Positions 1 through 64,000 of a stretch of 64,000 nt of DNA are shown here, piece by piece. Position 1 is the stretch's first letter, and the number at the start of each line of letters is the position of its first letter. A program made the translations under genes and the position numbers. The stretch covers positions 8,124 through 72,123 of the forward strand of contig JBGTCK010000017.1 of assembly GCA_041748855.1 (NCBI GenBank). Reading direction: 5' to 3'. The notes below the pieces were generated by a model. It was given only the letters and a program-made list of their open reading frames with translations, was not told where the DNA came from and ran no database searches. This stretch comes from Acidimicrobiia bacterium (GTDB lineage Bacteria; Actinomycetota; Acidimicrobiia; Spongiisociales; ZC4RG35).

Positions 1-282
1 GCAGGCTGTAGTGGACATGTTGGGAGAACGGCGAGCGCAGCTTCCAGCCAAACCCTGACATCACCCAGAACACGAACATCACCACCAGGGCGATGCCTTC
101 AACGAGCAGGTAGAGGAACAAGAACCAGAGGATCCGCAAGATCCGCCAGTTGCCCGGCACATAGCGGCTGACAAAGGCAGCGGCGACGAGCCACAGCGGC
201 AGGGTCAGCAAGGACGCCACGATGGCAACGACCAGCGCCGGGGCGATCAGGACCCGGCGTAGCCATCTGGGGGGAAGGGACA

Positions 283-1119
283 TTAGAGAGCTGCCAGGTA
301 GTCGACGGATGCGTTGTATCCCGCCGAGACCAGGGCGTCGGTGTCACCCAACTCGCTCCAACGCAGCTGACGGCGGTCATCGAAGTCGAGGGCATTCCCG
401 GAGGGCAGCACATGGACTTCGACCCCCTCAGGGAGGTTGGCCATCGTCGAGGTGAAGCGATGTCTCCGGGCTATCTCGAAGGAGATCAAAGCCGCCTCAT
501 GCAATCGCCTCGGGGGCCGCAAGTCAGACTCCACGCGGCCAACCTGGAGGACGAAGACACGGGCTGCTCCCATTTCCACCGCGCGGGCCAAGGGCACGGA
601 GTTGACGAGACCGCCGTCGTAGAAGTGCTCACCATCGATCTCGACGGGGGGGAAGAGTGCAGGAATGGCTGAGGAGGCAAGCAAGGCGTCGATCAGGGGT
701 CCGCGATCGAACCAGTGCTCGGCGGCCCTCTCGATAGATGCTGCCACACACTGGAAGGGGACGGCCAGGTCTTCGATCCGGGAATCGGCGCCATGCACGT
801 CCTGGAGCAAAGACCGGAGACCACCCGCGTGCTGCATCGCGGGACGGAACAAGGCGACACTTCGGGCCCGCTCGAAAAAACTACCCATCATCAGCCCGGA
901 GGACGAAATATCCTCCCAGAGACCCCGAAGTCGCTCGACGCCAGCTGTCCCCGGTTGCTCCGCGATCACCGAACCGTTGAATGCTCCGATCGAGGTGCCC
1001 AGCACCAGGTCGGGTTTGATCCCAGCCTCATCGAGCGCTTTCAGCATCCCAACTTCGACAGCACCCCACTTCCCTCCGCCTCCGAGGACGTAAGCGGTGT
1101 TGACTTGTCGAGAGGTCAC
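283..1119 (-). CDS. patatin-like phospholipase
   Basis: N-terminal Gly-rich loop LGGGGKWGAVEVG followed by GTSIGA (GxSxG nucleophile elbow), typical of the patatin family; full-length ORF of 278 aa. Confidence 0.8.
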   Translation of the reverse strand: MTSRQVNTAYVLGGGGKWGAVEVGMLKALDEAGIKPDLVLGTSIGAFNGSVIAEQPGTAGVERLRGLWEDISSSGLMMGSFFERARSVALFRPAMQHAGGLRSLLQDVHGADSRIEDLAVPFQCVAASIERAAEHWFDRGPLIDALLASSAIPALFPPVEIDGEHFYDGGLVNSVPLARAVEMGAARVFVLQVGRVESDLRPPRRLHEAALISFEIARRHRFTSTMANLPEGVEVHVLPSGNALDFDDRRQLRWSELGDTDALVSAGYNASVDYLAAL

Positions 1120-1169
1120 GGCCAGACGTTAGTGGTGCGACAAGGGCGCAGGCCGCGCAGCTCCTCGGG

Positions 1170-1538
1170 TCAAGCCTGGTCTTCCTCGATGTACCACTCG
1201 GTGAAGTCGGAGCACTTGTCGTCTTCGTCGAATCTGATCACGAAGAGGTTGCGGTAGGTCATCGGCGGCGTGTGATAGACCGTGCTTCCGGCGACCACGG
1301 CCAGATCTCCGGCTTCGACAATCGGGATCCACTGGAAGTCCCAGTTATCGGGATCGTCGCCGATCTCCACCCAATGTTCGACGATCTCTTCGATTCCGTC
1401 CCACTCACCTCCTGCCGTCTGCGGGTCGTACACCGCATCGGGGGTGAACAGGGCAGCGATGTCTTCGGGTGAATTCGTCGACCAGGCGTGCACATAGCCA
1501 TCCATCCACGTGTTTAAGCGTTCGCTGGGCTCGATCAT
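1170..1538 (-). CDS. NTF2-like / SnoaL-like small protein (start chosen at internal Met MIEPSERL)
   Basis: About 120-aa core (MDGYVHAWSTNSPEDIAALFTPDAVY...) resembling SnoaL/NTF2-fold proteins; the upstream part of the ORF is Arg-rich and is probably not translated. Confidence 0.45.
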   Translation of the reverse strand: MIEPSERLNTWMDGYVHAWSTNSPEDIAALFTPDAVYDPQTAGGEWDGIEEIVEHWVEIGDDPDNWDFQWIPIVEAGDLAVVAGSTVYHTPPMTYRNLFVIRFDEDDKCSDFTEWYIEEDQA

Positions 1539-1578
1539 CTGTCGGCTCCGTCTGAGCCTATGGGAGAAGTCATATGTG

Positions 1579-3180
1579 TCACCTCGACGAAGATAACGGA
1601 CCGGAGGGCTCAGGCGATGTCGAGTCCCAGATTGCGATCGCTCCGGGGCCGAGAAAGACCAGGCTGCCATGCGGTTCGTACGCGCCGTCTGCAAATAGCG
1701 GGCCCCCGAGACGATTCATCTGGACGGCGTCACTGCCGAAGTTGATCGCGACACTGGTCGACTCGTCGTCGACCCAGCGAAGGTACACGAGAACATTGTC
1801 ATCGGGTGAGTCGAGACTTCGATACTCACCGACCCGCAACGAAGTCCGCTGCTTGCGCAGCGCCAGCAGATTGCGGTAGAGATTAAGCAACGACTCAGGC
1901 TCAGAGCGTTGCGTCTCGACGTTTCTTTTCTCCGGTTCAGGACCTATCGGGATCCACGGAGTGGATTCGCTGAACCCGACCAGCTCAGAAGGGTCCCATT
2001 GCATAGGTGTCCTGCAACCGTCCCGGCTCAGGAAGGAGACATTGTCACCCCACGGGTCGCGGCCCTGGTTAGAACCGTTCAGCATCCCGACCCCGTCCCC
2101 GTAGTAGAGGAAAGGGGTGCCGCGAAGCGTGGTGAGCAGCACGGCCGCCTGGCGCGCGGAAACGTCACCCAGTCTGCTTGCGATCCGAACCTCATCGTGG
2201 TTCCCCATCGTCCAGTTGGTCCATGCCCATTCGGGGAGCACCGCTTCCACCTTCTCGACCGCTTTCCTCACCGCCTCTGCCGTCCAGTCCGCGACCATCA
2301 AGTTGTAGTTGAAGGGCATGGTCAGCTCGTCGTCCGAACCGAAGTAGTTGAGCCAGCGGCTCGGATCGAACTCGTGAATCTCTCCGATTGTCAGAATCCC
2401 CCGCTCGTATTCGTCGGTGAGTTTGCGGATCTGGCGGTGGATCTCATGGACATCTTCGTGGCCGAGGTCCCAGAGATGGATCCACCTCCCGTATTCCCCC
2501 ATCTCTTTGTAGGGGTCGACGTAGCCGGGCGGTGTGGGCGGGTTATCGCGATTCTCGGGGTCCTTCATTATCTGATGGGCGGCGTCGACCCTGAAACCAT
2601 CCACCCCGCGATCGAGCCAGAATCGAATGACTCCCATCATCGCCTCGACCACGTCGGGGTTGCGCCAGTTCAGGTCGGGCTGGGTAGGAAGGTAGGTGTG
2701 GCGGTACCATTCCCCTGTCGCGTGGTCCCACGACCAGGCCGGCCCGCTGAACACGCTCACCCAATTGTTGGGCGGGTTGTCCTCGGTCCCGGGTTCCCAG
2801 ACGTACCAATCTCGCTTCGGGCTGACTGGGGACGACTTCGAGTCGAGAAACCACGGGTGCTGATCCGACGTGTGGTTCAAAATGAGATCCATGATCAGCC
2901 TCAAACCCCGCCCGTGGACTGATCCGAGAAAACTGTCGAAGGCATCCATGTCACCGAACAGCGGGTCGATTGCGGTGTGATCGGTTACGTCGTAGCCCCA
3001 ATCGGCCATCGGTGATTCGTAGACGGGAGAAAGCCAGATCGCATCGACGCCGAGCCACTCGAGATGATCCAGTTTCGACTCGATCCCCTTCAGATCACCG
3101 TATCCATCGCCGTCGCTGTCTTTGAAGCTGAGCGGGTAGATCTGATAGAAGACGGCCTCGCGCCACCAGCGATTATTCAT
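1579..3180 (-). CDS. GH13 alpha-glucosidase / oligo-1,6-glucosidase family
   Basis: N-terminus REAVFYQIYPLSFKDSDGDGYGDLKGI...LGVDAIWLSPVYESP and the downstream GFRVDAA block are hallmark GH13 subfamily motifs; 533 aa. Confidence 0.85.
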   Translation of the reverse strand: MNNRWWREAVFYQIYPLSFKDSDGDGYGDLKGIESKLDHLEWLGVDAIWLSPVYESPMADWGYDVTDHTAIDPLFGDMDAFDSFLGSVHGRGLRLIMDLILNHTSDQHPWFLDSKSSPVSPKRDWYVWEPGTEDNPPNNWVSVFSGPAWSWDHATGEWYRHTYLPTQPDLNWRNPDVVEAMMGVIRFWLDRGVDGFRVDAAHQIMKDPENRDNPPTPPGYVDPYKEMGEYGRWIHLWDLGHEDVHEIHRQIRKLTDEYERGILTIGEIHEFDPSRWLNYFGSDDELTMPFNYNLMVADWTAEAVRKAVEKVEAVLPEWAWTNWTMGNHDEVRIASRLGDVSARQAAVLLTTLRGTPFLYYGDGVGMLNGSNQGRDPWGDNVSFLSRDGCRTPMQWDPSELVGFSESTPWIPIGPEPEKRNVETQRSEPESLLNLYRNLLALRKQRTSLRVGEYRSLDSPDDNVLVYLRWVDDESTSVAINFGSDAVQMNRLGGPLFADGAYEPHGSLVFLGPGAIAIWDSTSPEPSGPLSSSR

Positions 3181-3248
3181 CTAGGGAATCCTGACGGTAC
3201 GGGCATGCTGATACATCGACGGCACTTCGGAAAAACGTTAGACCGCCA

Positions 3249-4505
3249 ATGCCGAACGCCCTGGATAATCTCCCGGTAACCCTGGTGACACATGACCAGG
3301 CGACTCGGGTGTTCGGAGCGGCAAAAGGTGACCCGGACTGTCTGATCTGGCAGGATCATCGGGTGACCAATCCCTACTTCGTCGCACTCGAGTGCGGGCA
3401 CTGCGCCACCCGCCACAGCCACCGCGAGCCGCAGACACTATGCCGGGAGTGCGCCGGGCCCCTCCTCGCCCGCTACGACCTGAACCATCCGGCCCTCCCC
3501 TCTCTCGATGACTTGAGACGTCGTCCCCCCGGGCAGTTCCGCTTCCACGAGGTTCTCCCCACCGACGGTGGTGCTGCCACCCCGACCCTGGGCGAAGGGG
3601 CAACTCCCCTGCTCCGTGCACGCGGGCTCGGACCGGATATTTGGATCAAAGACGAGTCGCAGAACCCGACCGGGTCGTTCAAGGCCCGGGGCATGGCGGT
3701 TGCGCTGGCCAGAGCCGTCGACCTCGGGCTCAAGCATTTTGCCCTCCCCTCCAACGGCAACGCCGGGGGCGCTGCCGCCGCCTACGGGGCGCTGCATGGA
3801 GTCGAGGTCGAGGTAGTTGTCCCCCTGGCCACCCCGCAGACACTCATCGACGAACCCCGTGCGCTTGGGGCCAGGGTGGAGACGGTGGATGGAACCATCG
3901 CCGACGCCGGAAGGATCGTCGCATCACGGTGCGAAGCAGGTGAGGCATTCAACCTGGCCACCCTGCGCGAACCGTTTCGGATCGAGGGAAAGAAGATGAT
4001 GGGCTACGAACTGTTCTGGGATCTGGGCCGGCTCCCCGACGTCGTCGTCTATCCGACCGGTGGCGGGACGGGTCTCATCGGGATGGTCAAAGCCTTCGAC
4101 GAGATGGAAAAACTCGGCTGGATCGGCGCTGAACGTCCCCGGATGGTTGCCGTTCAAGTCGACTCCTGCGCCCCGATCGTCAAAGCGTTCCACGATGGCT
4201 CGGCGCACGCCAGCCCCTGGGTCGATGCCGGTGAGACCGCCGCATTCGGCCTCCGGGTGCCATCCGCGGTTGGCGACCGACTCATGCTCGAGGGTTTACG
4301 CAATACCAACGGCACCGCCGTTGCGGTTGGGGAGGGAGAGATGCTCGAAGCCACCGACCTCCTCGCCCGCCAGGCCGGCGTCTGGGGCTCACCCGAAGGC
4401 GGGGCCTGTCTCGCCGCGGTCGACCGTCTCCGGGAAAGCGGCTGGCTCGAGACGGGCGAAACAACAGTGATCTTCAATACCGCAACCGCCACCAAATACC
4501 GATGA
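3249..4505 (+). CDS. thrC: threonine synthase-like PLP-dependent enzyme with N-terminal Cys4 zinc ribbon
   Basis: PLP-lysine motif GSFKARGMAV (SFKDRG-like); N-terminal CGHC...CREC; length 418 aa typical of the short threonine synthase class. Confidence 0.65.
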   Translation: MPNALDNLPVTLVTHDQATRVFGAAKGDPDCLIWQDHRVTNPYFVALECGHCATRHSHREPQTLCRECAGPLLARYDLNHPALPSLDDLRRRPPGQFRFHEVLPTDGGAATPTLGEGATPLLRARGLGPDIWIKDESQNPTGSFKARGMAVALARAVDLGLKHFALPSNGNAGGAAAAYGALHGVEVEVVVPLATPQTLIDEPRALGARVETVDGTIADAGRIVASRCEAGEAFNLATLREPFRIEGKKMMGYELFWDLGRLPDVVVYPTGGGTGLIGMVKAFDEMEKLGWIGAERPRMVAVQVDSCAPIVKAFHDGSAHASPWVDAGETAAFGLRVPSAVGDRLMLEGLRNTNGTAVAVGEGEMLEATDLLARQAGVWGSPEGGACLAAVDRLRESGWLETGETTVIFNTATATKYR

Positions 4506-4690
4506 AGTCACCGCTCACTCTCGCCGCCGGCGTTTTCCTGATCCTGGGCGGTGCGATCTGGATGCTTCAAGGCTTGAACGTGGCATTCGCCCCGGAGAGC
4601 TTCATGACCGACAACCGCTGGTGGGTCGTATGGGGTGCTCTGGCCACTCTTGTCGGGATCTTGCTGGTCTTTCGCTCCCGTACCAGGTAG
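4502..4690 (+). CDS. small two-TM membrane protein
   Basis: ATGA start/stop overlap with the upstream gene; two hydrophobic helices in 62 aa. Confidence 0.35.
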   Translation: MKSPLTLAAGVFLILGGAIWMLQGLNVAFAPESFMTDNRWWVVWGALATLVGILLVFRSRTR

Positions 4691-4747
4691 GGAGCCTGTC
4701 TAGTCAGATGGTGGAGATCCGGTATGACCACCAACTTTTTTTGAGTT

Positions 4748-4972
4748 TTGCCGATAACAAGGGGAATGAATCAGACGAAAGCCTCCCCGGCTGAAAACAT
4801 CACCGGTGGGACGACGAAGAAGCATTGTGAGTGGTGTGAGAAGCCTGCCGGTTTCATTACTCCGCTCGGACTGCTCTGCGCCGACCACGCAATGGCGGCC
4901 ACTCTCAATCAGGAGAAGGGCGACGACCGCTGGATGCCGGTGCCGGTCCACAAAACCAAGCGCAAGTCCTGA
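4748..4972 (+). CDS. small Cys-containing hypothetical protein
   Basis: CEWCEK...LCADH cluster suggests a small zinc-binding protein; weak support. Confidence 0.25.
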   Translation: MPITRGMNQTKASPAENITGGTTKKHCEWCEKPAGFITPLGLLCADHAMAATLNQEKGDDRWMPVPVHKTKRKS

Positions 4973-5193
4973 CAGGGTTCAGGTGTTCTGACCGACCCGG
5001 ATCAGGTGGTTGCGAGCGTCGGGTGCGTCTCCGTCACACTGAAGCCTTCGACTACGCCTGCTCCCTGGAGAAGCACTTCGACAATATCGCCGACGCCAAG
5101 GAATGGCCCGCCTAGCCACTTGGTCCTCGGTCGAGCCGGCAGCGCTACCACGAGGTTGCCATAATTCTCAGCCCCGGACAGAAAGAGTCAGAT

Positions 5194-5556
5194 ATGGGTT
5201 CACTGTTGGTTCACATCACACATGGCCCAGAGGCACCAACGAGGGCTGCCCTTGGCCTATTGGTGGCGAAAACGGCCGCCGAGGAAGGACACGATGTCAA
5301 GGTGTTCCTCGCCGGCGATGCCGCCTATCTCGCCAAAGACGCGGTGATCGAGCACTTGAAGGGAATCGGCACTGGTGCGATCAGCGACACCTTCCCGGCT
5401 GTCGTCAGTGCCGGCGTCCCGATATTCATCTCAGGCGGATCGTCGAAGACCCGCGGCGTGACCGATACCGATCTCGAAGGCAAGGGAGCCACATTCGCCA
5501 TGCCGTCGAAACTGGTGGAACTCACCTTCGAAGCCGACCGAGTGCTCTGCTACTGA
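5194..5556 (+). CDS. DsrE/DsrF-like sulfur-relay family protein
   Basis: About 120 aa; MGSLLVHITHGPEAP...VKVFLAGDAAYLAKD pattern resembles the DsrE/DsrF/TusD fold. Confidence 0.5.
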   Translation: MGSLLVHITHGPEAPTRAALGLLVAKTAAEEGHDVKVFLAGDAAYLAKDAVIEHLKGIGTGAISDTFPAVVSAGVPIFISGGSSKTRGVTDTDLEGKGATFAMPSKLVELTFEADRVLCY

Positions 5557-5668
5557 ATCTGCTGCGCTGAAGTGGTCGCTTGGGACCGACCCATCGCGAA
5601 GGCGGTTTAAACGAGCCTTTCTCCCTATGCGGACATATCCCGTCCGCGTTTCGATCTACGCTGCCGCC

Positions 5669-6244
5669 ATGACTGAATACTCGGTCAAACCGCTCGGAAG
5701 CGAAACCTTCGACGCCTTCGCCCGACTTGTCGAGAAGCACAATGGCGTGTGGGGTGGCTGCTGGTGTCTTGAATTCCACCCGAAGTCTCCCGAGCGCGGG
5801 CAGAGCCAGGAGGGTAACCGCGCCCTGAAACAGCGACTGGTCAACGACGAACAGGCCTATGCCGCTCTGGTCTTCGACGGCGATGATGCAGTTGGGTGGT
5901 GCCAGTTCGGCAGCACGGAGGAGTTGCCGAGAATCACCCACCGCAAGGAATGGGAGGCGAACGTGGTCGTCCATCCTGACTACCGACTCACCTGCTTCTT
6001 CGTCGACCGGGACCACCGGCGGAGCGGGGTCGCAGAGACTGCGTTGCACGGTGCGATGGACCTCATCGCGAAGGCGGGAGGTGGCGTGGTTGAGGCATAC
6101 CCGTACGACACCGAAGGCAAGAAGGTCAACGGTTCGTTTCTCTACAACGGCACCCGAGTCCTCTTCGAACGGGCCGGTTTCGAATACGTGCGACCCAAGG
6201 GCAAGAACCATTGCGTGATGAGCATGAACGTCCCGTCAAGCTGA
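5669..6244 (+). CDS. GNAT family N-acetyltransferase
   Basis: About 190 aa; acetyl-CoA-binding style region (DRDHRRSGVAETALHGAMD); start taken at MTEYSVKP. Confidence 0.55.
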   Translation: MTEYSVKPLGSETFDAFARLVEKHNGVWGGCWCLEFHPKSPERGQSQEGNRALKQRLVNDEQAYAALVFDGDDAVGWCQFGSTEELPRITHRKEWEANVVVHPDYRLTCFFVDRDHRRSGVAETALHGAMDLIAKAGGGVVEAYPYDTEGKKVNGSFLYNGTRVLFERAGFEYVRPKGKNHCVMSMNVPSS

Positions 6245-6316
6245 TCGAGTGCTCTGCTACTGAGTTAGAGCTGTGGAAGAACGGCCCCTTTCCCGTCAGG
6301 CTGCGATACTTGGCGA

Positions 6317-7831
6317 GTGAGGCGTCTGATATCCACTCTTCGTGTGGGTGTGGGGTTTGCTCTACTCGTCGCTCTCTTCGCCGCCTGTTCTTCAAACGAC
6401 GATGCTCAGAACGATCAGCCTTGGGGGTCTGAGGCTTCGGCATTCTTCGAGGCGCTGTCTGTCGAGCATTCGGCCAACGATTTCTACGGGGTGCTCGACT
6501 TCTACACCCCTTCTGCATTCGTCGAGAAGTGGCGGGGCGATCTTCGCGGTGGGGCACCGATTGCAAAGTTGCTCCGCTGGAACTCGGGAGATCTCGACCA
6601 GGAGATCCTCGGGGTCTATCTCAGCTCACAAGGTGCATTGACGACGGTCTCGTGGGACTCCACCGGGGATTGGGGCGCGGTGGCGAGCGAGATCGCGGGT
6701 GGACTGATCGACAGCGAGACGGTGTTCGATTTCACCGGCTCCCTGGAGCGAAGCCTGAGGGCCTCTCCCGATGTGATCGCCAACTATGAGAGCCTCTACA
6801 CCGATTATGTCGCAGCGTGGTCCAGCGGGGTCGACGACGACATTGCACACCTGTACACGCCATCGGCGGTCCTCATCGACTCGCTACTGGGGTTCGACAT
6901 CGAGGGAAACCGCCCGATTGCTGACCTCGGGCAGACGGGTATGGCGACAGTCGCGGCCTCTGATACCGGGGGTCTCGATGAGCGGCCCGCCATTTATCTC
7001 GGACCCGTTCAGTACGGCCAGGACCCGGGCCGGGCAGTGGCGATCTTCGATGTCACCGATCAATCCGGTTGTGTCCATCGCGTTGGAATCCTCTGGCGTC
7101 TCGAGACGGGGCTGATTGCCTCCGAAGACCGCTACCACGATGTCGGCTCGTTCCCTGGGTGCTTCACCACCAAACCGCAAGGCTGGTGGACGGGCCTGCC
7201 GTTACCCGCCCCCAGCGACGAGGTCGTCACCAACGTGCTGCGCACGCCGGCCGGACATGAGGTGAGTGTTCACAACGGGACCCCGCTACTGGAACAGGTC
7301 CTTCAGGATGCTCTCAGCCGCTACACCGAGGCAAATTTGGCCGAGCCGAGCTTCGATGCGGTCATCTTTGAGCCGAGCCGGCAATGCATCGGGCGGTCAG
7401 GGCGGCTGACCCAGTCGGAGGGAGTGCGCAATCTCTATATCTGTCTCTTCGAGAGCGACCTGTGTCCTGGAGTCGGGCCATGTCTAGAGCCGACCCTTTC
7501 CGTCAAAGGAATTGTGCTCCACGAACTGGCTCACGCCTGGACACTCGATCATGTCTCCGACGAATTGGAGGCCCGTTTTCTCAAACTCATCGGCCTCGAT
7601 GTATGGCAGCAGGACGACCTGCCCTGGTCGGAACAGGGCACCGAGTACTCCGCTGAAGTTATTGCCTGGGGACTTCTCGACCGACCATCGCGTATGGTGC
7701 GGATCGGCGATCCAGCTTGTGAGGACCTCACGGCTGCCTTTCGTCTGCTCACCGGCATCGAGCCGCTGCAGAGTTGCGAACTGGCTGAGGCCACACCTAC
7801 TCAAATGACCCTCCGCCCCTACTCATTCTGA
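6317..7831 (+). CDS. lipoprotein with C-terminal HExxHxxxxxH (metzincin-like) motif
   Basis: Signal peptide plus lipobox LFAAC-S; HELAHAWTLDH near residue 405. Confidence 0.55.
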   Translation: MRRLISTLRVGVGFALLVALFAACSSNDDAQNDQPWGSEASAFFEALSVEHSANDFYGVLDFYTPSAFVEKWRGDLRGGAPIAKLLRWNSGDLDQEILGVYLSSQGALTTVSWDSTGDWGAVASEIAGGLIDSETVFDFTGSLERSLRASPDVIANYESLYTDYVAAWSSGVDDDIAHLYTPSAVLIDSLLGFDIEGNRPIADLGQTGMATVAASDTGGLDERPAIYLGPVQYGQDPGRAVAIFDVTDQSGCVHRVGILWRLETGLIASEDRYHDVGSFPGCFTTKPQGWWTGLPLPAPSDEVVTNVLRTPAGHEVSVHNGTPLLEQVLQDALSRYTEANLAEPSFDAVIFEPSRQCIGRSGRLTQSEGVRNLYICLFESDLCPGVGPCLEPTLSVKGIVLHELAHAWTLDHVSDELEARFLKLIGLDVWQQDDLPWSEQGTEYSAEVIAWGLLDRPSRMVRIGDPACEDLTAAFRLLTGIEPLQSCELAEATPTQMTLRPYSF

Positions 7832-7966
7832 AACGACAGCGGTCCGGATACTGACTCTGTCTCGTCTGGCGTCTCGAGGTCCCAACACATAGGGTCCTCG
7901 ACGGCAGCGAATACCCGCCGCCCTCACCCAAATGACCCGGCTTGCATACGTGTAGAGGACAATGAG

Positions 7967-8908
7967 TTGATGGACGTCATGGAATGGCTGTTGGACTCCG
8001 ATCCGGCAATCCGCTGGCAGGTGATGCGCGACCTGGCAGGAGAGCCCACGGAGGTCGTACTTGCCGAGCGCTCGCGCGTGGCTAGCGATGGCTGGGGCGC
8101 AGAGTTGCTCGAGTTGCAGGACCCGGACGGACGTTGGGACGGCGGCACCTATCGACCGGGTTGGGTCGATGAGTCCAAACCCTTCTTCGACGCCTGGACA
8201 GCAACGCACTTCTCGCTCCAACTCCTGCGTGAGTTCGGTCTGGACCCGGACAGCCCCGAGGCACGCGATGCCCTCGCTCTAGTCCGCGGCAACGTCCGCT
8301 GGAACGCGAACGGCGCTCTCTACTTCGAGGGCGAGGTCGAGCCTTGCATCAACGGGGTTGCCCTGGCGAACGGTGCGTACTTCGGTGAGGTAGTCGATGG
8401 GATCGTTGACATCCTCCTGAGCGGTCAACTCGAGGACGGGGGCTGGAACTGCTGGGCCGACTACGGCGCGACGGTGTCGTCATTCCACTCGACGATATGT
8501 GTGCTGGACGGACTGCTGGAATGGGAACTCACCGGCGGCTCGTCGGACGAAGTGGCGACCGCGCGTTCGAAAGGAGAGGAATACCTCCTCGAGCGCGGTC
8601 TGATGCGGACTCGGTCGACGGGGCGGATCATCGACCCCAGATTCACGATGTTCTCGTTCCCGACCTACTGGTACTACGACGTGCTCCGCGCCCTCGACTA
8701 CTTCCGCTCGAGCGGAGCCAAGTTCGACAAGCGATGCACCGGGGCGATCGATCTGGTCATATCGAAGCGCAGGGCAGACGGTCGATGGCCGTTGGAGAAC
8801 ACTCACCAGGGCCCAACCCACCTGGAGATGGACGGAGCGGAAAACGACCCCAGCCGCTGGAACACCCTACGTGCGCTTCGTGTCCTGAACTGGGCCGGAA
8901 CCAGCTAA
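7967..8908 (+). CDS. hypothetical protein
   Basis: Long clean ORF with good codon bias; repeated W/G-rich segments (DGGWNCW, DGRWDGG); no confident family assignment. Confidence 0.45.
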   Translation: MMDVMEWLLDSDPAIRWQVMRDLAGEPTEVVLAERSRVASDGWGAELLELQDPDGRWDGGTYRPGWVDESKPFFDAWTATHFSLQLLREFGLDPDSPEARDALALVRGNVRWNANGALYFEGEVEPCINGVALANGAYFGEVVDGIVDILLSGQLEDGGWNCWADYGATVSSFHSTICVLDGLLEWELTGGSSDEVATARSKGEEYLLERGLMRTRSTGRIIDPRFTMFSFPTYWYYDVLRALDYFRSSGAKFDKRCTGAIDLVISKRRADGRWPLENTHQGPTHLEMDGAENDPSRWNTLRALRVLNWAGTS

Positions 8909-9013
8909 AACCAAGGCAGCGGACGTTTCAACGCAAGCCGAATCACCGCTCTCAGGCCCGCAGCCGCGGCAATCAAGAAGCCCCGGGCCAATGTCCCGTG
9001 CGCTGTTGGTCGG

Positions 9014-9511
9014 CTAGTCCTCGATGACATCGAGACCCTGGGCGCGGAGGCGGGCAATGCCATCGAGCATTCCTTGTAGAGCCTCAGAACTGTGGCCCTC
9101 CCAGGTCTCGACCTCGTCGACGACCCGCAAGGGATGGCGGGTTCGATACGACTGGGTGACGTTGCCGGGGAACCTCTTGTTGGTGACGTTGGGGTCGTCC
9201 TCGAAGGGGCCCGTGGGCTCGACAATGTATACGTAACCCCGACCGCTGCTTCCGGAGAGCGAGTTGGCCAGTTCCGCCCCCCAGACGGCGGGTTCGAGCT
9301 GTGCCGCAAAGTACACGTGGTTCGAGACCCGACCCTCTTGATAGTTCGACGGATGGCCGGGAACCAAGAGTTCACCCACATCGAAGGCGATGCTGGTGCC
9401 GTGGTAGAAGGGGCCGGTGATGGGATCACATCGCTCGTACGTAACTGGGAAGTACTCGGCGTCGCCCGGTTCCTTGCCGGCTTCGTGAGTCTTCATTGGA
9501 TCCACTTCCAT
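9014..9511 (-). CDS. arr: NAD(+)--rifampin ADP-ribosyltransferase Arr
   Basis: GPFYHGT...HVYFAAQLEPAVWGAELA...GRGYVYIVEPTGPFEDDPNVTNKRFPGNVTQSYRTRHPLRVV...DVIED matches the conserved Arr core almost motif-for-motif; about 160 aa as expected. Confidence 0.88.
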   Translation of the reverse strand: MEVDPMKTHEAGKEPGDAEYFPVTYERCDPITGPFYHGTSIAFDVGELLVPGHPSNYQEGRVSNHVYFAAQLEPAVWGAELANSLSGSSGRGYVYIVEPTGPFEDDPNVTNKRFPGNVTQSYRTRHPLRVVDEVETWEGHSSEALQGMLDGIARLRAQGLDVIED

Positions 9512-9534
9512 AAGCGGAGGAATATACTCCGTTT

Positions 9535-10122
9535 ATGGTTGATGAGAAAGTGGATCCGGACCCGCCGCTGCGCTCCGATGCTCGCCGCAACCGGCAACGG
9601 CTTGTCAACGCAGCAACCGAACTGGTTCTCGAGGTGGGCGGCGAACCGGGACGCGACGCTGTGGCCCGACGTGCCGGTGTCGGGATAGCCACGTTGTATC
9701 GCCACTTCCCCGATCAGCAAACCCTTCTGCGGGCCGTCGCGATCGACGTCCTCGATCGGACGATCGCCGCCGGTGAAGCTGCACTCGCCGACTCCGAGGA
9801 CTCTGCCAGCGCCTTACGTCGCTACCTCCACGCAGCGATCGACATCGGGCTCGGTGCCGTCAGCATCGTGCATCCCCTACTCGACAACGTCGACTGGCCT
9901 GAGCAGCGGACCGCAGCACAGAATCTGCTCGAGAGACTTGTCGACGCCGCGCAGCGCGACGAAACGCTCGCAAGCGACATCACTGCCACCGAAATTGCAT
10001 TCGCCACAATCCGGTTCTGCCGACCGCTCGCAATTGGCCTCGACTCCGCCCAAGAACGAGCAATCTCCCATCGACAGCTCGACATCTATATCAATGGTCT
10101 GACCCAAAACCAGGATCGATGA
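9535..10122 (+). CDS. TetR family transcriptional regulator
   Basis: N-terminal HTH RRNRQRLVNAATELVLEVGGEPGRDAVARRAGVGIATLYRHFPDQQTLL; divergent from arr. Confidence 0.8.
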   Translation: MVDEKVDPDPPLRSDARRNRQRLVNAATELVLEVGGEPGRDAVARRAGVGIATLYRHFPDQQTLLRAVAIDVLDRTIAAGEAALADSEDSASALRRYLHAAIDIGLGAVSIVHPLLDNVDWPEQRTAAQNLLERLVDAAQRDETLASDITATEIAFATIRFCRPLAIGLDSAQERAISHRQLDIYINGLTQNQDR

Positions 10123-10311
10123 GGACGTATGCGACCGACCCGTAACTTGAAAGCCGGAATCCCCCCTCTTGCTCGCAACTCAGCCGTCATCACCGCCGAC
10201 GACCTGGCTCGCATTTTTTTCGCGTTCTTCCTGACGGGTGAACCCTGGCGCATAGTCTTTCCGCAAGGACAAGAGGCAGGGGGAGGACAACCTAAAGAAA
10301 GGGAAGGGCCC

Positions 10312-10785
10312 ATGAGAAGGCTCACTGTCATCCTTACCGCACTAGCGCTGTTCCTGGCCTTGCCCGCCTCTGCGGCTACGGCTCAAGACGAGCGATTCGT
10401 CGTAACCGTCTATGTGACCGAAGCCCAGACAGGCGTGACCGCGGACGGATCTCTAATCGCTCGAGGAGCTTTCGAAGTCGCCGCCGAAGGTGCGGTACTC
10501 GAAGTTGGGGTCGAGAGGTCCGTCTACCAAGTCGCTGAGACTACTGCCCGCGGCACAAGGGTCTACCGTGACGCCGCCACCGGCAACGTCACCAAGACGC
10601 TCATCAAGGCAACACTGGTCGAAGCGGACGAGGCCAACGGTGTCTTCGTCTATGAGACCAAAGAGACGATCATCTCGAACTCAGAGGGGCTCGCCGGGCA
10701 CGGTGTCGGAACTGCCGTCGTCACCGCCCAACCCGACGGAAGCTTCACCTTGGAGTCCTGGACCGACTTCATACTGAACTACTGA
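10312..10785 (+). CDS. secreted hypothetical protein
   Basis: Start at MRRLTVILTALALFLALPASAATAQDE (signal peptide, AxA cleavage); about 157 aa. Confidence 0.5.
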   Translation: MRRLTVILTALALFLALPASAATAQDERFVVTVYVTEAQTGVTADGSLIARGAFEVAAEGAVLEVGVERSVYQVAETTARGTRVYRDAATGNVTKTLIKATLVEADEANGVFVYETKETIISNSEGLAGHGVGTAVVTAQPDGSFTLESWTDFILNY

Positions 10786-10997
10786 GGTCGGCTAGCACCG
10801 CCAACGATGCGGCTCGCTGCGCCGCGGGAGGATCACCGATGAGTACCACTTGAGGTCTCTCCGTGCAAGTGTGGACGATCACCGACCTCTAAACCTTCGC
10901 TCCGCGGGTAAGACTCGACCCTACGCGTTATCCGCTGTTTAGTTCATGGACGTCATTGGGGTCGACGGGGCTCTCGCCGCTAAAGGGATCTCTTCTC

Positions 10998-11309
10998 TCA
11001 GGGGAGTTTTGAAGCAAGTACATCGGCAGGAAGTATCTCAGGATCTTCCGCCAATAAATCTGCGTTGGCTTTCAATGCTTTGACGATCTCGCCGTCGGCA
11101 TGGGCTTGACGTGCTTCCTCTGTAGCAAAGGCATCGAAGACCCAGAAGGTGTCCGGGCTTGTCGTCGCTGCGAACCAGACTTCCGTGCCGGCTTCGGCAT
11201 TGGCCAGCTCTACTGCGCCGGTCATTAGATCGCGCAATTCGGACTCCTTACCTTCCCGCGCCTTGATCCTCGCTACGAAGGCGTATGGAAGACTCTCGTG
11301 GTGGGTCAT
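10998..11309 (-). CDS. antibiotic-biosynthesis-monooxygenase (ABM) domain protein
   Basis: About 100 aa; ferredoxin-like ABM pattern (AFVARIKAREGKESEL...FWVFDAFATEEARQAH). Confidence 0.55.
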   Translation of the reverse strand: MTHHESLPYAFVARIKAREGKESELRDLMTGAVELANAEAGTEVWFAATTSPDTFWVFDAFATEEARQAHADGEIVKALKANADLLAEDPEILPADVLASKLP

Positions 11310-11673
11310 TTTCTCCTTCTCTGCTTCCGGCCATACGACACTACACCCAGAAGCAGTGAGGGGTGCCTTGAAACGACCTTCACCTCAAACAGCAACAAAT
11401 AGCGCACATCGACAGATCCCGTGGGGGTTCACGCAAAACTTAGGCGTCCAACAACGCATGTCGGCGTGCGTGGTTGGCGCCCGACTGGAATATCACGTTC
11501 CCGTTCGTGCGGCTCATTTCTGGGGTGACGAACTCTGCGAAGCCTTCTCGATGAACAGGGCCGAAGGCCGGCGGACAATCCACTCCGACCGGGTAACTGG
11601 TATTACATACGATGCACTCGAGTGCAACCCGAGGCAATCCAAGAACCTGTGTAGTTGAGCTCTCCCGTTCCTA

Positions 11674-13203
11674 TTACTCACCGAAGAGGGCGGCCCGACC
11701 GTCCGGACTCTGGAACATCTTTCGGCCTGAGTGCCCAATATTCGGGACAAGCGTTAGTGTGTGGCTCGCATAGACATCACTGCCGTAAAGCTCACCCAGA
11801 TACTGGTGGTACAGCAGGCCGCGCTCCAGCCGGGTCACACCTTGTGCGTCGGCCGCGCAGGATGAGTCGAACGATGAGTTTCTATCGGTATCCTGCTCTC
11901 CAAGAAGGTACGTCACCCGACGATTCCGGTACCGATCCTTAATTTGATCGGCTCCTATCTCACGAAGAAAGTCGGGCAGGTCCGTCAGACCGTATTTCCA
12001 CTCATCGACATTCGGGCACTCCTCGAAGTCATCGGTGGTCAGAGAGCGGAACTCCATTCCATCCCAACGGCGATCGTCGAGATACACGTAAGAGGAAGGA
12101 TTGGCGACCACGAAACGATCCAGGTCGCTCAGGGTGGTAGCGGCGTAGCGGTTGGTGAACTGTCCTCCGGCACTGTGCCCGACGAGGAGAGTGTCGTCGA
12201 GAGCCGGGAGGCTTTGCCTGGCAAGTGCCACAATCTGGTCGATCACTTCGAAAGAGGAAATGACCCAGGGACGTCCATCTGGCTCGTCCAACGACAGCGC
12301 CCCGGTTTTCCAGCCGTTCTCCGACCAGTAGATCACATTGTCGGCGTTGCCCTCAAGGTCCTTCTCGGTGATGAACAGGGGTGCCACTACAAGGAGTCCG
12401 TCCGATGAATTCGCAAGGCTTGCCGCCTCGAGCACGTACGAGGCGTATTCGCATGCGTTCCGCTTGTTGCCGTGGATGACAATCAAAAGCCGCGTCACGG
12501 CCGGCCCCGTCGAAAGTGAGCCGTTGCCGCAGTACGGCAACGTTAGTGAAGAGCTCTCAACAGTGATGGTGAGTGTTCTAAGACCGGGAACGGCCGACGA
12601 CGTCGCTTCAGGCACGTTCGATGACGAGGATGCCATTCGCGCGTTAGTCATTGGAGCGTCTGGACAGGACTTGAGCGGGTCGCAGCCATTGGTGATTCCT
12701 GACTCTGCCAGCCGAGCAGTCTCCGACGCGAATGTGTACTCGCCGAGATCATCGAAACCGGCCGTACCGACCTCCGGGCCAAGGGCACGCACCAGGAGGG
12801 CCGCCTCCTCCTCGCGCGTCAGGGGTCGGTCAGAACAGAACGGATCGTTGGTTGTCGGATCACAGCCCTCGATCAGTCCTGAATTGGCCAACCAGACGAT
12901 GTCGGACTCGCGCACGGAATCGGTGGCATCTCGAAAGCCGACGTCCTTGGCGACAATTGGCAGGTCTGGAAGCGAATTGCTCAGGAAGGAGGCTGTTCGT
13001 CCACGGGAGAGCGCTTCGTCGTGACAGAACCGATCGTTTGCCCGAGGGTCACATCTCCTCGTCCATCCCTCAGAAGTAAGCCACCCGATATCGGCCTGAT
13101 GAAAATTGTCGTCCGCAACATCGGTGAACGATTCAGTGGAGAACATGACCGCGAGCATCAGGAGGACGACCAACAGACCTTTGACCAGGAAGACGACCAC
13201 CAA
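11674..13203 (-). CDS. secreted SLH-domain (3x) alpha/beta hydrolase (lipase/esterase)
   Basis: N-terminal TM/signal; three repeats of the form ADIGWL..G...C.P...F.....L.R..A (SLH-like); C-terminal GHSAGG nucleophile elbow. Confidence 0.65.
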   Translation of the reverse strand: MVVVFLVKGLLVVLLMLAVMFSTESFTDVADDNFHQADIGWLTSEGWTRRCDPRANDRFCHDEALSRGRTASFLSNSLPDLPIVAKDVGFRDATDSVRESDIVWLANSGLIEGCDPTTNDPFCSDRPLTREEEAALLVRALGPEVGTAGFDDLGEYTFASETARLAESGITNGCDPLKSCPDAPMTNARMASSSSNVPEATSSAVPGLRTLTITVESSSLTLPYCGNGSLSTGPAVTRLLIVIHGNKRNACEYASYVLEAASLANSSDGLLVVAPLFITEKDLEGNADNVIYWSENGWKTGALSLDEPDGRPWVISSFEVIDQIVALARQSLPALDDTLLVGHSAGGQFTNRYAATTLSDLDRFVVANPSSYVYLDDRRWDGMEFRSLTTDDFEECPNVDEWKYGLTDLPDFLREIGADQIKDRYRNRRVTYLLGEQDTDRNSSFDSSCAADAQGVTRLERGLLYHQYLGELYGSDVYASHTLTLVPNIGHSGRKMFQSPDGRAALFGE

Positions 13204-13250
13204 AGATCTTCGACACGAGAGTCTCCGACCTTGAGGAACTCAGTAAGTAC

Positions 13251-14306
13251 TCAGGGCCCTACAGCGAGGTTGGCCAGATCTACTTCGGCGAGCACGGCGT
13301 CGGCTTCATCAGGGTCGCACTCCCTGGGCTGGTAGTCGACTTTCTTGTTGTCGGTGACAATGCAGGTCACAGTAAGGTCCACCAAGCCATCCCGGGTGAA
13401 GTCCGTTCGCACGACCAGTCCATAGCCGGTGTCGTCGGTAAACAACGATCCACGCGTGGTGAAGACGAAGTTGCCTAGGGAGTAGAGCACTGGCATCGAG
13501 TCGACCATGGCGGCCATCTGGAATACATGCGGTCCGTGGCCGATGACGAGGTCGTAGCCGACGTCGGCGAACTTCTGCGCATCGCTCAGCTGCTGGGCGG
13601 TCGGGTCAGACTGGTAGTTCTCGCCCCAGTGAACGTAGCCCACCACCACGTCGGCGCCGCTTGCCTTCGCCAGCTCATATCCTCGGGCGATTGATCCGAT
13701 AGAGAAAGGGACCGTTCCGGCCTGTTGGGGCGAAGCAGTTACTGTTGCCCCGTAGTTCTTGCCGAGTCCAACCACTCCGATGGTGATGCCGTCCGCCCGT
13801 ATCAAGAGCGGCCGCTCGGCGTGTCCCTCATCCTGGCCGGCCCCGAAGGTGACCAAGCCGAATGCCTCGGCGTGTTGATTTGTATCGGCGAGTCCATTCG
13901 GGCCCTGGTCCAGGGCGTGGTTATTGGCCAGCCCTAGGACATCTACACCCGCCTCGGCTAGAGCCGGAACCATCAGCGGGTCGCTGGCGTAGGAGAACCG
14001 CTTCAAAGGAAGTAAGGGGTCCACGGTTGTGGTGATGGCCGTCTCAGCGTTGACTATGACCACGTCGGCGTCCAGCAGCATCGCCACGCCCTCCAGGGGC
14101 CAGTCGTACCCTCGCTCTTCAAGAACAGGAAGCCCGTGATCGCCAAGCATTGTGTCACCCGCCCAAACGATCGATATGCGATCGGTGATGGCCGGAACGA
14201 CGTCGAGTGAGACGGGCTCTTCACCCCCCGGCCCAAACGGCCACAGGACGGAGAGTGACGCGATCACTCCTGCCAGCAGTAAGAGCAGCAAACCTGGCTT
14301 TTTCAT
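13251..14306 (-). CDS. CapA/PgsA-family metallophosphoesterase
   Basis: Signal peptide MKKPGLLLLLLAG; WAGDTMLGDHG and GNHALD-type metallophosphatase motifs; 4-bp overlap with the upstream gene. Confidence 0.7.
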   Translation of the reverse strand: MKKPGLLLLLLAGVIASLSVLWPFGPGGEEPVSLDVVPAITDRISIVWAGDTMLGDHGLPVLEERGYDWPLEGVAMLLDADVVIVNAETAITTTVDPLLPLKRFSYASDPLMVPALAEAGVDVLGLANNHALDQGPNGLADTNQHAEAFGLVTFGAGQDEGHAERPLLIRADGITIGVVGLGKNYGATVTASPQQAGTVPFSIGSIARGYELAKASGADVVVGYVHWGENYQSDPTAQQLSDAQKFADVGYDLVIGHGPHVFQMAAMVDSMPVLYSLGNFVFTTRGSLFTDDTGYGLVVRTDFTRDGLVDLTVTCIVTDNKKVDYQPRECDPDEADAVLAEVDLANLAVGP

Positions 14307-15139
14307 GATCCGCTACTGACAGCCGTTACCTCAGGGAGAGGCGGTTGGCCAGAACCCGAACAACCCAGCCCCTGGAGAAATTCCATCGTTCGGCCGCCGA
14401 ACCCCCCGACCGCCATGGCACTGGAAAAGGAGTGGCCCGTCTTGGGCATGACCTCGAATCGGGCTCCGGCACGGACGCCACGATGGTCGGCGAGGGCCAG
14501 GAGTCTCTGGTACCAGTTCAGGGCGCGGGATAGGCGGTTCTCGCCTTGTTCGGCGTCTAATCGGGAATCTGACCTGAGCTGTCTGCCTCTAGTGGTGTCT
14601 CGCTCACCGACAGTGATGAGAACATCGACACCGAGGAACCCCTTCACGTCCACCGCCATCCCATCCGAAGCAGTGCTAGGAGCAGTGCCGTGTGGAAATG
14701 GACGATCAGAATCTAATTGGGTGTACCAACCTGCCGCCCCCACGACGAGACGCCTGACACGCTGTGGGTACAAGAGTGCGTATCGATGGGCGAACTGGGC
14801 CCCACCAGAGAAGCCGACGAGGTCGAAGACGGGAAGCGGCATCCCAAGCTCTTTGGCGAGCGCCTCTAGCGCTTCATCCAAAACTCGAGCTGCGCCGAGT
14901 GGACGACCGTCACTGATGAGACGTTGGTAACCACGATGACTACCGCCGCCGAACTCGGGCACTAGAAGCGGTGCGCCACCGTACTCGGCGTAGGGCCGGA
15001 AGGTCGACAGGTAGTTAGGAGCGTTGCCTGAAGAACCGGGTATGAGCACGATCGGCGGAGCCGTCCATTCCTTTGGCACGAAGTGGAGAGCGTATGGAAT
15101 CGTCAACTGCTCAGTGAATGTTGACATCGTTGCGGTCAC
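14303..15139 (-). CDS. alpha/beta hydrolase
   Basis: VLIPGSSGN...DLVGFSGGAQFAHRYALLYPQRV (GxSxG) pattern; 4-bp overlaps on both sides. Confidence 0.6.
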   Translation of the reverse strand: MTATMSTFTEQLTIPYALHFVPKEWTAPPIVLIPGSSGNAPNYLSTFRPYAEYGGAPLLVPEFGGGSHRGYQRLISDGRPLGAARVLDEALEALAKELGMPLPVFDLVGFSGGAQFAHRYALLYPQRVRRLVVGAAGWYTQLDSDRPFPHGTAPSTASDGMAVDVKGFLGVDVLITVGERDTTRGRQLRSDSRLDAEQGENRLSRALNWYQRLLALADHRGVRAGARFEVMPKTGHSFSSAMAVGGFGGRTMEFLQGLGCSGSGQPPLPEVTAVSSGS

Positions 15140-16821
15140 CCAAGCCAGCTTTGGACCCGATCGTCGCTTCTCGGCAAGACGTCGACGAACCGTCCTTCAT
15201 GCAAGTACCGGACCTCGTCCGCCATACTCGCCTCTTCAGGGTCGTGCGTGACCATCAGCACAGTTCCGTGGTGATGGCCGAGAACCTTTCGAAAGACCTC
15301 CTTCGTCACCCCGTCAAGACCTGAAGTCGGCTCGTCAAGAAGGAGAAGCGGTGGGTTGCCCATCAGCGCTCTTCCAAGAGCGATCCGCTGGCGTTCGCCC
15401 ACCGAGATATTGCGGCCACCTTCGTACAGCCAAGTCTGGAGGCCGTCGGGTAACCGGGCAAGAAGGGTGTCGAGGTGACAGGTCCGGATGATCCTCTCGA
15501 TTTCCTCCGGAGTTGCTGAAGGATGGCGGTAGGTGAGATTACGAGCCACGGTGCCTCTCATGAGCGGGAGGTCGGGCGAAACCATTCCCACCCGACGGAA
15601 CCGGGAGATCAGTGTATGACTGGATAAAGACTGACCATCGATGAGGACCTCACCGGAGTCCGGATTTTCGAGGCCACTGATCACTGACAGAAGCGTTGAC
15701 TTACCCGCCCCTGTTGCGCCCATGATGGCCACCATGCGCCCTCCGGGCACAGTAAGGGAGACATCGCTCAGGGCGCCGCCCACGCTGACATTACGCAACT
15801 CGATGTCCCCACGAGAGACCGACAGCCGGCTGAGGTCCGGCTCGTCCAGAGGGCGACTCGAACTTCGCATAAAATCGAGAATCTTCCCTCGGGAAACGGA
15901 GGCTCTTTGCCAGTAGTCGTAGCTCAATCCCAAACGACGCACCGGCCCGGCGAGATGACGCGCGGCGAGTATCGCAGTTGCCACCACCCCCACTGTGGTC
16001 CTTCCAGCGATTACCTCTAGCGAGCCAACCCACACGACCGCGACAATCGCCAGCCAACCAGACGCGGTGGCGGCAGCGAGCATCCACGCACGGACTGTCG
16101 AGGTGCGAAACAGCGACCTCGTCAAGGAATCGTTCTGACGTGACAGGCGGTGGTATTCACCTTTGCTGCGGCCAAACACCTGTACCACTGCTAAGGAATG
16201 GACCTGTTCATCGACGTTGCTCGTTAGCAACGACCGCTTACGTCGAACCCACTTTGTGACCCGACGCAAACGGGGCCCGAGCTCAACCGTGATCGCAGCG
16301 CCCGCGACGAGAGTAGCAGCCATCACAAGGGCAATTCTTAGGTTGAGAGTGGCGATGGTGGCCAGACCGGCCGTTAGGACGATCAGTGATGCCAATCCTC
16401 GGCCGATCCCCCGGCTGACCCATGTCCTGAGCATCGACAGGTCGCCGGTGAATCGGAGAACCAGTCCGCCCCGCGCTCGACCCTGAATCTGACGGGGGGA
16501 CATTCCCTGGAGATGCTCGTACATGGCCATGCGCAATCGGCGAATCTGCTCATATCCCATGTTCTCTGACACCCAGAACTCTCCGGACCGACTGAGAACG
16601 TTCAGGAGCACCGCGCCCATCAGAGCCACGATCGACCATCGAATGAGAATCGGATCGGGTTCTGCGCTTCCGAGAGCGTCAATAAGCGTTCGCAGCAGCA
16701 GGAGGAAGGCCACGAGGGACACAGCTTGAAATACGGCAAGCACCACTACGCCGCTCAAGAAAAGACGGGGCAGCCGGAGAGCCGGGACCTCTCGGGGCTT
16801 TGAGAAGGGTAAGATCGTCAC
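15136..16821 (-). CDS. ABC transporter, fused permease/ATP-binding (exporter type)
   Basis: Six-TM N-terminal domain followed by Walker A GATGAGKSTL, the ABC signature and the Walker B motif LLLLDEPTSGLD. Confidence 0.85.
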   Translation of the reverse strand: MTILPFSKPREVPALRLPRLFLSGVVVLAVFQAVSLVAFLLLLRTLIDALGSAEPDPILIRWSIVALMGAVLLNVLSRSGEFWVSENMGYEQIRRLRMAMYEHLQGMSPRQIQGRARGGLVLRFTGDLSMLRTWVSRGIGRGLASLIVLTAGLATIATLNLRIALVMAATLVAGAAITVELGPRLRRVTKWVRRKRSLLTSNVDEQVHSLAVVQVFGRSKGEYHRLSRQNDSLTRSLFRTSTVRAWMLAAATASGWLAIVAVVWVGSLEVIAGRTTVGVVATAILAARHLAGPVRRLGLSYDYWQRASVSRGKILDFMRSSSRPLDEPDLSRLSVSRGDIELRNVSVGGALSDVSLTVPGGRMVAIMGATGAGKSTLLSVISGLENPDSGEVLIDGQSLSSHTLISRFRRVGMVSPDLPLMRGTVARNLTYRHPSATPEEIERIIRTCHLDTLLARLPDGLQTWLYEGGRNISVGERQRIALGRALMGNPPLLLLDEPTSGLDGVTKEVFRKVLGHHHGTVLMVTHDPEEASMADEVRYLHEGRFVDVLPRSDDRVQSWLG

Positions 16822-18140
16822 GCTTCACCGGGTGCGCCGAGAGCGGCCCCGATTCCCAGCACACCGCCTCGTGGACGCAGATCAATGACCACGTCCGAAT
16901 CCTCGACCGTGACCGCATCTTCGAAAGGCTCGTGAATCGGAGAAGCCGCACCGAGTAGGGCTGATGCCGTAACCGGATCCGATAGTTCTGCGAGCGTGAG
17001 AATCGGCACCCCGCATTCGGCTCGTGTCTCGGCCATGGCCAGGGGCGATCTCGTCAGTCTTCCCGCCACCGCCACCACGGGCAGGCCCAGTTCTTTCAGC
17101 CGGGCAACCCCCGCGATCGCACCCATGGCGTCGGCGGCAGCGAACACCACTCCATCTATCCTCTCCCGGAAGACTTCGCTGTCGAGAAGTTGCGCCGTTT
17201 CGTATTGGAGCAAGCCGTCAGCCACCTCGATGAGGACCGAGCCACAGCCGCGATGGGTCAGGTGGTCGATCAGATTCACCATCGTCTGTTCCACCACATG
17301 CATGTCAACACCGAAGGTCGACGCCAGGCCGGCGTCAGTGAAGTCGAGCATTGCTTGAGCACCGGCATCGAGCATTACCCAATAGTCGCCACCGGAACCG
17401 GTGCCTGTGACTTTGGTCACACCCGGTCTGTGACCACCATCACGCAGCCCTAGAACGAGCTGCTTGATGGTTGTGGTCTTGCCCGAGTTCATGGATGTTC
17501 CGATCACGGCAAGGGCCGGTAACCGGGTCTCGGCGGAAGGGACGGAGCGCAGTCCGAAGTCGGACAAGTTCAGGGGGGTAAACCTCTCGTTGCCGATTAG
17601 GCCGAGTGGCGTGATCTCGGTGGCGCGCCGCACATCGTCACTCATGGTACGAACCGACGAGGCCACACCACCTGACGCCACGAGTTGTGTCGGCTGAAGA
17701 TCCAGAGGTACATATGATTCAAATTGGTCAGGCGCGTATCGGTTGGCATAAACGACCGCGATCTCATCCCCTGGATACATCCAGGCGCGACGACCGTTCG
17801 TCAGTTCGAGGCGGCGGTGGTTTCCTAAGCGATCGACCCTGGCCAGGACGAGATCGCCTGGACGAGGCCTCACTGGCCCAGCTATCAGCGACACCATCGC
17901 TTTGACCGGAACATGACGAGTCGTAAAGGCTCTCTTAGTGCGTTCACGCCGATTGATATCGAGCGACGAGACATGGACTGTCCTTCGACGCCACAGGCGT
18001 GCAGATCGTTTACTTGGTACGGGAACTTTAGAAACGAGATTCGGCTCAGATGCCTCAGAAATCGGACTAGGATCTTCCGACCCTGTGCCCACCACGGTTT
18101 CGTCCTCCGACGATATATTCACTCGAGCCTCCCAAAGCAT
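16818..18140 (-). CDS. P-loop protein, DUF1611-like (Rossmann-like N-terminal domain + GxxxxGKTT C-terminal domain)
   Basis: GTSMNSGKTTTIKQL Walker A; architecture resembles DUF1611; first gene of the 4-gene overlapping operon. Confidence 0.45.
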   Translation of the reverse strand: MLWEARVNISSEDETVVGTGSEDPSPISEASEPNLVSKVPVPSKRSARLWRRRTVHVSSLDINRRERTKRAFTTRHVPVKAMVSLIAGPVRPRPGDLVLARVDRLGNHRRLELTNGRRAWMYPGDEIAVVYANRYAPDQFESYVPLDLQPTQLVASGGVASSVRTMSDDVRRATEITPLGLIGNERFTPLNLSDFGLRSVPSAETRLPALAVIGTSMNSGKTTTIKQLVLGLRDGGHRPGVTKVTGTGSGGDYWVMLDAGAQAMLDFTDAGLASTFGVDMHVVEQTMVNLIDHLTHRGCGSVLIEVADGLLQYETAQLLDSEVFRERIDGVVFAAADAMGAIAGVARLKELGLPVVAVAGRLTRSPLAMAETRAECGVPILTLAELSDPVTASALLGAASPIHEPFEDAVTVEDSDVVIDLRPRGGVLGIGAALGAPGEA

Positions 18141-18510
18141 TAATACGCTTGATTAGCTCAGTGCTATTGGCGTGATCTCCTTGATAATACTGCCTTTGAG
18201 TTACTACCTCCCGGCCTGCCCGAAAAAACCGCCGCTGGCCCCGACAGTCGACCTCGACATTCGAACCGGAATCGTCGTCCTCGGCAATGTCCCGTACGGT
18301 GTGGTACGACTACACAAATGGCTCGACACGAGTGCGGCGCTCTCCCCGACGAGGGTGGCATTGCAGGATCTCGGACGGGTAAATGGCGAACTCGAGCGAC
18401 TGCTAGTCAACTCCCAAGCCTCCGCTGCAGCCGCTGCAAGCGCTGGCGTTTGAATGGCCGGTTGTTTGGGTACGCTTGCTCGTTTCGATAGGACGATTCG
18501 GCTGGGAGCT

Positions 18511-19401
18511 ATGAACAAGACAGCAACCCCTCGGGTGCGAATGTCAGCCAAGAGAGGGGCCTCGCCCCGCTTTCTTGGTGTGGCGACGGTCTTTTTCCTC
18601 TTCTTCACGTTGGTGCCGACCCTTGGAGCGGTAGGGACCTCCGCCGGCGGTGATTTTGAGATCATCATTCCAGTGAGCACGGTCGTTAGGGGCCCGGAGG
18701 GCTCCGAGATAGTTCTAATGCAGTTATCCACCCCAACTGATCTCGTGGGAGCTACTTGTGAGATCACCGCCATGTCGGAGAATCAGAGCTCCGTGCATCC
18801 CGACAATGATCTCATGGTTGCCGGCGTGCTGGTCCCCGACGTCGAGGGCGAACCAGGAGGCAAGATCGACGCCAACGACGTCGTCGTCCTCGGCTCAAAC
18901 ATCGTTATTTCACTTCTAATGGGACCCGATGGAGTCTTCTCAGCTGGTCTCACGGTTGGATTCAAGTGCACATCCGTCGCTGCCGCCTCGACGACAACCA
19001 CCACAGGACAGACCAGCACTACCAACGCCACCGATGAAACCAGCACCACGGCGAGTTCATCGACGACTGTCCTGGCGGCCGTTGTGACCACGACTACGCT
19101 CGAGACCGAGGTGAAGGGGATTCAGATCCTTCCGTTAACGGGCCGAGACAACAGTAAGTACGTAGTTCTCGCACTGGCGGCCGCCGCAGCCGGCTTGCTG
19201 ATGTTACTGGGAGCGCGCTCGTTCAATGCCGTCCCACTCCTCGCAATGACGACGTCGATGAGCTTCATGTGCGCCCGCTGTGAGCGCGGGGCCACTTTCC
19301 GCACGCCACATGGGCTCCTATGCCGCACACACACCCGCGACGCCCTGCAGGCTGACAGCCAACTCTGGTTGCCGAAGCGACTTGATCGAGAATACTTATA
19401 G
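18511..19401 (+). CDS. secreted Thr-rich protein with LPLTG sortase-type motif followed by a hydrophobic segment and basic residues; cell-wall anchoring not established because about 50 aa follow the motif
   Basis: Signal peptide; Thr/Ser-rich stalk (STTTTTGQTSTTNATDETSTT...); ILPLTG then hydrophobic stretch then ARS; an unusual extension of about 50 aa follows the sorting signal. Confidence 0.55.
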   Translation: MNKTATPRVRMSAKRGASPRFLGVATVFFLFFTLVPTLGAVGTSAGGDFEIIIPVSTVVRGPEGSEIVLMQLSTPTDLVGATCEITAMSENQSSVHPDNDLMVAGVLVPDVEGEPGGKIDANDVVVLGSNIVISLLMGPDGVFSAGLTVGFKCTSVAAASTTTTTGQTSTTNATDETSTTASSSTTVLAAVVTTTTLETEVKGIQILPLTGRDNSKYVVLALAAAAAGLLMLLGARSFNAVPLLAMTTSMSFMCARCERGATFRTPHGLLCRTHTRDALQADSQLWLPKRLDREYL

Positions 19402-19786
19402 CCGGCCGACCAGGTCTCGTGGCTGCCGTCCGGGTGGTCGATGGGTGTCTGGTGGACCGTAGGTCGGCGTAGCATTGGCCTCGATGGGGCCCAAAGCAGT
19501 TCTCACGGTACTTATCGTCATGGCGTTGTTGGCCTGTCAAGGCGGCGAGAAGACCGATGGTGGAGCCGGCCCGACTACCCCACGCCAGCCCGATGGCGAC
19601 CGGCTAGCCGAGAATCACTCTACAGCTGTTCCGAGCGCGTCGCCCCTAGGGTGCCTCAAATGTCCGAGCTGAGGATCTCAACGTTAGGATCCCGGTAACC
19701 GTCGCCGGAACGGCCGACACCCTCAAACTCGGCAACGTAAAGGGAAGGCAGCCACGAGAGAGCTACCAGGCGGGACCGTCACACTT

Positions 19787-22354
19787 ATGTTCACCGACAT
19801 AGAGGGGTCGACGCGCCTGCTCGGGTTACTCGGCGACGAGTATGGACAGCTGCTGGCGGATCACCATCGGCTGATCGTCGCTGCCGCAGAGAAGGAACAG
19901 GGTGTACTGGTCGACACCCAGGGCGACGCCTGCTTCATCGTGTTTCCGACCGCCTCCCAGGCAGTCGCAGCGGCGGCTGAAATTCAGCAAGCCCTGTCCA
20001 CCCATGCCTGGCCGGGCGGGGTCGAAGTCAGAGTCCGGGTGGGCCTCCACACGGGTTCCCCGATACAGATGGACGATCGGTACGTGGGGATGGACGTCCA
20101 TCGGGCCGCTCGAATCTCCGCCGCCGCTCACGGTGGCCAGGTGGTCGCCTCGGCGTCTACCGTCCAGCTGTCGGAAGAGGGCCCATCGTGGCTCGCCCTG
20201 GGCGACTTCCGGCTCAAGGATCTCATGCGTCCCGAGCGCCTCTACCAGCTGGTGGCGACGGGGCTGGCCGAACACCACCCGCCGCTGCGGGCGGATCGAT
20301 GGGGGACGGAGCTCCCCGAACCTCCCACACGCTTTGTGGGTCGGGCCACGGCGGTCGAGGAGGTCCTCGAGATGCTGTCTGGGGAGACCAGATTGGTCAC
20401 ACTGGTCGGGCCGGGCGGGATCGGCAAGACCAGATTAGCGGTCCACGTGGGTCGGTTGTGGTCCGACCGCTTCACCGATGGCATCCAGTTCGTCCCCCTC
20501 GCCGCCCTGACCGAACCGGAGGTGATGACTGCCATCGTGGAGGCGTTGGGGGTTACCCAGATCGGGTCCGACGATCCCATGGGTTTGGTAGTCCAGCACC
20601 TGCGCCATCGCCGGATGCTTCTGATCCTCGACAACATGGAACATCTCGTGCCCGCAGCGGGCCGTCTGGTAGCGGACCTGATGCGCGGCTGCCCGGATCT
20701 GCGCATCGTCGCCACCTCACGTGCTCCGGTCGGTGTCTCAGGCGAGCAGCTGATGAGGGTGCCTGCCCTTGCCCTGCCCTCTGAGGATGTCGAACTCGCT
20801 GCCGCCGCCGAGTTCGAAGCGGTTGCCCTGTTCGTGGACAGGGCCCGGACGGTCGACCCGGGTTTCAGATTGACCGACGGCAACCTCGATGCGGTGGTGC
20901 AGATCTGCCGTCGGCTGGACGGACTCCCGCTCGCCCTGGAGTTGGCTGCCGCTCGGACGGCCGTGCTGGCACCAGCCGAACTCCTCGATCGTCTACGCCT
21001 GGATCTCCTGACAAGCAGTTCGACTGACCTCGACGAGCGGCAGCGTACGTTGGCTTCGACCATCGAGTGGAGCTACCGGTTGCTCGACCACTCGCTACAG
21101 CGAGTATTCCGCGAGTTCTCGGTGTTCGCCGGTGGCGCCACGCTGGAGGACACAGGAGCTGTGATCGACCCGGGTGGTGCGACCGATACCCTCGAGGCGG
21201 TCTCGAATCTCGTCGCCAGCAGCCTGCTGTGGCGTGACGAAGATGAAGGAGGGACGTCGCGTTTTCGGATGCTCGAGATCATTAGAGAGTTCGCCCAGCG
21301 CGAGCTCGACCGCTCAGGCGACCTCCCGGCAGTCGCAGACCGGCACGCCGCCAGATTCGCCGAGTTCCTCGAGACGGCCGAAGAGAAGGTGGACGGACCC
21401 GAAGCATCGGAGTGGATGGCGAGGATCGACGCCGAGATGTCGAACACACGGGCCGCCCTCCGCTGGACCTTGGAGGACCCTCGCGGCTCCAGGCTCGCTG
21501 GTGTGAGTATGGCGCAGTCCTTAGGTTGGTTCTGGTACATTCGCGGCCATGCCAGCGAAGGGCTCCGGTGGCTGGAGTCGGCTATCCTGGCCGCAAACGA
21601 TGCGCCCGGACTCCACCGCATCCGAGTCACCTATTACGCCGGCGCCCTGGCTGAAAGGCTGGGACGGTTCCCCGAAGCAGTGCAGCGGTTCCAACAGACT
21701 TTGGTGCTCTGTCGAGAGTTGGGCGACGAGGCGCGCGCAGGGAGAGCGCTCAACTCGCTGGGAGGCATGGCCGTCGAAATGGGAGAGCACGAAGCGGCGA
21801 CGGGATACCTCGCCGAAGCGGAGGAGATCCTACTCTCTCACGACGACAAGTACGGGCTCGGGGCAAACCGGACAAACCAGTGCGACGTGGCCCTCGCTCG
21901 CGGGGAACTCGACCGGGCCCGACAACTGGGCGAGTCGGCGCTCAGCCTGTTCTCAACGTCGGACGACGCATTCGGGGAGGGCGTGGCTTTGCGACACCTC
22001 ACCAAGGTTGCCTACGCCGCTGGGGACCTGGAAGAGGTCCGAAGGCTGCTAAAAGGCGCCCTCACCAAGGGACTCGAGATCGGGAACCTTGCCGACTCAG
22101 CTCGATGCCTGGAACGGCTGGGCGGTGTGGAGATCGCCTTAGGACGCAGCGCCAAGGGGATCCGACTGGGGGCGGCCGCTCAGCGGCTCCGTAGCGAGGT
22201 CGGCGACCATCTGACACCAGACCGGCTGGCCAGCTTCGAACGAAGCTGGTCGCAGGCTCGACTGGTTCTGGGCGAAGAGGAATATCAGACTGCGTGGGAC
22301 CAGGGTTCCAACATGACCTTCGATCAGGCCGTTGCTTACGGCACTGAGAACTGA
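19787..22354 (+). CDS. class III adenylate/guanylate cyclase domain + STAND/AAA NTPase + TPR repeats
   Basis: N-terminal FTDIEGSTRLL cyclase motif; Walker A LVGPGGIGKTRLA; C-terminal TPR-like repeats; 855 aa. Confidence 0.8.
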   Translation: MFTDIEGSTRLLGLLGDEYGQLLADHHRLIVAAAEKEQGVLVDTQGDACFIVFPTASQAVAAAAEIQQALSTHAWPGGVEVRVRVGLHTGSPIQMDDRYVGMDVHRAARISAAAHGGQVVASASTVQLSEEGPSWLALGDFRLKDLMRPERLYQLVATGLAEHHPPLRADRWGTELPEPPTRFVGRATAVEEVLEMLSGETRLVTLVGPGGIGKTRLAVHVGRLWSDRFTDGIQFVPLAALTEPEVMTAIVEALGVTQIGSDDPMGLVVQHLRHRRMLLILDNMEHLVPAAGRLVADLMRGCPDLRIVATSRAPVGVSGEQLMRVPALALPSEDVELAAAAEFEAVALFVDRARTVDPGFRLTDGNLDAVVQICRRLDGLPLALELAAARTAVLAPAELLDRLRLDLLTSSSTDLDERQRTLASTIEWSYRLLDHSLQRVFREFSVFAGGATLEDTGAVIDPGGATDTLEAVSNLVASSLLWRDEDEGGTSRFRMLEIIREFAQRELDRSGDLPAVADRHAARFAEFLETAEEKVDGPEASEWMARIDAEMSNTRAALRWTLEDPRGSRLAGVSMAQSLGWFWYIRGHASEGLRWLESAILAANDAPGLHRIRVTYYAGALAERLGRFPEAVQRFQQTLVLCRELGDEARAGRALNSLGGMAVEMGEHEAATGYLAEAEEILLSHDDKYGLGANRTNQCDVALARGELDRARQLGESALSLFSTSDDAFGEGVALRHLTKVAYAAGDLEEVRRLLKGALTKGLEIGNLADSARCLERLGGVEIALGRSAKGIRLGAAAQRLRSEVGDHLTPDRLASFERSWSQARLVLGEEEYQTAWDQGSNMTFDQAVAYGTEN

Positions 22355-22530
22355 GAACTCAGCGTCTCCGACCTTCCCGACAAGCCTCGACAGTGCCCGA
22401 CCGTGGCGGGCAAGTCTGCCAGCCACTCACGCGGTCACTCCTGACCACGCAACCACCACCGCCATCGAGCAGACCCAAGTCCCCGATTCGATCATCTCGT
22501 TAACCCATAAGCCACTCGTACGCAGAGGGC

Positions 22531-22727
22531 GCAGTTTCCCAAGTGTTACCTGATGATTTGAAGCTCAGCGGGTAGGACTCGAACCTACAACCAATGGATA
22601 ACAGTCACGCCGATACCGTCCGTGGTCTCAAGGGGTGTCGATTAGTGCCGTTCTCCACCTTTTCGTCCGTCCGTGTTGGCTGATGCTGTCCCGTGCGGTC
22701 TGGTATGGCTACACAAATGGTACACCC
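22531..22727. repeat. copy 1 of the roughly 250-bp tRNA-Asn-fragment repeat (lacks the left TGGCTACA doublet)
   Basis: Shares the flanks ...tttcccaagtg.tacctga.ga..ttg.agctc and cacgccgataccgtccgtg...gctgatgctgtcccgtgcggtctggtatggctacacaaatgg with copies at 23.6 and 25.9 kb. Confidence 0.7.
22566..22604 (-). pseudogene. tRNA-Asn(GUU) 3' fragment (anticodon loop to acceptor 3' strand), degenerate
   Basis: The reverse complement contains T-stem/loop gtaggTTCGAGTcctac and an anticodon-loop remnant; 1-nt deletion relative to copies 2 and 3; no D-arm or 5' half. Confidence 0.5.
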
Positions 22728-22934
22728 GAAGTGCGATGCGGTCGCCGTGAGCTCAGCGATATTGCCGGATCTGCGTGCCTCCACCCCCGACGCGGTCTTT
22801 ACCGAGTAAGGTCGGGGCGAGCCGCCAAAGCACCAAGATGGCCCAGTCCATGAGTGCTTCCCGGCTGTGTCTGTATCGCCATTGACAAGCAGGGCGTGCG
22901 GCGTCAATCGCACGAAGCCAGAAGGAGACCTTTG

Positions 22935-23531
22935 ATGGCAGATCAAATCGAGGACATCATCGGGGACTATCGGGCATTCGCCGAGCAGCAGCGAGACCGA
23001 CTGGCGACACGCGGCATCGACATCACCCCGTACGGGCTCAGCCATCTCGCATACCGGGTCCCAGAGTGGGACCAGTACGTGCATGTGCGGGGACTCATCG
23101 AACGCCACGCCGTCGCCAATCGCGAGAACGTCTGGAACGGTCGCCCGATCTCCTTGATCGTTCCCGCCGAGCCGCTCGAAGTCCTCGACGGCAAGATCGT
23201 CCCCCTGATCGAGCTCATCCCGCCCGTGCACCAGCGCGTCTACAAGATGGGGTTGGAACACCTCGGCCTCGTAATCGGCGACACTTTCGATGCATTTGTC
23301 AGAGCCCACAAGCCCGTGTTGACGGGACAGCAATTCCAGGGCCCCAACAGCACACCCGACCCCGTATACATCTTGTTCGAGGACTTCACACACGTGAAGT
23401 TCTATCGACTCTCACTGAGGGCATCCGTCGAGCTGGATTCGGGCCCGTTCGACGACGGGTTCCATCACGTCGACGACTGGGTGCCACAACGGCTGGTGAC
23501 GGCGACCGGCCCGAACCCGCTGCCCCGATGA
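22935..23531 (+). CDS. YecM-like (VOC-superfamily) protein
   Basis: ITPYGLSHLAYRV...NGRPISLI...IELIPP...GLEHLGLVI parallels E. coli YecM blocks ITPLTADHISLRC...NGRPICLF...VELPWP...GWEHIEIVL; start at MADQIEDI. Confidence 0.5.
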   Translation: MADQIEDIIGDYRAFAEQQRDRLATRGIDITPYGLSHLAYRVPEWDQYVHVRGLIERHAVANRENVWNGRPISLIVPAEPLEVLDGKIVPLIELIPPVHQRVYKMGLEHLGLVIGDTFDAFVRAHKPVLTGQQFQGPNSTPDPVYILFEDFTHVKFYRLSLRASVELDSGPFDDGFHHVDDWVPQRLVTATGPNPLPR

Positions 23532-23645
23532 CGGATCTCGGCAAAGTGCGAGTGCCCAGGTGAACGCCAACGCCCGACGTTCCGTTTCCTTGACCGCTGT
23601 GCTGGCGGAGTTTCCTGGGCGGCTTGGTCAGCAACGGGAAACTGG

Positions 23646-23897
23646 ATGGCTACAGGTTGGCTACGCACGAACCGTTTGAACGCCAAAGCGAAAGTCGCAT
23701 TTTCCCAAGTGCCTGATGAAATTGAGGCTCCGCGGGTAGGACTCGAACCTACAACCAATGGATTAACAGTCACGCCCACACCGTCCGTGTGGTCTCAGGG
23801 GTGTCGGTTAGTGCCTTTCTGTCTACCTTTTCGTGCCCTACGTGTTGGCTGATGCTGTCCCGTGCGGTCTGGTATGGCTACACATTTGGCTACACCT
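23646..23897. repeat. copy 2 of the tRNA-Asn-fragment repeat (TGGCTACA doublets on both sides)
   Basis: atggctacaggttggctac ... core ... atggctacacatttggctacacc; about 90% identical to the copy at 25.9 kb. Confidence 0.75.
23728..23769 (-). pseudogene. tRNA-Asn(GUU) 3' fragment
   Basis: Minus strand reads CTGTTAA (anticodon loop, GTT) - tccat - tggtt - gtaggTTCGAGTcctac - ccgcgga - g; the 5' half does not pair, so this is not a complete tRNA. Confidence 0.6.
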
Positions 23898-24361
23898 TCC
23901 CACGAGCCTCCAAATCAGATCACCTGACGACCCACGACCTGGATCAAAGCGAACATCGGTGCTACGAGAACCATTGCTGTTGCGATTGTGCGCACGCGGC
24001 CTGGTGATGTCATCTTCACGACGGCTACGGGAATCAAGCCTGCCGCAAGTAACAACGGAACCGAAATAGCTAATCCCCCGGGTCCGGGTTCGGCTGAGAA
24101 CGCCGCTCCGATTGACAAGGCGGCGCTCAGATAGAGTAGGACGAAGTAGCCCCCGACCTTCAGCCACTCGACTTCCCCCCATCTCATCTGGAGATGGTAA
24201 ACGTTTGCCCCACACGGTGAAGCCGTCATACCCGGCGACGCGGTCGGCAATTGGAACCACAGGTGCTCTGCGTCCCTTGATCTCAGCATCGACTGCGTTC
24301 GTGAAAAGGTCACTCCCGTATGACGGTGGATGTGCCGACTTAGGCGCGCAGCCGGTGTGCA

Positions 24362-25117
24362 CTACTGGACTTCTGCTGTTAGCAACCGGTAGGCGGCGCG
24401 GCCTCGGGCAGCAGCCTCTGCCCCGAGAATCTGCCAGGCTGGATTGTCGGGGTCGTCCATCTCAGTCCGTGAGCGCAGACGCTGCCTGTCCTTACGGTCG
24501 AGTGCGGCAGCCACTCCCCCAGGATCATCCATGATGCTGAGCAGAAAGGCGAGGTCGGCTCTTTGGGCGTCGGGTGCATCATCGACTCCGACGGCTTCGG
24601 CCTTAGCAATGATGGCGCCCAGCAGCGATGGTCGAGGAACCAAACCTTCGGCATCACCAACACGCACTGGAACCAACTCGGTTCGAATGAGGGCTTGTGT
24701 GCCGCCTGGCACCTCCAGCGTCCTACCCGGCGGAGTGGTTGTCAGGTCGGCTCGCGGTCCAAGTCCTTCGGGTGCAAGCACGTCCACTGAGACGCCTTCG
24801 CGCTCATAGCGATGCGCCAGGCCGTCCGCCGAGAAACCTACAACTACAAAACCACGCTCCTCGATGGACTCGACAAAACTTCGGATCGCTCCGGTGACAA
24901 CTCGAGCGTCAACGAGCACATCGAGGTCAGTAGACACACGAGGAGGGCTCGCTGCCTGTTCGAGCGCGTGCAGGAAAACCATCTGTCCGCCGACGAGTGT
25001 CCACTCCCCTTTTCGCACTTCGGTCAGTTCGACAAGAGTTTCCCAAAGGTGGCGACTCTGGTCGGGATAGGTGGGCAACTCCACCGGTTCACGATCCAGC
25101 ACCGGCCACTCGGTCAT
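24362..25117 (-). CDS. AbiEii-like nucleotidyltransferase (putative type IV TA toxin)
   Basis: Minimal NTase motif LVGGQMVFLH...STDLDVLVD (hG[GS]...DhD); start at MTEWPV gives an ATGA overlap with the upstream gene. Confidence 0.5.
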   Translation of the reverse strand: MTEWPVLDREPVELPTYPDQSRHLWETLVELTEVRKGEWTLVGGQMVFLHALEQAASPPRVSTDLDVLVDARVVTGAIRSFVESIEERGFVVVGFSADGLAHRYEREGVSVDVLAPEGLGPRADLTTTPPGRTLEVPGGTQALIRTELVPVRVGDAEGLVPRPSLLGAIIAKAEAVGVDDAPDAQRADLAFLLSIMDDPGGVAAALDRKDRQRLRSRTEMDDPDNPAWQILGAEAAARGRAAYRLLTAEVQ

Positions 25118-25788
25118 CTTGCCTCCAGCCTTTCGAGAAGCGCTCTCCCAGCTCTCCTTGATCGCTTGTCCGAGGAGTCGAGGAGATCGATGGCCACGAC
25201 CGGAAGCGGCGCCACCTTTTGGTTGGGGTCGAAAGGCCACACCGCGTCGTCCACCACTCTGATGTAGACGTTTGGCTGGTCGGGGTCCGATTCGAGGGCA
25301 AGACGCCTCACGACACCGTCGACTTCTGAGGCCGCCAAGTACCCCTCAACGACATCTCCGGGAATGAGATCGGCGCGGTGCTCGTCGACAGCACTGGCTC
25401 CTGACCTCACGAAACCCGGTAGACCCGCCAGCCGATCCAACACTGAAGGGTGGGCGTAGAAGCGACGTTCGTCTCCTCGGGCTCGCAGCTTGGCCACGAC
25501 TGACTCCAGACCCTCTTCGAGTCGTCGTCTTGCCCGAAGTAGCTCTACCGCTGATACCTCCGGTTCGTCATCGTTGGCGAGAGCAAGCAGCGCCCAAGCG
25601 GACCTCGAACTCCAAGGTCGGCCCACGTCCTGTTGGCGTCGTTGCGCTTCACGAACCGATCCCCGCTCCACGATCCACGCCCGACCCACTTGTTCCCCAC
25701 GAAGTAGCCCGTCGGCAAGCATCTGGCGAACCCGCCTAGGGCTGACCGCCAGTTCTTCTGCTACTTCAGAAACACTCAGGAGCGACAT
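25114..25788 (-). CDS. AbiEi-like antitoxin (N-terminal wHTH transcriptional regulator)
   Basis: N-terminus MSLLSVSEVAEELAVSPRRVRQMLADGLL (HTH); 224 aa; translationally coupled to the downstream NTase. Confidence 0.5.
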   Translation of the reverse strand: MSLLSVSEVAEELAVSPRRVRQMLADGLLRGEQVGRAWIVERGSVREAQRRQQDVGRPWSSRSAWALLALANDDEPEVSAVELLRARRRLEEGLESVVAKLRARGDERRFYAHPSVLDRLAGLPGFVRSGASAVDEHRADLIPGDVVEGYLAASEVDGVVRRLALESDPDQPNVYIRVVDDAVWPFDPNQKVAPLPVVAIDLLDSSDKRSRRAGRALLERLEAR

Positions 25789-25890
25789 GATTTCATAATC
25801 CTACCGATATCGGTAGTATTATGTCAACACATCTGTTTAGCGGAGGGACCCCGGGAGATCGTCGAACAACAACACCATTTCGGAGAGCGG

Positions 25891-26147
25891 ATGGCTACAG
25901 GTTGGCTACACCCGAACCATTCGTACACAGGGGCGCATGTCGCATTTTTCCAAGTGCTACCTGAAGAAATTGGAGCTCCGCGGGTAGGACTCGAACCTAC
26001 AACCAATGGATTAACAGTCACGCCGATACCGTCCGTGTGGTCTCAACGGGTGTCGATTAGTGCCGTTCTGTCTACCTTTTCGGTCCGTGCGTGTTGGCTG
26101 ATGCTGTCCCGTGCGGTCTGGTATGGCTACACAAATGGCTACACCTG
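25891..26147. repeat. copy 3 of the tRNA-Asn-fragment repeat (TGGCTACA doublets on both sides)
   Basis: atggctacaggttggctacacc ... core ... atggctacacaaatggctacacctgcc. Confidence 0.75.
25976..26017 (-). pseudogene. tRNA-Asn(GUU) 3' fragment
   Basis: Identical in architecture to the fragment at 23728-23769. Confidence 0.6.
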
Positions 26148-26477
26148 CCCGAATGACCTAATTGCCACTCAGCGGTCGGCTGCTTGCATCCGCGACCACG
26201 ATACGTCAAGGAAATGGGGTGACGCGGCGCTCGCGATTCGGTCGAGTTCGGGTCGTCGCTGAGCTCGAGCTGGTGGTCACCGCCCCACCCCTCCGTCGCG
26301 ACCAGATTCCAATCTTGGGCGGGTCACATTGGGTCGTCGGAGGCTGAGCCGTCACGACGCGCGAGCCTCCACGAATGCACACCACGACCTATCTTCAGTT
26401 CGAGGTCCCGCGACCGATAATGGCCATGGTGAGTTCATGAAGCGAGGTCCGCAATCGACATCGTTCGTCTAATCCGA

Positions 26478-27563
26478 ATGACCGAGAAAGGAAGCAAGAC
26501 AGCGCTCTGGGCTGGGGTTGTGCTCCCTTCGCTCTTCCTGTTGTTCCCGCTTCTGCTCGGCTTGGCCACGATTGCGTTGTTGGTCGAAGCGGTATCGGGA
26601 GACGGTGAATGGGAGAAAGTCGGTGGCGCAGTGCTTTCCTTCGGCTTAGTCGCGTGGTTCATTGGAGCACCAGCTACGGAGGTCATTGGACAGGTCAGGC
26701 GGGAACGTACCCGCGACAAGGTGATGATCGACCGTCTTGGGTTAATCCTGCGAGCACACAGTGAACTCGATCAGGCAGAGGAACATCAAGATGGAGAGGC
26801 GGATGCTGAGAACGAGGACCCCGACGCTACATGGAGTACCGGGAGACGCGAGTTCGAAGAACCCGCCCTGGAGATCGACCCACCGGTCAGCCACCTCCTC
26901 GATCCAGAATCCGCTGGCGAGTCAGTAGCCTTTGAGCCGCAAGGCTCGGACGCGGCAGCTCCCGATGCCCTTTCGCCCTCGGCTGATACAGATGGCGGAC
27001 CTCGTCGACTAGACGAGAACGCCCAGGGCGAGTACGAGGTGTATCTCCTTGAGCGGTTGGCAGATGGGAGAGACTTTTTCTACTACCTTGACACGGCCAT
27101 CCAATTCGGGCTCAGATACCCCGGTAGGAGGTTTCATCACAGGTGGCCAGCCGCCTCAAATGCAGCGCTAACTAAGTACATCTCGAATCGTGATGACCTA
27201 GCCACCCCACAAGCGGCACAGGTGCTACGGGAGGTATACAGAGAGATTCAACCGCCAGAACTCGACACTGACCTTCAGGACTGGATCACGTCTGACGAAC
27301 CAGTCGACTCCCTCCTCCACGAAGTGGTTGTGACGACCGTGGGCGTCTTAGTGCGTAGAACGGGCGAACTAGACGATCTTGAACGCAAGAGGCAGGTGAT
27401 TTCCACTCGCGAGTTGGTTGCGGTGTCTCTGCTATCTGATGGCGACCCCAGGACCGAAGAAGTCGTCCACCGACTGGATGCCCACTACGAGGCTAGGCAC
27501 CTTAAAGATGAGCAGTACAACGAATTGAGAAGCTATGCCTTGAACCCTCGACCCTTTGGATAG
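26478..27563 (+). CDS. membrane protein: two N-terminal TM helices plus a large acidic cytoplasmic domain
   Basis: Hydrophobic stretches LWAGVVLPSLFLLFPLLLGLATIALLV and AVLSFGLVAWFIGA, followed by a D/E-rich region; no recognisable family. Confidence 0.45.
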   Translation: MTEKGSKTALWAGVVLPSLFLLFPLLLGLATIALLVEAVSGDGEWEKVGGAVLSFGLVAWFIGAPATEVIGQVRRERTRDKVMIDRLGLILRAHSELDQAEEHQDGEADAENEDPDATWSTGRREFEEPALEIDPPVSHLLDPESAGESVAFEPQGSDAAAPDALSPSADTDGGPRRLDENAQGEYEVYLLERLADGRDFFYYLDTAIQFGLRYPGRRFHHRWPAASNAALTKYISNRDDLATPQAAQVLREVYREIQPPELDTDLQDWITSDEPVDSLLHEVVVTTVGVLVRRTGELDDLERKRQVISTRELVAVSLLSDGDPRTEEVVHRLDAHYEARHLKDEQYNELRSYALNPRPFG

Positions 27564-27695
27564 GCGCACGCACACCGCCATGTATAAGGGGGGGTTCCCT
27601 CCACGGCCACCCTGAACGAGCGGTCGAGCGAGACTAGGTGCGTATGCGCTCTCGGCAAACGACTCTTTGCCGTAGTACGGGCCTACCCAATGGGC

Positions 27696-28223
27696 CTACC
27701 CAATGACGGGTGATCCGCCAGCTAACCCTTTGAGCCCATCGGGATATCTCTGGATCGATGCCGCCAGGTTCGCCGCCACAACGGGGTCGGCCTCATTCGC
27801 GTTGAGCCAGACACGCGCGGAGGTTGTCAGGTCTCTGCAGAACCACCGGACGTCAATGTTGATGACGTCCCCCATGACGTTGAGGTGAAACACGTTCGAA
27901 GAGTTGCCTGGTTCGTAGAAGACGACTCGTGAGTAACCACCCGGATGGCCGCCCGTCCTGGCCTGGTGAAGAAGCGAGCACCGAAACCCATATGCGGCTC
28001 CACCAGAGAAGAACGGCTCGTCCATGCGCGGAAGCTTGTGGCCATAGATGTCCGGCATGTTCTCGTCGAACCAGGCGGCATAGCGCTCTCCTGTCGCCAC
28101 GCCCGACTCGTGTCCGAGAGCGCCGAAGATGTCAGGAATGGCGAGGGCCGACACAAGCGCGACGTAGTAGTGGCCCCCATCGAGGGCGCCGTCTACCTGA
28201 TCGAGAAAATCACGCATGGTCAC
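27696..28223 (-). CDS. hypothetical protein
   Basis: 175-aa ORF, divergent from 28372..29208; coding-like composition; no family recognised. Confidence 0.4.
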   Translation of the reverse strand: MTMRDFLDQVDGALDGGHYYVALVSALAIPDIFGALGHESGVATGERYAAWFDENMPDIYGHKLPRMDEPFFSGGAAYGFRCSLLHQARTGGHPGGYSRVVFYEPGNSSNVFHLNVMGDVINIDVRWFCRDLTTSARVWLNANEADPVVAANLAASIQRYPDGLKGLAGGSPVIG

Positions 28224-28371
28224 TCGTCAGCCAAGTTATATCGAGGTCGACCGTATCGTGAGCGCCACCAAAGCACGCATTCGGCACATATCGGCGCCGG
28301 GGGTAGGCGCTCAGCCGGTCAGGTGGACAAGACGCGTGTGATCCGGAGTCTGTCGGTGGTATCTCGTAACA

Positions 28372-29208
28372 TTGGGCCCCATGGGGACGATAAATCGTCA
28401 TGACGCCCGTTCTCTCCCTGATGATGAGCGGTTAGCGAGAGAGGTGGTCGCGCCCCACATTGACTCGATCTTAGTGGCCCTCCCGGAACCGGGTAACGAA
28501 CCCACCCCCGACTTCGAGATGTGTCGGGACGGAAAGCGCGTCGGATGGCTGGAGGTAACCACCGGGACCGACCAAGCGTCGCAAACACTCAACGCTCAGC
28601 TCGAGGAGGCGGGTCGTAGGCGGCGGACTACCCGCCGTCTCCGGTGCGACTGGTTTCTACAGTTGACACCCGATTCCAATCTCCGAACACTGAACGAAGA
28701 GCGACTTTTCGACGCCCTCGCGTTAAGGGAGCCAACTTTGACTCCCTACCCAACCGCGATGATGGACCCGATCAGCATCCCTGAGTCTGACGCCATCCTC
28801 GCCAAATTCCACGTCGCCCGCGCTAATCCGTTGAACGCATCAGACGGCGACGAAGCCACGGTGCTCCTCGACATCAGCGGACAGATGAATAGGGTCGATG
28901 CGGACACGATCAATCGGCTCGCAGAACAACGGTGCGATGCCAAGCGCCCGCAGCTCGAAGGTCGACAGGGTGAGCGTCACCTCTTTGTCCGGGTCGATAA
29001 GTGGGAGCGGAGCGGAGCAGGCGTAGCAATGCACGGATTCGGTGACAACGAACCCCCGGTGCCCTACGAGGGTCCCACCTTCCCTGAGTGGGTTAGCGAC
29101 GTTTGGTTGCTGAACACCGTCGGGCAACCGAAACTCTGGCATTGCTCCCAGGCGACCGAGGCATGGAAGATCTACGACATCGATCCGGCGGTATTCAAGA
29201 GCGGGTAG
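28372..29208 (+). CDS. hypothetical protein
   Basis: 278-aa ORF; no family recognised. Confidence 0.4.
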   Translation: MGPMGTINRHDARSLPDDERLAREVVAPHIDSILVALPEPGNEPTPDFEMCRDGKRVGWLEVTTGTDQASQTLNAQLEEAGRRRRTTRRLRCDWFLQLTPDSNLRTLNEERLFDALALREPTLTPYPTAMMDPISIPESDAILAKFHVARANPLNASDGDEATVLLDISGQMNRVDADTINRLAEQRCDAKRPQLEGRQGERHLFVRVDKWERSGAGVAMHGFGDNEPPVPYEGPTFPEWVSDVWLLNTVGQPKLWHCSQATEAWKIYDIDPAVFKSG

Positions 29209-29479
29209 CCCAGATGCCACCCGACTGGCAATCCGTAGCGAGTAGAAGAACCCCCCGGCTCACCCGACCTCACTGAGATGCTTGGACGGCGTATCGGAGG
29301 GTTCTCTGCGTCCAGGGAATCGTTTGTGAATGTGACACCGCGGACGGACGGAACCCTACACGCCTGCAGAGGTGGGGGGTAACTCTGAAATCCCCTGCCC
29401 ATCCCTGCCCGTACCTGTAATCACCATGGAGATTCGGCATCCTGACCCGCATCGACTCGCTTCGTTCGCCGCACGGCTT

Positions 29480-29520
29480 AGTACCGACATCTCGGAACTG
29501 AGTACCGACATCTCGGAACT
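29480..29520. repeat. tandem duplication of a 21-bp unit (agtaccgacatctcggaactg)
   Basis: Two adjacent near-identical copies read directly from the sequence. Confidence 0.8.
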
Positions 29521-29907
29521 AACGCTTGACAATGGCGTGACGTATTCGGTGGCCCACATCGGCATGTATGTGGTGCAGTCGCTCACTTTCATCGCCCGAT
29601 GGGCTTGCATTTCGACAGGAAAAGAATCTGCCAGGGTGAAGGATTGACCGATTGAGATTTTTTAATCAATGATTCTCGCCGAGAGCTACGAGGATGATCC
29701 AGATTGGCAAAGGCGTCCTATTAGGTAGGTAGGAGAATCGGGTGCCTCTGGCCCCGTATTGCGTCGGCCCTAGAGGACCGGGAGACCGGTGCCCAGGCGA
29801 ACTCTGCGATGAGGGGAAGGAAGCAGGCTGGCATGAACAAGTCCGCTGCACGCAGTTGTACTTGAATTCGTACACCTGAGTACCTAGATTCGTACCTAGG
29901 AGGCGTG

Positions 29908-31773
29908 TCATGGCGTGTCGTTTTTGGAAGCTGTTGCCTGTTGTTGGGAGGATTTGTCAGGTTCTGGATCACAACCCAGGTAGCCGTCGGGGCATCGGGG
30001 CCGATGAGGACAGGGGTCGAGTTCTGGTGGAGGGGCGACCCCGCCGTCTTCTCCGGTTTGCGTCCTAAAACCGGGGTCCCATCCCAGGCTCTCTCGTTGC
30101 CTGACGGCGGCTCCGTAGGTTCCGTACTCCCGAGCCAGGCGATCGAGATCCTCTACGTTTTGGATTGTGGCGACGATTCCATGTTCAGTCTCAGCGACGA
30201 GGTCACCTTCGATCAGTTTCCTGACGTGTCTTCCGACCGTGGCTGGACTGACTCCCATCTCCGTAGCAATCGCCCTCCGCGACGGCTGTGCACCTATCAT
30301 CAGAAGCTCAAGTATCCGCCACCCGTTCTTTCCAATGCCGTAGTGGTATGAGTATCGGTGCCAGTTCGTAATGTATTTGCCTCGGACGGGGCCTCTAAAG
30401 AGGTCGTGTCCGATTGGGAGCTGGGGGTGTTGCAATACCTGAACGACTCCCCCATCCAAAGTAGGTGTGGACTCGTTCAGATCTTGCAATGCTGTTTGAG
30501 GTATCTGCAGTCTCCACCTGCTGGGTCGTTGTATCGAGTCACCCTTAAATAGAAGTTGGACCCATCCCCTGTGTTGCAACTCCTTTAGAGCTGTCATGAC
30601 AGTTTCGCTGCTTGAATAGCCGGCTTCCTGTTTGATACCCCTTACTCCTTTGGCGAAGTTGCTGGGTCCACCGGTACGCATTGCGATGCGGATAAGTGCT
30701 TCGAGGACTGTGATTTGTCGTTTTCCGGAGTGTCCTGACCACTTGAGGCTGTGTGCGACCACGCGGAGCTCGGTCAGATACTCCATCGCTTCTTCTCGGT
30801 TGTTGAAGGGGCTTTTCGATGGGCGAGGGTTCTGCGATCCTCTTTTCAGGCCACTGCGGATGGTGGGTTCTGCTTCAGTCCAGCTAAGTCCACACAAGGA
30901 AGCAGCCTCCTCGAGGTAGTGCCAGAAGATGTCTTCGTCTAGCCCGCCCTTTCCAACCAGTTCCCCGAGGGCACAAGAGGAGACAAAGAGCTGCTGGTTC
31001 CGCGTTCCCCTTTTTGCAGTCGCTGTCTTCTCGTACTCCCCTGCCACCGCAGCCCATACATATGGAGTGACTCCTTGAGGGGCGGGGAGGGCCTGCAGGT
31101 CGGCCACTAGGCCCTCGGTGAGCGCTGAGGGAAGTTCGGGGATCCTTCGATCAATATTTGTGGTCCACTCATAGACCGACCCGCTGACGTGGCGGCTTGG
31201 AGGCGCCGCAACATACCCGCCCCTCCCCCTCACGTCGATACCGGGAAAGCCATCGAGCACCGGCAGCGAGTTCCCGACTCGCCAGCCGTCAGCTCGAAAG
31301 TAGAGGTGGCGGCCACCTCCACCTGTCTGAACTTCGGCGGTCTCCGGCCAGGTGCCATAGGTCTCGACAAAGTGTCGCTCTGAGTCGTCGGACCCATGGC
31401 GCGGATCGAAGTCGAGGACGACCAATTCTCCAGTTGCTATCGCGAGATTGGAGTTCGGCGATCCCTTGAACACCTGGCGCATCAAGTATGCGTTGGAACT
31501 GGCGGCCTTACGCCATCCTCTCCGCCGGGGGTGTTTCCCCGGGCTCTCGCACTTGGAACCTCTCGGACACTCACATATCAAAGCTCCGTCGCTTTGGACG
31601 ACGCCGAACAGCATCACCATTCGCATGCTGAGGCGCGAGTACTGGTCAATCGCTGCGATGGTGGAAGTCAGATGATTGTCGTCGGGTGGCTTGCTCGTTT
31701 CACTCATAGCTCGAACAGTGCACCAAGCGGCGCGTATACTCCAGTAGACGAGCGTTACTTGACCGTGACGCAT
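29908..31773 (-). CDS. bifunctional DNA primase/polymerase (Prim-Pol) replication protein with C-terminal wHTH
   Basis: Prim-Pol N-terminal domain (LFGVVQSDGALICECPRGSKCESPGKHPRRRGW...DVRGRGGYVAAPPS); C-terminal MarR-like RRAIATEMGVSPATVGRHVRKL; gene GC content is visibly lower than the surroundings. Confidence 0.75.
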   Translation of the reverse strand: MRHGQVTLVYWSIRAAWCTVRAMSETSKPPDDNHLTSTIAAIDQYSRLSMRMVMLFGVVQSDGALICECPRGSKCESPGKHPRRRGWRKAASSNAYLMRQVFKGSPNSNLAIATGELVVLDFDPRHGSDDSERHFVETYGTWPETAEVQTGGGGRHLYFRADGWRVGNSLPVLDGFPGIDVRGRGGYVAAPPSRHVSGSVYEWTTNIDRRIPELPSALTEGLVADLQALPAPQGVTPYVWAAVAGEYEKTATAKRGTRNQQLFVSSCALGELVGKGGLDEDIFWHYLEEAASLCGLSWTEAEPTIRSGLKRGSQNPRPSKSPFNNREEAMEYLTELRVVAHSLKWSGHSGKRQITVLEALIRIAMRTGGPSNFAKGVRGIKQEAGYSSSETVMTALKELQHRGWVQLLFKGDSIQRPSRWRLQIPQTALQDLNESTPTLDGGVVQVLQHPQLPIGHDLFRGPVRGKYITNWHRYSYHYGIGKNGWRILELLMIGAQPSRRAIATEMGVSPATVGRHVRKLIEGDLVAETEHGIVATIQNVEDLDRLAREYGTYGAAVRQRESLGWDPGFRTQTGEDGGVAPPPELDPCPHRPRCPDGYLGCDPEPDKSSQQQATASKNDTP

Positions 31774-31900
31774 TGCGCGGGAACAATTTTTCGTCTTGGG
31801 GACCCGCCTTGATCAGAGTGAACCCTGTCCCCGAGAACGGTGCGGGGTCGACGAGGTTTGAAAACAATGAACGCAAACGAGCGTGATATGAAAGGCCCCC

Positions 31901-32800
31901 ATGGACCCGTTCTTGAGCCGAATCATCGGACTTGTTGCAACGCCGGTGCCGGTGAACGCCACGTCATACCAACTCCCCACCGAGGTGAAACTTGAGGAGA
32001 CCCTCGACGGCTGGGTGCTCGCCTGGCGTCGCGGCGGTCGGCGGAAGCAAGTCGGCGCCAGCAACGAACAATTGCTAGCCGAGTTCATGTCTCTGCAGGA
32101 CTCCGAGCCGGACCAAATCGCCGAGTTCGCATCTGAGTGGGGAGCCCTGCAACTCTGTAAACACGGCAAACCCCAGTCTCATTTACCTTGGCGTCTTTGG
32201 ACCGAACTCGACGAATTAGAAGCTGCACCCTGCGATGTGAACCGGGCCTATCCCGGAGGATGGAGACGCGAACCAATCTCTCGGTGGAATCACTATTCGT
32301 CGCAGGCAGGAGCCATCCGTCGCCTGGGGCGCAACCTAAGCTCCGGGAACTCGATCTCAATTGTGGATCTCGAACCCATGGAAGATCTATTTCCGCCCTA
32401 CTTCCTCGACCGGACAATTCCCGGAATTAGCGAACCGATCTCCGAGCCACCTGAATTCACCCGGCAGGATCATGAGAGGGTCCTGGCGACCGCTCTCCAC
32501 AGTTGGTTAGGTATGGGCGATGTCGGTTTCCATGTGAATTGGCGAGAGGGCAAGAGCTCAGTTCAATTCGGTGGTACCGGACTGTTCGGAGCTCTAGCCC
32601 TCCAACTGACACTCGTCTGCACCGGTGCCGGCGCGCTCTTCTTGTGTTCCGAATGCAGACTGCCCTACATCCCCGAACAGCAACCTCGCTCAGGTGAAAG
32701 GAACTACTGCCTCGACTGCCGCGATAAAGGCATACCTGCGAGAAACCGCCAGCGTGCACTACGCGCCCGACTTCGCGCTGAACGAAAATCTGAGATGTAA
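31901..32800 (+). CDS. hypothetical protein with C-terminal Cys4 zinc ribbon
   Basis: CSECRLPY...NYCLDCRDKG; divergent from the prim-pol gene. Confidence 0.4.
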   Translation: MDPFLSRIIGLVATPVPVNATSYQLPTEVKLEETLDGWVLAWRRGGRRKQVGASNEQLLAEFMSLQDSEPDQIAEFASEWGALQLCKHGKPQSHLPWRLWTELDELEAAPCDVNRAYPGGWRREPISRWNHYSSQAGAIRRLGRNLSSGNSISIVDLEPMEDLFPPYFLDRTIPGISEPISEPPEFTRQDHERVLATALHSWLGMGDVGFHVNWREGKSSVQFGGTGLFGALALQLTLVCTGAGALFLCSECRLPYIPEQQPRSGERNYCLDCRDKGIPARNRQRALRARLRAERKSEM

Positions 32801-32954
32801 CGCTCAAGTCACGGTCAACACCTGGACTTCTGCGCTTCGGTTGGCCACAGTGACCTCGGAAGGCGTAACACAGAGACGAGGAAAATTGAGCAACCGAACT
32901 ACAGGAGCGACGATCCCGCCGGAAACCGAGGATGTGCCGCTAGATCCAGACACG

Positions 32955-33188
32955 ATGCTGGCCGACTGGCTTCGGCATACCAGTGCACTAACCGTGCCAG
33001 TCTCCGCAGCAGCGGAGATCCTCGGAATCGGACGCACCACCGCGTATGAGTCAGCAAAGAGGGGTGAGATCCCATCGCTGCGACTAGGACGGCGGCTGGT
33101 GGTGCCCGTCGAGGGGCTCCGCGCGATGCTCGGTGTCCGGTTCGTTGGCCAGGGTGAGGTCGTCCCCAACCCAGAGCTGGGAGATTAA
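32955..33188 (+). CDS. xis: excisionase/Xis-like HTH DNA-binding protein
   Basis: LTVPVSAAAEILGIGRTTAYESAKRGEIPSLRLGRRLVVP is the canonical MerR-type excisionase HTH; start chosen at MLADW. Confidence 0.6.
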   Translation: MLADWLRHTSALTVPVSAAAEILGIGRTTAYESAKRGEIPSLRLGRRLVVPVEGLRAMLGVRFVGQGEVVPNPELGD

Positions 33189-33346
33189 AAAATGTCGCCA
33201 GCGAAAGACATCGTTTCGCGACCAATGGACTGGCTGTCACACGTTCCGTCAACCACTACCAGCAGAAACTGGGGATGTGTAGCCGGATGTGTAGCCATAG
33301 CCCGCCAAATCCGGCTCACGCAGTCCTCTCCGACCCAAGATGATCG

Positions 33347-34090
33347 GTGTCGGTCGTGACGGTGGACCAGGGACCAGCACGCCGTTCCGCGGAAGTAACG
33401 GACACGGCCACCCGCCTGAGCTTCGGTCCTCGTCTCTGTCGGGTTGAGGCCACCATTGTGGGCCCCAGGATGAAGCCGACGCCCCCGGGTTCTTCTGCAA
33501 TCCTGCGCTGGGCAAGGTATGCAGACGACTGGGAGACGCACCGAAGCCTCCCACTTGAACTAACCACCGGCGAACTCGGGGGCATCCTCCATGAGATCGA
33601 CGCCCAACTGACGCATGATCGCACACTCCTATCAGAGGAACAAGAGCACGAGCCTGAATGGCTTTCCGGCGGTTGGTATGACCTACTCGGTTTGGTTCAA
33701 GAAGTCCAGAGCCTGGTCGTGACAGCAAAGGAGTCGGAAGGTCAACTTGTTCCGATCTCCGTCGTGGTGCTTCCCTGGGACGACCCACTACTTCTCCCCG
33801 ATGACGGACCACAGAGCGAAGGTATCTGCGAGCAGACCGCCGATGACAGCGGATTCACCGTCAAGCTAAGTGAGTTCGCAACACCGTTCACGGTGATCCA
33901 TGCGTTTGCTCACATCCTGAACCCAGGAGACTCACAGCGGTTCGCCCACGACCGCGATTGGTTCTTCTGCTTCCTTGCCCTGGCGCTGAGGCGGTATGAG
34001 GGAGTCGAAATCAGCGGCTTGTTGGCTTCCCGAGATCCTGCTCGCCTTGTCCGCGCCCTCGAACGCCTGCCCGTCAACCGGTTCGGTTGA
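33347..34090 (+). CDS. hypothetical protein
   Basis: 247-aa ORF between xis and int. Confidence 0.35.
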   Translation: MSVVTVDQGPARRSAEVTDTATRLSFGPRLCRVEATIVGPRMKPTPPGSSAILRWARYADDWETHRSLPLELTTGELGGILHEIDAQLTHDRTLLSEEQEHEPEWLSGGWYDLLGLVQEVQSLVVTAKESEGQLVPISVVVLPWDDPLLLPDDGPQSEGICEQTADDSGFTVKLSEFATPFTVIHAFAHILNPGDSQRFAHDRDWFFCFLALALRRYEGVEISGLLASRDPARLVRALERLPVNRFG

Positions 34091-34322
34091 CCACGCCCAT
34101 GTCACGTGTACGTCCTCTCGACATGTCCAACATTTTGCAAAGAGCTCACCTCCGCGACCGCGGCCTAGCTAAGCCGAATAGCCGTCCTCTGATATCCAAC
34201 TTGAGGGAACCAGCGGGGAGCCTGTCACACGTCAGCCCAGCCGTTGCTGGCAGAAGCCGGGACCGTAGGGCCCGATCCTGTGAAGTCCTGCTCTCGAAGA
34301 TCCGTCGGACCCGGCATGATCG

Positions 34323-35492
34323 GTGCCGAGCATGACGGTATACAAACGATCCGGAGCGAAGTCTTGGTCCGTCCTAGTGGAATTCGGACGCGGCGCTGGC
34401 CACCGTCGTCGCGTTTATGAAGGAGGCTTCCGCACCAAACGTGAGGCGCTTGCGAGGGAAGTCGCGATCAAGGGAGACATGGCGAACGGCAGCTGGGTTG
34501 ACCTCTCAAACACGACCGTCGGCGACTACATGAAGAGCTGGCTTCATCAGCACGGCCACAACCTCAAGCCGACCACGGTCCAGTCCTATTCGGCAAACCT
34601 GAGGAATCATGTACTCCCCCAGCTCGGCCACATCCAACTCCAAGAACTCACCGCTGCACACCTTAACGACTTCTATGCCACGCTCCTCACCCAAGGACGA
34701 GTCAAGACCGGGTCTGACAAGGGCGGACCCCTGTCACCAACCACAGTCCGCTACATCGCCACCATCGTTGGAAAGAGCCTCCAAGACGCCCTCGAATCGG
34801 GTCTCGTTATCCGCAACGTCGCAGTCGCCGCACGCAAACCGCGCACGAGTCGAGAGGCGAACCAGAAAGTAAAGACCTGGTCCGGGCCTGAAGTGGCACG
34901 GTTCCTCGAATCCACATCCGAGGACCGACTTCACCCACTTTGGGTGCTCTACGCGACAACAGGACTCCGCCGGGGAGAAGCGCTAGGACTCCGATGGGAA
35001 GATATCGACCTCTCCCGCGGCCAGGCTTCCATACGCCACAACCTCGTAGTCGTGCGAGGCGGCCTCGAGTTCGGATCTCCGAAAAGTGGACGAGGCAGGC
35101 ACATCTCCTTGGCAACACAAACTGTCAACGCCCTCAGAGCATGGCGAGCTACTCAGGTAGCCGAAAAGCTGGCAATCGGCGCCGTATGGGCGGACCCACT
35201 AGGCCTTGTGTTTACACGCGAGGACGGATCGCCCATTCACCCAGACCGAGTCACCGACGCCTTCCGACGCAGCCAGAAGACCACTGAACTCCCAAAGATC
35301 ACGCTGCACCAGTTACGCCACACGTGGGCAACACTCGCCCTCCAAGCAGGCGTTCAGCCCAAGATCGTGAGTGAAAACCTGGGGCACTCTTCAATTCGCA
35401 TCACCATGGACATTTACAGCCATGTCTTACCCACAATGACATCTGACGCCGTCGCAAGGGTGGCCGATGCAATCTATGGGCAAGATTTATGA
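34323..35492 (+). CDS. int: tyrosine-type site-specific integrase
   Basis: N-terminal SAM-like domain; C-terminal catalytic LRHTWATLALQAGV...LGHSSIRITMDIYSHV (R..HxxR..Y). Confidence 0.9.
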   Translation: MPSMTVYKRSGAKSWSVLVEFGRGAGHRRRVYEGGFRTKREALAREVAIKGDMANGSWVDLSNTTVGDYMKSWLHQHGHNLKPTTVQSYSANLRNHVLPQLGHIQLQELTAAHLNDFYATLLTQGRVKTGSDKGGPLSPTTVRYIATIVGKSLQDALESGLVIRNVAVAARKPRTSREANQKVKTWSGPEVARFLESTSEDRLHPLWVLYATTGLRRGEALGLRWEDIDLSRGQASIRHNLVVVRGGLEFGSPKSGRGRHISLATQTVNALRAWRATQVAEKLAIGAVWADPLGLVFTREDGSPIHPDRVTDAFRRSQKTTELPKITLHQLRHTWATLALQAGVQPKIVSENLGHSSIRITMDIYSHVLPTMTSDAVARVADAIYGQDL

Positions 35493-35776
35493 CCTCTGAG
35501 AGTTGGATTCCGCACGCATCACCGGGGCCGACCCGAAACGAAATTCGTGAAATGATCCTTGCCTATGTGGACGTTCCGAAAGCCATCGACCATTTCGCAG
35601 TTGAGGGCGAATTGGACACTTTCGATTTGTGGTGGTTCTTCGACGATCATCGAATAATGGCTAACGCAAACGCATGGCTCATGGCGATGCTATGGGAGGA
35701 CTCGTTGAGCGATCCTGAGGAAGAGCTTCTGGCTGATCCATCCTTTTGGGAGTGGTTCGACCATGGGCGCCGATAG
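35489..35776 (+). CDS. hypothetical small protein
   Basis: ATGA overlap with the int stop codon; 95 aa, acidic. Confidence 0.35.
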   Translation: MTSESWIPHASPGPTRNEIREMILAYVDVPKAIDHFAVEGELDTFDLWWFFDDHRIMANANAWLMAMLWEDSLSDPEEELLADPSFWEWFDHGRR

Positions 35777-35856
35777 ACTGTATTCCCAGCAACGAGCCAG
35801 ATGATTGACTCGGCCCGCTCATTTCAGACCCATCTCGTGTGGTGGGCGGTGGAGGC

Positions 35857-36246
35857 TCAGCCGTAACAACCAGCTGTCTCCATTCGGGCGTCGATGCGGC
35901 TCATCAGACTGCTTAGCCACCGCATCGCATCGAGCTGAGACTGATTGCCGTGAGCGTTATCTGCCATGTCGAACCAAGACTGGAGGTTGCTGCAGTCGTT
36001 CTCGGTGGCGACCCACCCGTCGATGTTCTGGAACACCTCCGGGACCACGAAAGTAGCCGTGCTAGGTGCAGGGGACGTTGGCACAATATTGGTATCTGGC
36101 GACTCGGAATCGTCGCCATCGAAGATGAGTGCAACGACCACGAGCACACCGATACCGACCAGTAGCAAACGCCGGGTCCGGTTCATCCTTGGACCTCCAC
36201 TCGACTGTCGGACGTGCTCGTCGAAATCTCTCTTATCGAAGCTCAT
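35857..36246 (-). CDS. membrane-anchored hypothetical protein
   Basis: Single TM helix RLLLVGIGVLVVVALIF. Confidence 0.35.
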   Translation of the reverse strand: MSFDKRDFDEHVRQSSGGPRMNRTRRLLLVGIGVLVVVALIFDGDDSESPDTNIVPTSPAPSTATFVVPEVFQNIDGWVATENDCSNLQSWFDMADNAHGNQSQLDAMRWLSSLMSRIDARMETAGCYG

Positions 36247-36541
36247 GGCTGCATATCCGACTCTACCAACACCCCCTGGCAGTCAGGATTCAGCTACGCC
36301 CGGCTCGATTCGCCCGCTCCCGACGCCTATCTGAGCAGTAGCGGGCAACAGGTAACCAGCAGAGCGAGTACATATTCGCCGCCTGGCCAGCAACATGGGT
36401 CCGCCCGTTTCTCTTCCAGCGCACAACACGGAAGGCGACCAGACCGGGCGGCCAATCAGCACAGAATGAGCTCGCTCGATCCAGCTATCTGACGGACGCT
36501 CGTTTCCCCGGTGCAACTCGGTGCCCTACCAACCACGACTA

Positions 36542-38260
36542 CTAGAAGCCTGCGACGTCCGCCGTGAAATATTCGTCGGCGACCGAGCGGTCAATGACCA
36601 CCGGAGTGATCGCTCCACCAACGGGGATGACCGCCGTCGTGAGTTCGCCGGTAGAGAGGCGGTAGTGCCAGATCGGAGTAGTTCCTTCACCGTATGAATA
36701 CCCGGTGGCGAACAGCTGGTCGTTGTCAGGCGCCCACGTCACGAAATGGATCGGGCCGGACCCTGGATCGGCGAAGGTCGTCGTTACTCCCGACTCCCGG
36801 TCGAGTAGGAGAACCGAGGCGCCGTTGAACGCGTCCCCCAACGGGGCGACGATCGCCGCCAGATAGCGGCCATCGTCGGAGAAAGCGTTTTCGCCGAACC
36901 TCATACCCTCAGGTGCGTCGTACCGCTGAGAAGTCAGGTCGGAAGTGTTGGTGAGGTTGAGTATGTCGCAAGGTTCGCTGCACCAAGCAAGCGTGTCGCC
37001 GGAGACGTCGTGAGCAAAACCAGGTCCCCCTCCCAATAGCGTCCGGACTTCACCGGTAGTCCCATCCCATAGTTCGATTCCCTCGTCAGAAGACAACGCG
37101 AGACCACCGTCGATACCAAACACGGGAAGGGAATCAGAGTTCAGCTCCCTGGGTTCGGACGTGGTCTCGCCAGCCGAGTTCACCTGCCATACCGTTGGCC
37201 TGCCCAAGCCGACCCGACCTCCCGGATAATCGACCAGCCAGACGTTGGTCTCAGTGGCCGACGGAACGAACGCTGTGGCGGAACCCAGTGAAAGGCTTTG
37301 ACGGGTTGCAATATCGACTGCGTAGATGTTCTCCCAGCCAACCACCAACTTGTCGCCAATCCGGACCATTGAGAATGCCTCATCTCCAGGCCGCTGGCCC
37401 TCCACGAGACTCGCCGCCGCGCGCCTGGCATCAGGGTCGAAAGCAATCAGCCCCTCGAGTCCGTCGTCCAAGAGAAGGACCATCCCGGTCTCCTCTCCAA
37501 AGATTGGGCCATCAGCAGGCACTTGAGCAGCCAGGGTGGTGGTCGTTGGTGCGGTGGTGGCTACGGTGGTTGCCGGCCCGACGTTCTCGTCCTCTACCCA
37601 GACGACATAGCTGAGTGATGACCCTTTGTATTCGGCGGTCAGGCTCCAGCATCCAGAATCGGGAAAATCGAGTCCGACTACGGTCACCGACTCGTGCGTC
37701 GGCTGCGTCATGAAAGGATTGAATCCGGTTCCACCCGTCTGACTCGCTTCGAACTGCGGAGCGGTTCCACTGAGATGTTCGGCTGTGACAGTGAACTCGC
37801 CAGGGTCGTCCGCCGAGTAGTTCGCACTCCACCAAAACGTTCTCTCAGTAAGGGAGCCGTCAGCGCCTTTTGGTAGGTCACTCCAGACCTCGCCGCCAGG
37901 GTCGATCAGCGTCCAAAGGTCGGGTGTACCGAACCACACATCGTCATACACTTCCGGTGGATCGTCGGGAGCGGCGCTTGCAGGAGTGAAGGCGGCCTCT
38001 CCCGGCACCGTGACCGGGCACGACGCCGGCACACCAGCCACTGTCGGAGAGACGACAGGCCCATCGGGAGTCTCGCCCGGGGACCAGACAAGGGCGATCA
38101 CCACGAACCCCACCACCGTTACTGCTGCCAATGACCACGCCGAAACCAGACTGGTGCGCCGTCTTCGTGACAGAAGTCGGGTAAAAGCCGGTCGCTCTGC
38201 TTGGCGTCCGATCTCGGCGGCGTACTTCCCGGCGTGGGAGGCAATCTCCTCAAAGCTCAT
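36542..38260 (-). CDS. putative anti-sigma factor with extracytoplasmic beta-propeller-like domain
   Basis: Short cytoplasmic N-terminus, single TM helix (LVSAWSLAAVTVVGFVVIALV), then a large extracellular domain; directly downstream of an ECF sigma factor; start chosen at MSFEEIA. Confidence 0.5.
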   Translation of the reverse strand: MSFEEIASHAGKYAAEIGRQAERPAFTRLLSRRRRTSLVSAWSLAAVTVVGFVVIALVWSPGETPDGPVVSPTVAGVPASCPVTVPGEAAFTPASAAPDDPPEVYDDVWFGTPDLWTLIDPGGEVWSDLPKGADGSLTERTFWWSANYSADDPGEFTVTAEHLSGTAPQFEASQTGGTGFNPFMTQPTHESVTVVGLDFPDSGCWSLTAEYKGSSLSYVVWVEDENVGPATTVATTAPTTTTLAAQVPADGPIFGEETGMVLLLDDGLEGLIAFDPDARRAAASLVEGQRPGDEAFSMVRIGDKLVVGWENIYAVDIATRQSLSLGSATAFVPSATETNVWLVDYPGGRVGLGRPTVWQVNSAGETTSEPRELNSDSLPVFGIDGGLALSSDEGIELWDGTTGEVRTLLGGGPGFAHDVSGDTLAWCSEPCDILNLTNTSDLTSQRYDAPEGMRFGENAFSDDGRYLAAIVAPLGDAFNGASVLLLDRESGVTTTFADPGSGPIHFVTWAPDNDQLFATGYSYGEGTTPIWHYRLSTGELTTAVIPVGGAITPVVIDRSVADEYFTADVAGF

Positions 38261-38780
38261 GATCGACCAAACCCTTGGCTGCCAGTTCTCGGTGCAATCT
38301 CGCCCGCCCTTGATGAAGGAGCGCTTTGACTGTCCCCTCGGCGATACCCAGAGTGTTCGCAACCTCGGAGATGGAAAGATCCTCGATGTAGTGCAGGGCA
38401 ATCGCTTGGGCCTGTCGAGATGGAAGACGTCTCACTTCCCTCCAGAAGTCCTCAGACCCCAAATCGGCATGCTGAGTCGAGATCGCGCCCTCAGGTCCGA
38501 TTCTCAACCTTGCCCTAGTCTCGGACCGCAACCGGCGAAGCCACGAACGAGCAAGATTCATGGCCACCCGCCGTACCCAGCCATCAGGACGATCCATCTC
38601 CGACACCCGCGTCCAATCCCTGTGAGCACGGAGGAAAGCCTCCTGAGCAAGATCCTCCGCAACGCTGCGGCTACCACTCAAGGCGTAGACCAAGCCAACC
38701 ACCGCCGCGTAGTTCTCGCGATAAAGGACTTCGAACGAATCGGGGACCCGAACGTCAGCCACATCATCCGATTCGAACAT
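38250..38780 (-). CDS. ECF (sigma-70 family) RNA polymerase sigma factor
   Basis: Region 2 (LAQEAFLRAHRDW) and region 4 HTH (LSISEVANTLGIAEGTVKALLHQGRARL). Confidence 0.8.
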   Translation of the reverse strand: MFESDDVADVRVPDSFEVLYRENYAAVVGLVYALSGSRSVAEDLAQEAFLRAHRDWTRVSEMDRPDGWVRRVAMNLARSWLRRLRSETRARLRIGPEGAISTQHADLGSEDFWREVRRLPSRQAQAIALHYIEDLSISEVANTLGIAEGTVKALLHQGRARLHRELAAKGLVDHEL

Positions 38781-39258
38781 CCAACCTCACTAGTCCGAAG
38801 ACACATCACACACTAAGAACGCTTTGACCAGCTGGAAGGTTTAGACGAATCCTCACGAAACTCCATGCGACCCACTGAATCGTTGAGCTAGTGCCAGTAT
38901 TGCCCAGGACATCAGCGGGCCGTGGTGGTCTGCAACTACTGCGGAAGGGATATCCCAAAAGAGTACCCCGTTCCGCAACCTTGGACTGCCAGCGATAGGT
39001 ATCCCATGATCGGCTGTTGTGCTGGATTTTGGGAAACGGATGGCTACACACATGCCTACACCTGCCGTGAGAGTCTGTGCATCCTTGCTACGGAGCGAAA
39101 TTGGCCACGGGCACTGGCCTGAGTGGCATATGGTCGGATGTCACGCCCCGCCCGCTAGCTGCTAGTCACCGGGGTTCGCCGGGACGGGGATGATGGCGTC
39201 TGGTTTGATGAACGTGGCGTGAGCCGGGTCGTGGCAGCTGGCGCGGTCAGCCCGGCGA

Positions 39259-39978
39259 CTACGTCCGCTGAGCTGCTCGAATCAGCAACAAACTCATCTC
39301 TTCCCGTACCGAGCGAAGGTCGATCCTTCGATGGCGCGGGAAGCTTTGGCATCCAATCACCAACTCGTCTTCACCCACCGCCAAGCTATCAACCCCACCC
39401 CAAGGGACCTGACTTTCGGTGAGGGTCTTGTCGCTTCGCCCCCCTGCTCGGACTACGAATTCTCGTTCGCCTAGAGGTGCGTCCAAGTGTCCCCGAAGCG
39501 CCCACTTCTTATCGCTATCGGCGCACTGCCTCACGTCGTCGAAAGCCCAATAGTGAAGCCCAACCGTGACCGTTTCGTCTGTCTCCTCCACGACAAAGCG
39601 ATCGATCACACATTCCTCCGACAGCCTGAACCCCACAGTGATATACGGTTCGTCGGGATTCGACAGAATCACGCCTTCGGTAAGCCACCCACCACCTTCT
39701 CGTGGTTCCACGGTGGGAGCCCTCTCCCATTCGAAATCTGGGTTCCCGACGCAGTTCGGCGGATCGGGCTGAGCAGTCGATTGAGTGATCTCGCATTGGG
39801 CATAAGGGTCCCCAGTTGTCTCACCTTCAGAATTCGTAACCGGGGATGAGGAAGACGATCCCGTCGGGCTGGTGGTTGAGGCGGAGGCGTCATCCGGACT
39901 CAAAGACGTTGGGGCACCAGAACCGGTACAGCCAACTAGGAACACCGCCAAACAGAAGACCCAGACAACGGTTCGCAT
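39259..39978 (-). CDS. lipoprotein, hypothetical
   Basis: MRTVVWVFCLAVFLVGC lipobox; Ser/Thr-rich linker. Confidence 0.5.
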   Translation of the reverse strand: MRTVVWVFCLAVFLVGCTGSGAPTSLSPDDASASTTSPTGSSSSSPVTNSEGETTGDPYAQCEITQSTAQPDPPNCVGNPDFEWERAPTVEPREGGGWLTEGVILSNPDEPYITVGFRLSEECVIDRFVVEETDETVTVGLHYWAFDDVRQCADSDKKWALRGHLDAPLGEREFVVRAGGRSDKTLTESQVPWGGVDSLAVGEDELVIGCQSFPRHRRIDLRSVREEMSLLLIRAAQRT

Positions 39979-40067
39979 AACGCTGAGATGTTACCGAATG
40001 TCTGTTTGGTTCCCTACAGCGCACAAAGCGCGCCGCGAACCTCCGAATCACCCAGATCACCCGCGCG

Positions 40068-40140
40068 CAATCCGGCAGTTCCGAACCGCACGCCGACGTG
40101 CCGATCTGCTCGGTTCGAGGACGGGTGCGTTATCGCTCGA
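40068..40140. repeat. intergenic repeat family 2, copy A
   Basis: tccggcagttccgaaccgcacgccgacgtgccgatctgctcggttcg...tgcgttatcgctc; 8-bp inverted arms ccgaaccg/cggttcgg around a 21-nt spacer. Confidence 0.7.
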
Positions 40141-40185
40141 GATCGGTGGATATCGAGTGAAGTCACTTTGGTGGTCCGACCAGGA

Positions 40186-40602
40186 TCAGTAGATGTGGGT
40201 TGCCTCGACCCATCGAACAGATGCCCAGATACCAAGTCCGGACGCGACGATCATTACGTAGAAGGCGACTCCAAGAGATGACCCGACCCCGCCTCTCGCC
40301 GCCACGCCAACAGCAAATAGGGCGAATAATCCTGCAGCGACACTCAAACCGAAGATTGCCCAGCGAGCTAGTCGGTTCTTAGGTGCCGCCACGCCCACGC
40401 CAGCCACAACCAGGCCAGCGACCAGTTGTAGTCCTCCAAGTCCGGCGACGTACGCTCCACTTAATCCATCACTCGTCCACGGCAATAGTCCAGAAGCTGC
40501 AAGGGCCACTCCTGCTACCACAGCGGCGCTCCGCGTCAGCATGGATAGAACCCTAATGCCAGACACTCGATCCGCTCTGGAACGGCAGTTTCCGAACCCC
40601 AC
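40186..40602 (-). CDS. integral membrane protein (4 TM)
   Basis: Four hydrophobic helices in 138 aa. Confidence 0.5.
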   Translation of the reverse strand: MGFGNCRSRADRVSGIRVLSMLTRSAAVVAGVALAASGLLPWTSDGLSGAYVAGLGGLQLVAGLVVAGVGVAAPKNRLARWAIFGLSVAAGLFALFAVGVAARGGVGSSLGVAFYVMIVASGLGIWASVRWVEATHIY

Positions 40603-40650
40603 GCCGACGTGCCGATATCGGGCACTCCCTGAAATGCTCGTTATGGCTCA
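40581..40650. repeat. intergenic repeat family 2, copy B (divergent)
   Basis: ggcagtttccgaaccccacgccgacgtgccgat...ctcgttatggctc. Confidence 0.55.
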
Positions 40651-40699
40651 GGAAGTTGATCTAGCGCAACCACCCGGCCGTGAGTAGCGTCCAATCAGG

Positions 40700-41503
40700 A
40701 TGAAGCGACCGGTCGTGTTTCTCTTGTTGATGGGTTGTCTGTTGGTGGCGTGCGGGGGCACCGATCCCAACGACGCGGCGTTCGCGGCCGTCGACCTATT
40801 CGAACATCCGGGAGCTGACGCTCCTGATCCAGCCGACAGAGCCGGAGCCGCAGCGGACCACGTCGAGTGCAGTTATGAGATTTCAAATGGTGGTTGGTCT
40901 CAGGATTTCGGGCCCTCTGGCAACGCTTCCAACCCCGACGGAGCACTCGACCAGTTCCTCGGCATGGACCTTTTCGGTCTTCCTGACGATGGATACCTTC
41001 CAGTGGGCCGGGATACCGACCGGCTCCTCTACACGTACTCGGCGGACAACACGCCGAAGGTTGCTGTCATCGTGGCGGCGAACTCGACCGACCCGAACGG
41101 AGAGTGGACTGTCGAGACGTACGCGACATGTGACCCAGCCGAATACGACCCATCTATCGACGACCAGCTATCGGTGGATATCTGGCTTGACTCGGAGGGC
41201 AATCGCGTGCCCACTTCAACGCTCGCCTCGTATCGAGGAGCGGAGCATTGTGGATGGGAGTCCGTCACGTTCCTGACTATCGACGGTCAGCAATACATTG
41301 GGGATCCGCGCGGGGTGCTGACAGATATCGTCAGGTTCGATGGCGACGCCGCCCTTCCCGCCGATGCGACAGACACCGGATTCCACCACGAGGGACGCCA
41401 CCTGTGGATCTCAGCTGACCAAGCCGTCGCCTACATCGTCGGCGGCGACAGTGTAGAAGCCTGGCCCGCTCCTTCCTCGGACGATCCGGTCGCCTGCGAA
41501 TGA
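40700..41503 (+). CDS. lipoprotein, hypothetical
   Basis: MKRPVVFLLLMGCLLVACGG lipobox. Confidence 0.55.
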   Translation: MKRPVVFLLLMGCLLVACGGTDPNDAAFAAVDLFEHPGADAPDPADRAGAAADHVECSYEISNGGWSQDFGPSGNASNPDGALDQFLGMDLFGLPDDGYLPVGRDTDRLLYTYSADNTPKVAVIVAANSTDPNGEWTVETYATCDPAEYDPSIDDQLSVDIWLDSEGNRVPTSTLASYRGAEHCGWESVTFLTIDGQQYIGDPRGVLTDIVRFDGDAALPADATDTGFHHEGRHLWISADQAVAYIVGGDSVEAWPAPSSDDPVACE

Positions 41504-41529
41504 ACCAGCCGGCGAGCGCCTAAGTGGCG

Positions 41530-41600
41530 TTCTGCTCGGTTTGGGGGTCGGTGCGTAATCGCCCATATCGCTTGATCTGTGCGGCTACACACAGCGATCC
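41530..41600. repeat. intergenic repeat family 2, copy C (3' portion only)
   Basis: ctgctcggtttgggggtcggtgcgtaatcgcccatatcgcttgatctgtgcgg parallels the 3' part of copy E; followed by a ggctacaca motif. Confidence 0.55.
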
Positions 41601-41879
41601 TGCCTGTCAGGGAGACGCTCTGTAGGACTTCCTTTGATTGGGAAAATTCTAAGTGCCTTCTCCAGGCTCGTGACGATCCCGGGAAGCTGTGTTTGGTCGA
41701 CTTCCAGTCGAAACGCTAGGCGTTGGCCTGATCCAGGATCTTCTCCGGCGTCACCCTCCACCATGAAATGCCCGGTTGAGGCTGCGCATCTTCATCCGCT
41801 TATTCCTCCCGACGTTGATCCCATGCAACGAGTTGGCATAAGCAATCATCGCGTTGGACTAGTCGAGCGGTGGGGTAGA

Positions 41880-42755
41880 TCAGTCGAGTGTGACCTCACC
41901 CATGCAGCGATTGAACTCGTCCGTGAACTCCGCACGTGCCCCGTCGAGAGTCTCGATCTGGCTCGTGGTGAGGCGCCCGTGGCCCGGATCGGTCAGACCG
42001 GGGTACTCAACGCCGGTTGCATCACTCACGCATTCGAGGACGAAGTAGTAGTGGAGGGGCTGGCTCGAGACGTCGTCGACGCATTGGCCGTATGTGTCCG
42101 GAGTTTCGGCAAGTGCCTGATCGATAGTCCTCTGCCCGACCGTGCTCATAAAGCCGAGGGAATCCTGGGTGAGTTCTCCGTACGACTTTCCGGTACGAGC
42201 TTCGGTGCATCGAACGACGCTGGCGTAGTAGTAGAAACCTTCAGCGGGCTCCGGTTCGTTCTGTCCAGCCCATACATAGCCGACATCACGGAAGTGGGGA
42301 GTTTCGCACCGTCCAAATGAATCCGAGTCCGTAGTGGTGAAATCGATGTGGTTGCTACTTTCGTTGTACTCCCACTGCGCTTCGGCGCCCGCTTCGATTA
42401 CGCATTGCACAGTTGCCTCAGCTGCCATCTCTAGCTCCTCCAGTGTGACCCAGTTGTCATCCAGGATTTGCTCAGGTGAGTCTGCCGAACGAAAGACCGT
42501 GCCATCGGAGACATCCTCTTCCGGAGGGTTTCCAACGGAAAGCAAAAGTGGGAGAGCTGCGACGAGAGTTAGCGCAAACCCGGCTGCGGCGTACACCCAG
42601 GGACGCCGCCTCCGTGGTGGGTCCGCCGAGAACACGTCCTCAACATCAATCTGGCTGGCTATCGACTCAAACACCTGCTGTGCTTCCGGTGTGGCACTCC
42701 ATTCGTCATCCGTTCGGATCGGGTTGGCGGATTCGAGGCGTTCAAGTCGGGTCAT
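41880..42755 (-). CDS. putative anti-sigma factor (single TM)
   Basis: Immediately downstream of and overlapping an ECF sigma gene; N-terminal cytoplasmic segment then TM helix WVYAAAGFALTLVAALPLLL. Confidence 0.45.
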   Translation of the reverse strand: MTRLERLESANPIRTDDEWSATPEAQQVFESIASQIDVEDVFSADPPRRRRPWVYAAAGFALTLVAALPLLLSVGNPPEEDVSDGTVFRSADSPEQILDDNWVTLEELEMAAEATVQCVIEAGAEAQWEYNESSNHIDFTTTDSDSFGRCETPHFRDVGYVWAGQNEPEPAEGFYYYASVVRCTEARTGKSYGELTQDSLGFMSTVGQRTIDQALAETPDTYGQCVDDVSSQPLHYYFVLECVSDATGVEYPGLTDPGHGRLTTSQIETLDGARAEFTDEFNRCMGEVTLD

Positions 42756-43267
42756 CGTTGTGCTCCTTCGATATGAGGCTCGCTAGCGAGGGCTTGTTCA
42801 AATCTCGACCGCGCTCTGCTCAATCGCATGCGCACCGCCGGCGAGTTCGATCCGGTGGCGGTGGCGATCTCCTTGGGTGTGAGCCCTTCCCAGGCGGTGA
42901 GCAACAGAAGTTCCCGGTCATCGGGCTTGAGGGCCTTGAGCGCATCTGAAATCTCGTTGCGGAGGTCGGAGCGGGCGTGTTCGTCCGGTGCCACTTGGGG
43001 CCGGCTTTTGAGTTTGATCCCCAGGTCCTTCTTTCTTTGTGACCCGCGATGGTGGTTTGAAACGACTTTCCGACCGATTCCGTAGAGCCAGGGAAGCTCG
43101 GCTTTCGGTTTGCGATCTCTGTGCCGCCACGCCACGACGAACACTTCCGATAGAAGGTCATCGACATCTGAAGGGTGTGCTCTCCGCTGTAGGTAGGCGC
43201 GTACTTTCCCGGCGTTCGCATTCCAAAGACGGTCGAACCAGGCCTTGTCCCGTTTGGTACTCATCAC
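42752..43267 (-). CDS. ECF (sigma-70 family) RNA polymerase sigma factor
   Basis: Region 2 (LLSEVFVVAWRH) and region 4 (LTPKEIATATGSNSPAVRMRLSRARSRF). Confidence 0.8.
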   Translation of the reverse strand: MMSTKRDKAWFDRLWNANAGKVRAYLQRRAHPSDVDDLLSEVFVVAWRHRDRKPKAELPWLYGIGRKVVSNHHRGSQRKKDLGIKLKSRPQVAPDEHARSDLRNEISDALKALKPDDRELLLLTAWEGLTPKEIATATGSNSPAVRMRLSRARSRFEQALASEPHIEGAQR

Positions 43268-43469
43268 TACTCATACTGTGTCCGGACCGCTGACGAACGC
43301 AACAGACGTTGAGGGGATTCTCTCAACAATCGCCAGCGACGCCTTGGAGGATTGGCGTTCGGTACTCGCCGACGTAGAGGCCCGGCTCACCGCCTGAGAT
43401 TGCAGATCGCCTGATCGCGTGGGCTTGTCGAAACGCCCACCACCATCCGAGCGATTTCGCCCACCCCTG

Positions 43470-43545
43470 CCGAGCGATACCGAAAGTGCCGAACCGCATG
43501 CCGATGTGCCGATCACGAGCACTCGCATTGCGGATGGTTATCGCT
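43470..43545. repeat. intergenic repeat family 2, copy D (divergent)
   Basis: gtgccgaaccgcatgccgatgtgccgatc...ggttatcgctc. Confidence 0.5.
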
Positions 43546-43849
43546 CCAGAATTGTTCATCGGCGCTGTTTGTAGCGGTTCACGGGTGCTGTTCAGTTGTT
43601 GTTGATTTCTGGAATGACGTCGATGAGGTTGCCGTTGGAGTCCAGGGCCGTCACTTGGTTTGCGGGTTGGTCTCCGAGGCTGCAGTACGCGTAGAAGTCA
43701 ACGTCGAAATTGGGGTTGGTGACGACTGGTGCGGCGGTCTGGTTTCCGTCAGAGAGGCGCAGGTGCACCGAGTCGGCGTCTCTCACGGTGCCGTATGCGA
43801 ACCATCGAGTCGCTTGTTCAGCGTCGAAACTGGAGCTGGTTAGAAGGGC

Positions 43850-44200
43850 TCAGAGGTGTTCGCTCGGGGGTATGTCACCGATACAGCCCATGCCTTCGAG
43901 CTGTATGCACAGGTACCCTTCAGTGGTTTTGAAAGCCGACATCCGCCAGCCGTCTGTGGAGCCTTCGTAGGTGCCCTCGGCGATGGTGACTTCGGCCCCA
44001 GCGGGTTCGGGTTCGGGCCACTCGTAGAACTCGTTCCAAGCGCCTAATGCGCTGATCACGTGTCCGTCGGCATCGCGGTATCGGATGAGCACGCTGAGCA
44101 CCTGTTTAGGGTCGGACACGAGGTCGGTATCCGCATACCCGGCCTCTAGTTCCGCTACGGCCGCTCTGACCTCAACGAGGTCGTCGAGGTCCTGCCCCAT
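43850..44200 (-). CDS. hypothetical protein
   Basis: Weak; overlapping frames make the start ambiguous. Confidence 0.3.
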   Translation of the reverse strand: MGQDLDDLVEVRAAVAELEAGYADTDLVSDPKQVLSVLIRYRDADGHVISALGAWNEFYEWPEPEPAGAEVTIAEGTYEGSTDGWRMSAFKTTEGYLCIQLEGMGCIGDIPPSEHL

Positions 44201-44222
44201 CGGTCGGACTTGGTCGGAGCAT

Positions 44223-44633
44223 TCAACGAAGATCAGACCAAAACTCCCAGAAACCAGGAATCTGGATGGACACCAACACAGCAATGGTCAGCACAGCAAG
44301 ACCAACAGCTAAGTATATGAAAGACCGACGCAGATGTGCTCTCAGCAAACCGTGGACAGCGTCCAAGCCTGGGCCGTTACTGGGTGTTGAAGGAAGTGGC
44401 CTAACCATTCGCCCAGCCCAGTGACGGATGCCTAGCAGGAGAACGAAGATGACGATGCCAGCCAGAACGGTGTTTCTCACAAGGGAGACCAATATCCCCC
44501 AGCTGCCGATGGCGTCATACAGCCATCCGGAGACTCCAACTCCCTGTCTGGCTGTTAACACGAAACCTAACACACCGCTGATCTGGGCGAGTGACCGATT
44601 GGAATACTGGGAGAGTCGATCCCTCCAACTCAT
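44223..44633 (-). CDS. integral membrane protein, hypothetical
   Basis: Three or four hydrophobic helices. Confidence 0.4.
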   Translation of the reverse strand: MSWRDRLSQYSNRSLAQISGVLGFVLTARQGVGVSGWLYDAIGSWGILVSLVRNTVLAGIVIFVLLLGIRHWAGRMVRPLPSTPSNGPGLDAVHGLLRAHLRRSFIYLAVGLAVLTIAVLVSIQIPGFWEFWSDLR

Positions 44634-44871
44634 ACCGCCAATCTACACCAAGATCGTCCGGTTGGGATCGAACGCTTTAGACCTTGACCAAAAGCCCCTA
44701 AGACAACACTTTGCCGCGGTGTATGATGACGCCCCGCTGTCCCCGCAAAGATTTGGCCCCGGTCCCCTTCATTACCTGAGCGAGTGACCAATCGATCGAT
44801 CCGATCATGGATTCGCAACCTTCATCCTCACGAACCGTGCTCCGGCATTCGACAGGACAGGGGCGGGCTCC

Positions 44872-45645
44872 TCAGTCCGGGAATGGGAGGTAGCTGTTCC
44901 ACACTTCGCCTGTCGCGGTGTACGCAACCATTTCAACGCCGAACCCGAACGACGGAGAGGCACCATCACCGGAGCCGAATTGGAAGGCCACCGTCCCGCT
45001 CACCGGGCGCTGCCAGCCAACAGGGTCACCGTGGTCATTGAGTGCGACGGCGACGACTTCTTTTGGAAGCCCGTGCCATTCGGCAGTAAAGGTGGACCCT
45101 TCGGACGAACCCGAGATCGAACCAGTAGGCAGACCTGAGTGGGCGATGGTGTCCTCTCGTGAGGAATCCCAGAACGCATCCCCGATCTCCTGAGACCCAT
45201 AGCTGGACTCCAAACGTCCTACTGACCCGAAGTCGGCGACAATCTGGCCAATCATTCGTCGGAAGTCGCGTGACCCGCTATGCCATATGTGATAAGGCTC
45301 TCCGTTGGTGTCGTGGCCCAGATAGACAGCTCGGAGCACGTCATCAGGGTTCAACGCTGGGAGATCGGATGTGTCCATGCGGAAACTCAGGTCAGGACCT
45401 AGCTCACCGGTGTCGAACTCGGGCTCTTGATGAGGCACGCCGAGGTATTGGTCGGGAGCCTCGAGAACCGGCGTTTCATCAGCGATGAGGACAGCAAGCA
45501 TTGCAAGCTTCACGGTTTTGGTTCCATCCTCCGAAGTAGATATCGATCCGGAAGGGATCAGCAAAGCGCCGGCTATCACTAGAAGCAGAAGTGTGCCCAC
45601 AGCCACAGCAAGGATCGTGACCAGTTTCCTTTTCATCCTGAGCAT
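44872..45645 (-). CDS. secreted/membrane-anchored hypothetical protein
   Basis: N-terminal signal/TM MKRKLVTILAVAVGTLLLLVIAGALL. Confidence 0.5.
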   Translation of the reverse strand: MLRMKRKLVTILAVAVGTLLLLVIAGALLIPSGSISTSEDGTKTVKLAMLAVLIADETPVLEAPDQYLGVPHQEPEFDTGELGPDLSFRMDTSDLPALNPDDVLRAVYLGHDTNGEPYHIWHSGSRDFRRMIGQIVADFGSVGRLESSYGSQEIGDAFWDSSREDTIAHSGLPTGSISGSSEGSTFTAEWHGLPKEVVAVALNDHGDPVGWQRPVSGTVAFQFGSGDGASPSFGFGVEMVAYTATGEVWNSYLPFPD

Positions 45646-45683
45646 ATCCTAAGAGACATCGACTTGGGTTGGGGGAAGAAATT

Positions 45684-45767
45684 ATGGCTACACAATGGCT
45701 ACACGCGGACATATGTTCGCAGTGGACCCGGTCGCATTTTCCTAAGTGCTACCTGATGAAATTGAGA
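45684..45767. repeat. partial copy (left portion, no tRNA core) of the tRNA-Asn-fragment repeat
   Basis: atggctacacaatggctacacgcgg...gtcgcattttcctaagtgctacctgatgaaattgag, then diverges. Confidence 0.6.
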
Positions 45768-46034
45768 AGCTCTGCAACGGCAGGGACGTGATGAGGAGGC
45801 TCACTGGGACGCCGTGATCGATGCGCTGGACGGCTACCTGCATTTGGTCCAACAGCAGCACCTACAGGATGCGGAAGAGGCAGGCGCGTCAGGGCGTGGC
45901 TAGGGATCGAATGTGATACCCACACAGGCTCCGGTCAGACCGACGGAGTCTGCGCCAGAGAAGCAGTCCTCGACAGCTAGGACGGACCGCTCGACAACCC
46001 GCGTCCTCGAACCGCTAAGTCTCCGAAACGCCTG

Positions 46035-46135
46035 CGCGCTATCCGGCAGTTCCGAAACGCACGCCGACGTGCCGATCTGCTCGGTTTCGGGATCGGTGTG
46101 TTATCGCTCATACCGCGTGATCTGTACGGTTTCAT
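46035..46135. repeat. intergenic repeat family 2, copy E (most complete)
   Basis: tccggcagttccgaaacgcacgccgacgtgccgatctgctcggtttcgggatcggtgtgttatcgctcataccgcgtgatctgtacgg. Confidence 0.7.
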
Positions 46136-46366
46136 CAGCACCTTGGCAATTCCACGCGGATATCCGGCCGCCCGGATGGTGGCTCGGACTCCTATCGAGC
46201 AGCGGATTCACCTGGCGGTCTTTCCGACACCGACACGTGAACTTGCTGTCGGCGGTGAGGAATGCTTGCCAATCTCCCACCGCTCATGGAAATGAGGCGT
46301 GCGATCCTCGCCATGAGAGGTTTCTGCGGCGTCCCACTGTTGGTGGAGATTTAAGTAGTACGGACG

Positions 46367-46699
46367 TCAGTCGCTTGTGTCACCGTTTACCCGCCATACC
46401 TCATCGAGGCACAGTCCAGGTTCGCGGCGTTCTACTTCTTGGCCGTTTTCGGTCATGGCGAGGAGTTCGTGTCCAGTGCAGTCGCCCACTAGCCATTCCG
46501 TGACTTTTGCGCCTGAGGCGGGTGGGAGGGTGAACACCTTCACGTCCTCGCCGTCATCTCCACGGCCGACGAGGAACACATCGATCGTCTCAACCGTGTC
46601 GTTGGAGACTGCGGGAGCGTGGGGAGGTTCCATCGAACAAGCCGTCAGGAGGGAGGCTATGGACACGGTGAATGTTGCCGTTCGCAAGAACACGTTCAT
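46367..46699 (-). CDS. small lipoprotein, hypothetical
   Basis: MNVFLRTATFTVSIASLLTAC lipobox. Confidence 0.4.
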   Translation of the reverse strand: MNVFLRTATFTVSIASLLTACSMEPPHAPAVSNDTVETIDVFLVGRGDDGEDVKVFTLPPASGAKVTEWLVGDCTGHELLAMTENGQEVERREPGLCLDEVWRVNGDTSD

Positions 46700-47173
46700 G
46701 GTGTGTCGGTTGTGAGCATAGCGCAGCGCCTCGAGCACACGGCGCGTGCCGGAACGCCACCAACCCGCACATATCACTCGCCGTCCGGAACGATCTAGCG
46801 CACTCCGTTGCGAGCAGAACCGGCATTATGCGCTTCTTCGGCTCGGTTGTTCATGGGAGCAACAGATTTGGGAATCGCTCGCGGCTGAGTGATCCGTGGA
46901 AGGTGGCGGCGCGTTGCAGGAGATGGCCGGGTTGTCACACTCGGGGGCTTACTTCATGAACCTGCGGTTCTGACGCTCCACACCGTAAGGGGAGATAACC
47001 CCGAATCTTGGTTGGCAACAACGACAGAGTCCACGTCTGGATGGGGAGGTCCGTGGGAGATGAGGATAAGGAGCCGACAGAAGGAGTCCGAATGGCCGAA
47101 GTCGTCTCAAGATTTTTCTGCACTTTGGCCTGTACCCGGCGTTTCTGTCATACCTGGTTTGTAGGTTGACAAT

Positions 47174-48475
47174 ATGAGACGGGAAGTGATTCCCGCTAGG
47201 TCTCTTCCCCGCCAGCGGATACAACCAGACCAAGCAGCAGCCGAGTCGACCGACGTCCTGGCGGCGTGGCTGGTCGGTATCGAAACCGACATCTCCCGGC
47301 TGGAACAAAACCGGACCGTGGTTCTCTCCGAATTCGATTCCCGGGACGGCCACAACGTTTACGGCCACCCCTCCACCATTTCGTTCCTCAAAGAAGCCTG
47401 TCGGATGTCTGGTGGCCGGGCGAAACGACTGGTAAAAACCGCCCGGGCCGCAGCCAAGCACGCGGCGACCATGGCGGCGTGGCGGTTCGGACAGCTCTCC
47501 ACTGACCAAGCCCAACAACTCTTCGACATCTCCCACCAACTCCCCGACCGGTATCAAGCGGCCGAACAAGTACTGATCGATATCGCCGGAGACACACCCG
47601 ACCAAACCCGACAGACATTGGACTACTGGAAAAACACGGTCGACGCCGCCGGAGTCGCTTTGGAACTGGACAACCAACTGCAACGACGCAGCTTCGAACT
47701 GTCCACAATGGGCAACGGGATGGTCACAGGACGGTTTGTAATGACCGGCCTGGCCGGAGAAACCCTCAAAACCGCGATCACCAGCCTCCTCCCACCCCCC
47801 GCCGTCGGAGACACGAGGACTGCGACCCAACGCCGCCACGACGCATTAGAAGACCTCGCAGTCAGCTTCCTGGAAACCACCAACACCACCACCAGCGGCG
47901 GCGAAAAACCACACCTCAACATCCACATCGACTTAGACGCCCTCAAAGCCGAACCCGGCGGACTCCACGAAACCACCGAAGGACACGTCCTCCCCGTCGA
48001 AACCATCCGCCAGATCTCCTGCGACTGCTCCGTGACCCGCATCGTCTTCGGCCCCAACTCCGAAATCATCGACCTCGGACGCAAAACCCGGACGATAAAT
48101 CCAGCACAACGACGAGCCGTCATCGCCCGAGACCGACACTGCACCTGGAAAGGATGCCACCGACCCGCAGCATGGTGCGACGTCCACCACATCAACCACT
48201 GGGCCGACGGCGGCGAAACCGTTCTAGGAAACCTCACCCTCCTCTGCCGCTACCACCACACCCTCACCCACCACAAGACGCCACCCAAAGACTCGAACAA
48301 GCCCTCCAGGAACAGCCCGCCACCACGGGCCACACCAAACCCTAGGGGAGAACCCTCCCCCATCACCCAGCGACAACTTACCGAGACAAAGAAGCCAGCA
48401 AACTGTGGCCAACCAGCCCATAGCCGCGGTGGCCAGCGAGTGCTGGTGGGATGGACCATGGATTGCCTGAATTGA
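47174..48475 (+). CDS. DUF222 domain + HNH endonuclease (REP13E12-family-like)
   Basis: C-terminal HNH: CTWKGCHRPAAWCDVHHINHWADGGETVLGNLTLLCRYHH; N-terminal DUF222-like region. Confidence 0.8.
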   Translation: MRREVIPARSLPRQRIQPDQAAAESTDVLAAWLVGIETDISRLEQNRTVVLSEFDSRDGHNVYGHPSTISFLKEACRMSGGRAKRLVKTARAAAKHAATMAAWRFGQLSTDQAQQLFDISHQLPDRYQAAEQVLIDIAGDTPDQTRQTLDYWKNTVDAAGVALELDNQLQRRSFELSTMGNGMVTGRFVMTGLAGETLKTAITSLLPPPAVGDTRTATQRRHDALEDLAVSFLETTNTTTSGGEKPHLNIHIDLDALKAEPGGLHETTEGHVLPVETIRQISCDCSVTRIVFGPNSEIIDLGRKTRTINPAQRRAVIARDRHCTWKGCHRPAAWCDVHHINHWADGGETVLGNLTLLCRYHHTLTHHKTPPKDSNKPSRNSPPPRATPNPRGEPSPITQRQLTETKKPANCGQPAHSRGGQRVLVGWTMDCLN

Positions 48476-48559
48476 AGTCGGACCTCAGAAACGCATCACT
48501 GGGCACGAAAACGAGGGTCAGGGTGCCGGCGGCCAGGGCCGGCACCAACCACCGGCGAT

Positions 48560-49120
48560 TTATCCCTCGCGACTCTTACGGAACAGGCCCGTAAACCAGC
48601 TCCACAGTGAGGAGAAGAACAGCGGGATCCCCTTGACTTCCTTGGCGCGGATCTCGTCGGCCGCTTCATTGGAGTCGGCACCGAGCTTGCCCTCGAGACA
48701 GTCGACGAAGTCGCTGATCAGCCGTTTCGAGATCTCATTGATGAGCCCGGTACGACCGAATTGGGCAGCCGGGCCGGAGAGAGTGATATCTGCGTCGATA
48801 TCGACGGTCGATCCGGTGCCAGCGGGGACGATGGCGTACTTCAGCTTCACCTGGCCGCGGGAGCCACCGCGCTTGTCGACGCCCTTGCCTTCGATGGTGG
48901 CGGTCTTGGTCGCCGGGTCGGGGCTGACGATCGCCTTGCCCTCAAAGGCTGCAGTCATCGGACCCAGCTTCACCGACAGCTGGCCGTTGTAGCTGCCGTC
49001 GTCCTCGACATCTTTCAACTCGGCGCCGGGCAAACACTGGGCGACGGCCGGGACATCCTGAAAGAACTCCCAAACCGTTTCCGGATCGCCGGCCACCTCG
49101 AACTGCTGTGAAATTTTCAT
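48560..49120 (-). CDS. SRPBCC / CoxG-like (carbon monoxide dehydrogenase subunit G family) protein
   Basis: MKISQQFEVAGDPETVWEFFQDVPAVAQCLPGAEL is characteristic of CoxG. Confidence 0.65.
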   Translation of the reverse strand: MKISQQFEVAGDPETVWEFFQDVPAVAQCLPGAELKDVEDDGSYNGQLSVKLGPMTAAFEGKAIVSPDPATKTATIEGKGVDKRGGSRGQVKLKYAIVPAGTGSTVDIDADITLSGPAAQFGRTGLINEISKRLISDFVDCLEGKLGADSNEAADEIRAKEVKGIPLFFSSLWSWFTGLFRKSREG

Positions 49121-49175
49121 TGCCACCAGGTTAGTGGCGACGTTCGCGGCGGTGAGTCCACCGTCAGGGATGCAA

Positions 49176-49643
49176 TCAGTGGGCGGTGTCGCCACCGAGG
49201 AGGTCGCAAGCATGGGGCAACAATTCAACGATCGCCTCGAGGCTCTCGGACGCCCCTTTGGGCGATCCGGGCAGATTGACAATAAGAGACTGGCCCCGGG
49301 AGCCGACGCGCAGCCTGGAGAGGGCAGCCATGGGGGTGGCCTCGAGCCCCCTGGCGATCATGAGTTGGGAAAGCCCGGGCGCCTCCCTGTCGATTACCGA
49401 AAGGGTTGCTTCAGGGGTGACGTCTCGGGGGCCGAGCCCTGTACCACCGGTCGTGACCACGACCCTGGACCCATCGCAGGCCGAGATCAGTTTCGCTGCG
49501 ATCTCATCCGCCTCGTCAGCGACTACCTGGCGTTCGACCGAGAATCCTGCCCCGGTCAGAATCGCCTCGACCGCGTCGCCAGACCGATCTTCCCTGGTGC
49601 CTGCGGCGACACCGTCGCTGACGGTCAGGACGGTGGCCTTCAT
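49176..49643 (-). CDS. molybdenum cofactor biosynthesis protein MogA/MoaB
   Basis: [23 protein letters not shown]...[19 protein letters not shown]. Confidence 0.8.
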
Positions 49644-50482
49644 CCCCACCGGGTCGGATTCAGCGACACGCCATTCTGAAGGAGCACCACAAAGACGATG
49701 AGGATGACGATGAGGGTGCCAGCCATCCCGTAAGGCCACCCGTACGTTCGGGGATCGGCTGGGCCCTGGACGCTCTTGGTCCCTGGAGCAGCGGCAAGTG
49801 TCAACAGGAACATGGCGGCGGTTAGGGGAAGAGCCGGTACGACGCCACTTCCCGCGTCAGGGGTGAAGAAGGGGATTGCGGCAAATACCGAAACAGCGGC
49901 AGGGACGAAAACCAGCCAGAGGGCAAACATGAGGCGCTTTCGGGAGGTCGATATGTGACTGCGATGTGGGGCGAAAGCGAGAAACGCCGACGCCGCCCCG
50001 AGGCCCACCAAAACCAATCCGACGCCCCCAGCGACAGAAACCACGGTATCGAGGCCGGGAGGGGCATCTATGGTCGCATAGGCGAGTGCGAGCTGGCTGT
50101 CGGCGTCCACCGAAAGCAGAAGGGCATCGGTGAGAGCCTGTCGCAAGAGATGGACTGTCACCCAGAGGTACGCGAGACGGGACAGGTCCTGGCCCCGTTG
50201 GGCCGGATACGACAGTAGGAGGACCACTCCGAGAACGAAACAAAGCGCGAAGCCGCCCACGTAGGCGATGTCACTGGCACCGGTGAACTCGGCGCGGTTG
50301 TTGTAGAGGACCGCGTCACCACCGAGGAACTCGGCGAGCAAACCGTCACCGAGGCTGTCGATGAGCTGGGCAAAAACCAACCCGAAAGTGGCGCTCAGCG
50401 CAGACGCGACCACCAGGGGCAGGCCGATCATCTTGACCGCTCCACTGGTGCTGGATCTATCGACCGATATGTCAGTGCTCAC
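49640..50482 (-). CDS. integral membrane protein, hypothetical
   Basis: Multiple TM helices across 280 aa. Confidence 0.5.
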
Positions 50483-50630
50483 AGGGTCACCAGCCTAAAC
50501 CAGAAACCACGGGGGAACCGCTACTGCGCGACGAATCGGGAGGGCCGATCTCGACACAGATACCTGCTATTCGTGTTGTCAGGGCGAAAAAAGTCCCCGA
50601 CCGTGGAAACAAACGAACCATACTGAGTCT

Positions 50631-51191
50631 ATGCATCGGAGCTTTGACCACCTCACTAAAGGACTTGAACACCTGCTCGACTCACCCGGATCGGAGGGTC
50701 TCGTGGAGATGATCGCTGCGCGGCCCGGGGAGGACCAACGCGAACAGCTGTCGTCGGCCAAACTCGACACCGAAATCGGCCTGGTTGGTGACAACTGGAA
50801 GGCTCGAGGGAGCCGCCACACCGACGACGGGAGTGCCGACCCGAGGGCACAGATCACTCTCATGAACTCGAGGGTGGTCGATCTGGTGGCCGGAACGCGG
50901 GATCGCTGGGCACTCGCCGGTGACCAGCTCTATGTCGATCTGGACCTGTCGGAAGCGAACCTCCCTCCTGGCATCAGGCTCAAAATTGGCGACGCCGTGA
51001 TTGAGGTCTCAGACAAGACACATACCGGATGTAAGAAGTTTGCATCCAGGTTCGGGGCGGAGGCTGTCCGCTTCGTCAACACCGGCATGGGAAGGGACTC
51101 CCGGTTCCGGGGAGTCAATGCAATGGTCGTCCAAAGTGGCGAAGTCAACGTCGGTGATAGAGTGCTCAAACTCACCAACCCCGATCTGTGA
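50631..51191 (+). CDS. MOSC domain-containing protein
   Basis: C-terminal ...HTGCKKFASRFGAEAVRFV... MOSC pattern with conserved Cys. Confidence 0.7.
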   Translation: MHRSFDHLTKGLEHLLDSPGSEGLVEMIAARPGEDQREQLSSAKLDTEIGLVGDNWKARGSRHTDDGSADPRAQITLMNSRVVDLVAGTRDRWALAGDQLYVDLDLSEANLPPGIRLKIGDAVIEVSDKTHTGCKKFASRFGAEAVRFVNTGMGRDSRFRGVNAMVVQSGEVNVGDRVLKLTNPDL

Positions 51192-51877
51192 AGTCATCGT
51201 CACCGATACGCTCCGTCATCTTCGACTGTGATGGGGTCCTCGTCGACTCTGAGGAAATCGCCAACAGCGCCCTAGCCGGCCTGCTCACCGAAGCCGGGCT
51301 CCCGACCGATTACGACGAAGCAGTTGACATCTTCCGCGGTCACTCGATGGACTCAGTCCTCGAAATCGCCGCCGAGAGGCTGGGCGGCCCTTTGCCCTTC
51401 GACCTGTCGGCCCGCTACTACGAAACGATCAAGGATGTGTTCGAGCGGGAGTTGAAGGCCGTCCCCGGCGTCATCGAGGCGCTCGACCGTATCGACCTTC
51501 CCAACTGCGTCGCATCCAACGGCCCCCTCCACAAAATGGAGGTCACTCTTCGCCTAACCGGGATGTGGGAGCGATTCGAGGGCAGGATCTTCAGCGCCGA
51601 CGAAGTCGCTGCCGGCAAGCCCGCTCCCGATCTCTTCCTCCATGCCGCCAGACAAATGGGCTTCGACCCATCGACAACAGCAGTGGTCGAAGACAGCAGT
51701 CTCGGTGTGGAGGCGGCGCGATCTGCCGGAATGCAGGTTTTCGCCTACGCCAGCCATACGACACCGGAGGAGCTCGCCGCCGCCGGGGGCCATCCCTTCA
51801 CGGACATGGCCGACCTGCCTGACCTCTTGCTCAGGCCAGAATCAGCGTCCCCACCGTCCACACGACGAACAGGCTGA
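51188..51877 (+). CDS. HAD-IA family hydrolase (beta-phosphoglucomutase-like)
   Basis: IRSVIFDCDGVLVDSE motif I; 4-bp overlap with the upstream gene. Confidence 0.8.
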   Translation: MKSSSPIRSVIFDCDGVLVDSEEIANSALAGLLTEAGLPTDYDEAVDIFRGHSMDSVLEIAAERLGGPLPFDLSARYYETIKDVFERELKAVPGVIEALDRIDLPNCVASNGPLHKMEVTLRLTGMWERFEGRIFSADEVAAGKPAPDLFLHAARQMGFDPSTTAVVEDSSLGVEAARSAGMQVFAYASHTTPEELAAAGGHPFTDMADLPDLLLRPESASPPSTRRTG

Positions 51878-52085
51878 TCGACACGACGAGCAGTGGGCCG
51901 GTCCGGGTCCAGTTCAGCCCGCCCCAGACTCCCGTAGCCACTGCCACGACCAGCATTGCAACGGTCCAGGGAACTGGCACCAAGCCGGCAACTGCTGCTC
52001 CGATCGTCAAGGCAATGACCACGAGCAGGAAGCCTGCAGAAACCAGGGCATAGAGCACCTGTCGCGGCGACGGCTCGTCCCTCAA
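51831..52085 (-). CDS. small membrane protein
   Basis: Two hydrophobic helices; weak. Confidence 0.3.
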   Translation of the reverse strand: MRDEPSPRQVLYALVSAGFLLVVIALTIGAAVAGLVPVPWTVAMLVVAVATGVWGGLNWTRTGPLLVVSISLFVVWTVGTLILA

Positions 52086-52642
52086 GACAGACCAGCGCGG
52101 TCAGCGACGATCCGAAACCACTCGGCGAGATCGTCGATCTGGACATGGGCATTGAGCCCGCTGGGATTGGGCAACACCCACCATTCCTCGTCACGTGCGA
52201 CTTCCTGGCGTCCCATCACCGCCGACCGGGCATCGAAAGCGGTTCGATAGGCAGTGACGCCGGCAACGGCCACCACTGCGGGCCGCAGGTTATCGATGAG
52301 ACCGCGGAGACGCTCCCCACCGGCCTGGAGCTCGTCGGCAGTCAACTCACTGGCACGGACGGTTGCCCGCTCCACCAGGTTGGATATCCCCATGCCCGCT
52401 GCGACAAAACCGTGACGCTGCTGATCGGTCATTCCGTGGTCGGTGTCGATATCGAAATCGATGAGCCCTGCAAGTCGCAGAGCCGGGTAGAAACGGTTGG
52501 AAGGGTGACAGAAGTGGGTCCCGGTCGCCGCAGTCCACAGACCGGGGTTGATCCCGACGAACAGGAGCCTGGTGTTGTCACCGATCAAATCGGGGACGGT
52601 ACGGTCGCGAAAGGATTCGAGTTCTTCCCTGGTGAAACCCAT
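52082..52642 (-). CDS. mug: G/U mismatch-specific DNA glycosylase (Mug/UDG family 2)
   Basis: LLFVGINPGLWTAATGTHFCHPSNRFYPAL (GINPG motif). Confidence 0.7.
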   Translation of the reverse strand: MGFTREELESFRDRTVPDLIGDNTRLLFVGINPGLWTAATGTHFCHPSNRFYPALRLAGLIDFDIDTDHGMTDQQRHGFVAAGMGISNLVERATVRASELTADELQAGGERLRGLIDNLRPAVVAVAGVTAYRTAFDARSAVMGRQEVARDEEWWVLPNPSGLNAHVQIDDLAEWFRIVADRAGLS

Positions 52643-52694
52643 GGTGTCGAACGGTAGGACGCTGGAAGTTCGTCGGCCGGATCGGTCGGCTGAG

Positions 52695-53309
52695 CTACTT
52701 CTTCTGACTCTCGTAGTAGGGGTCGTCGCCGGATGCGTGGTCGGTGACATCGACGACTTGGGTCAGCTCGTCGATCGACTCGAGAAGGATACGCTCGATG
52801 CCCTGCTTGAGGGTCACCTGGGCCAGGCCACATCCCTGACAACCACCAAAGAGCCGGAGGTATGCGATGGTGCCGTCGACAGAGACCAGTTCGGCGCCAC
52901 CTCCGTGGGCGGCGATCGCCGGGTTCACCTGCTCGGTTATCACCTGCTGCACCTGGTCGACGAGCGGGCCTTCGAGATCGCCAGCGGGGGCAGACATCGC
53001 TGGTGGCGCCGGAGAGTTGGGATTGTTCATGACCAGCCCCTGGTCGGTCAGCTCCAGGGCTGCACCTTCCAGCTTTTCCCGATCATCGCCGGGATAGATC
53101 ACGGCAAGTCCGTCGTGGCGCTCCTCGACCCAACCGTCCTTCTTGTCGGCGAGAGCGACGAAAGCAAGCTCATATGAGAATTGCGGCCCACGAAAGCCCG
53201 TCACCTCGACGGACAGGGCGAACTCGCCATCGCCCGGCTCCTGGTCACGCAGCTGGCGGATCATGTCGAGCGCGTCGGCGGCGATGCTGAGGATGTTGGT
53301 TTCTGACAT
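52695..53309 (-). CDS. Fe-S cluster assembly protein, Nfu/NifU-like
   Basis: C-terminal Nfu domain with CQGCGL; N-terminal A-type carrier-like region. Confidence 0.65.
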   Translation of the reverse strand: MSETNILSIAADALDMIRQLRDQEPGDGEFALSVEVTGFRGPQFSYELAFVALADKKDGWVEERHDGLAVIYPGDDREKLEGAALELTDQGLVMNNPNSPAPPAMSAPAGDLEGPLVDQVQQVITEQVNPAIAAHGGGAELVSVDGTIAYLRLFGGCQGCGLAQVTLKQGIERILLESIDELTQVVDVTDHASGDDPYYESQKK

Positions 53310-53347
53310 GCGCGCACAATGGTAGTGGCTCTTTAGAGTCAACCAAG

Positions 53348-54559
53348 ATGACGCGTATCGTGGTGATTCTCCCGTCCAGCACCTATCGCGCTGGTGAGTT
53401 CGTCAAGGCCAGTGCCGAGCTTGGTGTCGAGCTGATCGTGGCGTCCGAAGGGGAGCCACCGATCGAAATGGGCGATCGCTACCTGCAGATCGACTGTTCG
53501 GACGTGGACGCCGCGGCTGAGCGGATCATCGCTCTGGGTGACATTGCCCGGATCGATGGCATCGTGGCCGCTGACGACATGGGGGTTGTCGTCGCCGCTA
53601 TCGCCGGCCAGAAACTCGGCCTCCCTTCTAACGACCCCGACGCTGCCCGCGCGACCCGGGACAAGGCACTCATGCGCCAGCGGCTGGAATCTGGCGAGGT
53701 CCCCCAACCCCGATGGGCAATTGTGGACGGATCGGACGATGCCGGCACCGTCGCCGAATCGATCGGGTTTCCGCTGGTGATCAAACCATTGGCGCTCTCA
53801 GCGGGCCAGGGTGTGATCCGGGTCGATCGGCCCGAAGACCTTGCCGCCTCCGCTGACAGAGTGAAGGCGATAACCCGTTCGACCGGGTTGGCGGACGAGG
53901 TCCTGCTTCTCGAAAGCTTCATAGACGGAAGCGAGGTCGCAGTCGAAGGTCTGGTGGCAGCCGGGAACCTCTTGCCTCTGGCGATTTTCGACAAGCCGGT
54001 CGAAACGGCCGGCCATGGGTTCGAGGAGACGATCCTGATCACGCCTTCCCGTCATGAGCCCTCGGTACAAACCGAGATCTTGCGGGTCGCCGCACAGGCA
54101 GTCCGATCGCTCGGCCTTTCCCAGGGTCCGGTACACATCGAACTCATGGTCTCGGGTGAGAAGGTAAGCGTCATCGAGGTTGCGGGACGCTCCATCGGCG
54201 GGCTCTGCTCCCGAAGTCTCAGCTTCGGGTTGATGGACACCTCGCTCGAGTCGTTGATCCTCCGCAACGCAATCGGACGCGACAAGCCGGAACTGCACCG
54301 CTCAGTAGACGCAAGCGGTGTGCTCATGTTGCCGATTCCGGCCGCGGGGACCCTGGTCGGGTTCGAGGGCCTCGACGAGGTTCGGAGCCAGGAAGCGATC
54401 ACCGGCATCGAGATCACTGCCCGAGCCGGGGACAGAGTGGCTCCGCCGCCGGAGGGCGGACGCTATATCGGGTTTGTGTTCGCTGAGGCAAAAACGCCGG
54501 ACACTGTCGAATTGGTGCTGAAAGAGGCGATGCGCACAATCGAGGTGATGATCGAGTGA
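53348..54559 (+). CDS. ATP-grasp domain protein
   Basis: ATP-grasp fold pattern (ARATRDKALMRQRL...GFPLVIKPLALSAGQGV...). Confidence 0.7.
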   Translation: MTRIVVILPSSTYRAGEFVKASAELGVELIVASEGEPPIEMGDRYLQIDCSDVDAAAERIIALGDIARIDGIVAADDMGVVVAAIAGQKLGLPSNDPDAARATRDKALMRQRLESGEVPQPRWAIVDGSDDAGTVAESIGFPLVIKPLALSAGQGVIRVDRPEDLAASADRVKAITRSTGLADEVLLLESFIDGSEVAVEGLVAAGNLLPLAIFDKPVETAGHGFEETILITPSRHEPSVQTEILRVAAQAVRSLGLSQGPVHIELMVSGEKVSVIEVAGRSIGGLCSRSLSFGLMDTSLESLILRNAIGRDKPELHRSVDASGVLMLPIPAAGTLVGFEGLDEVRSQEAITGIEITARAGDRVAPPPEGGRYIGFVFAEAKTPDTVELVLKEAMRTIEVMIE

Positions 54560-54672
54560 GGCCCCGCAAGCTCCAGAAAACCCCTATCCGCTCAAGGCCT
54601 TCAACATTCAAGCTCAAGTTGAGGGTTACCTCTTACTCGCGTGATCGCGCGTAAGACGATTTTGTCATTTAC

Positions 54673-55311
54673 ATGAGCACCATCATCATCTTCGCCGGCG
54701 GAATGAAAGTCCCTCGATCTGCGGGGGACGAGCTCCCCGTACCCGATCTGGTCATCGCTGCCGACTCGGGATATCAGATCGCCCTCTCCCTTGGATACGA
54801 CGTCGACACCCTGATCGGGGACATGGACTCAGTTGGCCCTCTCGATGACATCCCCGCCACCACCAGCATCGTCCGTTTTCCAGCCGACAAAGACGCGACG
54901 GACTTGGAGCTGGCGTTTGTGTTGGCCGTCCGGGAAGAACCGCAACGTATCGTCCTGGTGGGCGCCGAAGGTGGTCGATTCGACCACGAACTGAGCGCCG
55001 TCGCCATGATCTGCTCCGACCGGTGGCGGGACGTGCCCGACATCGACTGGGTGCGGAGCGACTCGATATCACATGTGATCCGGGACACCCGCCGGATCCA
55101 GGGCGACCCGGGCGATTTGTTCTCGTTGATCCCGGTTGGAGGCGACGCAGTCGGCGTGACAACCACGGGCCTGCAATGGGAACTGCAAGGGGACACTCTC
55201 CACGCAGGTTCGAGCCGGGGGGTCAGCAACCTCCTGGTGCAGACCGAAATAATGATTCAGGTGGACGAAGGGGTCCTGCTCGGAGTGTTCCCCTCCACCC
55301 CCGGGGACTGA
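54673..55311 (+). CDS. thiamine pyrophosphokinase
   Basis: IIIFAGG...LVIAADSGYQIALSLGYDVDTLIGDMDSV. Confidence 0.75.
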   Translation: MSTIIIFAGGMKVPRSAGDELPVPDLVIAADSGYQIALSLGYDVDTLIGDMDSVGPLDDIPATTSIVRFPADKDATDLELAFVLAVREEPQRIVLVGAEGGRFDHELSAVAMICSDRWRDVPDIDWVRSDSISHVIRDTRRIQGDPGDLFSLIPVGGDAVGVTTTGLQWELQGDTLHAGSSRGVSNLLVQTEIMIQVDEGVLLGVFPSTPGD

Positions 55312-56838
55312 TCAAAGTCCAGCAAGCACCGAAGGGTCCAGTTGCTCGAACCCGGCGAGATATTCCCGCCGCTCGTCGTGCAAACGCTCGACCATCGCCT
55401 GATGCTCACTCTCCCGACCCTGTCTCCGGTACATCCCGGCGGGATTGAGGAGATCAGAGTCGTCGACCCCGGGGACACTGGAGGCAATGTCGTAACCAAA
55501 ATCTGGGTCTGTCTCCCACTCGATCGTGCCTTCCACTATTCCCTGCACGATGGCCGACGAGTCAGCGATGGTCACCTTCTTGGAGTCGTCGCCGTGCCCG
55601 CCGACGCGGCCCGTGTTGAGCACATAAGCCTCGAGATCGGGCATAGACGCAGCCAGCTCGATGAGCCGGTTGCCCTGGAGGGCGTCATCGTCGAAGAAAA
55701 ACGGGTTGGTGCCGGGGACACGGAGGCTCTTCCCAGCTTCGGCAGCACCCCCGGCCGACGTTCCTTTGGTCTCGCCGAGCATGAAGTAAGCGGGAATCTG
55801 GGAGGTCTTCAGCCGGGCGACAGCCGGGATCACATGGTCTGATCGGTTGAGGATGAGCAGGTACGAGGCATTGGGGACATCGCTGGGGTCGCGATGACGG
55901 ATATTGGCCATCGGGAACGTGGAACGTCCGTTGGCGGTGTAGGAGGTGTCGAAGAAGTCGACTTTGCCGTCGATGTCGACCGCGACGTTCTCCAGCCAGG
56001 CATCGGGGCGGGTTGTGCCCCCGTAGATCGTTGGCTCGTCGTCAGGGTCGAGCCCGAAGGTCTTGGCGAAGCAGCCGGCCTCGGTGGTGTGCACCTCTCC
56101 CCCCGGCAGCAACGCCACGAAGTCGTCCTGAACCGGTAGCGAACCTGCCTGTTGGCGGAACGTGGTCGTGGTCTTTCCGGTCCCGGAGAGGCCGATAATC
56201 AGCATCGACTCCTCTCGACCACTCCGCGTCGCCCCGGCCGGGTAGACCTTCAGGCCGGCATGAAGGGCCAGACCTCCGCGGTCGTAGACGAGACGGTTCC
56301 ACATCCGGAGGCCACCCATCTTCGACTCGCCGAAGTAGTCGGAGCCGAAGACCCGGGTCGTCCAGTTGTCGAGGTCGACGATTATCAGACGGTCGTCGGG
56401 TTTGCCGGGAGCAGGGAGTCCCGGCGTGTAAATCACCGTGAACTCGGGATCCCATTCGTCGTCGGCCGGGAAGTAGAGCTGGCTCTGCATGGCTGCGATG
56501 TTGGGCTGGTCGGCTTCGATGAACATCTGACATGCAGTCCGGAACCCGGGATCGGGCCCGATATAGCCCTCGACGAGGATCATCTCCCGATCTGCGATGT
56601 ACTCGTCCTGTTTCCTCGCCCAATCTTCCGCCTCGGCCCGGGGAATCCGATTCTGGTGGATCTCGGTGTCGGACACGAAGAAAGTCGAGTTCTTCAGCCT
56701 CGCCGTGACCTCGGCCCGGTAGTTGAGGTTTCCGAATTCGGTCTCGGTCAGTCGGGGCATCCTCTCCGTCGCAAGCGCGCGCAACCGATCATTGGTCGGG
56801 GACCGCTCGACAGACCGCGCAGAAGGAAGCTTGGACAT
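55312..56838 (-). CDS. pckA: phosphoenolpyruvate carboxykinase (ATP)
   Basis: Kinase-1a motif GLSGTGKTTT; about 508 aa, typical of ATP-type PEPCK. Confidence 0.88.
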   Translation of the reverse strand: MSKLPSARSVERSPTNDRLRALATERMPRLTETEFGNLNYRAEVTARLKNSTFFVSDTEIHQNRIPRAEAEDWARKQDEYIADREMILVEGYIGPDPGFRTACQMFIEADQPNIAAMQSQLYFPADDEWDPEFTVIYTPGLPAPGKPDDRLIIVDLDNWTTRVFGSDYFGESKMGGLRMWNRLVYDRGGLALHAGLKVYPAGATRSGREESMLIIGLSGTGKTTTTFRQQAGSLPVQDDFVALLPGGEVHTTEAGCFAKTFGLDPDDEPTIYGGTTRPDAWLENVAVDIDGKVDFFDTSYTANGRSTFPMANIRHRDPSDVPNASYLLILNRSDHVIPAVARLKTSQIPAYFMLGETKGTSAGGAAEAGKSLRVPGTNPFFFDDDALQGNRLIELAASMPDLEAYVLNTGRVGGHGDDSKKVTIADSSAIVQGIVEGTIEWETDPDFGYDIASSVPGVDDSDLLNPAGMYRRQGRESEHQAMVERLHDERREYLAGFEQLDPSVLAGL

Positions 56839-56896
56839 TGGTTTGAATCTCCCGGAGTTGGCGAGTTCGTCGTCAGGTTACCCCTGTTGGGGTGGA

Positions 56897-57835
56897 CTAA
56901 ACCAGTTGGGAAGGCATTTCGGCACCGGTCAGAGCGGCAATCAGGTTGTCCACGGTGCGTTCCGCCATGCGAAGCCGGGTGCGGGTCGAGGCGCTTGCGA
57001 TGTGCGGAACCACAAGGCAATTGGTCAGCGCCACAAGGGGGTGATCTGCAGGGAGGGGCTCGGGATCGGTCACGTCGAGGCCGGCCCCGAAGATCTCTCC
57101 ACCTTCCAAGGCGTCTACCAGAGCGGTCGAATCGACGATCGGGCCCCGCGCAACGTTGATCAGGGTTGCCGTCGGCTTCATCAACCCGAACGCCGTCGCG
57201 TCGAACATCCTCCTGGTCTGGCTGTTGAGGGGTGCGGTGATCACCACGTGGTCACTCAGACGGAGCAGGTCGTCGAAGTCGACATGGCGACCCATCCGGC
57301 CGCTGGCCGACGGACTTGCGTAGACGATGTCGATCCCGAAACCTGAGGCACGGTCGGCCACCGCCCTCCCGACGCGGCCCATCCCGACAACCCCGAGCGT
57401 GGTCTCGTACACATCAACCCCGAGCAGGTGCCAGGGGTCCCAGGTTCCCCAACGGCCCGAACGCACCTCGTCGGCCCCTTCGGGAAGCCTCCTGGCAACG
57501 GCGAGGAGAAGCGCGAAAGCGTGGTCGGCGACGGTCCCGGTGAGAACGTCTGGGGTATGCCCGACTCGCACCTCCCGCTCCCGGCAGGCCTCGACATCGA
57601 TGTTGTCAACGCCCACCGACATCTGCGAGACAACTTTGAGCTGGGGCGCGGCATCGAGCAGGTCTACATCGATCCGGTCGGTGAGCATGCTGAAAAGGCC
57701 GTCGATGCCACCAACTCGTTCCAATAACTCCGTCCGGGGAACCGGAGTATCTCCTTTCCAGACGTCCACATCGGCGATCTCCTCAATCCGCTCTATGTAG
57801 CTATTGGGGATTGCTCGCGTCACATAGACCTGCAT
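56897..57835 (-). CDS. D-isomer-specific 2-hydroxyacid dehydrogenase (glyoxylate/hydroxypyruvate reductase-like)
   Basis: NAD-binding GVVGMGRVGRAVA; catalytic R/E/H triad region. Confidence 0.85.
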   Translation of the reverse strand: MQVYVTRAIPNSYIERIEEIADVDVWKGDTPVPRTELLERVGGIDGLFSMLTDRIDVDLLDAAPQLKVVSQMSVGVDNIDVEACREREVRVGHTPDVLTGTVADHAFALLLAVARRLPEGADEVRSGRWGTWDPWHLLGVDVYETTLGVVGMGRVGRAVADRASGFGIDIVYASPSASGRMGRHVDFDDLLRLSDHVVITAPLNSQTRRMFDATAFGLMKPTATLINVARGPIVDSTALVDALEGGEIFGAGLDVTDPEPLPADHPLVALTNCLVVPHIASASTRTRLRMAERTVDNLIAALTGAEMPSQLV

Positions 57836-57873
57836 GTTCAGAGGCTAGAACTGGATGCCGATACCATGCACGT

Positions 57874-58656
57874 ATGCGCACCCTTGTTTCCATCATTGCC
57901 CTCGCGGTGCTCGCGTCTGGATGCGGGGCCGAGACTCAGGAAATAACCACCACGACTCTGCCCGCGACCACCACCACCTTCCCCACGACCACCTCCCCAG
58001 TTACACCCGAGGTGCGGGCGACATTTCCCGGTATCGACACCACTGAAGTCCCCGAGGACACCGCACTGGTCGGCATGGCCAAGGGAGAACTGGACGTTTA
58101 CGCGACGCCAGAGGATGCCGAACCGATGCTGGCGCTGCCGGCGACGACGATCCTGGAGACCGTGACCGTGGTGACGCTGGTCGAAGGGCCAGTCGACGGT
58201 TGGGCCAGAGTCATGCTTCCGATCCGGCCCAACGGATCGGAGGGATGGGTGAGGACCGCCGACATCGAGATCTTCGTGGTCGAGGGCCGACTCCTCGTCG
58301 ATCTGACGGAGAAAACGCTGACGTATTATCGCGGCGGGAAGGTGGTGCTCACCTCGACGGTCGCAGTGGGGACCGATCGAAACCCGACGCCGACCGGCCA
58401 CTTCTTCGTGACCGACAATGTCACCCTGGCCAATCCGAACAGTCCCTGGGGCCCCCATGCCCTCGGGTTGTCGGGGAGAAGCGACACCATCACCGAGTAC
58501 AACGGTGGCGACGGGATCATCGGCATCCACGGCACCAACCGGCCCGATTCGATCGGGCAGGCGGCGTCACTGGGCTGTGTGCGGCTCCCCAACGATGTGA
58601 TCACCGCCATCCATCAGATGGTGTCGATCGGAACTCCGGTCGAAATCAGGGCCTGA
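57874..58656 (+). CDS. L,D-transpeptidase (YkuD) lipoprotein
   Basis: Lipobox LASGC; catalytic SLGCVRL motif. Confidence 0.8.
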   Translation: MRTLVSIIALAVLASGCGAETQEITTTTLPATTTTFPTTTSPVTPEVRATFPGIDTTEVPEDTALVGMAKGELDVYATPEDAEPMLALPATTILETVTVVTLVEGPVDGWARVMLPIRPNGSEGWVRTADIEIFVVEGRLLVDLTEKTLTYYRGGKVVLTSTVAVGTDRNPTPTGHFFVTDNVTLANPNSPWGPHALGLSGRSDTITEYNGGDGIIGIHGTNRPDSIGQAASLGCVRLPNDVITAIHQMVSIGTPVEIRA

Positions 58657-59506
58657 GCCCCACCAGGCCATTGCTGAGCACAGCCTCACCGCGCTCGGCG
58701 GTAACGGCCTCGACTGCCACACCGTCATCGGTCTCCCATATCCTTGTGACAACAGTCTCCCCCGGATAGACCGAACCGGAGAAGCGGGCCTTGTATGTGC
58801 TCACCCGGGAGGGCTCACCACCAAGGGCGGCACCCACCACTGCCTTGAGTACGATGCCGTAGGTGCAAAGGCCATGGAGGATCGGACGGTCGAAGCCTGC
58901 GAACATCGCAAAGCCGGGATCGGCGTGCAGCGGGTTGAGATCCCCCGACGACATCCGGTAGAGCAAGGCCTGTTGTGGCATGGTCGGGCTCTCCACGATA
59001 TGGTCCCGTTCCCGGCCCGGTACGGTCCCAACCGTCGGCGGCCCGCTATCGCCTCCAAAGCCGCCCTCACCCCTCACGAAGATCGACGACCTGTTGGTGA
59101 ACATAGGCTCGCCAGAATTCTCGTCGGTGGAGACGATCTCCATCACGATCAAGGCGCCCTTGCCTTTGTCGAAGATATCGACGACACGGCCTTCCTGGCT
59201 GACCGTCCCGCTGGTGGGGATGGGTTTGTGGATTTCGATCTTTTGTTCGCCGTGGAGGATCGAGGCGAGATTGATGTCGATACCTTCGACACTTGCCAGG
59301 CTCATCATGGTCCCGAACGGGGGAATGGTGCCGAAGCTGGGCAGGACGTGAAGGTCTCCTTCGTAGGTGTAACGAAGCTCGTCTTCGTCAGTCGGGGGGT
59401 TTCCGGCCCCGAGGGCGAGGTGGTAGAGGATCACATCCCGGTCTGACCAGCTGTAGGTGGTCGGAGCGAAAGTGGAACCGACTGCCCTGTCGACGTCGAT
59501 GGGCAC
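58646..59506 (-). CDS. MaoC-like (R)-specific enoyl-CoA hydratase, double hot-dog
   Basis: N- and C-terminal hot-dog halves; paired with an SDR as in type-2 multifunctional enzymes. Confidence 0.75.
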   Translation of the reverse strand: MPIDVDRAVGSTFAPTTYSWSDRDVILYHLALGAGNPPTDEDELRYTYEGDLHVLPSFGTIPPFGTMMSLASVEGIDINLASILHGEQKIEIHKPIPTSGTVSQEGRVVDIFDKGKGALIVMEIVSTDENSGEPMFTNRSSIFVRGEGGFGGDSGPPTVGTVPGRERDHIVESPTMPQQALLYRMSSGDLNPLHADPGFAMFAGFDRPILHGLCTYGIVLKAVVGAALGGEPSRVSTYKARFSGSVYPGETVVTRIWETDDGVAVEAVTAERGEAVLSNGLVGLRP

Positions 59507-59508
59507 GT

Positions 59509-60417
59509 TCAGCCTCCGGCGAGCTGAGCCAGCATCATCAGCTCGTCGTTGTTATTCATGGGGATCTCGTATTCGGTGATATCCCGCACCGACTCCATGT
59601 TGTCGGCGAGTTCCTCGACGGACGGCACTTTGCCCTGGCCGGCGAACCAGCCATTGTTGGTGCCGATGAAGATCCGGGCGTAGCGCCCCCCGCCGACGGA
59701 GAACACCTGGTGGGTGAGTTCGTTTGCCTCCGAGCACAGGTAGACCACCATTGGGGTCACCTGGTCGGGGTCGAACATCTCGGCAAAAGGCCCGAGCAGG
59801 TCCTCGGTCATGCGGGTCTTCGCAGTCGGGGCAATTGCATTCGACTTGATCCCGTACTTCTCCCCTTCAATTGCAAGGACGTTGGAGAGCCCGACGAGGC
59901 CTGCCTTGGCCGCCCCGTAATTCGCCTGGCCGAAGTTCCCGAAGATACCCGAGGCCGAGCTTGTATGGACGAAGCGGCCGTAACCGCTCTCTTTCATCAC
60001 CTTGAAGGCGGGATGGGAGACGTAGAAGGCTCCCCTGAGGTGGACATCGAGGACCGCATCGACTTCGTCGAGGGTCATGTTCGCAAACGACTTGTCCCGG
60101 AGGATCCCGGCGTTATTGACGACAATGTCGACAGTGCCGAAGGTGTCGACTGCTGTCTCGATGATCGCCGCTCCCCCGTCTCTCGTCGACACCGAGTCGT
60201 AGTTGGCCACAGCCTCACCCCCGGCCGCCTCGATCTCCTCGACCACGACGTCGGCGGCCTGTCGCGACGTACCACTGCCATCGACGGCGCCACCGAGGTC
60301 GTTGACCACAACCCGCGCCCCGCGTCTGGCAAGTTCCAGCGCATATCCCCGGCCTAAACCGCCGCCAGCACCGGTGATCACAGCGACCCGTCCATCAAAA
60401 GTAATTGGTTCCGTCAT
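59509..60417 (-). CDS. SDR family 3-hydroxyacyl-CoA dehydrogenase-type oxidoreductase
   Basis: VAVITGAGGGLGRGYA (TGxxxGxG) and YxxxK catalytic motif. Confidence 0.85.
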   Translation of the reverse strand: MTEPITFDGRVAVITGAGGGLGRGYALELARRGARVVVNDLGGAVDGSGTSRQAADVVVEEIEAAGGEAVANYDSVSTRDGGAAIIETAVDTFGTVDIVVNNAGILRDKSFANMTLDEVDAVLDVHLRGAFYVSHPAFKVMKESGYGRFVHTSSASGIFGNFGQANYGAAKAGLVGLSNVLAIEGEKYGIKSNAIAPTAKTRMTEDLLGPFAEMFDPDQVTPMVVYLCSEANELTHQVFSVGGGRYARIFIGTNNGWFAGQGKVPSVEELADNMESVRDITEYEIPMNNNDELMMLAQLAGG

Positions 60418-60610
60418 AGATTCTCCTTACGTTTACAGCTGTTCTCCCCCTTGCGGGAGGCGCGAAGCTGTTCCCCCAGAGACGAAGTCGAATGGGGGAA
60501 AGGTCCCTGCGCCCGCCGACAGGCGGGCGGAGGTAAGGGGGAGAGATCCCCCGAGCCGGGAGCTTGAACTCCGTTGGTGGGAACGCCCCACCCTCCCCGG
60601 CTCCTCCGTC

Positions 60611-60781
60611 GCCGGTACTCCCTCCGCAAGCGGAGGGAGAGATGAACTCTTCGCCGGTACTCCCTCCGCAAGCGGAGGGAGAGATGAACTTGTCGCCGGT
60701 ACTCCCTCCGCAAGCGGAGGGAGAAATGAACTTGTCGCCCGTACTCCCTCCGCCAGCGGAGGGAGAGTTACAAGCGGGAGG
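60611..60781. repeat. tandem array of 42-bp units (about 4 copies), each containing a perfect 10-bp palindrome ctccctccgc-aa-gcggagggag
   Basis: Units at 60611, 60653, 60695 and 60737 are near-identical; additional GC-rich hairpins at 60454-60610. Confidence 0.85.
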
Positions 60782-60791
60782 ACAGTACTCG

Positions 60792-61940
60792 TCACAGTCC
60801 TAGCGATCTTCCGATGATCTCTTTCATTATCTCGGTGGTCCCGCCGTAGATGGTCTGGACCCTGGCGTCACGGTAGGCCCTGGCAATCGGGTACTCCTCC
60901 ATGTAGCCCCACCCTCCGAAGAACTGGAGGCAACGGTCGATGACTCTCTTCTCCAGCTCGGTGATCCACCACTTCGCTTTCGCTGCCTCGTCGGCACTCA
61001 GTTCTCCGTCGTTGTGGTCGAGGATGAGACGGTCGAGATATACCCTGGCGATATCCAACTCGGTCCGCATCTCTGCCATCGAGTGCTTTATGGTCTGGAA
61101 GCTTCCCACCGGCTGGCCGAAGGCCTTCCGCTCTTGGATGTATTCCAGGGTCCAACCGAAGGCCGCCTCGGCGTGGGCAAGGGAGCCCACCGCGAGGCCA
61201 AGGCGCTCCTGGGGAAGGTTCTCCACGAGGTGGACAAAGCCGCGTCCCTCCTCACCCAGCAGGTTTGTCACCGGCACTTGCACGTCCTCGAAGAAGAGCT
61301 CGGCGGTGTCCTGGGCATGAAGGCCGATCTTCTCCAGGTTCCTGCCCCTGGTGAAGCCCTCCATCCCATCTTCGATGACCAGCAGACTCATCCCGGCATG
61401 GCTCAGCGACGGGTCGGTCTTGACTGCGGTGATCACCACATCGGAGTTGATTCCATTGGTGATGAAGGTCTTGGAGCCGTTGACAACGTAGTGGTCGCCG
61501 TCGCGCATCGCCGTCGTCGCGATTCCTGCCAGATCGGAGCCGGCACCTGGCTCCGTCATCGCAATGGCCGTCATCAGGTCACCTGAGGCCATGCCGGGCA
61601 GCCATCGTTGCTTCTGATCATCGGTGCTGAGCCTGGTGAAGTACGGGAGGCAGACATCGTTGTGGAGCGTGATGCACATGCCGGAGGCAAAAGCCTTGCC
61701 CCGGCCCAGTTCCTCGACGACAACCGTGTTGAAGCGGAAATCGTCGTTTCCTCCACCTCCGTATTCCTCGGGAATAGCCATGCCCAGGATCCCGGCCTGA
61801 CCGGCCTTGCGGAACATCTCCTTGTCGACAATCCCCGCAGCTTCCCAGCGGTCTACGTTCGGCGTGACCTCCCTGGCCACGAACTCCCGCACCGATTCGC
61901 GGAAGAGCTCGTGGTCAGGCTCGAATAGTTTTCGGTCCAC
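60792..61940 (-). CDS. acyl-CoA dehydrogenase
   Basis: Full-length ACAD fold motifs; 382 aa. Confidence 0.9.
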   Translation of the reverse strand: MDRKLFEPDHELFRESVREFVAREVTPNVDRWEAAGIVDKEMFRKAGQAGILGMAIPEEYGGGGNDDFRFNTVVVEELGRGKAFASGMCITLHNDVCLPYFTRLSTDDQKQRWLPGMASGDLMTAIAMTEPGAGSDLAGIATTAMRDGDHYVVNGSKTFITNGINSDVVITAVKTDPSLSHAGMSLLVIEDGMEGFTRGRNLEKIGLHAQDTAELFFEDVQVPVTNLLGEEGRGFVHLVENLPQERLGLAVGSLAHAEAAFGWTLEYIQERKAFGQPVGSFQTIKHSMAEMRTELDIARVYLDRLILDHNDGELSADEAAKAKWWITELEKRVIDRCLQFFGGWGYMEEYPIARAYRDARVQTIYGGTTEIMKEIIGRSLGL

Positions 61941-61949
61941 AGGCCCGGA

Positions 61950-63791
61950 TCACACGCCCGTGTAGAGGTTCTCGATCTCGTCGGCATACTTCTCGATCAC
62001 AACCCGGCGCTTCAGCTTCAACGACGGCGTCACTTCTCCGGACTCCGGGGTCCACTCATCACCGACCACGATCCATTTCTTGACCTGCTCGACCCTGGCA
62101 ACCTCCTCATTCGCCGACTCGACCGCAGCCTTGATCTCCTCCTGCACCTCGGGGAGTTGGGAGAACGATGCCAGGTCGTGGTACGGCAACCCACGTGCCT
62201 CAGCCCATGCCGGCGCCTCTTCATGGTCGATAGCGATGACCATGGTGAGGAACTTCCTCCCGTCGCCAATCATGCAGGCCTTGGAAACCAGCGGGTGGTT
62301 GGCTATGAGTGTTTCCAGCTTGGCCGGGGCGATGTTCTTCCCGGCGGCATTGATGATGATCTCCTTTTTGCGTCCGACGATCCAGAGGAAGCCGTCCTCG
62401 TCGATCCGGCCCAGGTCCCCGCTGTGCAGCCACCCCTCCGCATCGAAGCTTTCGGCGCTTTCCTCGGGCAGTTTGTAATAGCCGGCCGTGATCATCCCAC
62501 CGCCGATCACCACCTCACCGTCCTCTTCGAGCTTCAGCGAAACGCCCGGTAGCGGCTTGCCGACCGATCCGACCTTTGCCGCACCGGGGACGTTGCTCGT
62601 TGCCGGCCCGGTCGTCTCCGAGAGCCCGTACAGCTCGAAAAGGGGAATCCCTATCGTGTTGAAGAAACGAATCAGGTCGGGGTTGATCGGCGCAGCAGCA
62701 GTGATGGCGATCTCCACCTGGTCCATCCCCAGCCCTTCACGTACCTTGGACAGGGCGATCTTGTCGAGGACGCCGGCGAGGAAGCTTCCGGAGCCGCCAT
62801 TCTCCTCGGCTTCGACACGGGCCCGGTTGGTCTCCAGCGCTTTGTTGAGCAGCAGGCCTTTGATGCCCGTGGCATCTTCGAAGCGGGCCATCAGCCTGGA
62901 GTGGAACTTCTCATAGACACGGGGCACAGCCACGAACAACGTGGGACGCGCCTCCACGATGTAGTCGAGCACTCCGGCGAGGTTCGGACAGAACCAAACT
63001 TCCCCGGCGAGATAGGTGCCCAGGTAATGGGTCGCAAGCCGTTCGGCGATGTGGGCCAGCGGCAGGTAGGAGACCATTCGAGCGCCGAGTTTCAAGTTGG
63101 CACCACGCCTCAAAGACTCGACAGTCCACACCACGTTGCGCTGGCTGATCATTACGCCTTTCGGCGTGCCGGTGGTGCCTGAGGTGTAGATGAGGGTGGC
63201 CAATGTGTCGGGTGTGATCGAATCGACCGCCCGGTTCACAATCTCGGGGTCTTCTTGAAGCTTCTGGGTGCCCCTGGCCAGCATTTCGTCCCACGACAGC
63301 ACCCAATCCGCGGTGTCGTAGTTCTCCGCGCCTTCCATGAGGACTACGTAACGAAGGTTCGGCAACTCGGAGCGGACCTCCTCCCAACGCTTCATGAACT
63401 CGAGGTTCTCCAGGATCGCCACAGTTGCGTTGCAGTTGTCGGCGATGTACTGGATCTGGTTCGCGGCAAGGGTGGAGTAAATCGTGACCGGGGTACCACC
63501 GGAGTGGACAACCCCGTAATCGGCAATCACGTGCTCAGGACGGTTGCCGGCCATGATGGCGACGAATTCGCCGCTCTCAACGCCGAGTGAGGCAAGGCCG
63601 GCAGCGGCCTGATGGACCACAGAGCGATACTGGGACCAGGTCAGATCCTGGAATTCGCCGTTGTCCTTCCAGTGGATAGCGGGTTTGTCGCCGTGGCGGT
63701 CTGCATTGCGGTTGAAGTAGTCGACAATCGTCTTGCCCTCTACAACCGCATCGATCTCGGCACGCTCTGCGAGCGCCGCTTCCTGGTTCAT
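61950..63791 (-). CDS. fadD: long-chain fatty acid--CoA ligase (AMP-binding)
   Basis: AMP-binding motif YTSGTTGTPKGV; start taken at MNQEAALAER. Confidence 0.85.
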   Translation of the reverse strand: MNQEAALAERAEIDAVVEGKTIVDYFNRNADRHGDKPAIHWKDNGEFQDLTWSQYRSVVHQAAAGLASLGVESGEFVAIMAGNRPEHVIADYGVVHSGGTPVTIYSTLAANQIQYIADNCNATVAILENLEFMKRWEEVRSELPNLRYVVLMEGAENYDTADWVLSWDEMLARGTQKLQEDPEIVNRAVDSITPDTLATLIYTSGTTGTPKGVMISQRNVVWTVESLRRGANLKLGARMVSYLPLAHIAERLATHYLGTYLAGEVWFCPNLAGVLDYIVEARPTLFVAVPRVYEKFHSRLMARFEDATGIKGLLLNKALETNRARVEAEENGGSGSFLAGVLDKIALSKVREGLGMDQVEIAITAAAPINPDLIRFFNTIGIPLFELYGLSETTGPATSNVPGAAKVGSVGKPLPGVSLKLEEDGEVVIGGGMITAGYYKLPEESAESFDAEGWLHSGDLGRIDEDGFLWIVGRKKEIIINAAGKNIAPAKLETLIANHPLVSKACMIGDGRKFLTMVIAIDHEEAPAWAEARGLPYHDLASFSQLPEVQEEIKAAVESANEEVARVEQVKKWIVVGDEWTPESGEVTPSLKLKRRVVIEKYADEIENLYTGV

Positions 63792-64000
63792 ATCTCCTCC
63801 GTGGTCAGCCAACAACTCCGTCGCCCCGGAGCTTACTGATTCTCGCCGGGCTATAGCCGAGGACGGCGAGAACTTCGTCGGTGTGCTCGCCGGGCTCGGA
63901 CGGCGATGATGGGGTGGCGGCCGGGGTCCGCGCGAAGCGCGGGGCGGGGGCGGGTTGCACCACACCGTCGATTTCGACGAAGCTGCCGCGCGCCTCGAGG

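Follow-up and report, generated by a model that had tools for sequence, protein, structure and literature searches.

We identified a single operon of five genes (A to E) within the 64,000-nucleotide window analysed here (i.e., the whole stretch of an Acidimicrobiia bacterium contig), while gene F, which encodes an LPLTG-motif protein, lies outside this operon (Table 1). All six ORFs were confirmed at their stated positions. When the longest ORFs are taken, 4-bp overlaps are present at A/B (GTGA), B/C (GTGA), and C/D (ATGA); these overlaps support the earlier claim, made from sequence only, of a four-gene, co-translated operon comprising A to D. The same reading had treated E as a mere flank, which did not hold, since E is a cassette member. 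Only 47 bp separate D from E, and a pattern scan found no terminator-like site between these two genes; the hairpin detected past E is a tentative candidate for the operon end. The region upstream of A, presumed to contain the operon promoter, showed neither a sigma-70 consensus match nor an Rfam element.

Table 1. Features of the A–E operon and adjoining sequence (positions refer to the window).
Feature	Position	Strand	Description
Gene A	16818-18140	-	Uncharacterised two-domain protein, 440 aa as longest ORF; first gene of the operon, cassette marker
A, N-terminal beta-rich domain	17526-17978	-	~residues 55-205
A, SIMIBI-class P-loop NTPase domain	16941-17525	-	~residues 206-400
Gene B	15136-16821	-	Fused TMD-NBD ABC exporter, half-transporter, exporter fold, 561 aa
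Gene C	14303-15139	-	PahZ1-family serine hydrolase (by sequence), 278 aa
Gene D	13251-14306	-	CapA/PgsA-family protein, calcineurin-like fold, 351 aa
Gene E	11674-13203	-	PahZ1-family hydrolase (by sequence) with signal/anchor and SLH-like repeats
E, three SLH-like repeats	~12604-13128	-	
E, catalytic domain	~11677-12531	-	GHSAGG, Asp in GEQDTD, QGVTRLERG, His in GHS
Gene F	18454-19401	+	LPLTG-motif protein, divergent from A
Non-coding region A/F	18141-18453	-	313-bp gap; presumed operon promoter region
Terminator-like hairpin	11444-11457	-	~220 bp past the E stop; pattern scan only

Rather than at the start of the longest ORF, translation of A probably begins at the GTG at 18122; this codon is preceded by a GGGAGG Shine-Dalgarno sequence and yields a 434-aa protein with the same length as the cluster member P0121. 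The NCBI call (359 aa) loses conserved N-terminal sequence. More than 2900 homologs of A (~55% identity) are found across phyla, and at E ≤ 1e-30 the family comprises 585 clusters (50% identity). As judged from its AlphaFold model (core pLDDT ~97), A is a SIMIBI-class P-loop protein, similar to MobB and dethiobiotin synthetase, with a novel N-terminal domain. Foldseek matched the P-loop domain to PDB structures of SRP54/Ffh, dethiobiotin synthetase (TMt ~0.6), ATPase-type HypB, and CTP synthetase (E = 3e-7 to 4e-5, probability 1.0). The motifs of this domain are GTSMNSGKTTT (Walker A, with invariant G214, N218, G220, K221, T222, and T223), K243-VTGTGSGGDYW, LDFTD, and E305-VADG; MobB, dethiobiotin synthetase, and DUF1611 proteins have the same fold, and in them, too, the P-loop is followed by a Lys after strand 2 and then by a Walker-B-like strand with E-x-x-x-G. 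However, A matches the sequences of these families only below threshold: MobB is the best, non-significant match (18 bits vs. 26.6 for PF03205; 21.2 bits vs. a cut-off of 76.2 for TIGR00176), and the DUF1611 match (PF07755, 13.5 bits vs. a gathering threshold of 25) covers only 41 residues around the P-loop. No other Pfam match and no curated NCBIfam model were found for A, and a search of the PDB with the family profile found no DUF1611 structure. Both MobB membership and canonical DUF1611 membership were rejected on these scores; the "DUF1611-like" label previously attached to A is thus nominal, and A is a canonical member of neither DUF1611 nor the ATP-grasp and Mur-ligase families with which it was to be compared. 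The N-terminal domain (pLDDT 96 when modelled separately) has invariant G88, R91, P92, E112, G116, R117, R134-Y135-A136, D138, and E141, and, unlike the C-terminal domain, showed no fold neighbour in the PDB by Foldseek (best E = 0.42, TM ≤ 0.31). MobB is not known to have an enzymatic role. The fold class of the P-loop domain includes pure targeting NTPases (SRP54, HypB), which, together with the sub-threshold MobB similarity, was counted against the polyamide reading proposed below.

Gene B encodes ABC_membrane (107 bits) and ABC_tran (105 bits) domains in one chain (Pfam), in agreement with its initial description as a fused ABC exporter. Assignment to CydDC, MsbA, or the cyanophycin-associated ABC transporter was rejected, as B scored below every NCBIfam equivalog cut-off (CydC, 234.5 vs. 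329 bits; MsbA, 210 vs. 602; cyanophycin metabolism-associated ABC transporter, 155 vs. 880). Among 82 loci carrying homologs of A, a B-type exporter directly follows A in 67 loci from at least seven phyla, which answers affirmatively the question of whether these genes are syntenic elsewhere. The loci represent Actinomycetota, Chloroflexota, Alpha-, Beta-, and Gammaproteobacteria, Cyanobacteria, Acidobacteriota, Desulfobacterota, and Bdellovibrionota, and the cassette is present in hundreds of bacterial species. Gene order is the same on metagenome contigs with unrelated flanks; with dozens of unrelated genomes showing the arrangement, its recurrence far exceeds what chance would produce. Of the 82 loci, 46 continue with a C-type hydrolase, ~63 have one or more PahZ1-family genes, and 32 have a CapA-like gene (mostly monoderms and sphingomonads). 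The core of the cassette is therefore A-B plus a PahZ1-type hydrolase, with CapA as an accessory, and A-B-C-D-E represents its Acidimicrobiia-type form. The cassette is widespread but unnamed; as the sequence-only reading had suspected, no named pathway matches it, and we found no publication or curated family describing it. Two variant loci (L052 and L069) contain a PrtD-type ABC protein and HlyD in place of B, and two others carrying an HlyD-type gene (L059 and L071) probably also use type I secretion. The exporter fold of B and its replacement by type I secretion in these loci suggest the direction of transport to be export.

Both C and E presented weak alpha/beta-hydrolase Pfam matches. 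The description of C as an alpha/beta hydrolase stands to this extent, but the label is generic, and E is misdescribed as a flanking lipase; based on their sequences, both are homologs of PahZ1 (poly(aspartic acid) hydrolase-1) rather than generic hydrolases or lipases. PDB searches matched residues 15–239 of C to the PahZ1 structures 9o7u (from KP-2; E = 1.1e-15) and 6ve6 (from KT-1; E = 6.7e-14), and E to 6ve6 (E = 1.7e-6). The PahZ1 triad (S157/D225/H280 in KT-1 numbering, within a G-x-S-x-G box) corresponds by homology to Ser111, Asp181, and His236 in C. Arg246 of PahZ1, implicated in positioning poly(Asp) (PMC13017698), has an equivalent in all 81 cassette-linked hydrolases (R202 in C; the Arg of QGVTRLERG in E); the catalytic His is likewise invariant, and the catalytic Ser and Asp are present in all K- and E-type proteins and each in 46 of 47 C-type proteins. 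While PahZ1 has GHSAG, C has GFSGG, and at only ~25% identity its specificity could differ from that of PahZ1, itself assayed on synthetic polymer only, a further point counted against the polyamide reading. C has a non-hydrophobic N-terminus with no signal peptide, suggesting that it is cytoplasmic in this operon; by the same heuristic reading of N-termini, signals are absent from the actinobacterial C-type proteins, whereas TAT or Sec signals were recognised in those of sphingomonads and of several Gammaproteobacteria. With a median pI of 9.9, C-type proteins are strongly basic, a property that would suit polyanion binding; D, E, and the PahZ1-like lipoproteins of actinobacteria, with pI values of 4.2–5, are acidic, contrary to expectation for proteins that bind a polyanion, and this was also counted against the polyamide reading. 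Translation of C may instead begin at an ATG four codons in (the NCBI product has 274 aa), which would abolish the B/C overlap.

E has an N-terminal anchor or signal. SLH (PF00395) is not matched by Pfam in E itself even at E ≤ 10, and its repeats match the SbsB SLH region weakly (E = 0.15); however, PF00395 is recorded in E homologs with 77% (P0131) and 45% (P0132) identity. E-type homologs flank the cassette in five loci (L003, L006, L028, L056, and L057), and in other actinobacterial loci the E position is held by a lipoprotein that is 40–46% identical to PahZ1 of KT-1 and shares, with C and E, its fold, G-x-S-x-G box, triad, and Arg246 equivalent.

D matched PGA_cap (PF09587; 193.8 bits, model positions 2–254 of 255), and a hydrophobic segment at residues 2–27, an N-terminal membrane anchor or signal, suggests that it is extracytoplasmic. 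The CapA-like designation of D is thus supported, but not as a core part of the cassette given its presence in 32 loci only. The CapA family has been linked to wall-anchored polyglutamate, and mycobacteria have wall-bound poly-Glu/Gln. It is conceivable, but quite unlikely, that the cassette serves cell-envelope maintenance by attaching or remodelling a wall-linked poly-amino acid or a peptidoglycan side chain, with A as an NTPase involved in assembling or targeting the exporter, as SIMIBI NTPases often are targeting factors; the wall-binding SLH-like repeats on E would also fit. In contrast, diderms have the A-B-C core without CapA, which is absent from most diderm loci (also counted against the polyamide reading), and many have outer-membrane channel genes instead, including anion-selective types; this combination points to release rather than wall attachment. 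These channel genes (Porin_O_P in 11 loci, Alginate_exp in 4, an OMP beta-barrel in 9, or OprB) are located beside the cassette, in most cases immediately after it. Furthermore, neither Pfam nor NCBIfam detected a peptidoglycan-enzyme family in the cassette.

Porin_O_P-type channels classically serve uptake, and their location beside the cassette would be compatible with uptake and catabolism of environmental acidic polyamides (e.g., isoaspartyl-rich peptides or cyanophycin debris). The polymer would then be cut at the surface by PahZ1-type enzymes, its fragments imported through porins and B, and hydrolysis completed by C; an M28/M20 peptidase gene near the cassette in L002 and the only proven role of PahZ1, poly(Asp) assimilation by Sphingomonas KT-1 and Pedobacter KP-2 (PMC13017698), are in line with such a function. 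We consider it unlikely, as B has exporter architecture and no solute-binding protein partner, the variant loci use type I secretion, which is export-only, biosynthetic ligase genes are co-located, and A, an NTP-binding protein conserved at ~50% identity, would have no obvious catabolic role.

An exported polymer or peptide, as the sequence-only reading had suggested, is still the best interpretation. Specifically, we propose, with a probability of roughly 45%, that the cassette makes, exports, and trims an anionic polyamide based on aspartate; what we observed are the synteny, the family memberships, and the conserved residues, and what we infer are the chemistry of this product and the reaction catalysed by A. 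A polyamide with beta-aspartyl (isopeptide-type) bonds would be moved from the cytoplasm to the cell surface. A, a predicted cytoplasmic NTP-dependent protein of the MobB/dethiobiotin-synthetase branch, may either form the amide bonds by activating carboxylates, in the manner of dethiobiotin and CTP synthetases, or load the product onto the pump, and B would export it. Depending on the lineage, C, a PahZ1-type endo-hydrolase, would lie on the cytoplasmic side of B, to which it may be fused, or in the periplasm, and would cut or release chains. Outside the membrane, the CapA-like D and the wall-anchored E may modify or trim the polymer. D could be an epimerase, as its nearest solved structures are those of MslH (8gq9/8gqb, E ~3e-12), a CapA-like peptide epimerase (PMC10406935). 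In diderms, an outer-membrane channel, often anion-selective, would let the polymer out.

Several known systems resemble parts of the proposed cassette. The Bacillus PgsBCA(E)/CapBCA(E) system also has a membrane-anchored extracytoplasmic CapA/PgsA protein (PF09587) and an associated polymer hydrolase, and makes an anionic polyamide with amide bonds to side-chain carboxyls, as presumed for the cassette; the places of PgsB/CapB and PgsC are taken by the ABC exporter and A, however, and CapA is dispensable in most diderm versions. Neither a PgsB/CapB Mur-ligase synthetase nor PgsC was found among the six proteins or among the conserved neighbour clusters of the 82 loci. Peptidase-containing ABC exporters (PCATs) and exopolymer operons encoding the depolymerases AlgL or BcsZ pair a hydrolase with export; likewise, the cassette encodes a presumed cargo hydrolase with its exporter, the two being joined in L072, where C continues from the B C-terminus, and an AlgE-family outer-membrane channel follows in some loci. 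While PCATs have an N-terminal C39 peptidase and a ribosomal precursor gene, the fusion has an alpha/beta-fold serine enzyme at the NBD C-terminus, and no precursor gene was found in the cassette.

The resemblance of the B-C fusion to protease-exporter fusions may alternatively suggest export and maturation of a small product, such as a short non-ribosomal (iso)peptide, a metal chelator, or a signal, with A as ligase or loader and the hydrolases functioning in maturation or immunity, analogous to PCATs. B is a half-size exporter, a type usual for small or amphipathic molecules and peptides, general porins would be enough for a small solute, and two-component regulators adjoin many loci. This alternative is somewhat doubtful, as the region upstream of A yielded no conserved small ORF, PahZ1 acts as an endo-hydrolase requiring three bound Asp units (PMC4456602), and a polymer is suggested by CapA, by the cyanophycin-synthetase-like partners, and by the AlgE-type channel.

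Within the polyamide reading, the product could represent a natural biopolymer new to science, an extracellular beta-linked poly(aspartate), possibly with D-residues introduced by CapA, with A as a new ATP-dependent polyamide/isopeptide synthetase; we regard this more specific proposal as doubtful. In favour of the broader polyamide reading, PahZ1 of KP-2 prefers the (L-Asp)-(D-Asp) beta bond (PMC4456602), and a PahZ1-CapA fusion occurs in Brevifollis (PMC13017698). To our knowledge, and in the literature searched, no natural poly-beta-aspartate has been reported, which was likewise counted against the polyamide reading. PahZ1 is known only as a stand-alone periplasmic degrader of synthetic polymer, whereas the cassette members are located in an exporter operon; if such a biopolymer exists, PahZ1-type polyaspartate hydrolases would be its dedicated turnover enzymes, and a secreted acidic amino-acid polymer may be the natural substrate of this hydrolase family.

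F does not inform on the biology of the operon, contrary to what its adjacency had suggested, as an F-type LPLTG protein was found in none of the 82 loci. Its LPLTG (residues 226–230) and hydrophobic segment (234–257) are followed by ~58 further residues, so the motif is not a C-terminal signal; F also scored below threshold for the NCBIfam LPXTG family (19 vs. 47 bits), and a sortase sorting signal, in which a hydrophobic segment and a short basic tail close the protein, was rejected for it.

The window cassette includes neither a recognisable polymerase nor a CphA gene (N, G, and M domains), and the only ATP-grasp gene in the window (53348–54559) is generic. Cyanophycin-synthetase-like genes were identified in or beside the A operon in only three of the 82 loci (L050, L052, and L069); this low count and the lack of a polymerase in the window were counted against the polyamide reading as well. 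These genes score 244–452 bits against CphA cut-offs of 850–877. Their homologs CphA1 and CphA2 provide a poly-Asp backbone chemistry, and cyanophycin is an intracellular granule; the cassette-linked homologs (N+G, with partial M in some) are instead truncated, split, or fused to CapA and occur with secretion genes. The presence of these genes at the three loci was counted for the polyamide reading, as were the fusion of cyanophycin-synthetase N+G domains to CapA in L069 and ~30 other clusters and an aspartate-aminotransferase-like gene in L050.

Five consecutive minus-strand genes form the operon in the window, encoding a SIMIBI P-loop protein (A), an ABC exporter (B), two hydrolases (C and E), and a CapA/PgsA-family protein (D). 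The overlapping arrangement described in the sequence-only reading was confirmed by the junction sequences, with three 4-bp overlaps (GTGA at A/B, GTGA at B/C, and ATGA at C/D). The 47-bp gap between D and E contains no terminator-like site, the first terminator-like hairpin past E is located at 11457–11444, and base composition is even throughout the region. The most likely start of A is a GTG at 18122, preceded by a GGGAGG Shine-Dalgarno sequence, which yields a 434-aa protein of the same length as one cluster member (P0121); the NCBI model (P0001, 359 aa) starts inside the conserved region, loses approximately 25 conserved residues (the R..RAK.AFTTRRVP motif), and is probably mis-called. 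The start of C may lie four codons further in. The region upstream of the operon yielded neither an Rfam match (E ≤ 0.1) nor a match to the sigma-70 consensus; a riboswitch, leader RNA, or consensus promoter was rejected on these results.

Coordinates of the operon, of other genes in the window, and of fusion ORFs at related loci.
Feature	Location	Coordinates	Strand	Description
A	Window	16818–18140	−	ORF
B	Window	15136–16821	−	ORF
C	Window	14303–15139	−	ORF
D	Window	13251–14306	−	ORF
E	Window	11674–13203	−	ORF
F	Window	18454–19401	+	ORF, divergent from A–E
Putative regulator	Window	19787–22354	+	855-aa ORF
ATP-grasp gene	Window	53348–54559	+	403 aa, sub-threshold BacD/DdaF-like (L-amino-acid ligases)
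B-C fusion	Locus L072	9161–11713		One 850-aa ORF; TMD-NBD exporter with C-terminal PahZ1-type domain; Ser, Asp, His, and Arg intact
CphA-CapA fusion	Locus L069	12945–16013		1022 aa; cyanophycin-synthetase N and ATP-grasp domains joined to CapA domain

Pfam gave only a weak, generic α/β-hydrolase match for C; comparison with two solved structures of poly(aspartic acid) hydrolase-1 (PahZ1) gave E = 1e-15 and 7e-14, and Ser111, Asp181, His236, and Arg202 of C align with S157, D225, H280, and R246 of the Sphingomonas enzyme PahZ1 KT-1. In KT-1, the first three residues form the triad, and R246 has been reported as essential for poly(Asp) positioning (PMC13017698). The PahZ1 family is specific for β-linked poly(Asp). 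The catalytic domain of E falls in this family too, at a greater distance (E = 1.7e-6); ahead of it lie a signal/anchor and three repeats, the latter unscored by Pfam in the window protein and annotated as SLH in homologs of 77% and 45% identity. The PahZ1 Arg and the catalytic His are invariant in 47 C-type, 28 PahZ1-type, and 6 E-type cassette hydrolases; Ser and Asp are kept throughout the same 81 sequences, save for one C-type sequence each. C-type proteins are strongly basic (median pI 9.9), and acidic pI values were obtained for D, E, and the PahZ1-like lipoproteins of Actinobacteria. Judged heuristically from their N-termini, C-type proteins appear to lack signal peptides in Actinobacteria; those of sphingomonads and several Gammaproteobacteria have apparent TAT or Sec signals. 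At one Desulfobacterales locus (L072), C is joined in-frame to the C-terminus of B, a fusion that fits export-coupled processing. A long ORF at L028, considered as a fusion of D to a PahZ1-type hydrolase, proved to be an artefact, an out-of-frame reading caused by high-GC DNA.

The operon is both real and conserved. The order A-ABC-hydrolase-PGA_cap is present on two metagenome contigs whose flanks are unrelated, and the recurrence in other genomes that the sequence-only reading had put forward as a check was found among the 82 loci analysed. A B-type exporter gene directly follows A at 67 of these loci, and most of the others have a divergent or type-I-secretion ABC gene at this position; a C-type hydrolase gene follows at 46 loci, and at least one PahZ1-family gene is present at about 63. 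A CapA-like gene is found at 32 of the 82 loci, in Actinomycetota, Chloroflexota, sphingomonads, and some Rhodobacterales. Many Actinobacteria have, as the next gene behind D, one for a lipoprotein with 40–46% identity to PahZ1 KT-1; E-type enzymes occupy that position or one further downstream in the window and at L003, L028, and L056, and lie beside the cassette in another position at L006 and L057. Because E-type enzymes hold or neighbour the lipoprotein position, E belongs to the cassette unit, rather than being a flanking SLH lipase as first described. The other proposed flank, the Thr-rich protein F, was absent from all 82 related loci and is not counted as part of the cassette; the initial observation was borne out, and its interpretation only in part. 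F presents LPLTG at residues 226–230, a hydrophobic segment at 234–257, and then about 58 residues including Cys- and Arg-rich sequence; as these residues come after the hydrophobic segment, F has no canonical C-terminal sortase signal; its apparent end may stem from read-through or mis-calling, or F may be an unusual membrane protein. Judged by eye, the 855-aa ORF beyond F opens with a motif resembling those of adenylate/guanylate cyclases (FTDIEGST), after which come a P-loop (GPGGIGKT) and a long C-terminal region of apparently helical repeats; it looks like a large signalling regulator beside the operon and is not conserved at related loci.

Exopolymer operons often carry a depolymerase gene for their own product. 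At three divergent loci, cyanophycin-synthetase-like genes adjoin A: L052 is tightly packed, with A, a PrtD-type ABC gene, HlyD, and CphA-like and PahZ1-like genes, as well as a second CphA-like gene upstream; L069 contains A, an ABC gene, HlyD, a CphA-CapA protein, and two PahZ1-like genes; and L050 contains split G and M domains, an ABC exporter, two C-type hydrolases, a CapA/MslH-like gene, and an aspartate-aminotransferase-like gene. The CphA-like proteins of all three loci score well under CphA cut-offs. The CphA-CapA fusion occurs in about 30 sequence clusters, chiefly from Paracoccus; examples (P0255, P0257, P0259, and P0261–P0263; about 1020 aa) are named "cyanophycin synthetase" or "CapA family protein" by NCBI, and some Paracoccus versions reach 1600–1790 aa, which suggests duplicated ligase modules. 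A Brevifollis PahZ1 homolog is likewise fused to a CapA-like domain (PMC13017698). From these recurring partners (i.e., exporters or type I secretion, outside channel or CapA proteins, PahZ1-family hydrolases, and occasional poly-Asp-forming ligases), we infer the product of the operon; our leading but tentative reading is that the cassette makes an anionic, aspartate-based polyamide, exports it, and trims it (probability of about 0.45). Uptake and catabolism of environmental polyamides, which would also employ such hydrolases, sits poorly with an architecture of exporter or type I secretion genes and with the co-located ligases, and we consider it improbable. An ATP-grasp gene in the window was rejected as the missing synthetase; it is generically L-amino-acid-ligase-like and lies 35 kb away, with no linkage evidence.

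B is a fused TMD-NBD ABC exporter that reaches the cut-off of no NCBIfam equivalog; an anti-phage defence system was rejected, as PADLOC returned generic ABC-ATPase matches only. D belongs to the CapA/PgsA family over its full length (PF09587, 194 bits) and has a hydrophobic anchor at its N-terminus; maintenance of a wall polymer by such surface components is, in our judgement, quite improbable. The nearest solved relatives of D are structures of MslH, a Ca-dependent C-terminal peptide epimerase (PMC10406935). Export of a small peptide or chelator through B is rather unlikely; a RiPP-type system, suggested by the CapA/MslH similarity, is unsupported, since there is no conserved precursor-size ORF upstream of A (clustering of 20–110-aa ORFs within 1.5 kb upstream of A over all loci gave none conserved except among close relatives). 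For the aspartate-based polyamide, the preference of the Pedobacter enzyme PahZ1 KP-2 for the (L-Asp)-(D-Asp) β bond (PMC4456602) would, speculatively, fit a polymer with D-residues from a CapA/MslH-type epimerase. At many diderm loci, outer-membrane channel genes take the place of CapA, beside the cassette and usually directly downstream of it (Porin_O_P at 11 loci, OMP beta-barrel at 9, and Alginate_exp at 4); at a Nostoc locus (L073), an OprB porin gene adjoins an M36-like peptidase gene. Histidine-kinase/response-regulator pairs, including sigma-54 activators, are frequent neighbours.

This interpretation is weakest at A, whose role and reaction we infer from fold and context. Pfam and NCBIfam gave only sub-threshold MobB, DUF1611, and AAA_26 matches, all near the P-loop; no NCBIfam model covers A, and PDB searches with the single sequence or a 64-sequence profile found no solved relative. 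The initial designation of A as DUF1611-like, with ATP-grasp or Mur-ligase folds to be checked, is at most nominal; sequence, family-profile, and fold searches supported no canonical DUF1611, ATP-grasp, or Mur-ligase identity. The AlphaFold model is confident (core pLDDT ~97), and places in the C-terminal half a SIMIBI-class P-loop domain closest in fold, among PDB entries, to SRP54/Ffh, dethiobiotin synthetase, ATPase-type HypB, and CTP synthetase; the motifs GTSMNSGKTTT, K243-VTGTGSG, LDFTD, and E305-VADG follow in an order that appears like that of MobB and dethiobiotin synthetase. Carboxylate-activating amidoligases (dethiobiotin and CTP synthetases) belong to this fold branch, as do non-enzymatic targeting or adaptor NTPases (SRP54, HypB, and MobB); A could form the bonds itself, supply CphA2-like polymerases with β-aspartyl building blocks, or act as a loader for B. 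The N-terminal β-rich domain, modelled alone (pLDDT 96), had no PDB neighbour in a fold search (best E 0.42, TM ≤ 0.31), and is now flagged as a domain without a structural relative in the PDB. The family is well defined and strongly conserved (~50–55% identity between phyla), with 585 clusters at 50% identity (E ≤ 1e-30) and at least 543 confirmed matches to DNA stretches in a collection with one genome per species. Six homologs (P0112, P0117, P0370, P0018, P0376, and P0377; 540–680 aa) carry mutually conserved N-terminal extensions of 150–290 residues.

The cassette contains neither PgsB nor PgsC, and therefore falls outside the Pgs/Cap system; as the window has no CphA, it also falls outside the cyanophycin system. 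We class it as a variant within poly-amino-acid synthesis/export systems, and see a real chance, as yet unproven, of its defining a new biopolymer pathway, possibly a fourth bacterial family beside poly-γ-glutamate, poly-ε-lysine, and cyanophycin. No paper describing the cassette emerged from full-text searches on DUF1611, PahZ1, CphA3, and polyaspartate in combination with CapA or cyanophycin, and a 2026 paper on PahZ1 nowhere mentions operons, gene clusters, or a natural substrate. Poly(aspartic acid) is an industrial product used as a biodegradable substitute for polyacrylate, and we know of no natural substrate for PahZ1, which is among the few known degraders of this polymer. PahZ1-family genes within a conserved exporter operon provide a concrete, testable origin for these enzymes, placing a family of practical interest in a likely natural setting; a secreted polycarboxylate, if this is the product, could matter for metal or calcium binding, biofilm matrices, and polyaspartate bioproduction. 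The A family, several hundred clusters labelled in RefSeq only as "DUF1611 domain-containing protein", also gains a biological context.

In a Rhizobiales/Rhodobacterales variant (L053, L055, L058, L064, L066, L076, and L084), the genes after A encode a divergent ABC protein and an S8 subtilase, the latter standing in for the PahZ1-type hydrolase; L053 and L084 additionally have an ECF sigma or anti-sigma-like gene close by. The cassette was found in 9 of 72,556 plasmid records, where the only RefSeq names are "DUF1611 domain-containing protein", "ABC transporter ATP-binding protein", "alpha/beta hydrolase", and "S8 family serine peptidase". On one of these, a Sulfitobacter conjugative plasmid (NZ_CP040754.1, 7428–11726; L083), A and the ABC gene are preceded by a hypothetical gene and an aspartyl/asparaginyl β-hydroxylase-domain gene, another aspartate-related neighbour.

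Follow-up and report, generated by a model that had tools for sequence, protein, structure and literature searches.

Tandem tRNA-Asn-derived repeat units as probable att junctions of a composite genomic island in an Acidimicrobiia bacterium

The 64,000-nucleotide stretch of Acidimicrobiia DNA analysed here (the window) contains three repeat units that include part of a tRNA-Asn gene. These units are very likely hybrid att junctions in a composite island that grew through successive site-specific integrations at the 3' part of tRNA-Asn(GTT). Serial insertion of small modules, probably by a phage-type integrase, leaves such junction scars and represents a known route of island building; the bacterial class in which it is found here has been little studied. 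The island is of a known and fairly ordinary kind, namely a tandem accretion of mostly integrase-less modules.

The three units, each about 270 nt long, all lie on the minus strand in direct orientation within 3.7 kb (unit 1, 22506–22732; unit 2, 23637–23901; unit 3, 25882–26150). A sequence-only reading of this DNA had reported three tandem copies, and all of them were recovered where it had placed them. Pairwise alignment of the copies over 218–265 columns gave identities of 88–94%, with 94% between units 1 and 3 and a divergence of 10–12% of unit 2 from the other two. Each unit contains a 45-nt core block, which reads GACTGTTAATCCATTGGTTGTAGGTTCGAGTCCTACCCGCGGAGC on the minus strand and extends from about tRNA position 30 through the anticodon loop, the variable loop, the T-arm and the acceptor 3' strand to the discriminator. 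The core is exact in units 2 and 3 (23727–23771 and 25975–26019); the unit 1 copy (22563–22606) lacks 1 nt of the anticodon loop (CTGTT-AT) and has T in place of G at one position of the acceptor strand. The 26-nt string comprising the T-arm and acceptor strand occurs four times at ≤3 mismatches, compared with zero occurrences in 100 shuffles.

The core block is flanked by doublets of the motif TGGCTACA, of which the window contains 12 sites against 0.64 expected. Units 2 and 3 display a full P-core-P' arrangement with doublets on both sides of the core. In unit 2, the P' arm (23637–23726) includes a doublet at 23647–23665 and the P arm (23772–23897) one at 23875–23894; in unit 3, the corresponding arms (P', 25882–25974; P, 26020–26146) include doublets at 25892–25910 and 26124–26143. 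Unit 1 consists of a P arm (22607–22727), the core and a P' arm stub (22506–22562) that retains the first ~55 nt and has lost the P' doublet. The doublet of its P arm is intact at 22706–22713, with the second half mutated to TGGTACA. The sequence-only reading had likewise seen doublets bracketing copies 2 and 3 and none to the left of copy 1.

Searching public genomes with a 35-nt core pattern returned 103 matching places. ARAGORN called an intact tRNA-Asn(GTT) gene of an Acidimicrobiia MAG at 71 of these; the other 32 are fragments. The 45-nt core aligned to intact tRNA-Asn loci at 100%. Because the core pattern is identical to real tRNA-Asn genes, we assign the core to tRNA-Asn, confirming the earlier proposal that each copy contains a 3' fragment of this gene. 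ARAGORN and Rfam searches of the whole window detected no tRNA gene, in agreement with the reported absence of an intact tRNA-Asn. An attL site with an intact target tRNA is present in relatives and was not observed in the window. A P' arm stands alone at 45680–45772 on the minus strand (doublet 45685–45703), with no tRNA adjoining; this is the spot where an intact tRNA-Asn should abut to form attL. The usual upstream neighbour, dnaG, which precedes tRNA-Asn in about 48–60 relatives, was not found in the window. Together, the lone P' arm, the missing tRNA and the absence of dnaG uphold the suggestion that the array lost its tRNA end. This tRNA-proximal end may since have been deleted, or it may have been split off by rearrangement.

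Comparison with related genomes, using profile searches, revealed all three junction types at intact tRNA-Asn genes. An attL-type arrangement of tRNA and P' arm was found, for example, at loci L025, L028, L042, L057, L061 and L085, and about 25 copies of an attR-type P+core arrangement are 75–80% identical over 170 nt. Full P-core-P' junctions are present at L011_L024, L021, L029, L036_L045, L042_L074, L081 and L083. P-arm units were present at 29 loci, and all 29 comparisons place unit and tRNA on the same strand, with the unit downstream in 28; the remaining match overlaps the tRNA, leaving 28 of 28 genuine cases downstream and co-oriented. A further 26 metagenome contigs also contain units. 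These arrangements support the earlier interpretation of the repeats as attP-like junctions of serial integration. Many internal junctions in relatives consist of P+core with no recognisable P' arm, whereas a simple tandem model expects a P' arm at those junctions, provided that such arms neither decay nor prove dispensable.

The window encodes a 386-aa tyrosine integrase (34332–35492, plus strand), and tblastn with this protein as query found no second copy in the window. The integrase comprises an arm-DNA-binding N-terminus, a SAM-like domain and a catalytic domain (Phage_integrase, E=6e-25; SAM-like, E=4e-14; Arm-DNA-bind_4, weaker and sub-threshold at E=0.00096). A GTGTAGCC doublet (TGTGTAGCCGGATGTGTAGCC) is located on the integrase strand at 33275–33300, 1.05 kb upstream of int. 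In L092, L093 and L168, the three closest integrase homologues with fetched DNA context, a doublet lies 66–104 nt upstream of int. The motif is not present with other integrase families that use tRNA-Asn as target. In the P-arm alignment, the doublet columns are the best conserved, and conservation ends sharply beyond them. These observations are consistent with the earlier designation of the doublets as candidate arm-type sites. The candidate arm-binding integrase at 34332–35492 most likely recombines the GTGTAGCC-armed att sites, and its co-occurrence with the motif suggests that it may bind the doublets. The doublet upstream of int could serve as an operator of the integrase or as an extra arm-type site.

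The integrase gene stands apart from all units, with 8 kb separating it from unit 3 and 10 kb lying between it and the P' remnant. Its module also encodes a 144-aa HTH_17 protein (32754–33188, plus strand), a candidate excisionase, and a Prim-Pol/winged-helix replication protein (29908–31773, minus strand). The integrase homologue of L092 is 67% identical, and both ends of the 10.5-kb contig encoding it fall within the core, overlapping by 14 nt. This contig represents a single element with P' and P arms at its boundaries; the terminal overlap may reflect a circle or an assembly break at the repeat. For the genome analysed here, neither an excised form nor an empty site was observed.

The two modules between the units are small. 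The 1.2-kb module between units 1 and 2 has a single gene, encoding a 198-aa YecM/VOC-family protein (22935–23531, plus strand), and the YecM-like label given earlier is upheld by Pfam (E=6e-15). A copy of this module with 92% nucleotide identity resides in another tRNA-Asn array (L081), where the neighbouring DNA is otherwise unrelated. The 2.2-kb module between units 2 and 3 contains a gene pair on the minus strand (24362–25788), together with a further ORF at 23838–24362 that has no assignment. For this pair, the proposed label of an AbiE-like toxin–antitoxin system could not be confirmed: Pfam, PADLOC and NCBIfam identified only an HTH_17/excisionase-type N-terminus in the 224-aa protein (25114–25788) and no family match for its 251-aa partner (24362–25117). 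The same three resources detected no recombinase between 22.7 and 25.9 kb. The 56 modules across all fetched arrays range from 0.68 to 10.4 kb (median near 2.1 kb); among them are many with a single gene. A cyclase module likewise recurs at 90% identity in L093 and L042_L074, with otherwise unrelated surrounding DNA.

Based on this organisation, we propose the following history. The attP of an incoming circle would consist of a P arm of ~125 nt beginning with a GTGTAGCC doublet, a 45-nt core that reproduces tRNA-Asn without change from the anticodon stem/loop to the discriminator, and a P' arm of ~95 nt with a second doublet at its end. A circle integrating at the tRNA gene, with a crossover presumably within the core, would regenerate the tRNA and shift older elements away from it. 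Successive integrations would leave a P(new)-core-P'(old) junction between modules, as in units 2 and 3, and unit 1 would be a junction of the same kind with a truncated P' arm. The integrase would belong to a larger module with the putative excisionase and the Prim-Pol replication protein, while the YecM and HTH modules, having no integrase, would be cis-mobilizable passengers. If two flanking units recombined, a small circle containing a single attP could be set free, and it would re-integrate only if integrase were supplied in trans; by this route, the small modules may still be mobile today.

Two related readings give the modules a more independent role. We consider it unlikely that the locus is a tRNA-Asn cassette-exchange platform run by a lambda-type arm-binding integrase, in which single-gene modules, each with a conserved 170-nt P+core site, would, in the form of mini-circles, be captured, reordered and swapped between species without depending on an autonomous element. 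Quite unlikely, too, is an integron-like platform, in which the conserved 170-nt P+core would play the role of attC and single-gene cassettes, rather than leftovers of larger elements, would be shuffled at tRNA-Asn. The modules do resemble cassettes: most are 0.7–4.6 kb long, they often contain one gene, and their functions are unrelated (lipoprotein, NmrA-like, aldo-keto reductase, YecM, cyclase). However, their gene orientation is mixed (YecM on the plus strand, the HTH pair on the minus strand), and no common promoter is evident. The P+core is much better conserved than P' and is located at the tRNA-distal end of every module, but it shows no attC-like hairpin or conserved structure, with 0 compensatory pairs. 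An integrase-only element of 2.4 kb directly follows the tRNA in some arrays (L022_L047, L175, L185), in line with this reading, yet the resident integrase of L022-type arrays is without the GTGTAGCC motif. The integrase in the window is not of the IntI type either, scoring 56 and 33 bits with the NCBIfam integron-integrase models against cut-offs of 265 and 435, and its N-terminus is of the lambda-type arm-binding kind. Certain cassettes recur beside different neighbours; however, at the borders of the cyclase block that L093 and L042_L074 have in common, the P arms are truncated and coreless, which points to inheritance or homologous exchange rather than clean cassette excision.

Local duplication of one att junction, by unequal crossing-over or replication slippage and with no separate integrations, would suit direct units of 88–94% identity so close together. 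We regard it as very improbable, since duplication would also copy the intervening DNA, whereas the inter-unit DNA is unrelated (YecM versus the HTH pair) and the modules between equivalent units differ among relatives; the divergence of unit 2 likewise fits independent origins better than recent duplication. It is similarly improbable that the unit is a structured tRNA-like ncRNA gene or a dispersed MITE-like repeat with no tie to an integrase: the conservation of the 170-nt P+core over many MAGs and the T-arm hairpin within it would agree with such an origin, but the unit has no Rfam family match even at E≤10, folding 16 diverse units with RNAalifold yielded −13 kcal/mol and, apart from the invariant tRNA T-arm, 0 compensatory pairs, and the units are never dispersed, all being co-oriented downstream of tRNA-Asn and co-occurring with one specific integrase clade.

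Serial integration at tRNA-Asn, the reading we favour, places the island among several known systems. As in tRNA-targeted islands, direct repeats of the tRNA 3' part (three cores and one degenerate copy) delimit the insert, and an integrase is encoded within it. In mycobacteriophage L5-type and lambda-type systems, the integrase has an arm-binding N-terminus, the attP core corresponds to the tRNA 3' part, paired arm-type repeats occupy both arms, and the tRNA is regenerated upon integration. The window resembles these systems in its tRNA core from the anticodon loop to the 3' end, its flanking candidate arm-type repeats and its arm-binding integrase. It differs in that phage structural genes are absent, int lies away from attP and has its own upstream doublet, and all four arm repeats have one orientation. 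A classification of the tRNA sublocations used by integrases was reportedly published by Williams in 2002. The ssrA islands of Dehalococcoides, another uncultured or environmental lineage, are said to lie in tandem at one small-RNA gene, with direct repeats of its 3' end and an integrase of its own in each; there the target is tmRNA rather than tRNA-Asn, whereas most modules here are integrase-less.

The integrase-less modules find their counterpart in the ICEs and IMEs of Streptococcus, which undergo tandem accretion with cis-mobilizable elements (CIMEs) (PMC5704250). Like CIMEs, the YecM and HTH-pair modules are att-flanked (by units 1/2 and 2/3) and without integrase or transfer genes, are arrayed in tandem at one target that also hosts an integrase-bearing element, are separated by hybrid att sites and would be expected to be mobilised in trans (PMC5704250); one of them encodes an excisionase-type HTH protein. 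The Acidimicrobiia island differs in its host, its target (the tRNA-Asn 3' part), its very small, often one-gene modules with several in a row, and the absence of a detectable conjugation module. Two other classes were considered and rejected. The integron class requires an IntI-type integrase as well as attC hairpins and co-oriented cassettes, neither of which was found; for AICEs, Int and Prim-Pol are present, but no FtsK/SpoIIIE or other transfer domain was detected among the ORFs scanned at 26–46 kb, several of which are matchless. Tycheposons of Prochlorococcus are tyrosine-recombinase elements that form islands by successive integration at tRNA genes, with adjacent elements split only by a partial tRNA and with degraded remnants and extra partial tRNAs scattered about (bioRxiv 10.1101/2020.12.28.424599). 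Their core genes likewise comprise an integrase, an excisionase and primase-type replication genes plus cargo (bioRxiv 10.1101/2020.12.28.424599). The likeness is one of organisation; the phylum differs, and the integrase lineage presumably does as well. In addition, the junctions here retain long, conserved arms marked by candidate arm-type doublets, and most modules lack an integrase.

The extent of the island is indicated by further remnants of the unit, beyond the partial copies at 39.0 and 45.7 kb that the sequence-only reading had already listed. The sequence-only reading had taken copy 1 as the left chromosomal boundary, at about 22.5 kb, a placement that our data do not support. Unit 1 still has ~55 nt of P' beyond its core, and its identity to unit 3 is 94%; it therefore represents a truncated P-core-P' junction and not a junction with the chromosome. 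Two remnants in the same orientation lie to its left: a P-arm remnant at 18273–18323 (minus strand; model positions 6–59, including a mutated doublet) and a degenerate tRNA-Asn T-arm and acceptor remnant at 10899–10924 (minus strand; GTAGGGTCGAGTCTTACCCGCGGAGC, 2 mismatches in 26). The latter is the leftmost core copy and may mark where the island ends distally. An adenylate-cyclase/NB-ARC/TPR gene (19787–22354, plus strand), situated between unit 1 and the remnant at 18.3 kb, represents a cargo type whose homologues are found inside the arrays of relatives. The GC content is 0.57–0.60 over most of 10–48 kb (0.66 at 20–22 kb), compared with 0.61–0.63 in the flanks. SnoaL and patatin genes, located at 0.3–1.7 kb of the window, lie 2.5–6 kb downstream of tRNA-Asn in six relatives. 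From flank synteny and GC content, we estimate that the island spans roughly 10.9–46 kb, with its left edge near 10.9 kb or further left. Within these limits, a P-arm-start remnant at 39015–39061 (minus strand), which consists of the doublet region without a core, is probably a decayed junction between two modules.

We found all three copies of the repeat carrying the tRNA-Asn 3′ fragment that the sequence-only reading had claimed, on the minus strand at 22506-22732 (unit 1), 23637-23901 (unit 2) and 25882-26150 (unit 3), with pairwise identities of 88-94%. In minus-strand reading, each unit comprises a P arm of ~125 nt starting with GGTGTAGCCAnnTGTGTAGCC, a 45-nt core, GACTGTTAATCCATTGGTTGTAGGTTCGAGTCCTACCCGCGGAGC, and a P′ arm of ~95 nt that ends with GTGTAGCCAACCTGTAGCC. 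Units 2 and 3 have an exact core and doublets, the paired short repeats, in both arms; with all four doublets and the exact core present, both are potentially still active. The core of unit 1 has lost 1 nt from the anticodon loop and has one mismatch in the acceptor, and the P′ arm of this unit ends after ~55 nt, short of the doublet. Across the window, TGGCTACA occurs at 12 sites against 0.64 expected, and the 26-nt string of T-arm and acceptor occurs four times at ≤3 mismatches against 0 expected.

ARAGORN identified no tRNA anywhere in the window, and Rfam returned no family in the window at the gathering threshold, nor in 22.4-26.3 kb at E≤10. The Rfam result is uninformative on a tRNA origin, since a 45-nt 3′ fragment cannot reach the scores of a tRNA covariance model. 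The origin was judged by identity to intact genes, searching a 35-nt core in one genome per species. This search matched 90 stretches, nearly all from Acidimicrobiia MAGs; the 103 exact 35-nt matches comprise 71 intact tRNA-Asn(GTT) genes, as called by ARAGORN, and 32 fragments. The block common to the unit and an intact gene (for example, that of the related locus L062) extends from position ~29-30, in the anticodon stem, to the discriminator. Integrases with their crossover in the anticodon loop are said, in the Williams 2002 classification, to duplicate such a block.

Related loci and contigs (L-numbers) were profiled with the whole unit and with separate P+core and P′ profiles, and the searches recovered all three junction types expected of site-specific integration. 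The attL type, an intact tRNA followed by a P′ arm, is found in L025, L028, L042, L057, L061, L085 and others; the attR type, a P arm and core followed by unrelated DNA, is represented by ~25 copies, 75-80% identical to the window over 170 nt; and complete P-core-P′ junctions occur in L011_L024, L021, L029, L036_L045, L042_L074, L081 and L083. The units share the strand of the tRNA in all 29 loci with P-arm units, and lie downstream of it save for a single match overlapping the tRNA. Scanning metagenomes with the P/core junction yielded a further 26 contigs of identical layout. This co-orientation downstream of tRNA-Asn across loci shows that the unit is not a dispersed repeat, the alternative against which the sequence-only reading had been set. 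Viral contigs gave 0 matches in two scans that used the P arm and the P/core junction, and an integrase search among them gave only relatives at ≤41% identity, none linked to the att family described here.

Across 25 aligned units, conservation peaks in the doublet and drops abruptly beyond it. An RNAalifold consensus fold of 16 diverse units contained no compensatory pairs outside the invariant T-arm. What is conserved is thus the primary sequence, as would be expected of DNA bound by protein, and we rejected a structured-RNA identity of the unit for this lack of covariation.

The sole tyrosine integrase encoded in the window (34332-35492) has arm-binding, SAM-like and catalytic domains. The Logan assembly of SRR28170462 includes the contig with this integrase. 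Within the integrase module are also genes for an HTH_17 protein (32754-33188), which matches excisionases weakly, and for a Prim-Pol replication protein; neither a capsid gene nor an FtsK-type transfer gene was detected. The closest integrase homologues in public assemblies tie the window integrase to the arm motif. The L092 integrase, 67% identical, is encoded on a 10.5-kb contig that starts and finishes inside the core, its ends overlapping by 14 nt; with a P′ arm at one end and a P arm at the opposite one, this contig is one whole element. The L093 integrase is 71% identical and truncated, with three units 6-9 kb away, and that of L168 is 59% identical. In all three loci, a TGTGTAGCC-N3-5-TGTAGCC doublet is located 66-104 nt upstream of int, on the strand of int. 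The corresponding doublet in the window (33275-33300) is 1.05 kb upstream of int, with an extra ORF in between. The motif is absent from two other integrase families at the same tRNA, the L027/L052 and L022/L175 types. We infer that GTGTAGCC is probably the arm-type site of this integrase clade and may also be used at the promoter of int itself. In one MAG and two metagenome contigs, a 2.4-kb mini-element (L022_L047 3874-6308, L175 4116-6550 and L185 645-3079; 99.8% identical) separates the intact tRNA-Asn from an array of GTGTAGCC-type units; one integrase from another family and a small membrane-like ORF are essentially its only contents, and the element itself is without the GTGTAGCC motif.

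The anatomy of the units fits tandem accretion. An attP-bearing circle would enter the regenerated tRNA or any resident junction, each integration yielding a P(new)-core-P′(old) junction, and recombination between units 2 and 3 would release a 2.25-kb circle with the HTH pair and one attP. The module between units 1 and 2 (YecM) and that between units 2 and 3 (HTH pair) encode no recombinase themselves, and would therefore rely on Int supplied in trans. The sequence-only interpretation stands in its reading of junctions and arm-type sites and in the loss of the tRNA end, and gives way on the left boundary and the AbiE-like label. A simple tandem-integration model does not predict that about half of the internal junctions of relatives lack a recognisable P′ arm next to a conserved P arm and core (L036_L045 2312-2481 and 4384-4542, L023_L003 6214-6383 and 9706-9875, and others). 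Fast P′ decay, several P′ families or a dispensable P′ are possible explanations.

Among known systems, successive integrations at one site have reportedly been described likewise for the Dehalococcoides ssrA islands. Tycheposons resemble the window in their serial integrations at one tRNA, partial-tRNA separators and scattered degraded remnants (bioRxiv 10.1101/2020.12.28.424599), as does the accretion of ICEs, IMEs and CIMEs through successive integrations at one site (PMC5704250); cis-mobilizable elements behave in the same way as proposed for the small modules, having no recombinase of their own and using Int in trans (PMC5704250). What sets the window system apart is its high share of very small integrase-less modules. 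A cassette-exchange platform, integron-like in its working and run by a lambda-type integrase, seems to us improbable. An AICE is not recognisable in the window, where no FtsK-type gene was found, and an integron was rejected on the grounds that the window integrase is not of the IntI type, the units lack hairpin attC sites and gene orientation is mixed.

The att/integrase family is a new one of a known kind. The finding documents a tRNA-Asn integration hotspot with a specific GTGTAGCC-armed attP and 45-nt tRNA core in the understudied Acidimicrobiia, a widespread, mostly uncultured class with few descriptions of its mobile elements. With the att model, island boundaries and cargo can be annotated automatically in Acidimicrobiia MAGs, and the long runs of tiny modules that lack an integrase are a natural test case for cassette-like behaviour of cis-mobilizable passengers. 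For general biology, the mechanism is an expected one and not a new principle.

Unit 1 fails as the left chromosomal boundary for which it had been taken. It is 94% identical to unit 3, and the 55 nt that it retains derive from P′ and do not resemble what follows tRNA-Asn in relatives free of the island, which makes it an internal junction whose P′ arm is truncated. Further left, in unit orientation (minus strand), are a P-arm remnant at 18273-18323 (E=1e-6) and a degenerate core at 10899-10924 (24/26 bases). Homologues of the cyclase/NB-ARC/TPR gene that separates the 18.3-kb remnant from unit 1 occur inside the L036_L045 and L023_L003 arrays, and in six relatives the counterparts of the SnoaL and patatin genes (0.3-1.7 kb) lie downstream of tRNA-Asn at a distance of 2.5-6 kb. 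On the right are a remnant of the start of a P arm (39015-39061) and a P′ arm that has no tRNA with it (45680-45772), with metabolic housekeeping genes from 48.5 kb rightward. GC is 0.57-0.60 across most of 10-48 kb (0.66 at 20-22 kb), compared with 0.61-0.63 outside. Remnants, flank synteny, GC and the lone P′ arm thus place the array from ~10.9 kb to ~45.8 kb. Its tRNA end is deleted or moved: an intact tRNA-Asn with flank, aligned locally to 45.65-46.0 kb, gave no match, and dnaG, the gene ahead of tRNA-Asn in about 48-60 relatives, does not occur in the window.

Core-ward of the 18.3-kb remnant, at 18190-18272 (minus strand), the string GGTTCGAATGTCGAGG resembles a decayed T-loop region and suggests, as a match too weak to score, that the remnant may be a whole unit with an ~85-nt internal deletion. 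Left of the 10.9-kb core remnant, a GNAT acetyltransferase gene (5627-6244, plus strand) is 57% identical to L022_L047 8117-8734, which lies within a module bounded by P′ and P arms; from this likeness, the variable region may reach further left than 10.9 kb. On the expected tRNA side, 1.4 kb past the P′ remnant, is a DUF222/HNH (REP13E12-like) gene (47174-48475, plus strand), of which a 28-30% identical homologue lies 84 nt upstream of an intact tRNA-Asn (L068 159-1388); an element of this type might have been involved in the loss of the tRNA end.

Modules across all fetched arrays (n=56) range from 0.68 to 10.4 kb (median near 2.1 kb); many of them are single-gene. An all-against-all comparison of the 56, as a check for clean cassette mobility, revealed some blocks with different neighbours. 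The YecM gene recurs in the L081 array at 92% nucleotide identity, and a cyclase block is common to L093 and L042_L074 at 90% identity, each in unrelated surrounding DNA. The sharing no more than hints at independent mobility, since the cyclase block, the best case, has truncated arms as its boundaries.

The cargo in the window includes cyclase/NB-ARC genes, ECF sigma factors, the YecM protein and the HTH pair. The AbiE-like label given to the pair is unsupported by Pfam, PADLOC and NCBIfam; read by eye, the 251-aa partner (24362-25117) of the 224-aa HTH protein appears to contain a GG...DxD nucleotidyltransferase-like motif. The window cyclase gene (19787-22354) is a fusion to NB-ARC/AAA and TPR, and 20-22 kb is the window's GC maximum (0.66). 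Adenylate/guanylate-cyclase cargo also lies between units in several unrelated arrays (L093 604-3332, L036_L045 12241-12762 and L023_L003 6975-7343). With two ECF sigma-factor genes (38250-38780 and 42752-43267, both minus strand) lying inside it, the island brings transcription factors of its own; L005 and L084 have homologues of these genes close to tRNA-Asn fragments. In the same part of the island as the two genes is a second repeat family of ~75-100 nt (consensus ...CCGGCAGTTCCGAACCGCACGCCGACGTGCCGATCTGCTCGGTT.GGGGATCGGTGCGTTATCGCTC...), with four plus-strand copies at 40060-40138, 40571-40649, 41517-41589 and 46031-46134. Two of these repeats lie ~50 nt upstream of plus-strand ORFs, and the family could serve as promoters, as operators or as sites of some other type.

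Follow-up and report, generated by a model that had tools for sequence, protein, structure and literature searches.

What is the function of two genes, here denoted A and B, that lie alone between two attP-like repeats in the genome of an Acidimicrobiia bacterium? They could form a toxin–antitoxin module, contribute to the movement of the cassette that carries them, or encode an enzyme together with its transcriptional regulator. The pair is located within a 64,000-nucleotide stretch of DNA (the window) that also contains a third, shorter repeat and a tyrosine integrase gene (Table 1). The preliminary description of the locus had interpreted the pair as AbiEi/AbiEii-like, that is, as an HTH antitoxin and a minimal nucleotidyltransferase (NTase) that are translationally coupled and travel as a discrete cargo unit located exactly between repeat copies 2 and 3.

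Table 1. The A–B pair, its control region and the surrounding recombination sites (coordinates of the window).
Feature	Position	Strand	Description
Gene A	25788-25114	-	224 aa; N-terminal sequence MSLLSVSEVAEELAVSPRRVRQML; putative antitoxin and autorepressor
Gene B	25117-24362	-	251 aa; starts MTEWPV; pol-beta-fold nucleotidyltransferase, putative toxin
ATGA overlap	25114-25117	-	B start codon/A stop codon; direct sequence reading
Promoter-like site	25798-25827	-	-35 TTGACA, 18-nt spacer, -10 TAGGAT; consensus scan 10/12
Near-perfect 30-nt palindrome	25794-25823		putative operator of A; core TACCGATATCGGTA at 25802-25815
Extra segment between B stop and repeat copy 2	23917-24361	-	~445 bp; doubtful membrane-like ORF only
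Repeat copy 3, attP-like	25882-26165	-	P arm, tRNA-Asn(GTT) 3' half (core ~25975-26014), then P' arm
Repeat copy 2, attP-like	23637-23916	-	tRNA-Asn 3'-half core ~23727-23766
Repeat copy 1, shorter	22558-22750	-	closes neighbouring single-gene YecM-like cassette (22854-23531)
Tyrosine integrase	34323-35492	+	adjacent element of the same array; Pfam Phage_integrase E 6e-25; SAM-like and arm-binding domains

The organization of the two genes is tight and conserved. On the plus strand, the junction reads 'tcat', so that the start codon of B (ATG) and the stop codon of A (TGA) overlap, in agreement with the coupling that was originally proposed. Among the 80 related loci that were gathered with an alignment of the close B family, A is located directly upstream of B, on the same strand, in 79, and the 4-nt (NTGA) overlap is found in 73 of these 79. 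A 292-aa ORF that starts with a GTG at position 25240 was considered as a longer form of B and rejected as having no support from homologs, which begin at the overlapping ATG or GTG. The pair does lie between repeat copies 2 and 3, but does not fill the interval, given that about 445 bp remain on the 3' side of B. The sole ORF in this spare segment, a doubtful, membrane-like one of 132/174 aa, has no family match and no tblastn match in the 80 related loci, and the entire segment is missing from the closest relatives of the locus (L083 and L084). Because of this lack of conservation, the ORF was rejected as a part of the module which, counted from the promoter through the stop codon of B, is self-contained and spans 1.47 kb.

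When searched directly, the B protein shows no match in Pfam (E ≤ 1), NCBIfam, PADLOC, PHROGs or the protein sequences of the PDB, and every source name seen among its close relatives is 'hypothetical protein'. The family is nevertheless large, with 1806 clusters at 50% identity. The A–B family is actinobacterial, with most of the representatives in Acidimicrobiia; B is also encoded on actinobacterial plasmids, is present in two copies in some genomes, and is almost absent from phages (a single weak match). The AF2 model of B (pLDDT 86, pTM 0.88) has the NTase topology; G43-G44 are located at the beta1/alpha2 junction, beta2 contributes D64 and D66, a later strand D112, and the C-terminal helices K172 and D188. 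The best structural matches in the PDB (Foldseek) are all NTases, namely, TM1012, an uncharacterised small NTase that ranks first, CCA-adding enzymes, poly(A) polymerases and CD-NTases; none of the PDB matches reaches an E-value of 1e-3, and there is no MenT or AbiEii chain among the top 50.

The residues that define the putative active site are strongly conserved. In 75 divergent members of the B family, with identity down to 32%, G43, D64, D112, K172 and D188 are invariant (75/75 each), D66 is retained in 73 and R60 in 67, whereas G44 is present in 59 and replaced by Ala otherwise. Position 62, S62 in B itself, is occupied by Thr in 46 members and by Ser in 29. Thus, the G-G...D-x-D signature of the preliminary description, with both of the quoted motifs found in B (LVGGQMVFLH, including G43 and G44, and STDLDVLVD, including S62, D64 and D66), turns out to be invariant or nearly so across a large family. 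The qualifier 'minimal' does not apply, however, to B, which is 251 aa long and possesses a helical domain at the C-terminus with a Lys and an Asp resembling those of DUF1814. The positions of the key residues nearly coincide with those of the Streptococcus agalactiae AbiEii protein (G49/G50, R63, D67, D69, K173 and D192; PMC3985639), K172/D188 of B being comparable to K173/D192. Position 62, which precedes the catalytic Asp by two residues, corresponds to T39 of MenT1 and S78 of MenT3, which are auto-phosphorylation sites (PMC11375011). K172 and D188 are separated by 16 residues, and B lacks the literal +DxxD pentad of motif IV, the family consensus being R-H-x-x-D-L-A-F-L-L, with D188 invariant.

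A probable link between B and the AbiEii/MenT proteins emerges at the level of the family. A broad profile of the B family matches MenT1 (8AN4) with an E-value of 9.4e-5, its sole sequence match in the PDB, in an alignment that spans only the N-terminal core (WxLVGG...R-x-T-x-D-x-D...D-h-L); the MenT3, MenT4 and AbiEii chains in the PDB are not matched by this profile, and a narrower, close-family profile retrieves nothing meaningful from the PDB. The AbiEii model of Pfam (PF08843) matches 12 of the 75 family members at E ≤ 0.1 (best E 6.8e-6), and a plasmid-encoded homolog of B (31% identity, pairwise E 1e-21), named AbiEii/AbiGii family protein, scores 22.7 bits against this model (cutoff 22.5). 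The suggested AbiE likeness of B is conveyed by its relatives, through these three connections, and not by a direct match, B itself having none in Pfam, NCBIfam or PADLOC. B does not belong with the HEPN/MNT systems, which combine an MNT domain of ~100–150 aa (Pfam NTP_transf_2) with a HEPN protein: it has no NTP_transf_2 match, consists of 251 aa including the helical C-terminal domain, and is paired with an HTH protein. In terms of what it works like, B is a pol-beta-fold NTase that, judging from its sequence and model, appears to be a distant relative of AbiEii/MenT (DUF1814) and a putative toxin.

An enzyme with this fold could, alternatively, modify small molecules or antibiotics, in the manner of the ANT-like NTases, or be a housekeeping RNA-modifying NTase, with A acting as its transcription factor, and neither protein involved in toxicity. 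The top position of TM1012 among the structural matches, the few members of the B family that touch NTP_transf_8 and NTP_transf_5, and the accessory metabolic or resistance-like genes in the neighbouring cassettes of similar arrays are all compatible with such a role. We consider it rather improbable, given that the Ser/Thr preceding the first catalytic Asp by two residues is a signature of the DUF1814 toxins and that Lys172/Asp188 resemble another, that the only PDB sequence match is to a toxin, MenT1, and that several further traits are typical of toxin–antitoxin modules, namely, coupling by 4 nt to an HTH partner with two domains, occurrence in multiple copies and on plasmids, and residence in the tiny mobile islets described below.

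The A protein, for which at least 206 homologs were found, consists of a winged HTH domain (aa 3–52), a low-confidence linker (aa 52–55) and an alpha/beta C-terminal domain (aa ~60–223) in an AF2 model with the pLDDT of 89.7. The winged HTH noticed earlier at the N-terminus is recognized by Pfam as HTH_17 (29.6 bits, cutoff 27) and is of the excisionase/MerR type, not of the AbiEi type. It is 39–40% identical, over ~50 residues, to the Xis protein of mycobacteriophage Pukovnik (4j2n; Foldseek probability 1.0, family profile E 3.5e-5), matches the PHROG excisionase families, and scores 27.0 bits against TIGR01764, below the cutoff of 28.8; in PADLOC, A shows only an HTH-level match to mad1. In the C-terminal domain, aa 98–220 produce a sub-threshold match to AbiEi_2 (PF09952; 15.1 bits, cutoff 21, E 0.029). 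Weak matches to AbiEi_2 are found in 8 of 30 relatives of A (best E 4.2e-4), and weak matches to AbiEi_4 in just 2 of 32 and 4 of 30. AbiEi (6y8q) ranks third in the Foldseek search with A (E 0.12, probability 0.3), and the complete two-domain model yields poor global matches, probably because the orientation of the domains differs. None of the AbiE models in PADLOC-DB v2 is matched by either A or B at E ≤ 1. The identification of A as AbiEi is not borne out by the HMM searches, where it comes no closer than the E-value of 0.029 and its HTH belongs to a different type. The HMM check suggested in the preliminary description is negative for A and B themselves; the NTase motif residues are conserved among the homologs and, in terms of what the proteins work like, each descriptive element of that account is supported.

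The DNA immediately upstream of A is suggestive of autoregulation. The palindrome, in which 14 of the 15 arm pairs match and which contains the motif TACCG-N4-CGGTA, falls inside the predicted -35/-10 promoter of A. Of 77 loci, 54 contain the generalized motif WWCCG-N4-CGGWW in the 60 nt preceding A, where the background expectation is 0.027 per equivalent stretch, and 47 of these 54 have it at one fixed distance. The end of the -10 element lies 9 nt from the start codon of A, which implies a near-leaderless transcript. The nucleotide homology with L083 and L084 begins at 25828/25827.

The pair is enclosed in an integrase-less cassette of 2.25 kb that holds only A, B and the doubtful ORF. The flanking copies 2 and 3 are direct repeats of ~280 nt, 79–94% identical in blocks and 2248–2249 bp apart, and the P arm of copy 3 carries a repeated motif (GTGTAGCC..GTGTAGCC). 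The 30-nt core of the repeats occurs three times, compared with 0.00 occurrences expected by chance. Searches of the window with ARAGORN and Rfam yield no tRNA, and relaxing the threshold to E ≤ 10 over the repeats does not change this; the core is identified as tRNA-Asn from intact tRNA genes on metagenomic contigs, a 39-nt core being contained in an intact tRNA-Asn(GTT) in 53 of the 87 metagenomic matches. Neither an intact tRNA-Asn nor an empty site for the array is found in the window or in the contigs inspected for this purpose. With direct att repeats derived from the 3' end of a tRNA, P and P' arms, and no recombinase gene inside, the cassette has the composition of a CIME-like element. 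The tyrosine integrase of the adjacent element, the nearest one in the window at 8.5 kb from the A–B pair, is a candidate helper recombinase that would act in trans.

This architecture is not unique to the window, and the view of the pair as a discrete cargo unit is supported by its recurrence. In about ten other genomes, A and B are the sole cargo of direct repeat-flanked units of 1.7–2.3 kb, which occupy different tRNA or gene-end sites and have no tyrosine-integrase-like gene within 6 kb; the architecture of the window cassette is shared by the islets L068, L005, L037, L039, L029, L001, L044 and L047. Significant direct repeats flank the pair in 10–11 of 70 loci and in none of the 70 of a mismatched-flank control; 59 of the 70 loci have no flanking repeats. 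In the two islets that were inspected in detail (L068 and L005), arm-type repeated motifs are present on both sides, and the arm motifs are site-specific, differing between islets (TGAGAAC, GTGTCATCA, GTGTAGCC). A similar integrase is encoded within 6 kb in only about 12 of the 80 related loci, and several loci show the gene order tRNA-Arg, integrase, A, B. No association of the A–B family with defence islands was established. The neighbouring cassettes in similar arrays contain accessory metabolic or resistance-like genes.

The repeated occurrence of A and B as the only cargo of att-flanked islets, the loci with the order tRNA-Arg, integrase, A, B, and the similarity of the N-terminal domain of A to Pukovnik Xis, along with the PHROG excisionase and TIGR01764 matches, could indicate that the pair is itself a mobility module, with A being a recombination directionality factor that directs a helper integrase, and B an accessory factor rather than a toxin. 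This appears unlikely for several reasons: recombination directionality factors are small, single-domain proteins, whereas A, with 224 aa, has a conserved second domain of 170 aa; the conserved candidate binding site is the palindrome in the promoter of A itself and not in the att arms; a similar integrase is a neighbour of the pair in a small minority of the loci; ordinary regulators, BldC among them, often contain HTH_17 domains as well; and it would be left unexplained why A is strictly coupled to an NTase whose catalytic residues are invariant. Comparably unlikely, in our estimate, is a scenario in which A–B is a selfish module that has, time and again, ended up alone in attP-bearing mini-cassettes without an integrase, at many different tRNA and gene-end sites, the cassettes forming integron-like arrays in Acidimicrobiia, and where A would be both the antitoxin/autorepressor and a directionality factor that recruits the helper tyrosine integrase; if so, a toxin–antitoxin pair would parasitise the integration machinery of other elements. 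Finally, the notion that B is a new NTase-fold recombinase which, with A as the DNA-binding specificity subunit, catalyses the integration and excision of the islets, appealing as it might be for the about ten islets with only A and B, is highly improbable and was rejected because each islet possesses arm-type motifs of its own, a defining trait of lambda-type tyrosine integrases, each direct repeat consists of the 3' end of a tRNA or protein gene, a matching integrase is present in the same array of the window, most of the loci lack flanking repeats, and we know of no recombinase with the NTase fold of B.

All things considered, A–B is probably, albeit far from certainly, an autoregulated toxin–antitoxin-type module of the DUF1814 (AbiE/MenAT) kind that represents a divergent, unannotated actinobacterial subfamily and resides in a putatively cis-mobilisable cassette. 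Under this scenario, a single promoter (25827–25798) would give rise to a near-leaderless A–B transcript, with the translation of B coupled to that of A through the ATGA overlap. A dimer of A would bind, via the excisionase-type winged HTH, to TACCG-N4-CGGTA in the promoter and repress the operon, and the C-terminal domain of A would neutralise B; by analogy with MenA and AbiEi, A may induce B to phosphorylate itself at S62, located two residues ahead of the catalytic D64. Nucleotide transfer by free B would depend on G43/G44, D64, D66 and D112 (binding of metal and NTP) along with K172 and D188, and would be directed at RNA, most likely at tRNA 3' ends, with translation arrest as the outcome. 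A tyrosine integrase, acting in trans, could excise and re-insert the 2.25-kb cassette, as with a cis-mobilisable element. AbiE is found on mobile elements, to whose stability it can contribute (PMC3985639); the A–B module would stabilise its cassette and may, additionally, provide phage defence.

The models of Pfam, NCBIfam and PADLOC reach only a minority of the members of the B family which, at the sequence level, appears to carry both the catalytic and the regulatory signatures that mark the tRNA-targeting AbiEii/MenT toxins. Recognition of this family would bring Acidimicrobiia and related Actinomycetota into the range of the DUF1814 toxin superfamily, and would add a new antitoxin architecture, in which an excisionase-type HTH is combined with an AbiEi_2-like domain and a precisely positioned candidate operator. 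It would also provide a clean natural example of a toxin–antitoxin pair that is alone in integrase-less, att-flanked cassettes; such sole-cargo cassettes bear on the spread of these modules and on the persistence of small genomic islets.

The AbiE systems of Streptococcus agalactiae and Lactococcus consist of a DUF1814 NTase toxin and a two-domain wHTH antitoxin, and are classified as Type IV or, according to a recent proposal, Type VII. Like AbiE, A–B is bicistronic, the regulator gene coming first and overlapping the next one by 4 nt, as it does in S. agalactiae abiE. The resemblance extends to inverted repeats in the promoter and to a two-domain regulator, in which a wHTH at the N-terminus is followed by a C-terminal domain; B shares with AbiEii the hG[GS] and R-x-[ST]-x-D-h-D motifs and a third acidic residue, and has a C-terminal Lys and Asp at nearly matching residue numbers. 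Unlike AbiE, the window proteins remain below every AbiE HMM threshold, the HTH of A is of the excisionase/MerR type, B is about 40 aa shorter than AbiEii and lacks the literal +DxxD pentad, and the family is actinobacterial, centered in Acidimicrobiia. In the MenAT systems of Mycobacterium tuberculosis, the MenT1–4 NTase toxins extend tRNA acceptor stems, and the MenA antitoxins induce auto-phosphorylation. The host phylum, Actinomycetota, is the same, and MenT1 (8AN4) is the only solved protein that is matched by the B-family profile; however, this similarity is confined to the N-terminal core, and MenT1 is a protein of 196 aa paired with the small, unrelated MenA1 that does not autoregulate, whereas A is a 224-aa HTH protein. 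A second branch of DUF1814, the COG4861–COG4849 pairs, was noted by Dy et al. in 2014. Among the AbiE-family models, AbiEi_2 is the only one approached by the C-terminal domain of A, with a sub-threshold score of 15.1 bits (cutoff 21), and this model may correspond to that branch. As for the cassette, CIMEs have been described in ICE accretions of Firmicutes. In common with CIMEs and integron-style cassettes, the A–B cassette is a short, integrase-less unit of one or two genes and a recombination site, with direct att repeats, and belongs to a tandem array beside an integrase-bearing element, its movement presumably depending on a recombinase supplied in trans; unlike in integron cassettes, the sites are not attC but tRNA att sites of the lambda type, whose P and P' arms measure about 200–280 nt.

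The putative antitoxin/autorepressor gene A and the putative nucleotidyltransferase (NTase) toxin gene B form, together with the promoter/operator region, a conserved unit of ~1.47 kb, as gleaned from gene pairing, gene overlap, the fixed palindrome, the promoter and the limits of similarity to the closest relatives. A B relative is encoded at 80 genomic loci, the majority from Acidimicrobiia and the others from some Nocardioides, Marmoricola and one Bifidobacterium MAG; 79 of them have an A relative immediately upstream on the same strand, and in 73 of these 79 the A stop and the B start overlap as NTGA. In the window, the plus strand reads ‘tcat’ at 25114–25117, so that the ATG of B shares four bases with the TGA of A; the abiEi and abiEii genes of S. 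agalactiae likewise overlap by 4 nt. In the 60 nt preceding A, the motif WWCCG-N4-CGGWW turns up in 54 of 77 loci (background expectation, 0.027 per equivalent stretch); in 47 of these 54, its distance to the inferred A start is the same. The palindrome core in the window occupies the spacer and the -10 element of the predicted promoter, and this -10 element ends 9 nt ahead of the ATG of A, which implies a near-leaderless transcript. At the nucleotide level, L083 and L084, the two closest relatives of the pair, resemble the window from the -35 hexamer (25828/25827) to 24374 and 24354, within ~12 nt of the B stop. The flanks of these two loci are unlike each other: in L083, the pair is followed by one tRNA-Asn att repeat and the same YecM-like gene as in the window (85% nucleotide identity), whereas in L084, which encodes the closest B relative (82% identity), a convergent HEPN_Apea gene (L084 1594–2457) follows where the att repeat would stand and hints at a defence-type neighbourhood.

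The preliminary description placed an overlapping gene pair exactly between two direct repeats. The overlapping ORFs, the repeats and the quoted peptide motifs are all found in the window, but the fit is not exact, with ~445 bp separating B from repeat copy 2. This segment lacks a counterpart in both closest relatives and in all 80 related loci, its doubtful ORF gives no match in family searches, and it may be spurious or recently inserted.

In direct searches, B matches none of the families in Pfam, NCBIfam or PADLOC, nor does any PDB sequence resemble it to a meaningful degree. B has at least 778 relatives among the scored candidates (the 120 listed are all named ‘hypothetical protein’ in their sources, and the named organisms are mainly Acidimicrobiia MAGs), and an exhaustive profile search yields 1806 cluster representatives at E ≤ 1e-3; B is a real and strongly conserved protein. 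The confident AlphaFold model (pLDDT 86, pTM 0.88) has the alpha-beta-alpha-beta-alpha-beta core of pol-beta-type NTases followed by a helical domain, and its best PDB fold matches, with E no better than 7e-3, are all NTases (TM1012, CCA-adding enzymes, viral poly(A) polymerases and CD-NTases). Across 75 members (identity down to 32%), W25, G43, D64, D112, K172 and D188 are invariant, D66 is retained in 73 and R60 in 67, and position 62 is always Thr (46) or Ser (29). The numbers of these conserved positions are close to those of the residues that mutation has shown to be essential in S. agalactiae AbiEii, G49/G50, R63, D67, D69, K173 and D192 (PMC3985639), and the Ser/Thr lying two residues ahead of the first catalytic Asp corresponds to T39 of MenT1 and S78 of MenT3, where these toxins are auto-phosphorylated (PMC11375011). 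The literal ‘+DxxD’ motif IV is absent, only the invariant Asp being kept. A profile of the divergent B family matches the MenT1 toxin (PDB 8AN4) over the catalytic core (E 9.4e-5), 12 of the 75 members, each searched on its own, touch Pfam AbiEii (best E 6.8e-6), and a homolog on the Tsukamurella plasmid pTpau01 (31% identity, pairwise E 1e-21), which barely exceeds the Pfam cutoff (22.7 versus 22.5 bits), is named ‘nucleotidyl transferase AbiEii/AbiGii toxin family protein’ in RefSeq. From the residue conservation, the MenT1 and Pfam matches and the plasmid homolog, we conclude that B probably belongs to the DUF1814 (AbiEii/MenT) NTase superfamily as a divergent lineage that current models miss. 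A non-toxic pair of regulator and enzyme is unlikely next to the residue-, operon- and profile-level features of AbiE/MenAT that the module displays. The AbiE-like interpretation proposed originally is supported, with the caveats that the window proteins stay below the family models, that the HTH of A is not of the AbiEi type and that B, with its helical domain, is more than a minimal NTase; the module is probably an AbiE/MenAT-like toxin–antitoxin pair.

Residues 3–52 of A form an excisionase/MerR-type winged HTH (Pfam HTH_17 above cutoff) that is 39–40% identical to the Xis of mycobacteriophage Pukovnik (Foldseek) and also matches PHROG excisionase families; the A family profile retrieves the same Xis (E 3.5e-5). 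Beyond a short linker modelled with low confidence, the alpha/beta C-terminal domain is well predicted; its similarity to Pfam AbiEi_2 stays below threshold (15.1 bits, cutoff 21), and 8 of 30 A relatives match this Pfam model (best E 4.2e-4). In the fold search, S. agalactiae AbiEi (6y8q) ranks third (E 0.12, probability 0.3). Given these results, A is built of two domains, as AbiEi-type antitoxins are, with an HTH of another class, and homology of the C-terminal domain to AbiEi is plausible. The excisionase-like HTH would also suit an actual directionality factor, B then being an accessory; this reading is improbable.

Integrase-less, att-flanked cassettes with A and B as their only cargo recur. 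Direct repeats, significant and tightly placed around the pair, occur in 10–11 of 70 loci, compared with 0 of 70 in a mismatched-flank control, and within 6 kb of these islets nothing resembles a tyrosine integrase in sequence. In L068 and L005, two such islets, the two arms bear repeated motifs specific to the islet (e.g. TGAGAAC..TGAGAAC and GTGTCGCTTGTCAT..GTGTCATCA, respectively). This is the architecture of lambda-type att sites; it favours a cognate integrase supplied in trans as the mobilising enzyme, as for a cis-mobilisable element (CIME), over recombination by A or B, and the pair being its own recombinase is very improbable. A tRNA gene, of many identities, lies within 6 kb in 25 of the 80 loci; the family also occurs on plasmids of Rhodococcus, Arthrobacter, Tsukamurella and Bifidobacterium and is hardly found in phages. 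Several Ilumatobacteraceae MAGs (L026, L053, L054, L056 and L059, ~3945–6740) have the order tRNA-Arg(CCT), tyrosine integrase, A, B, with no downstream repeat of the tRNA end within 6 kb.

In the window, the pair belongs to an array that also includes a single-gene YecM-like cassette and an ~8-kb element whose genes include those for a PrimPol-HTH protein and a tyrosine integrase. Repeat copies 2 and 3 show block-wise identity of 79–94% at a spacing of 2248–2249 bp, the 30-nt repeat core occurs three times (0.00 expected by chance), and every repeat holds, on the minus strand, ...GACTGTTAATCCATTGGTTGTAGGTTCGAGTCCTACCCGCGGAG. The window contains three tRNA-Asn 3'-half copies and an integrase, yet an intact tRNA-Asn was not detected, and neither ARAGORN nor Rfam calls any tRNA in it. 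A 39-nt piece of the core is present in at least 120 metagenomic stretches; its 87 matches in 80 retrieved contigs lie inside intact tRNA-Asn(GTT) genes (53) or are displaced fragments (34). The fragments share a ~170–215-nt upstream arm, 73–83% identical to the window repeats and bearing GTGTAGCC..GTGTAGCC motifs, and copies 2 and 3 also have a downstream arm in common; with both arms shared, these copies look like attP-type junctions (P-core-P') in a tandem array of tRNA-Asn-targeting elements. Comparable arrays elsewhere carry assorted cargo. Such integron-like arrays (window 22558–26165, L094, L127, L131, L132, L136, L149, L153 and L158) are common in metagenomes; their cassettes of 1.2–7 kb are parted by conserved ~200–280-nt attP-like units (P arm with GTGTAGCC repeats plus tRNA-Asn 3' half) and encode a PEP-utilising (rifampin-phosphotransferase-like) enzyme with TetR, a sigma factor, a luciferase-like monooxygenase, an AAA-LuxR regulator and DUF4386. 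In L131 (4076–6610), an intact tRNA-Asn, a tyrosine integrase and a displaced tRNA-Asn fragment make up a ~2.5-kb unit, which seems to be an element with no substantial gene but the integrase, a mirror image of the integrase-less cassettes.

Features of the window and repeat-flanked A-B islets in other genomes
Feature	Position or unit	Strand	Description
GTGTAGCC-type double motif	18308-18327	-	
855-aa ORF	19787-22354	+	just outside repeat copy 1; by eye, adenylate/guanylate cyclase-like start, then ATPase and TPR-like regions
Repeat copy 1	22558-22750		shorter third copy
YecM-like (PF06185) protein	22854-23531	+	sole gene between repeat copies 1 and 2
Repeat copy 2	23637-23916		long direct repeat
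Extra segment	23917-24361	-	doubtful 132/174-aa ORF, C-terminal part resembling 2-3 transmembrane helices
Gene B	25117..24362	-	251-aa ORF
Gene A	25788..25114	-	224-aa ORF
Palindrome	25794-25823		30 nt, near-perfect, directly upstream of A; core TACCGATATCGGTA
Predicted promoter of A			TTGACA, 18 nt, TAGGAT; consensus match 10/12
Repeat copy 3	25882-26165		long direct repeat
Adjacent integrative element	26478-35492		includes several ORFs without family match
Homolog of phage family phrog_18591	27696-28223	-	
PrimPol plus wHTH protein	29908-31773	-	
GTGTAGCC-type double motif	33277-33296	+	inverted relative to the repeats
Tyrosine integrase	34323-35492	+	with arm-binding domain
GTGTAGCC-type double motif	39042-39061	-	
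Islet L068	1983 bp		direct repeat 54 nt of tRNA-Pro
Islet L005	2227 bp		direct repeat 22 nt of tRNA-Leu
Islet L037	1773 bp		direct repeat 41 nt
Islet L039	1715 bp		direct repeat 60 nt
Islet L029	2286 bp		direct repeat 73 nt
Islet L001	1842 bp		direct repeat 77 nt
Islet L044	2051 bp		direct repeat 163 nt, 3' end of a protein gene
Islet L047	2042 bp		direct repeat 103 nt, 3' end of a protein gene

The anatomy, conservation and context of the module come from the present comparisons, and its toxicity, target, neutralisation, repression and excision are extrapolated from characterised relatives (PMC3985639; PMC11375011; bioRxiv 10.64898/2026.01.19.700257). In the resulting model, A would repress the operon at the palindrome, and its C-terminal domain would neutralise B, perhaps by making it auto-phosphorylate at S62. 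Free B would nucleotidylate RNA, with tRNA 3' ends as the likeliest target, and arrest translation. The module would stabilise its own cassette, and might contribute to phage defence. In formal HMM membership tests, including the AbiEi and AbiEii check suggested in the preliminary description, the window proteins fall below the AbiEii, AbiEi and PADLOC AbiE models, and the module is filed here as an unannotated DUF1814 subfamily with a putative excisionase-type-HTH antitoxin and a putative fixed-position operator. The A-B cassettes are a neat natural case in which the travel of such modules can be studied, and they expose a sizeable blind spot of current toxin–antitoxin and defence annotation. 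They suggest no new principle: the module would work like AbiE and MenAT.
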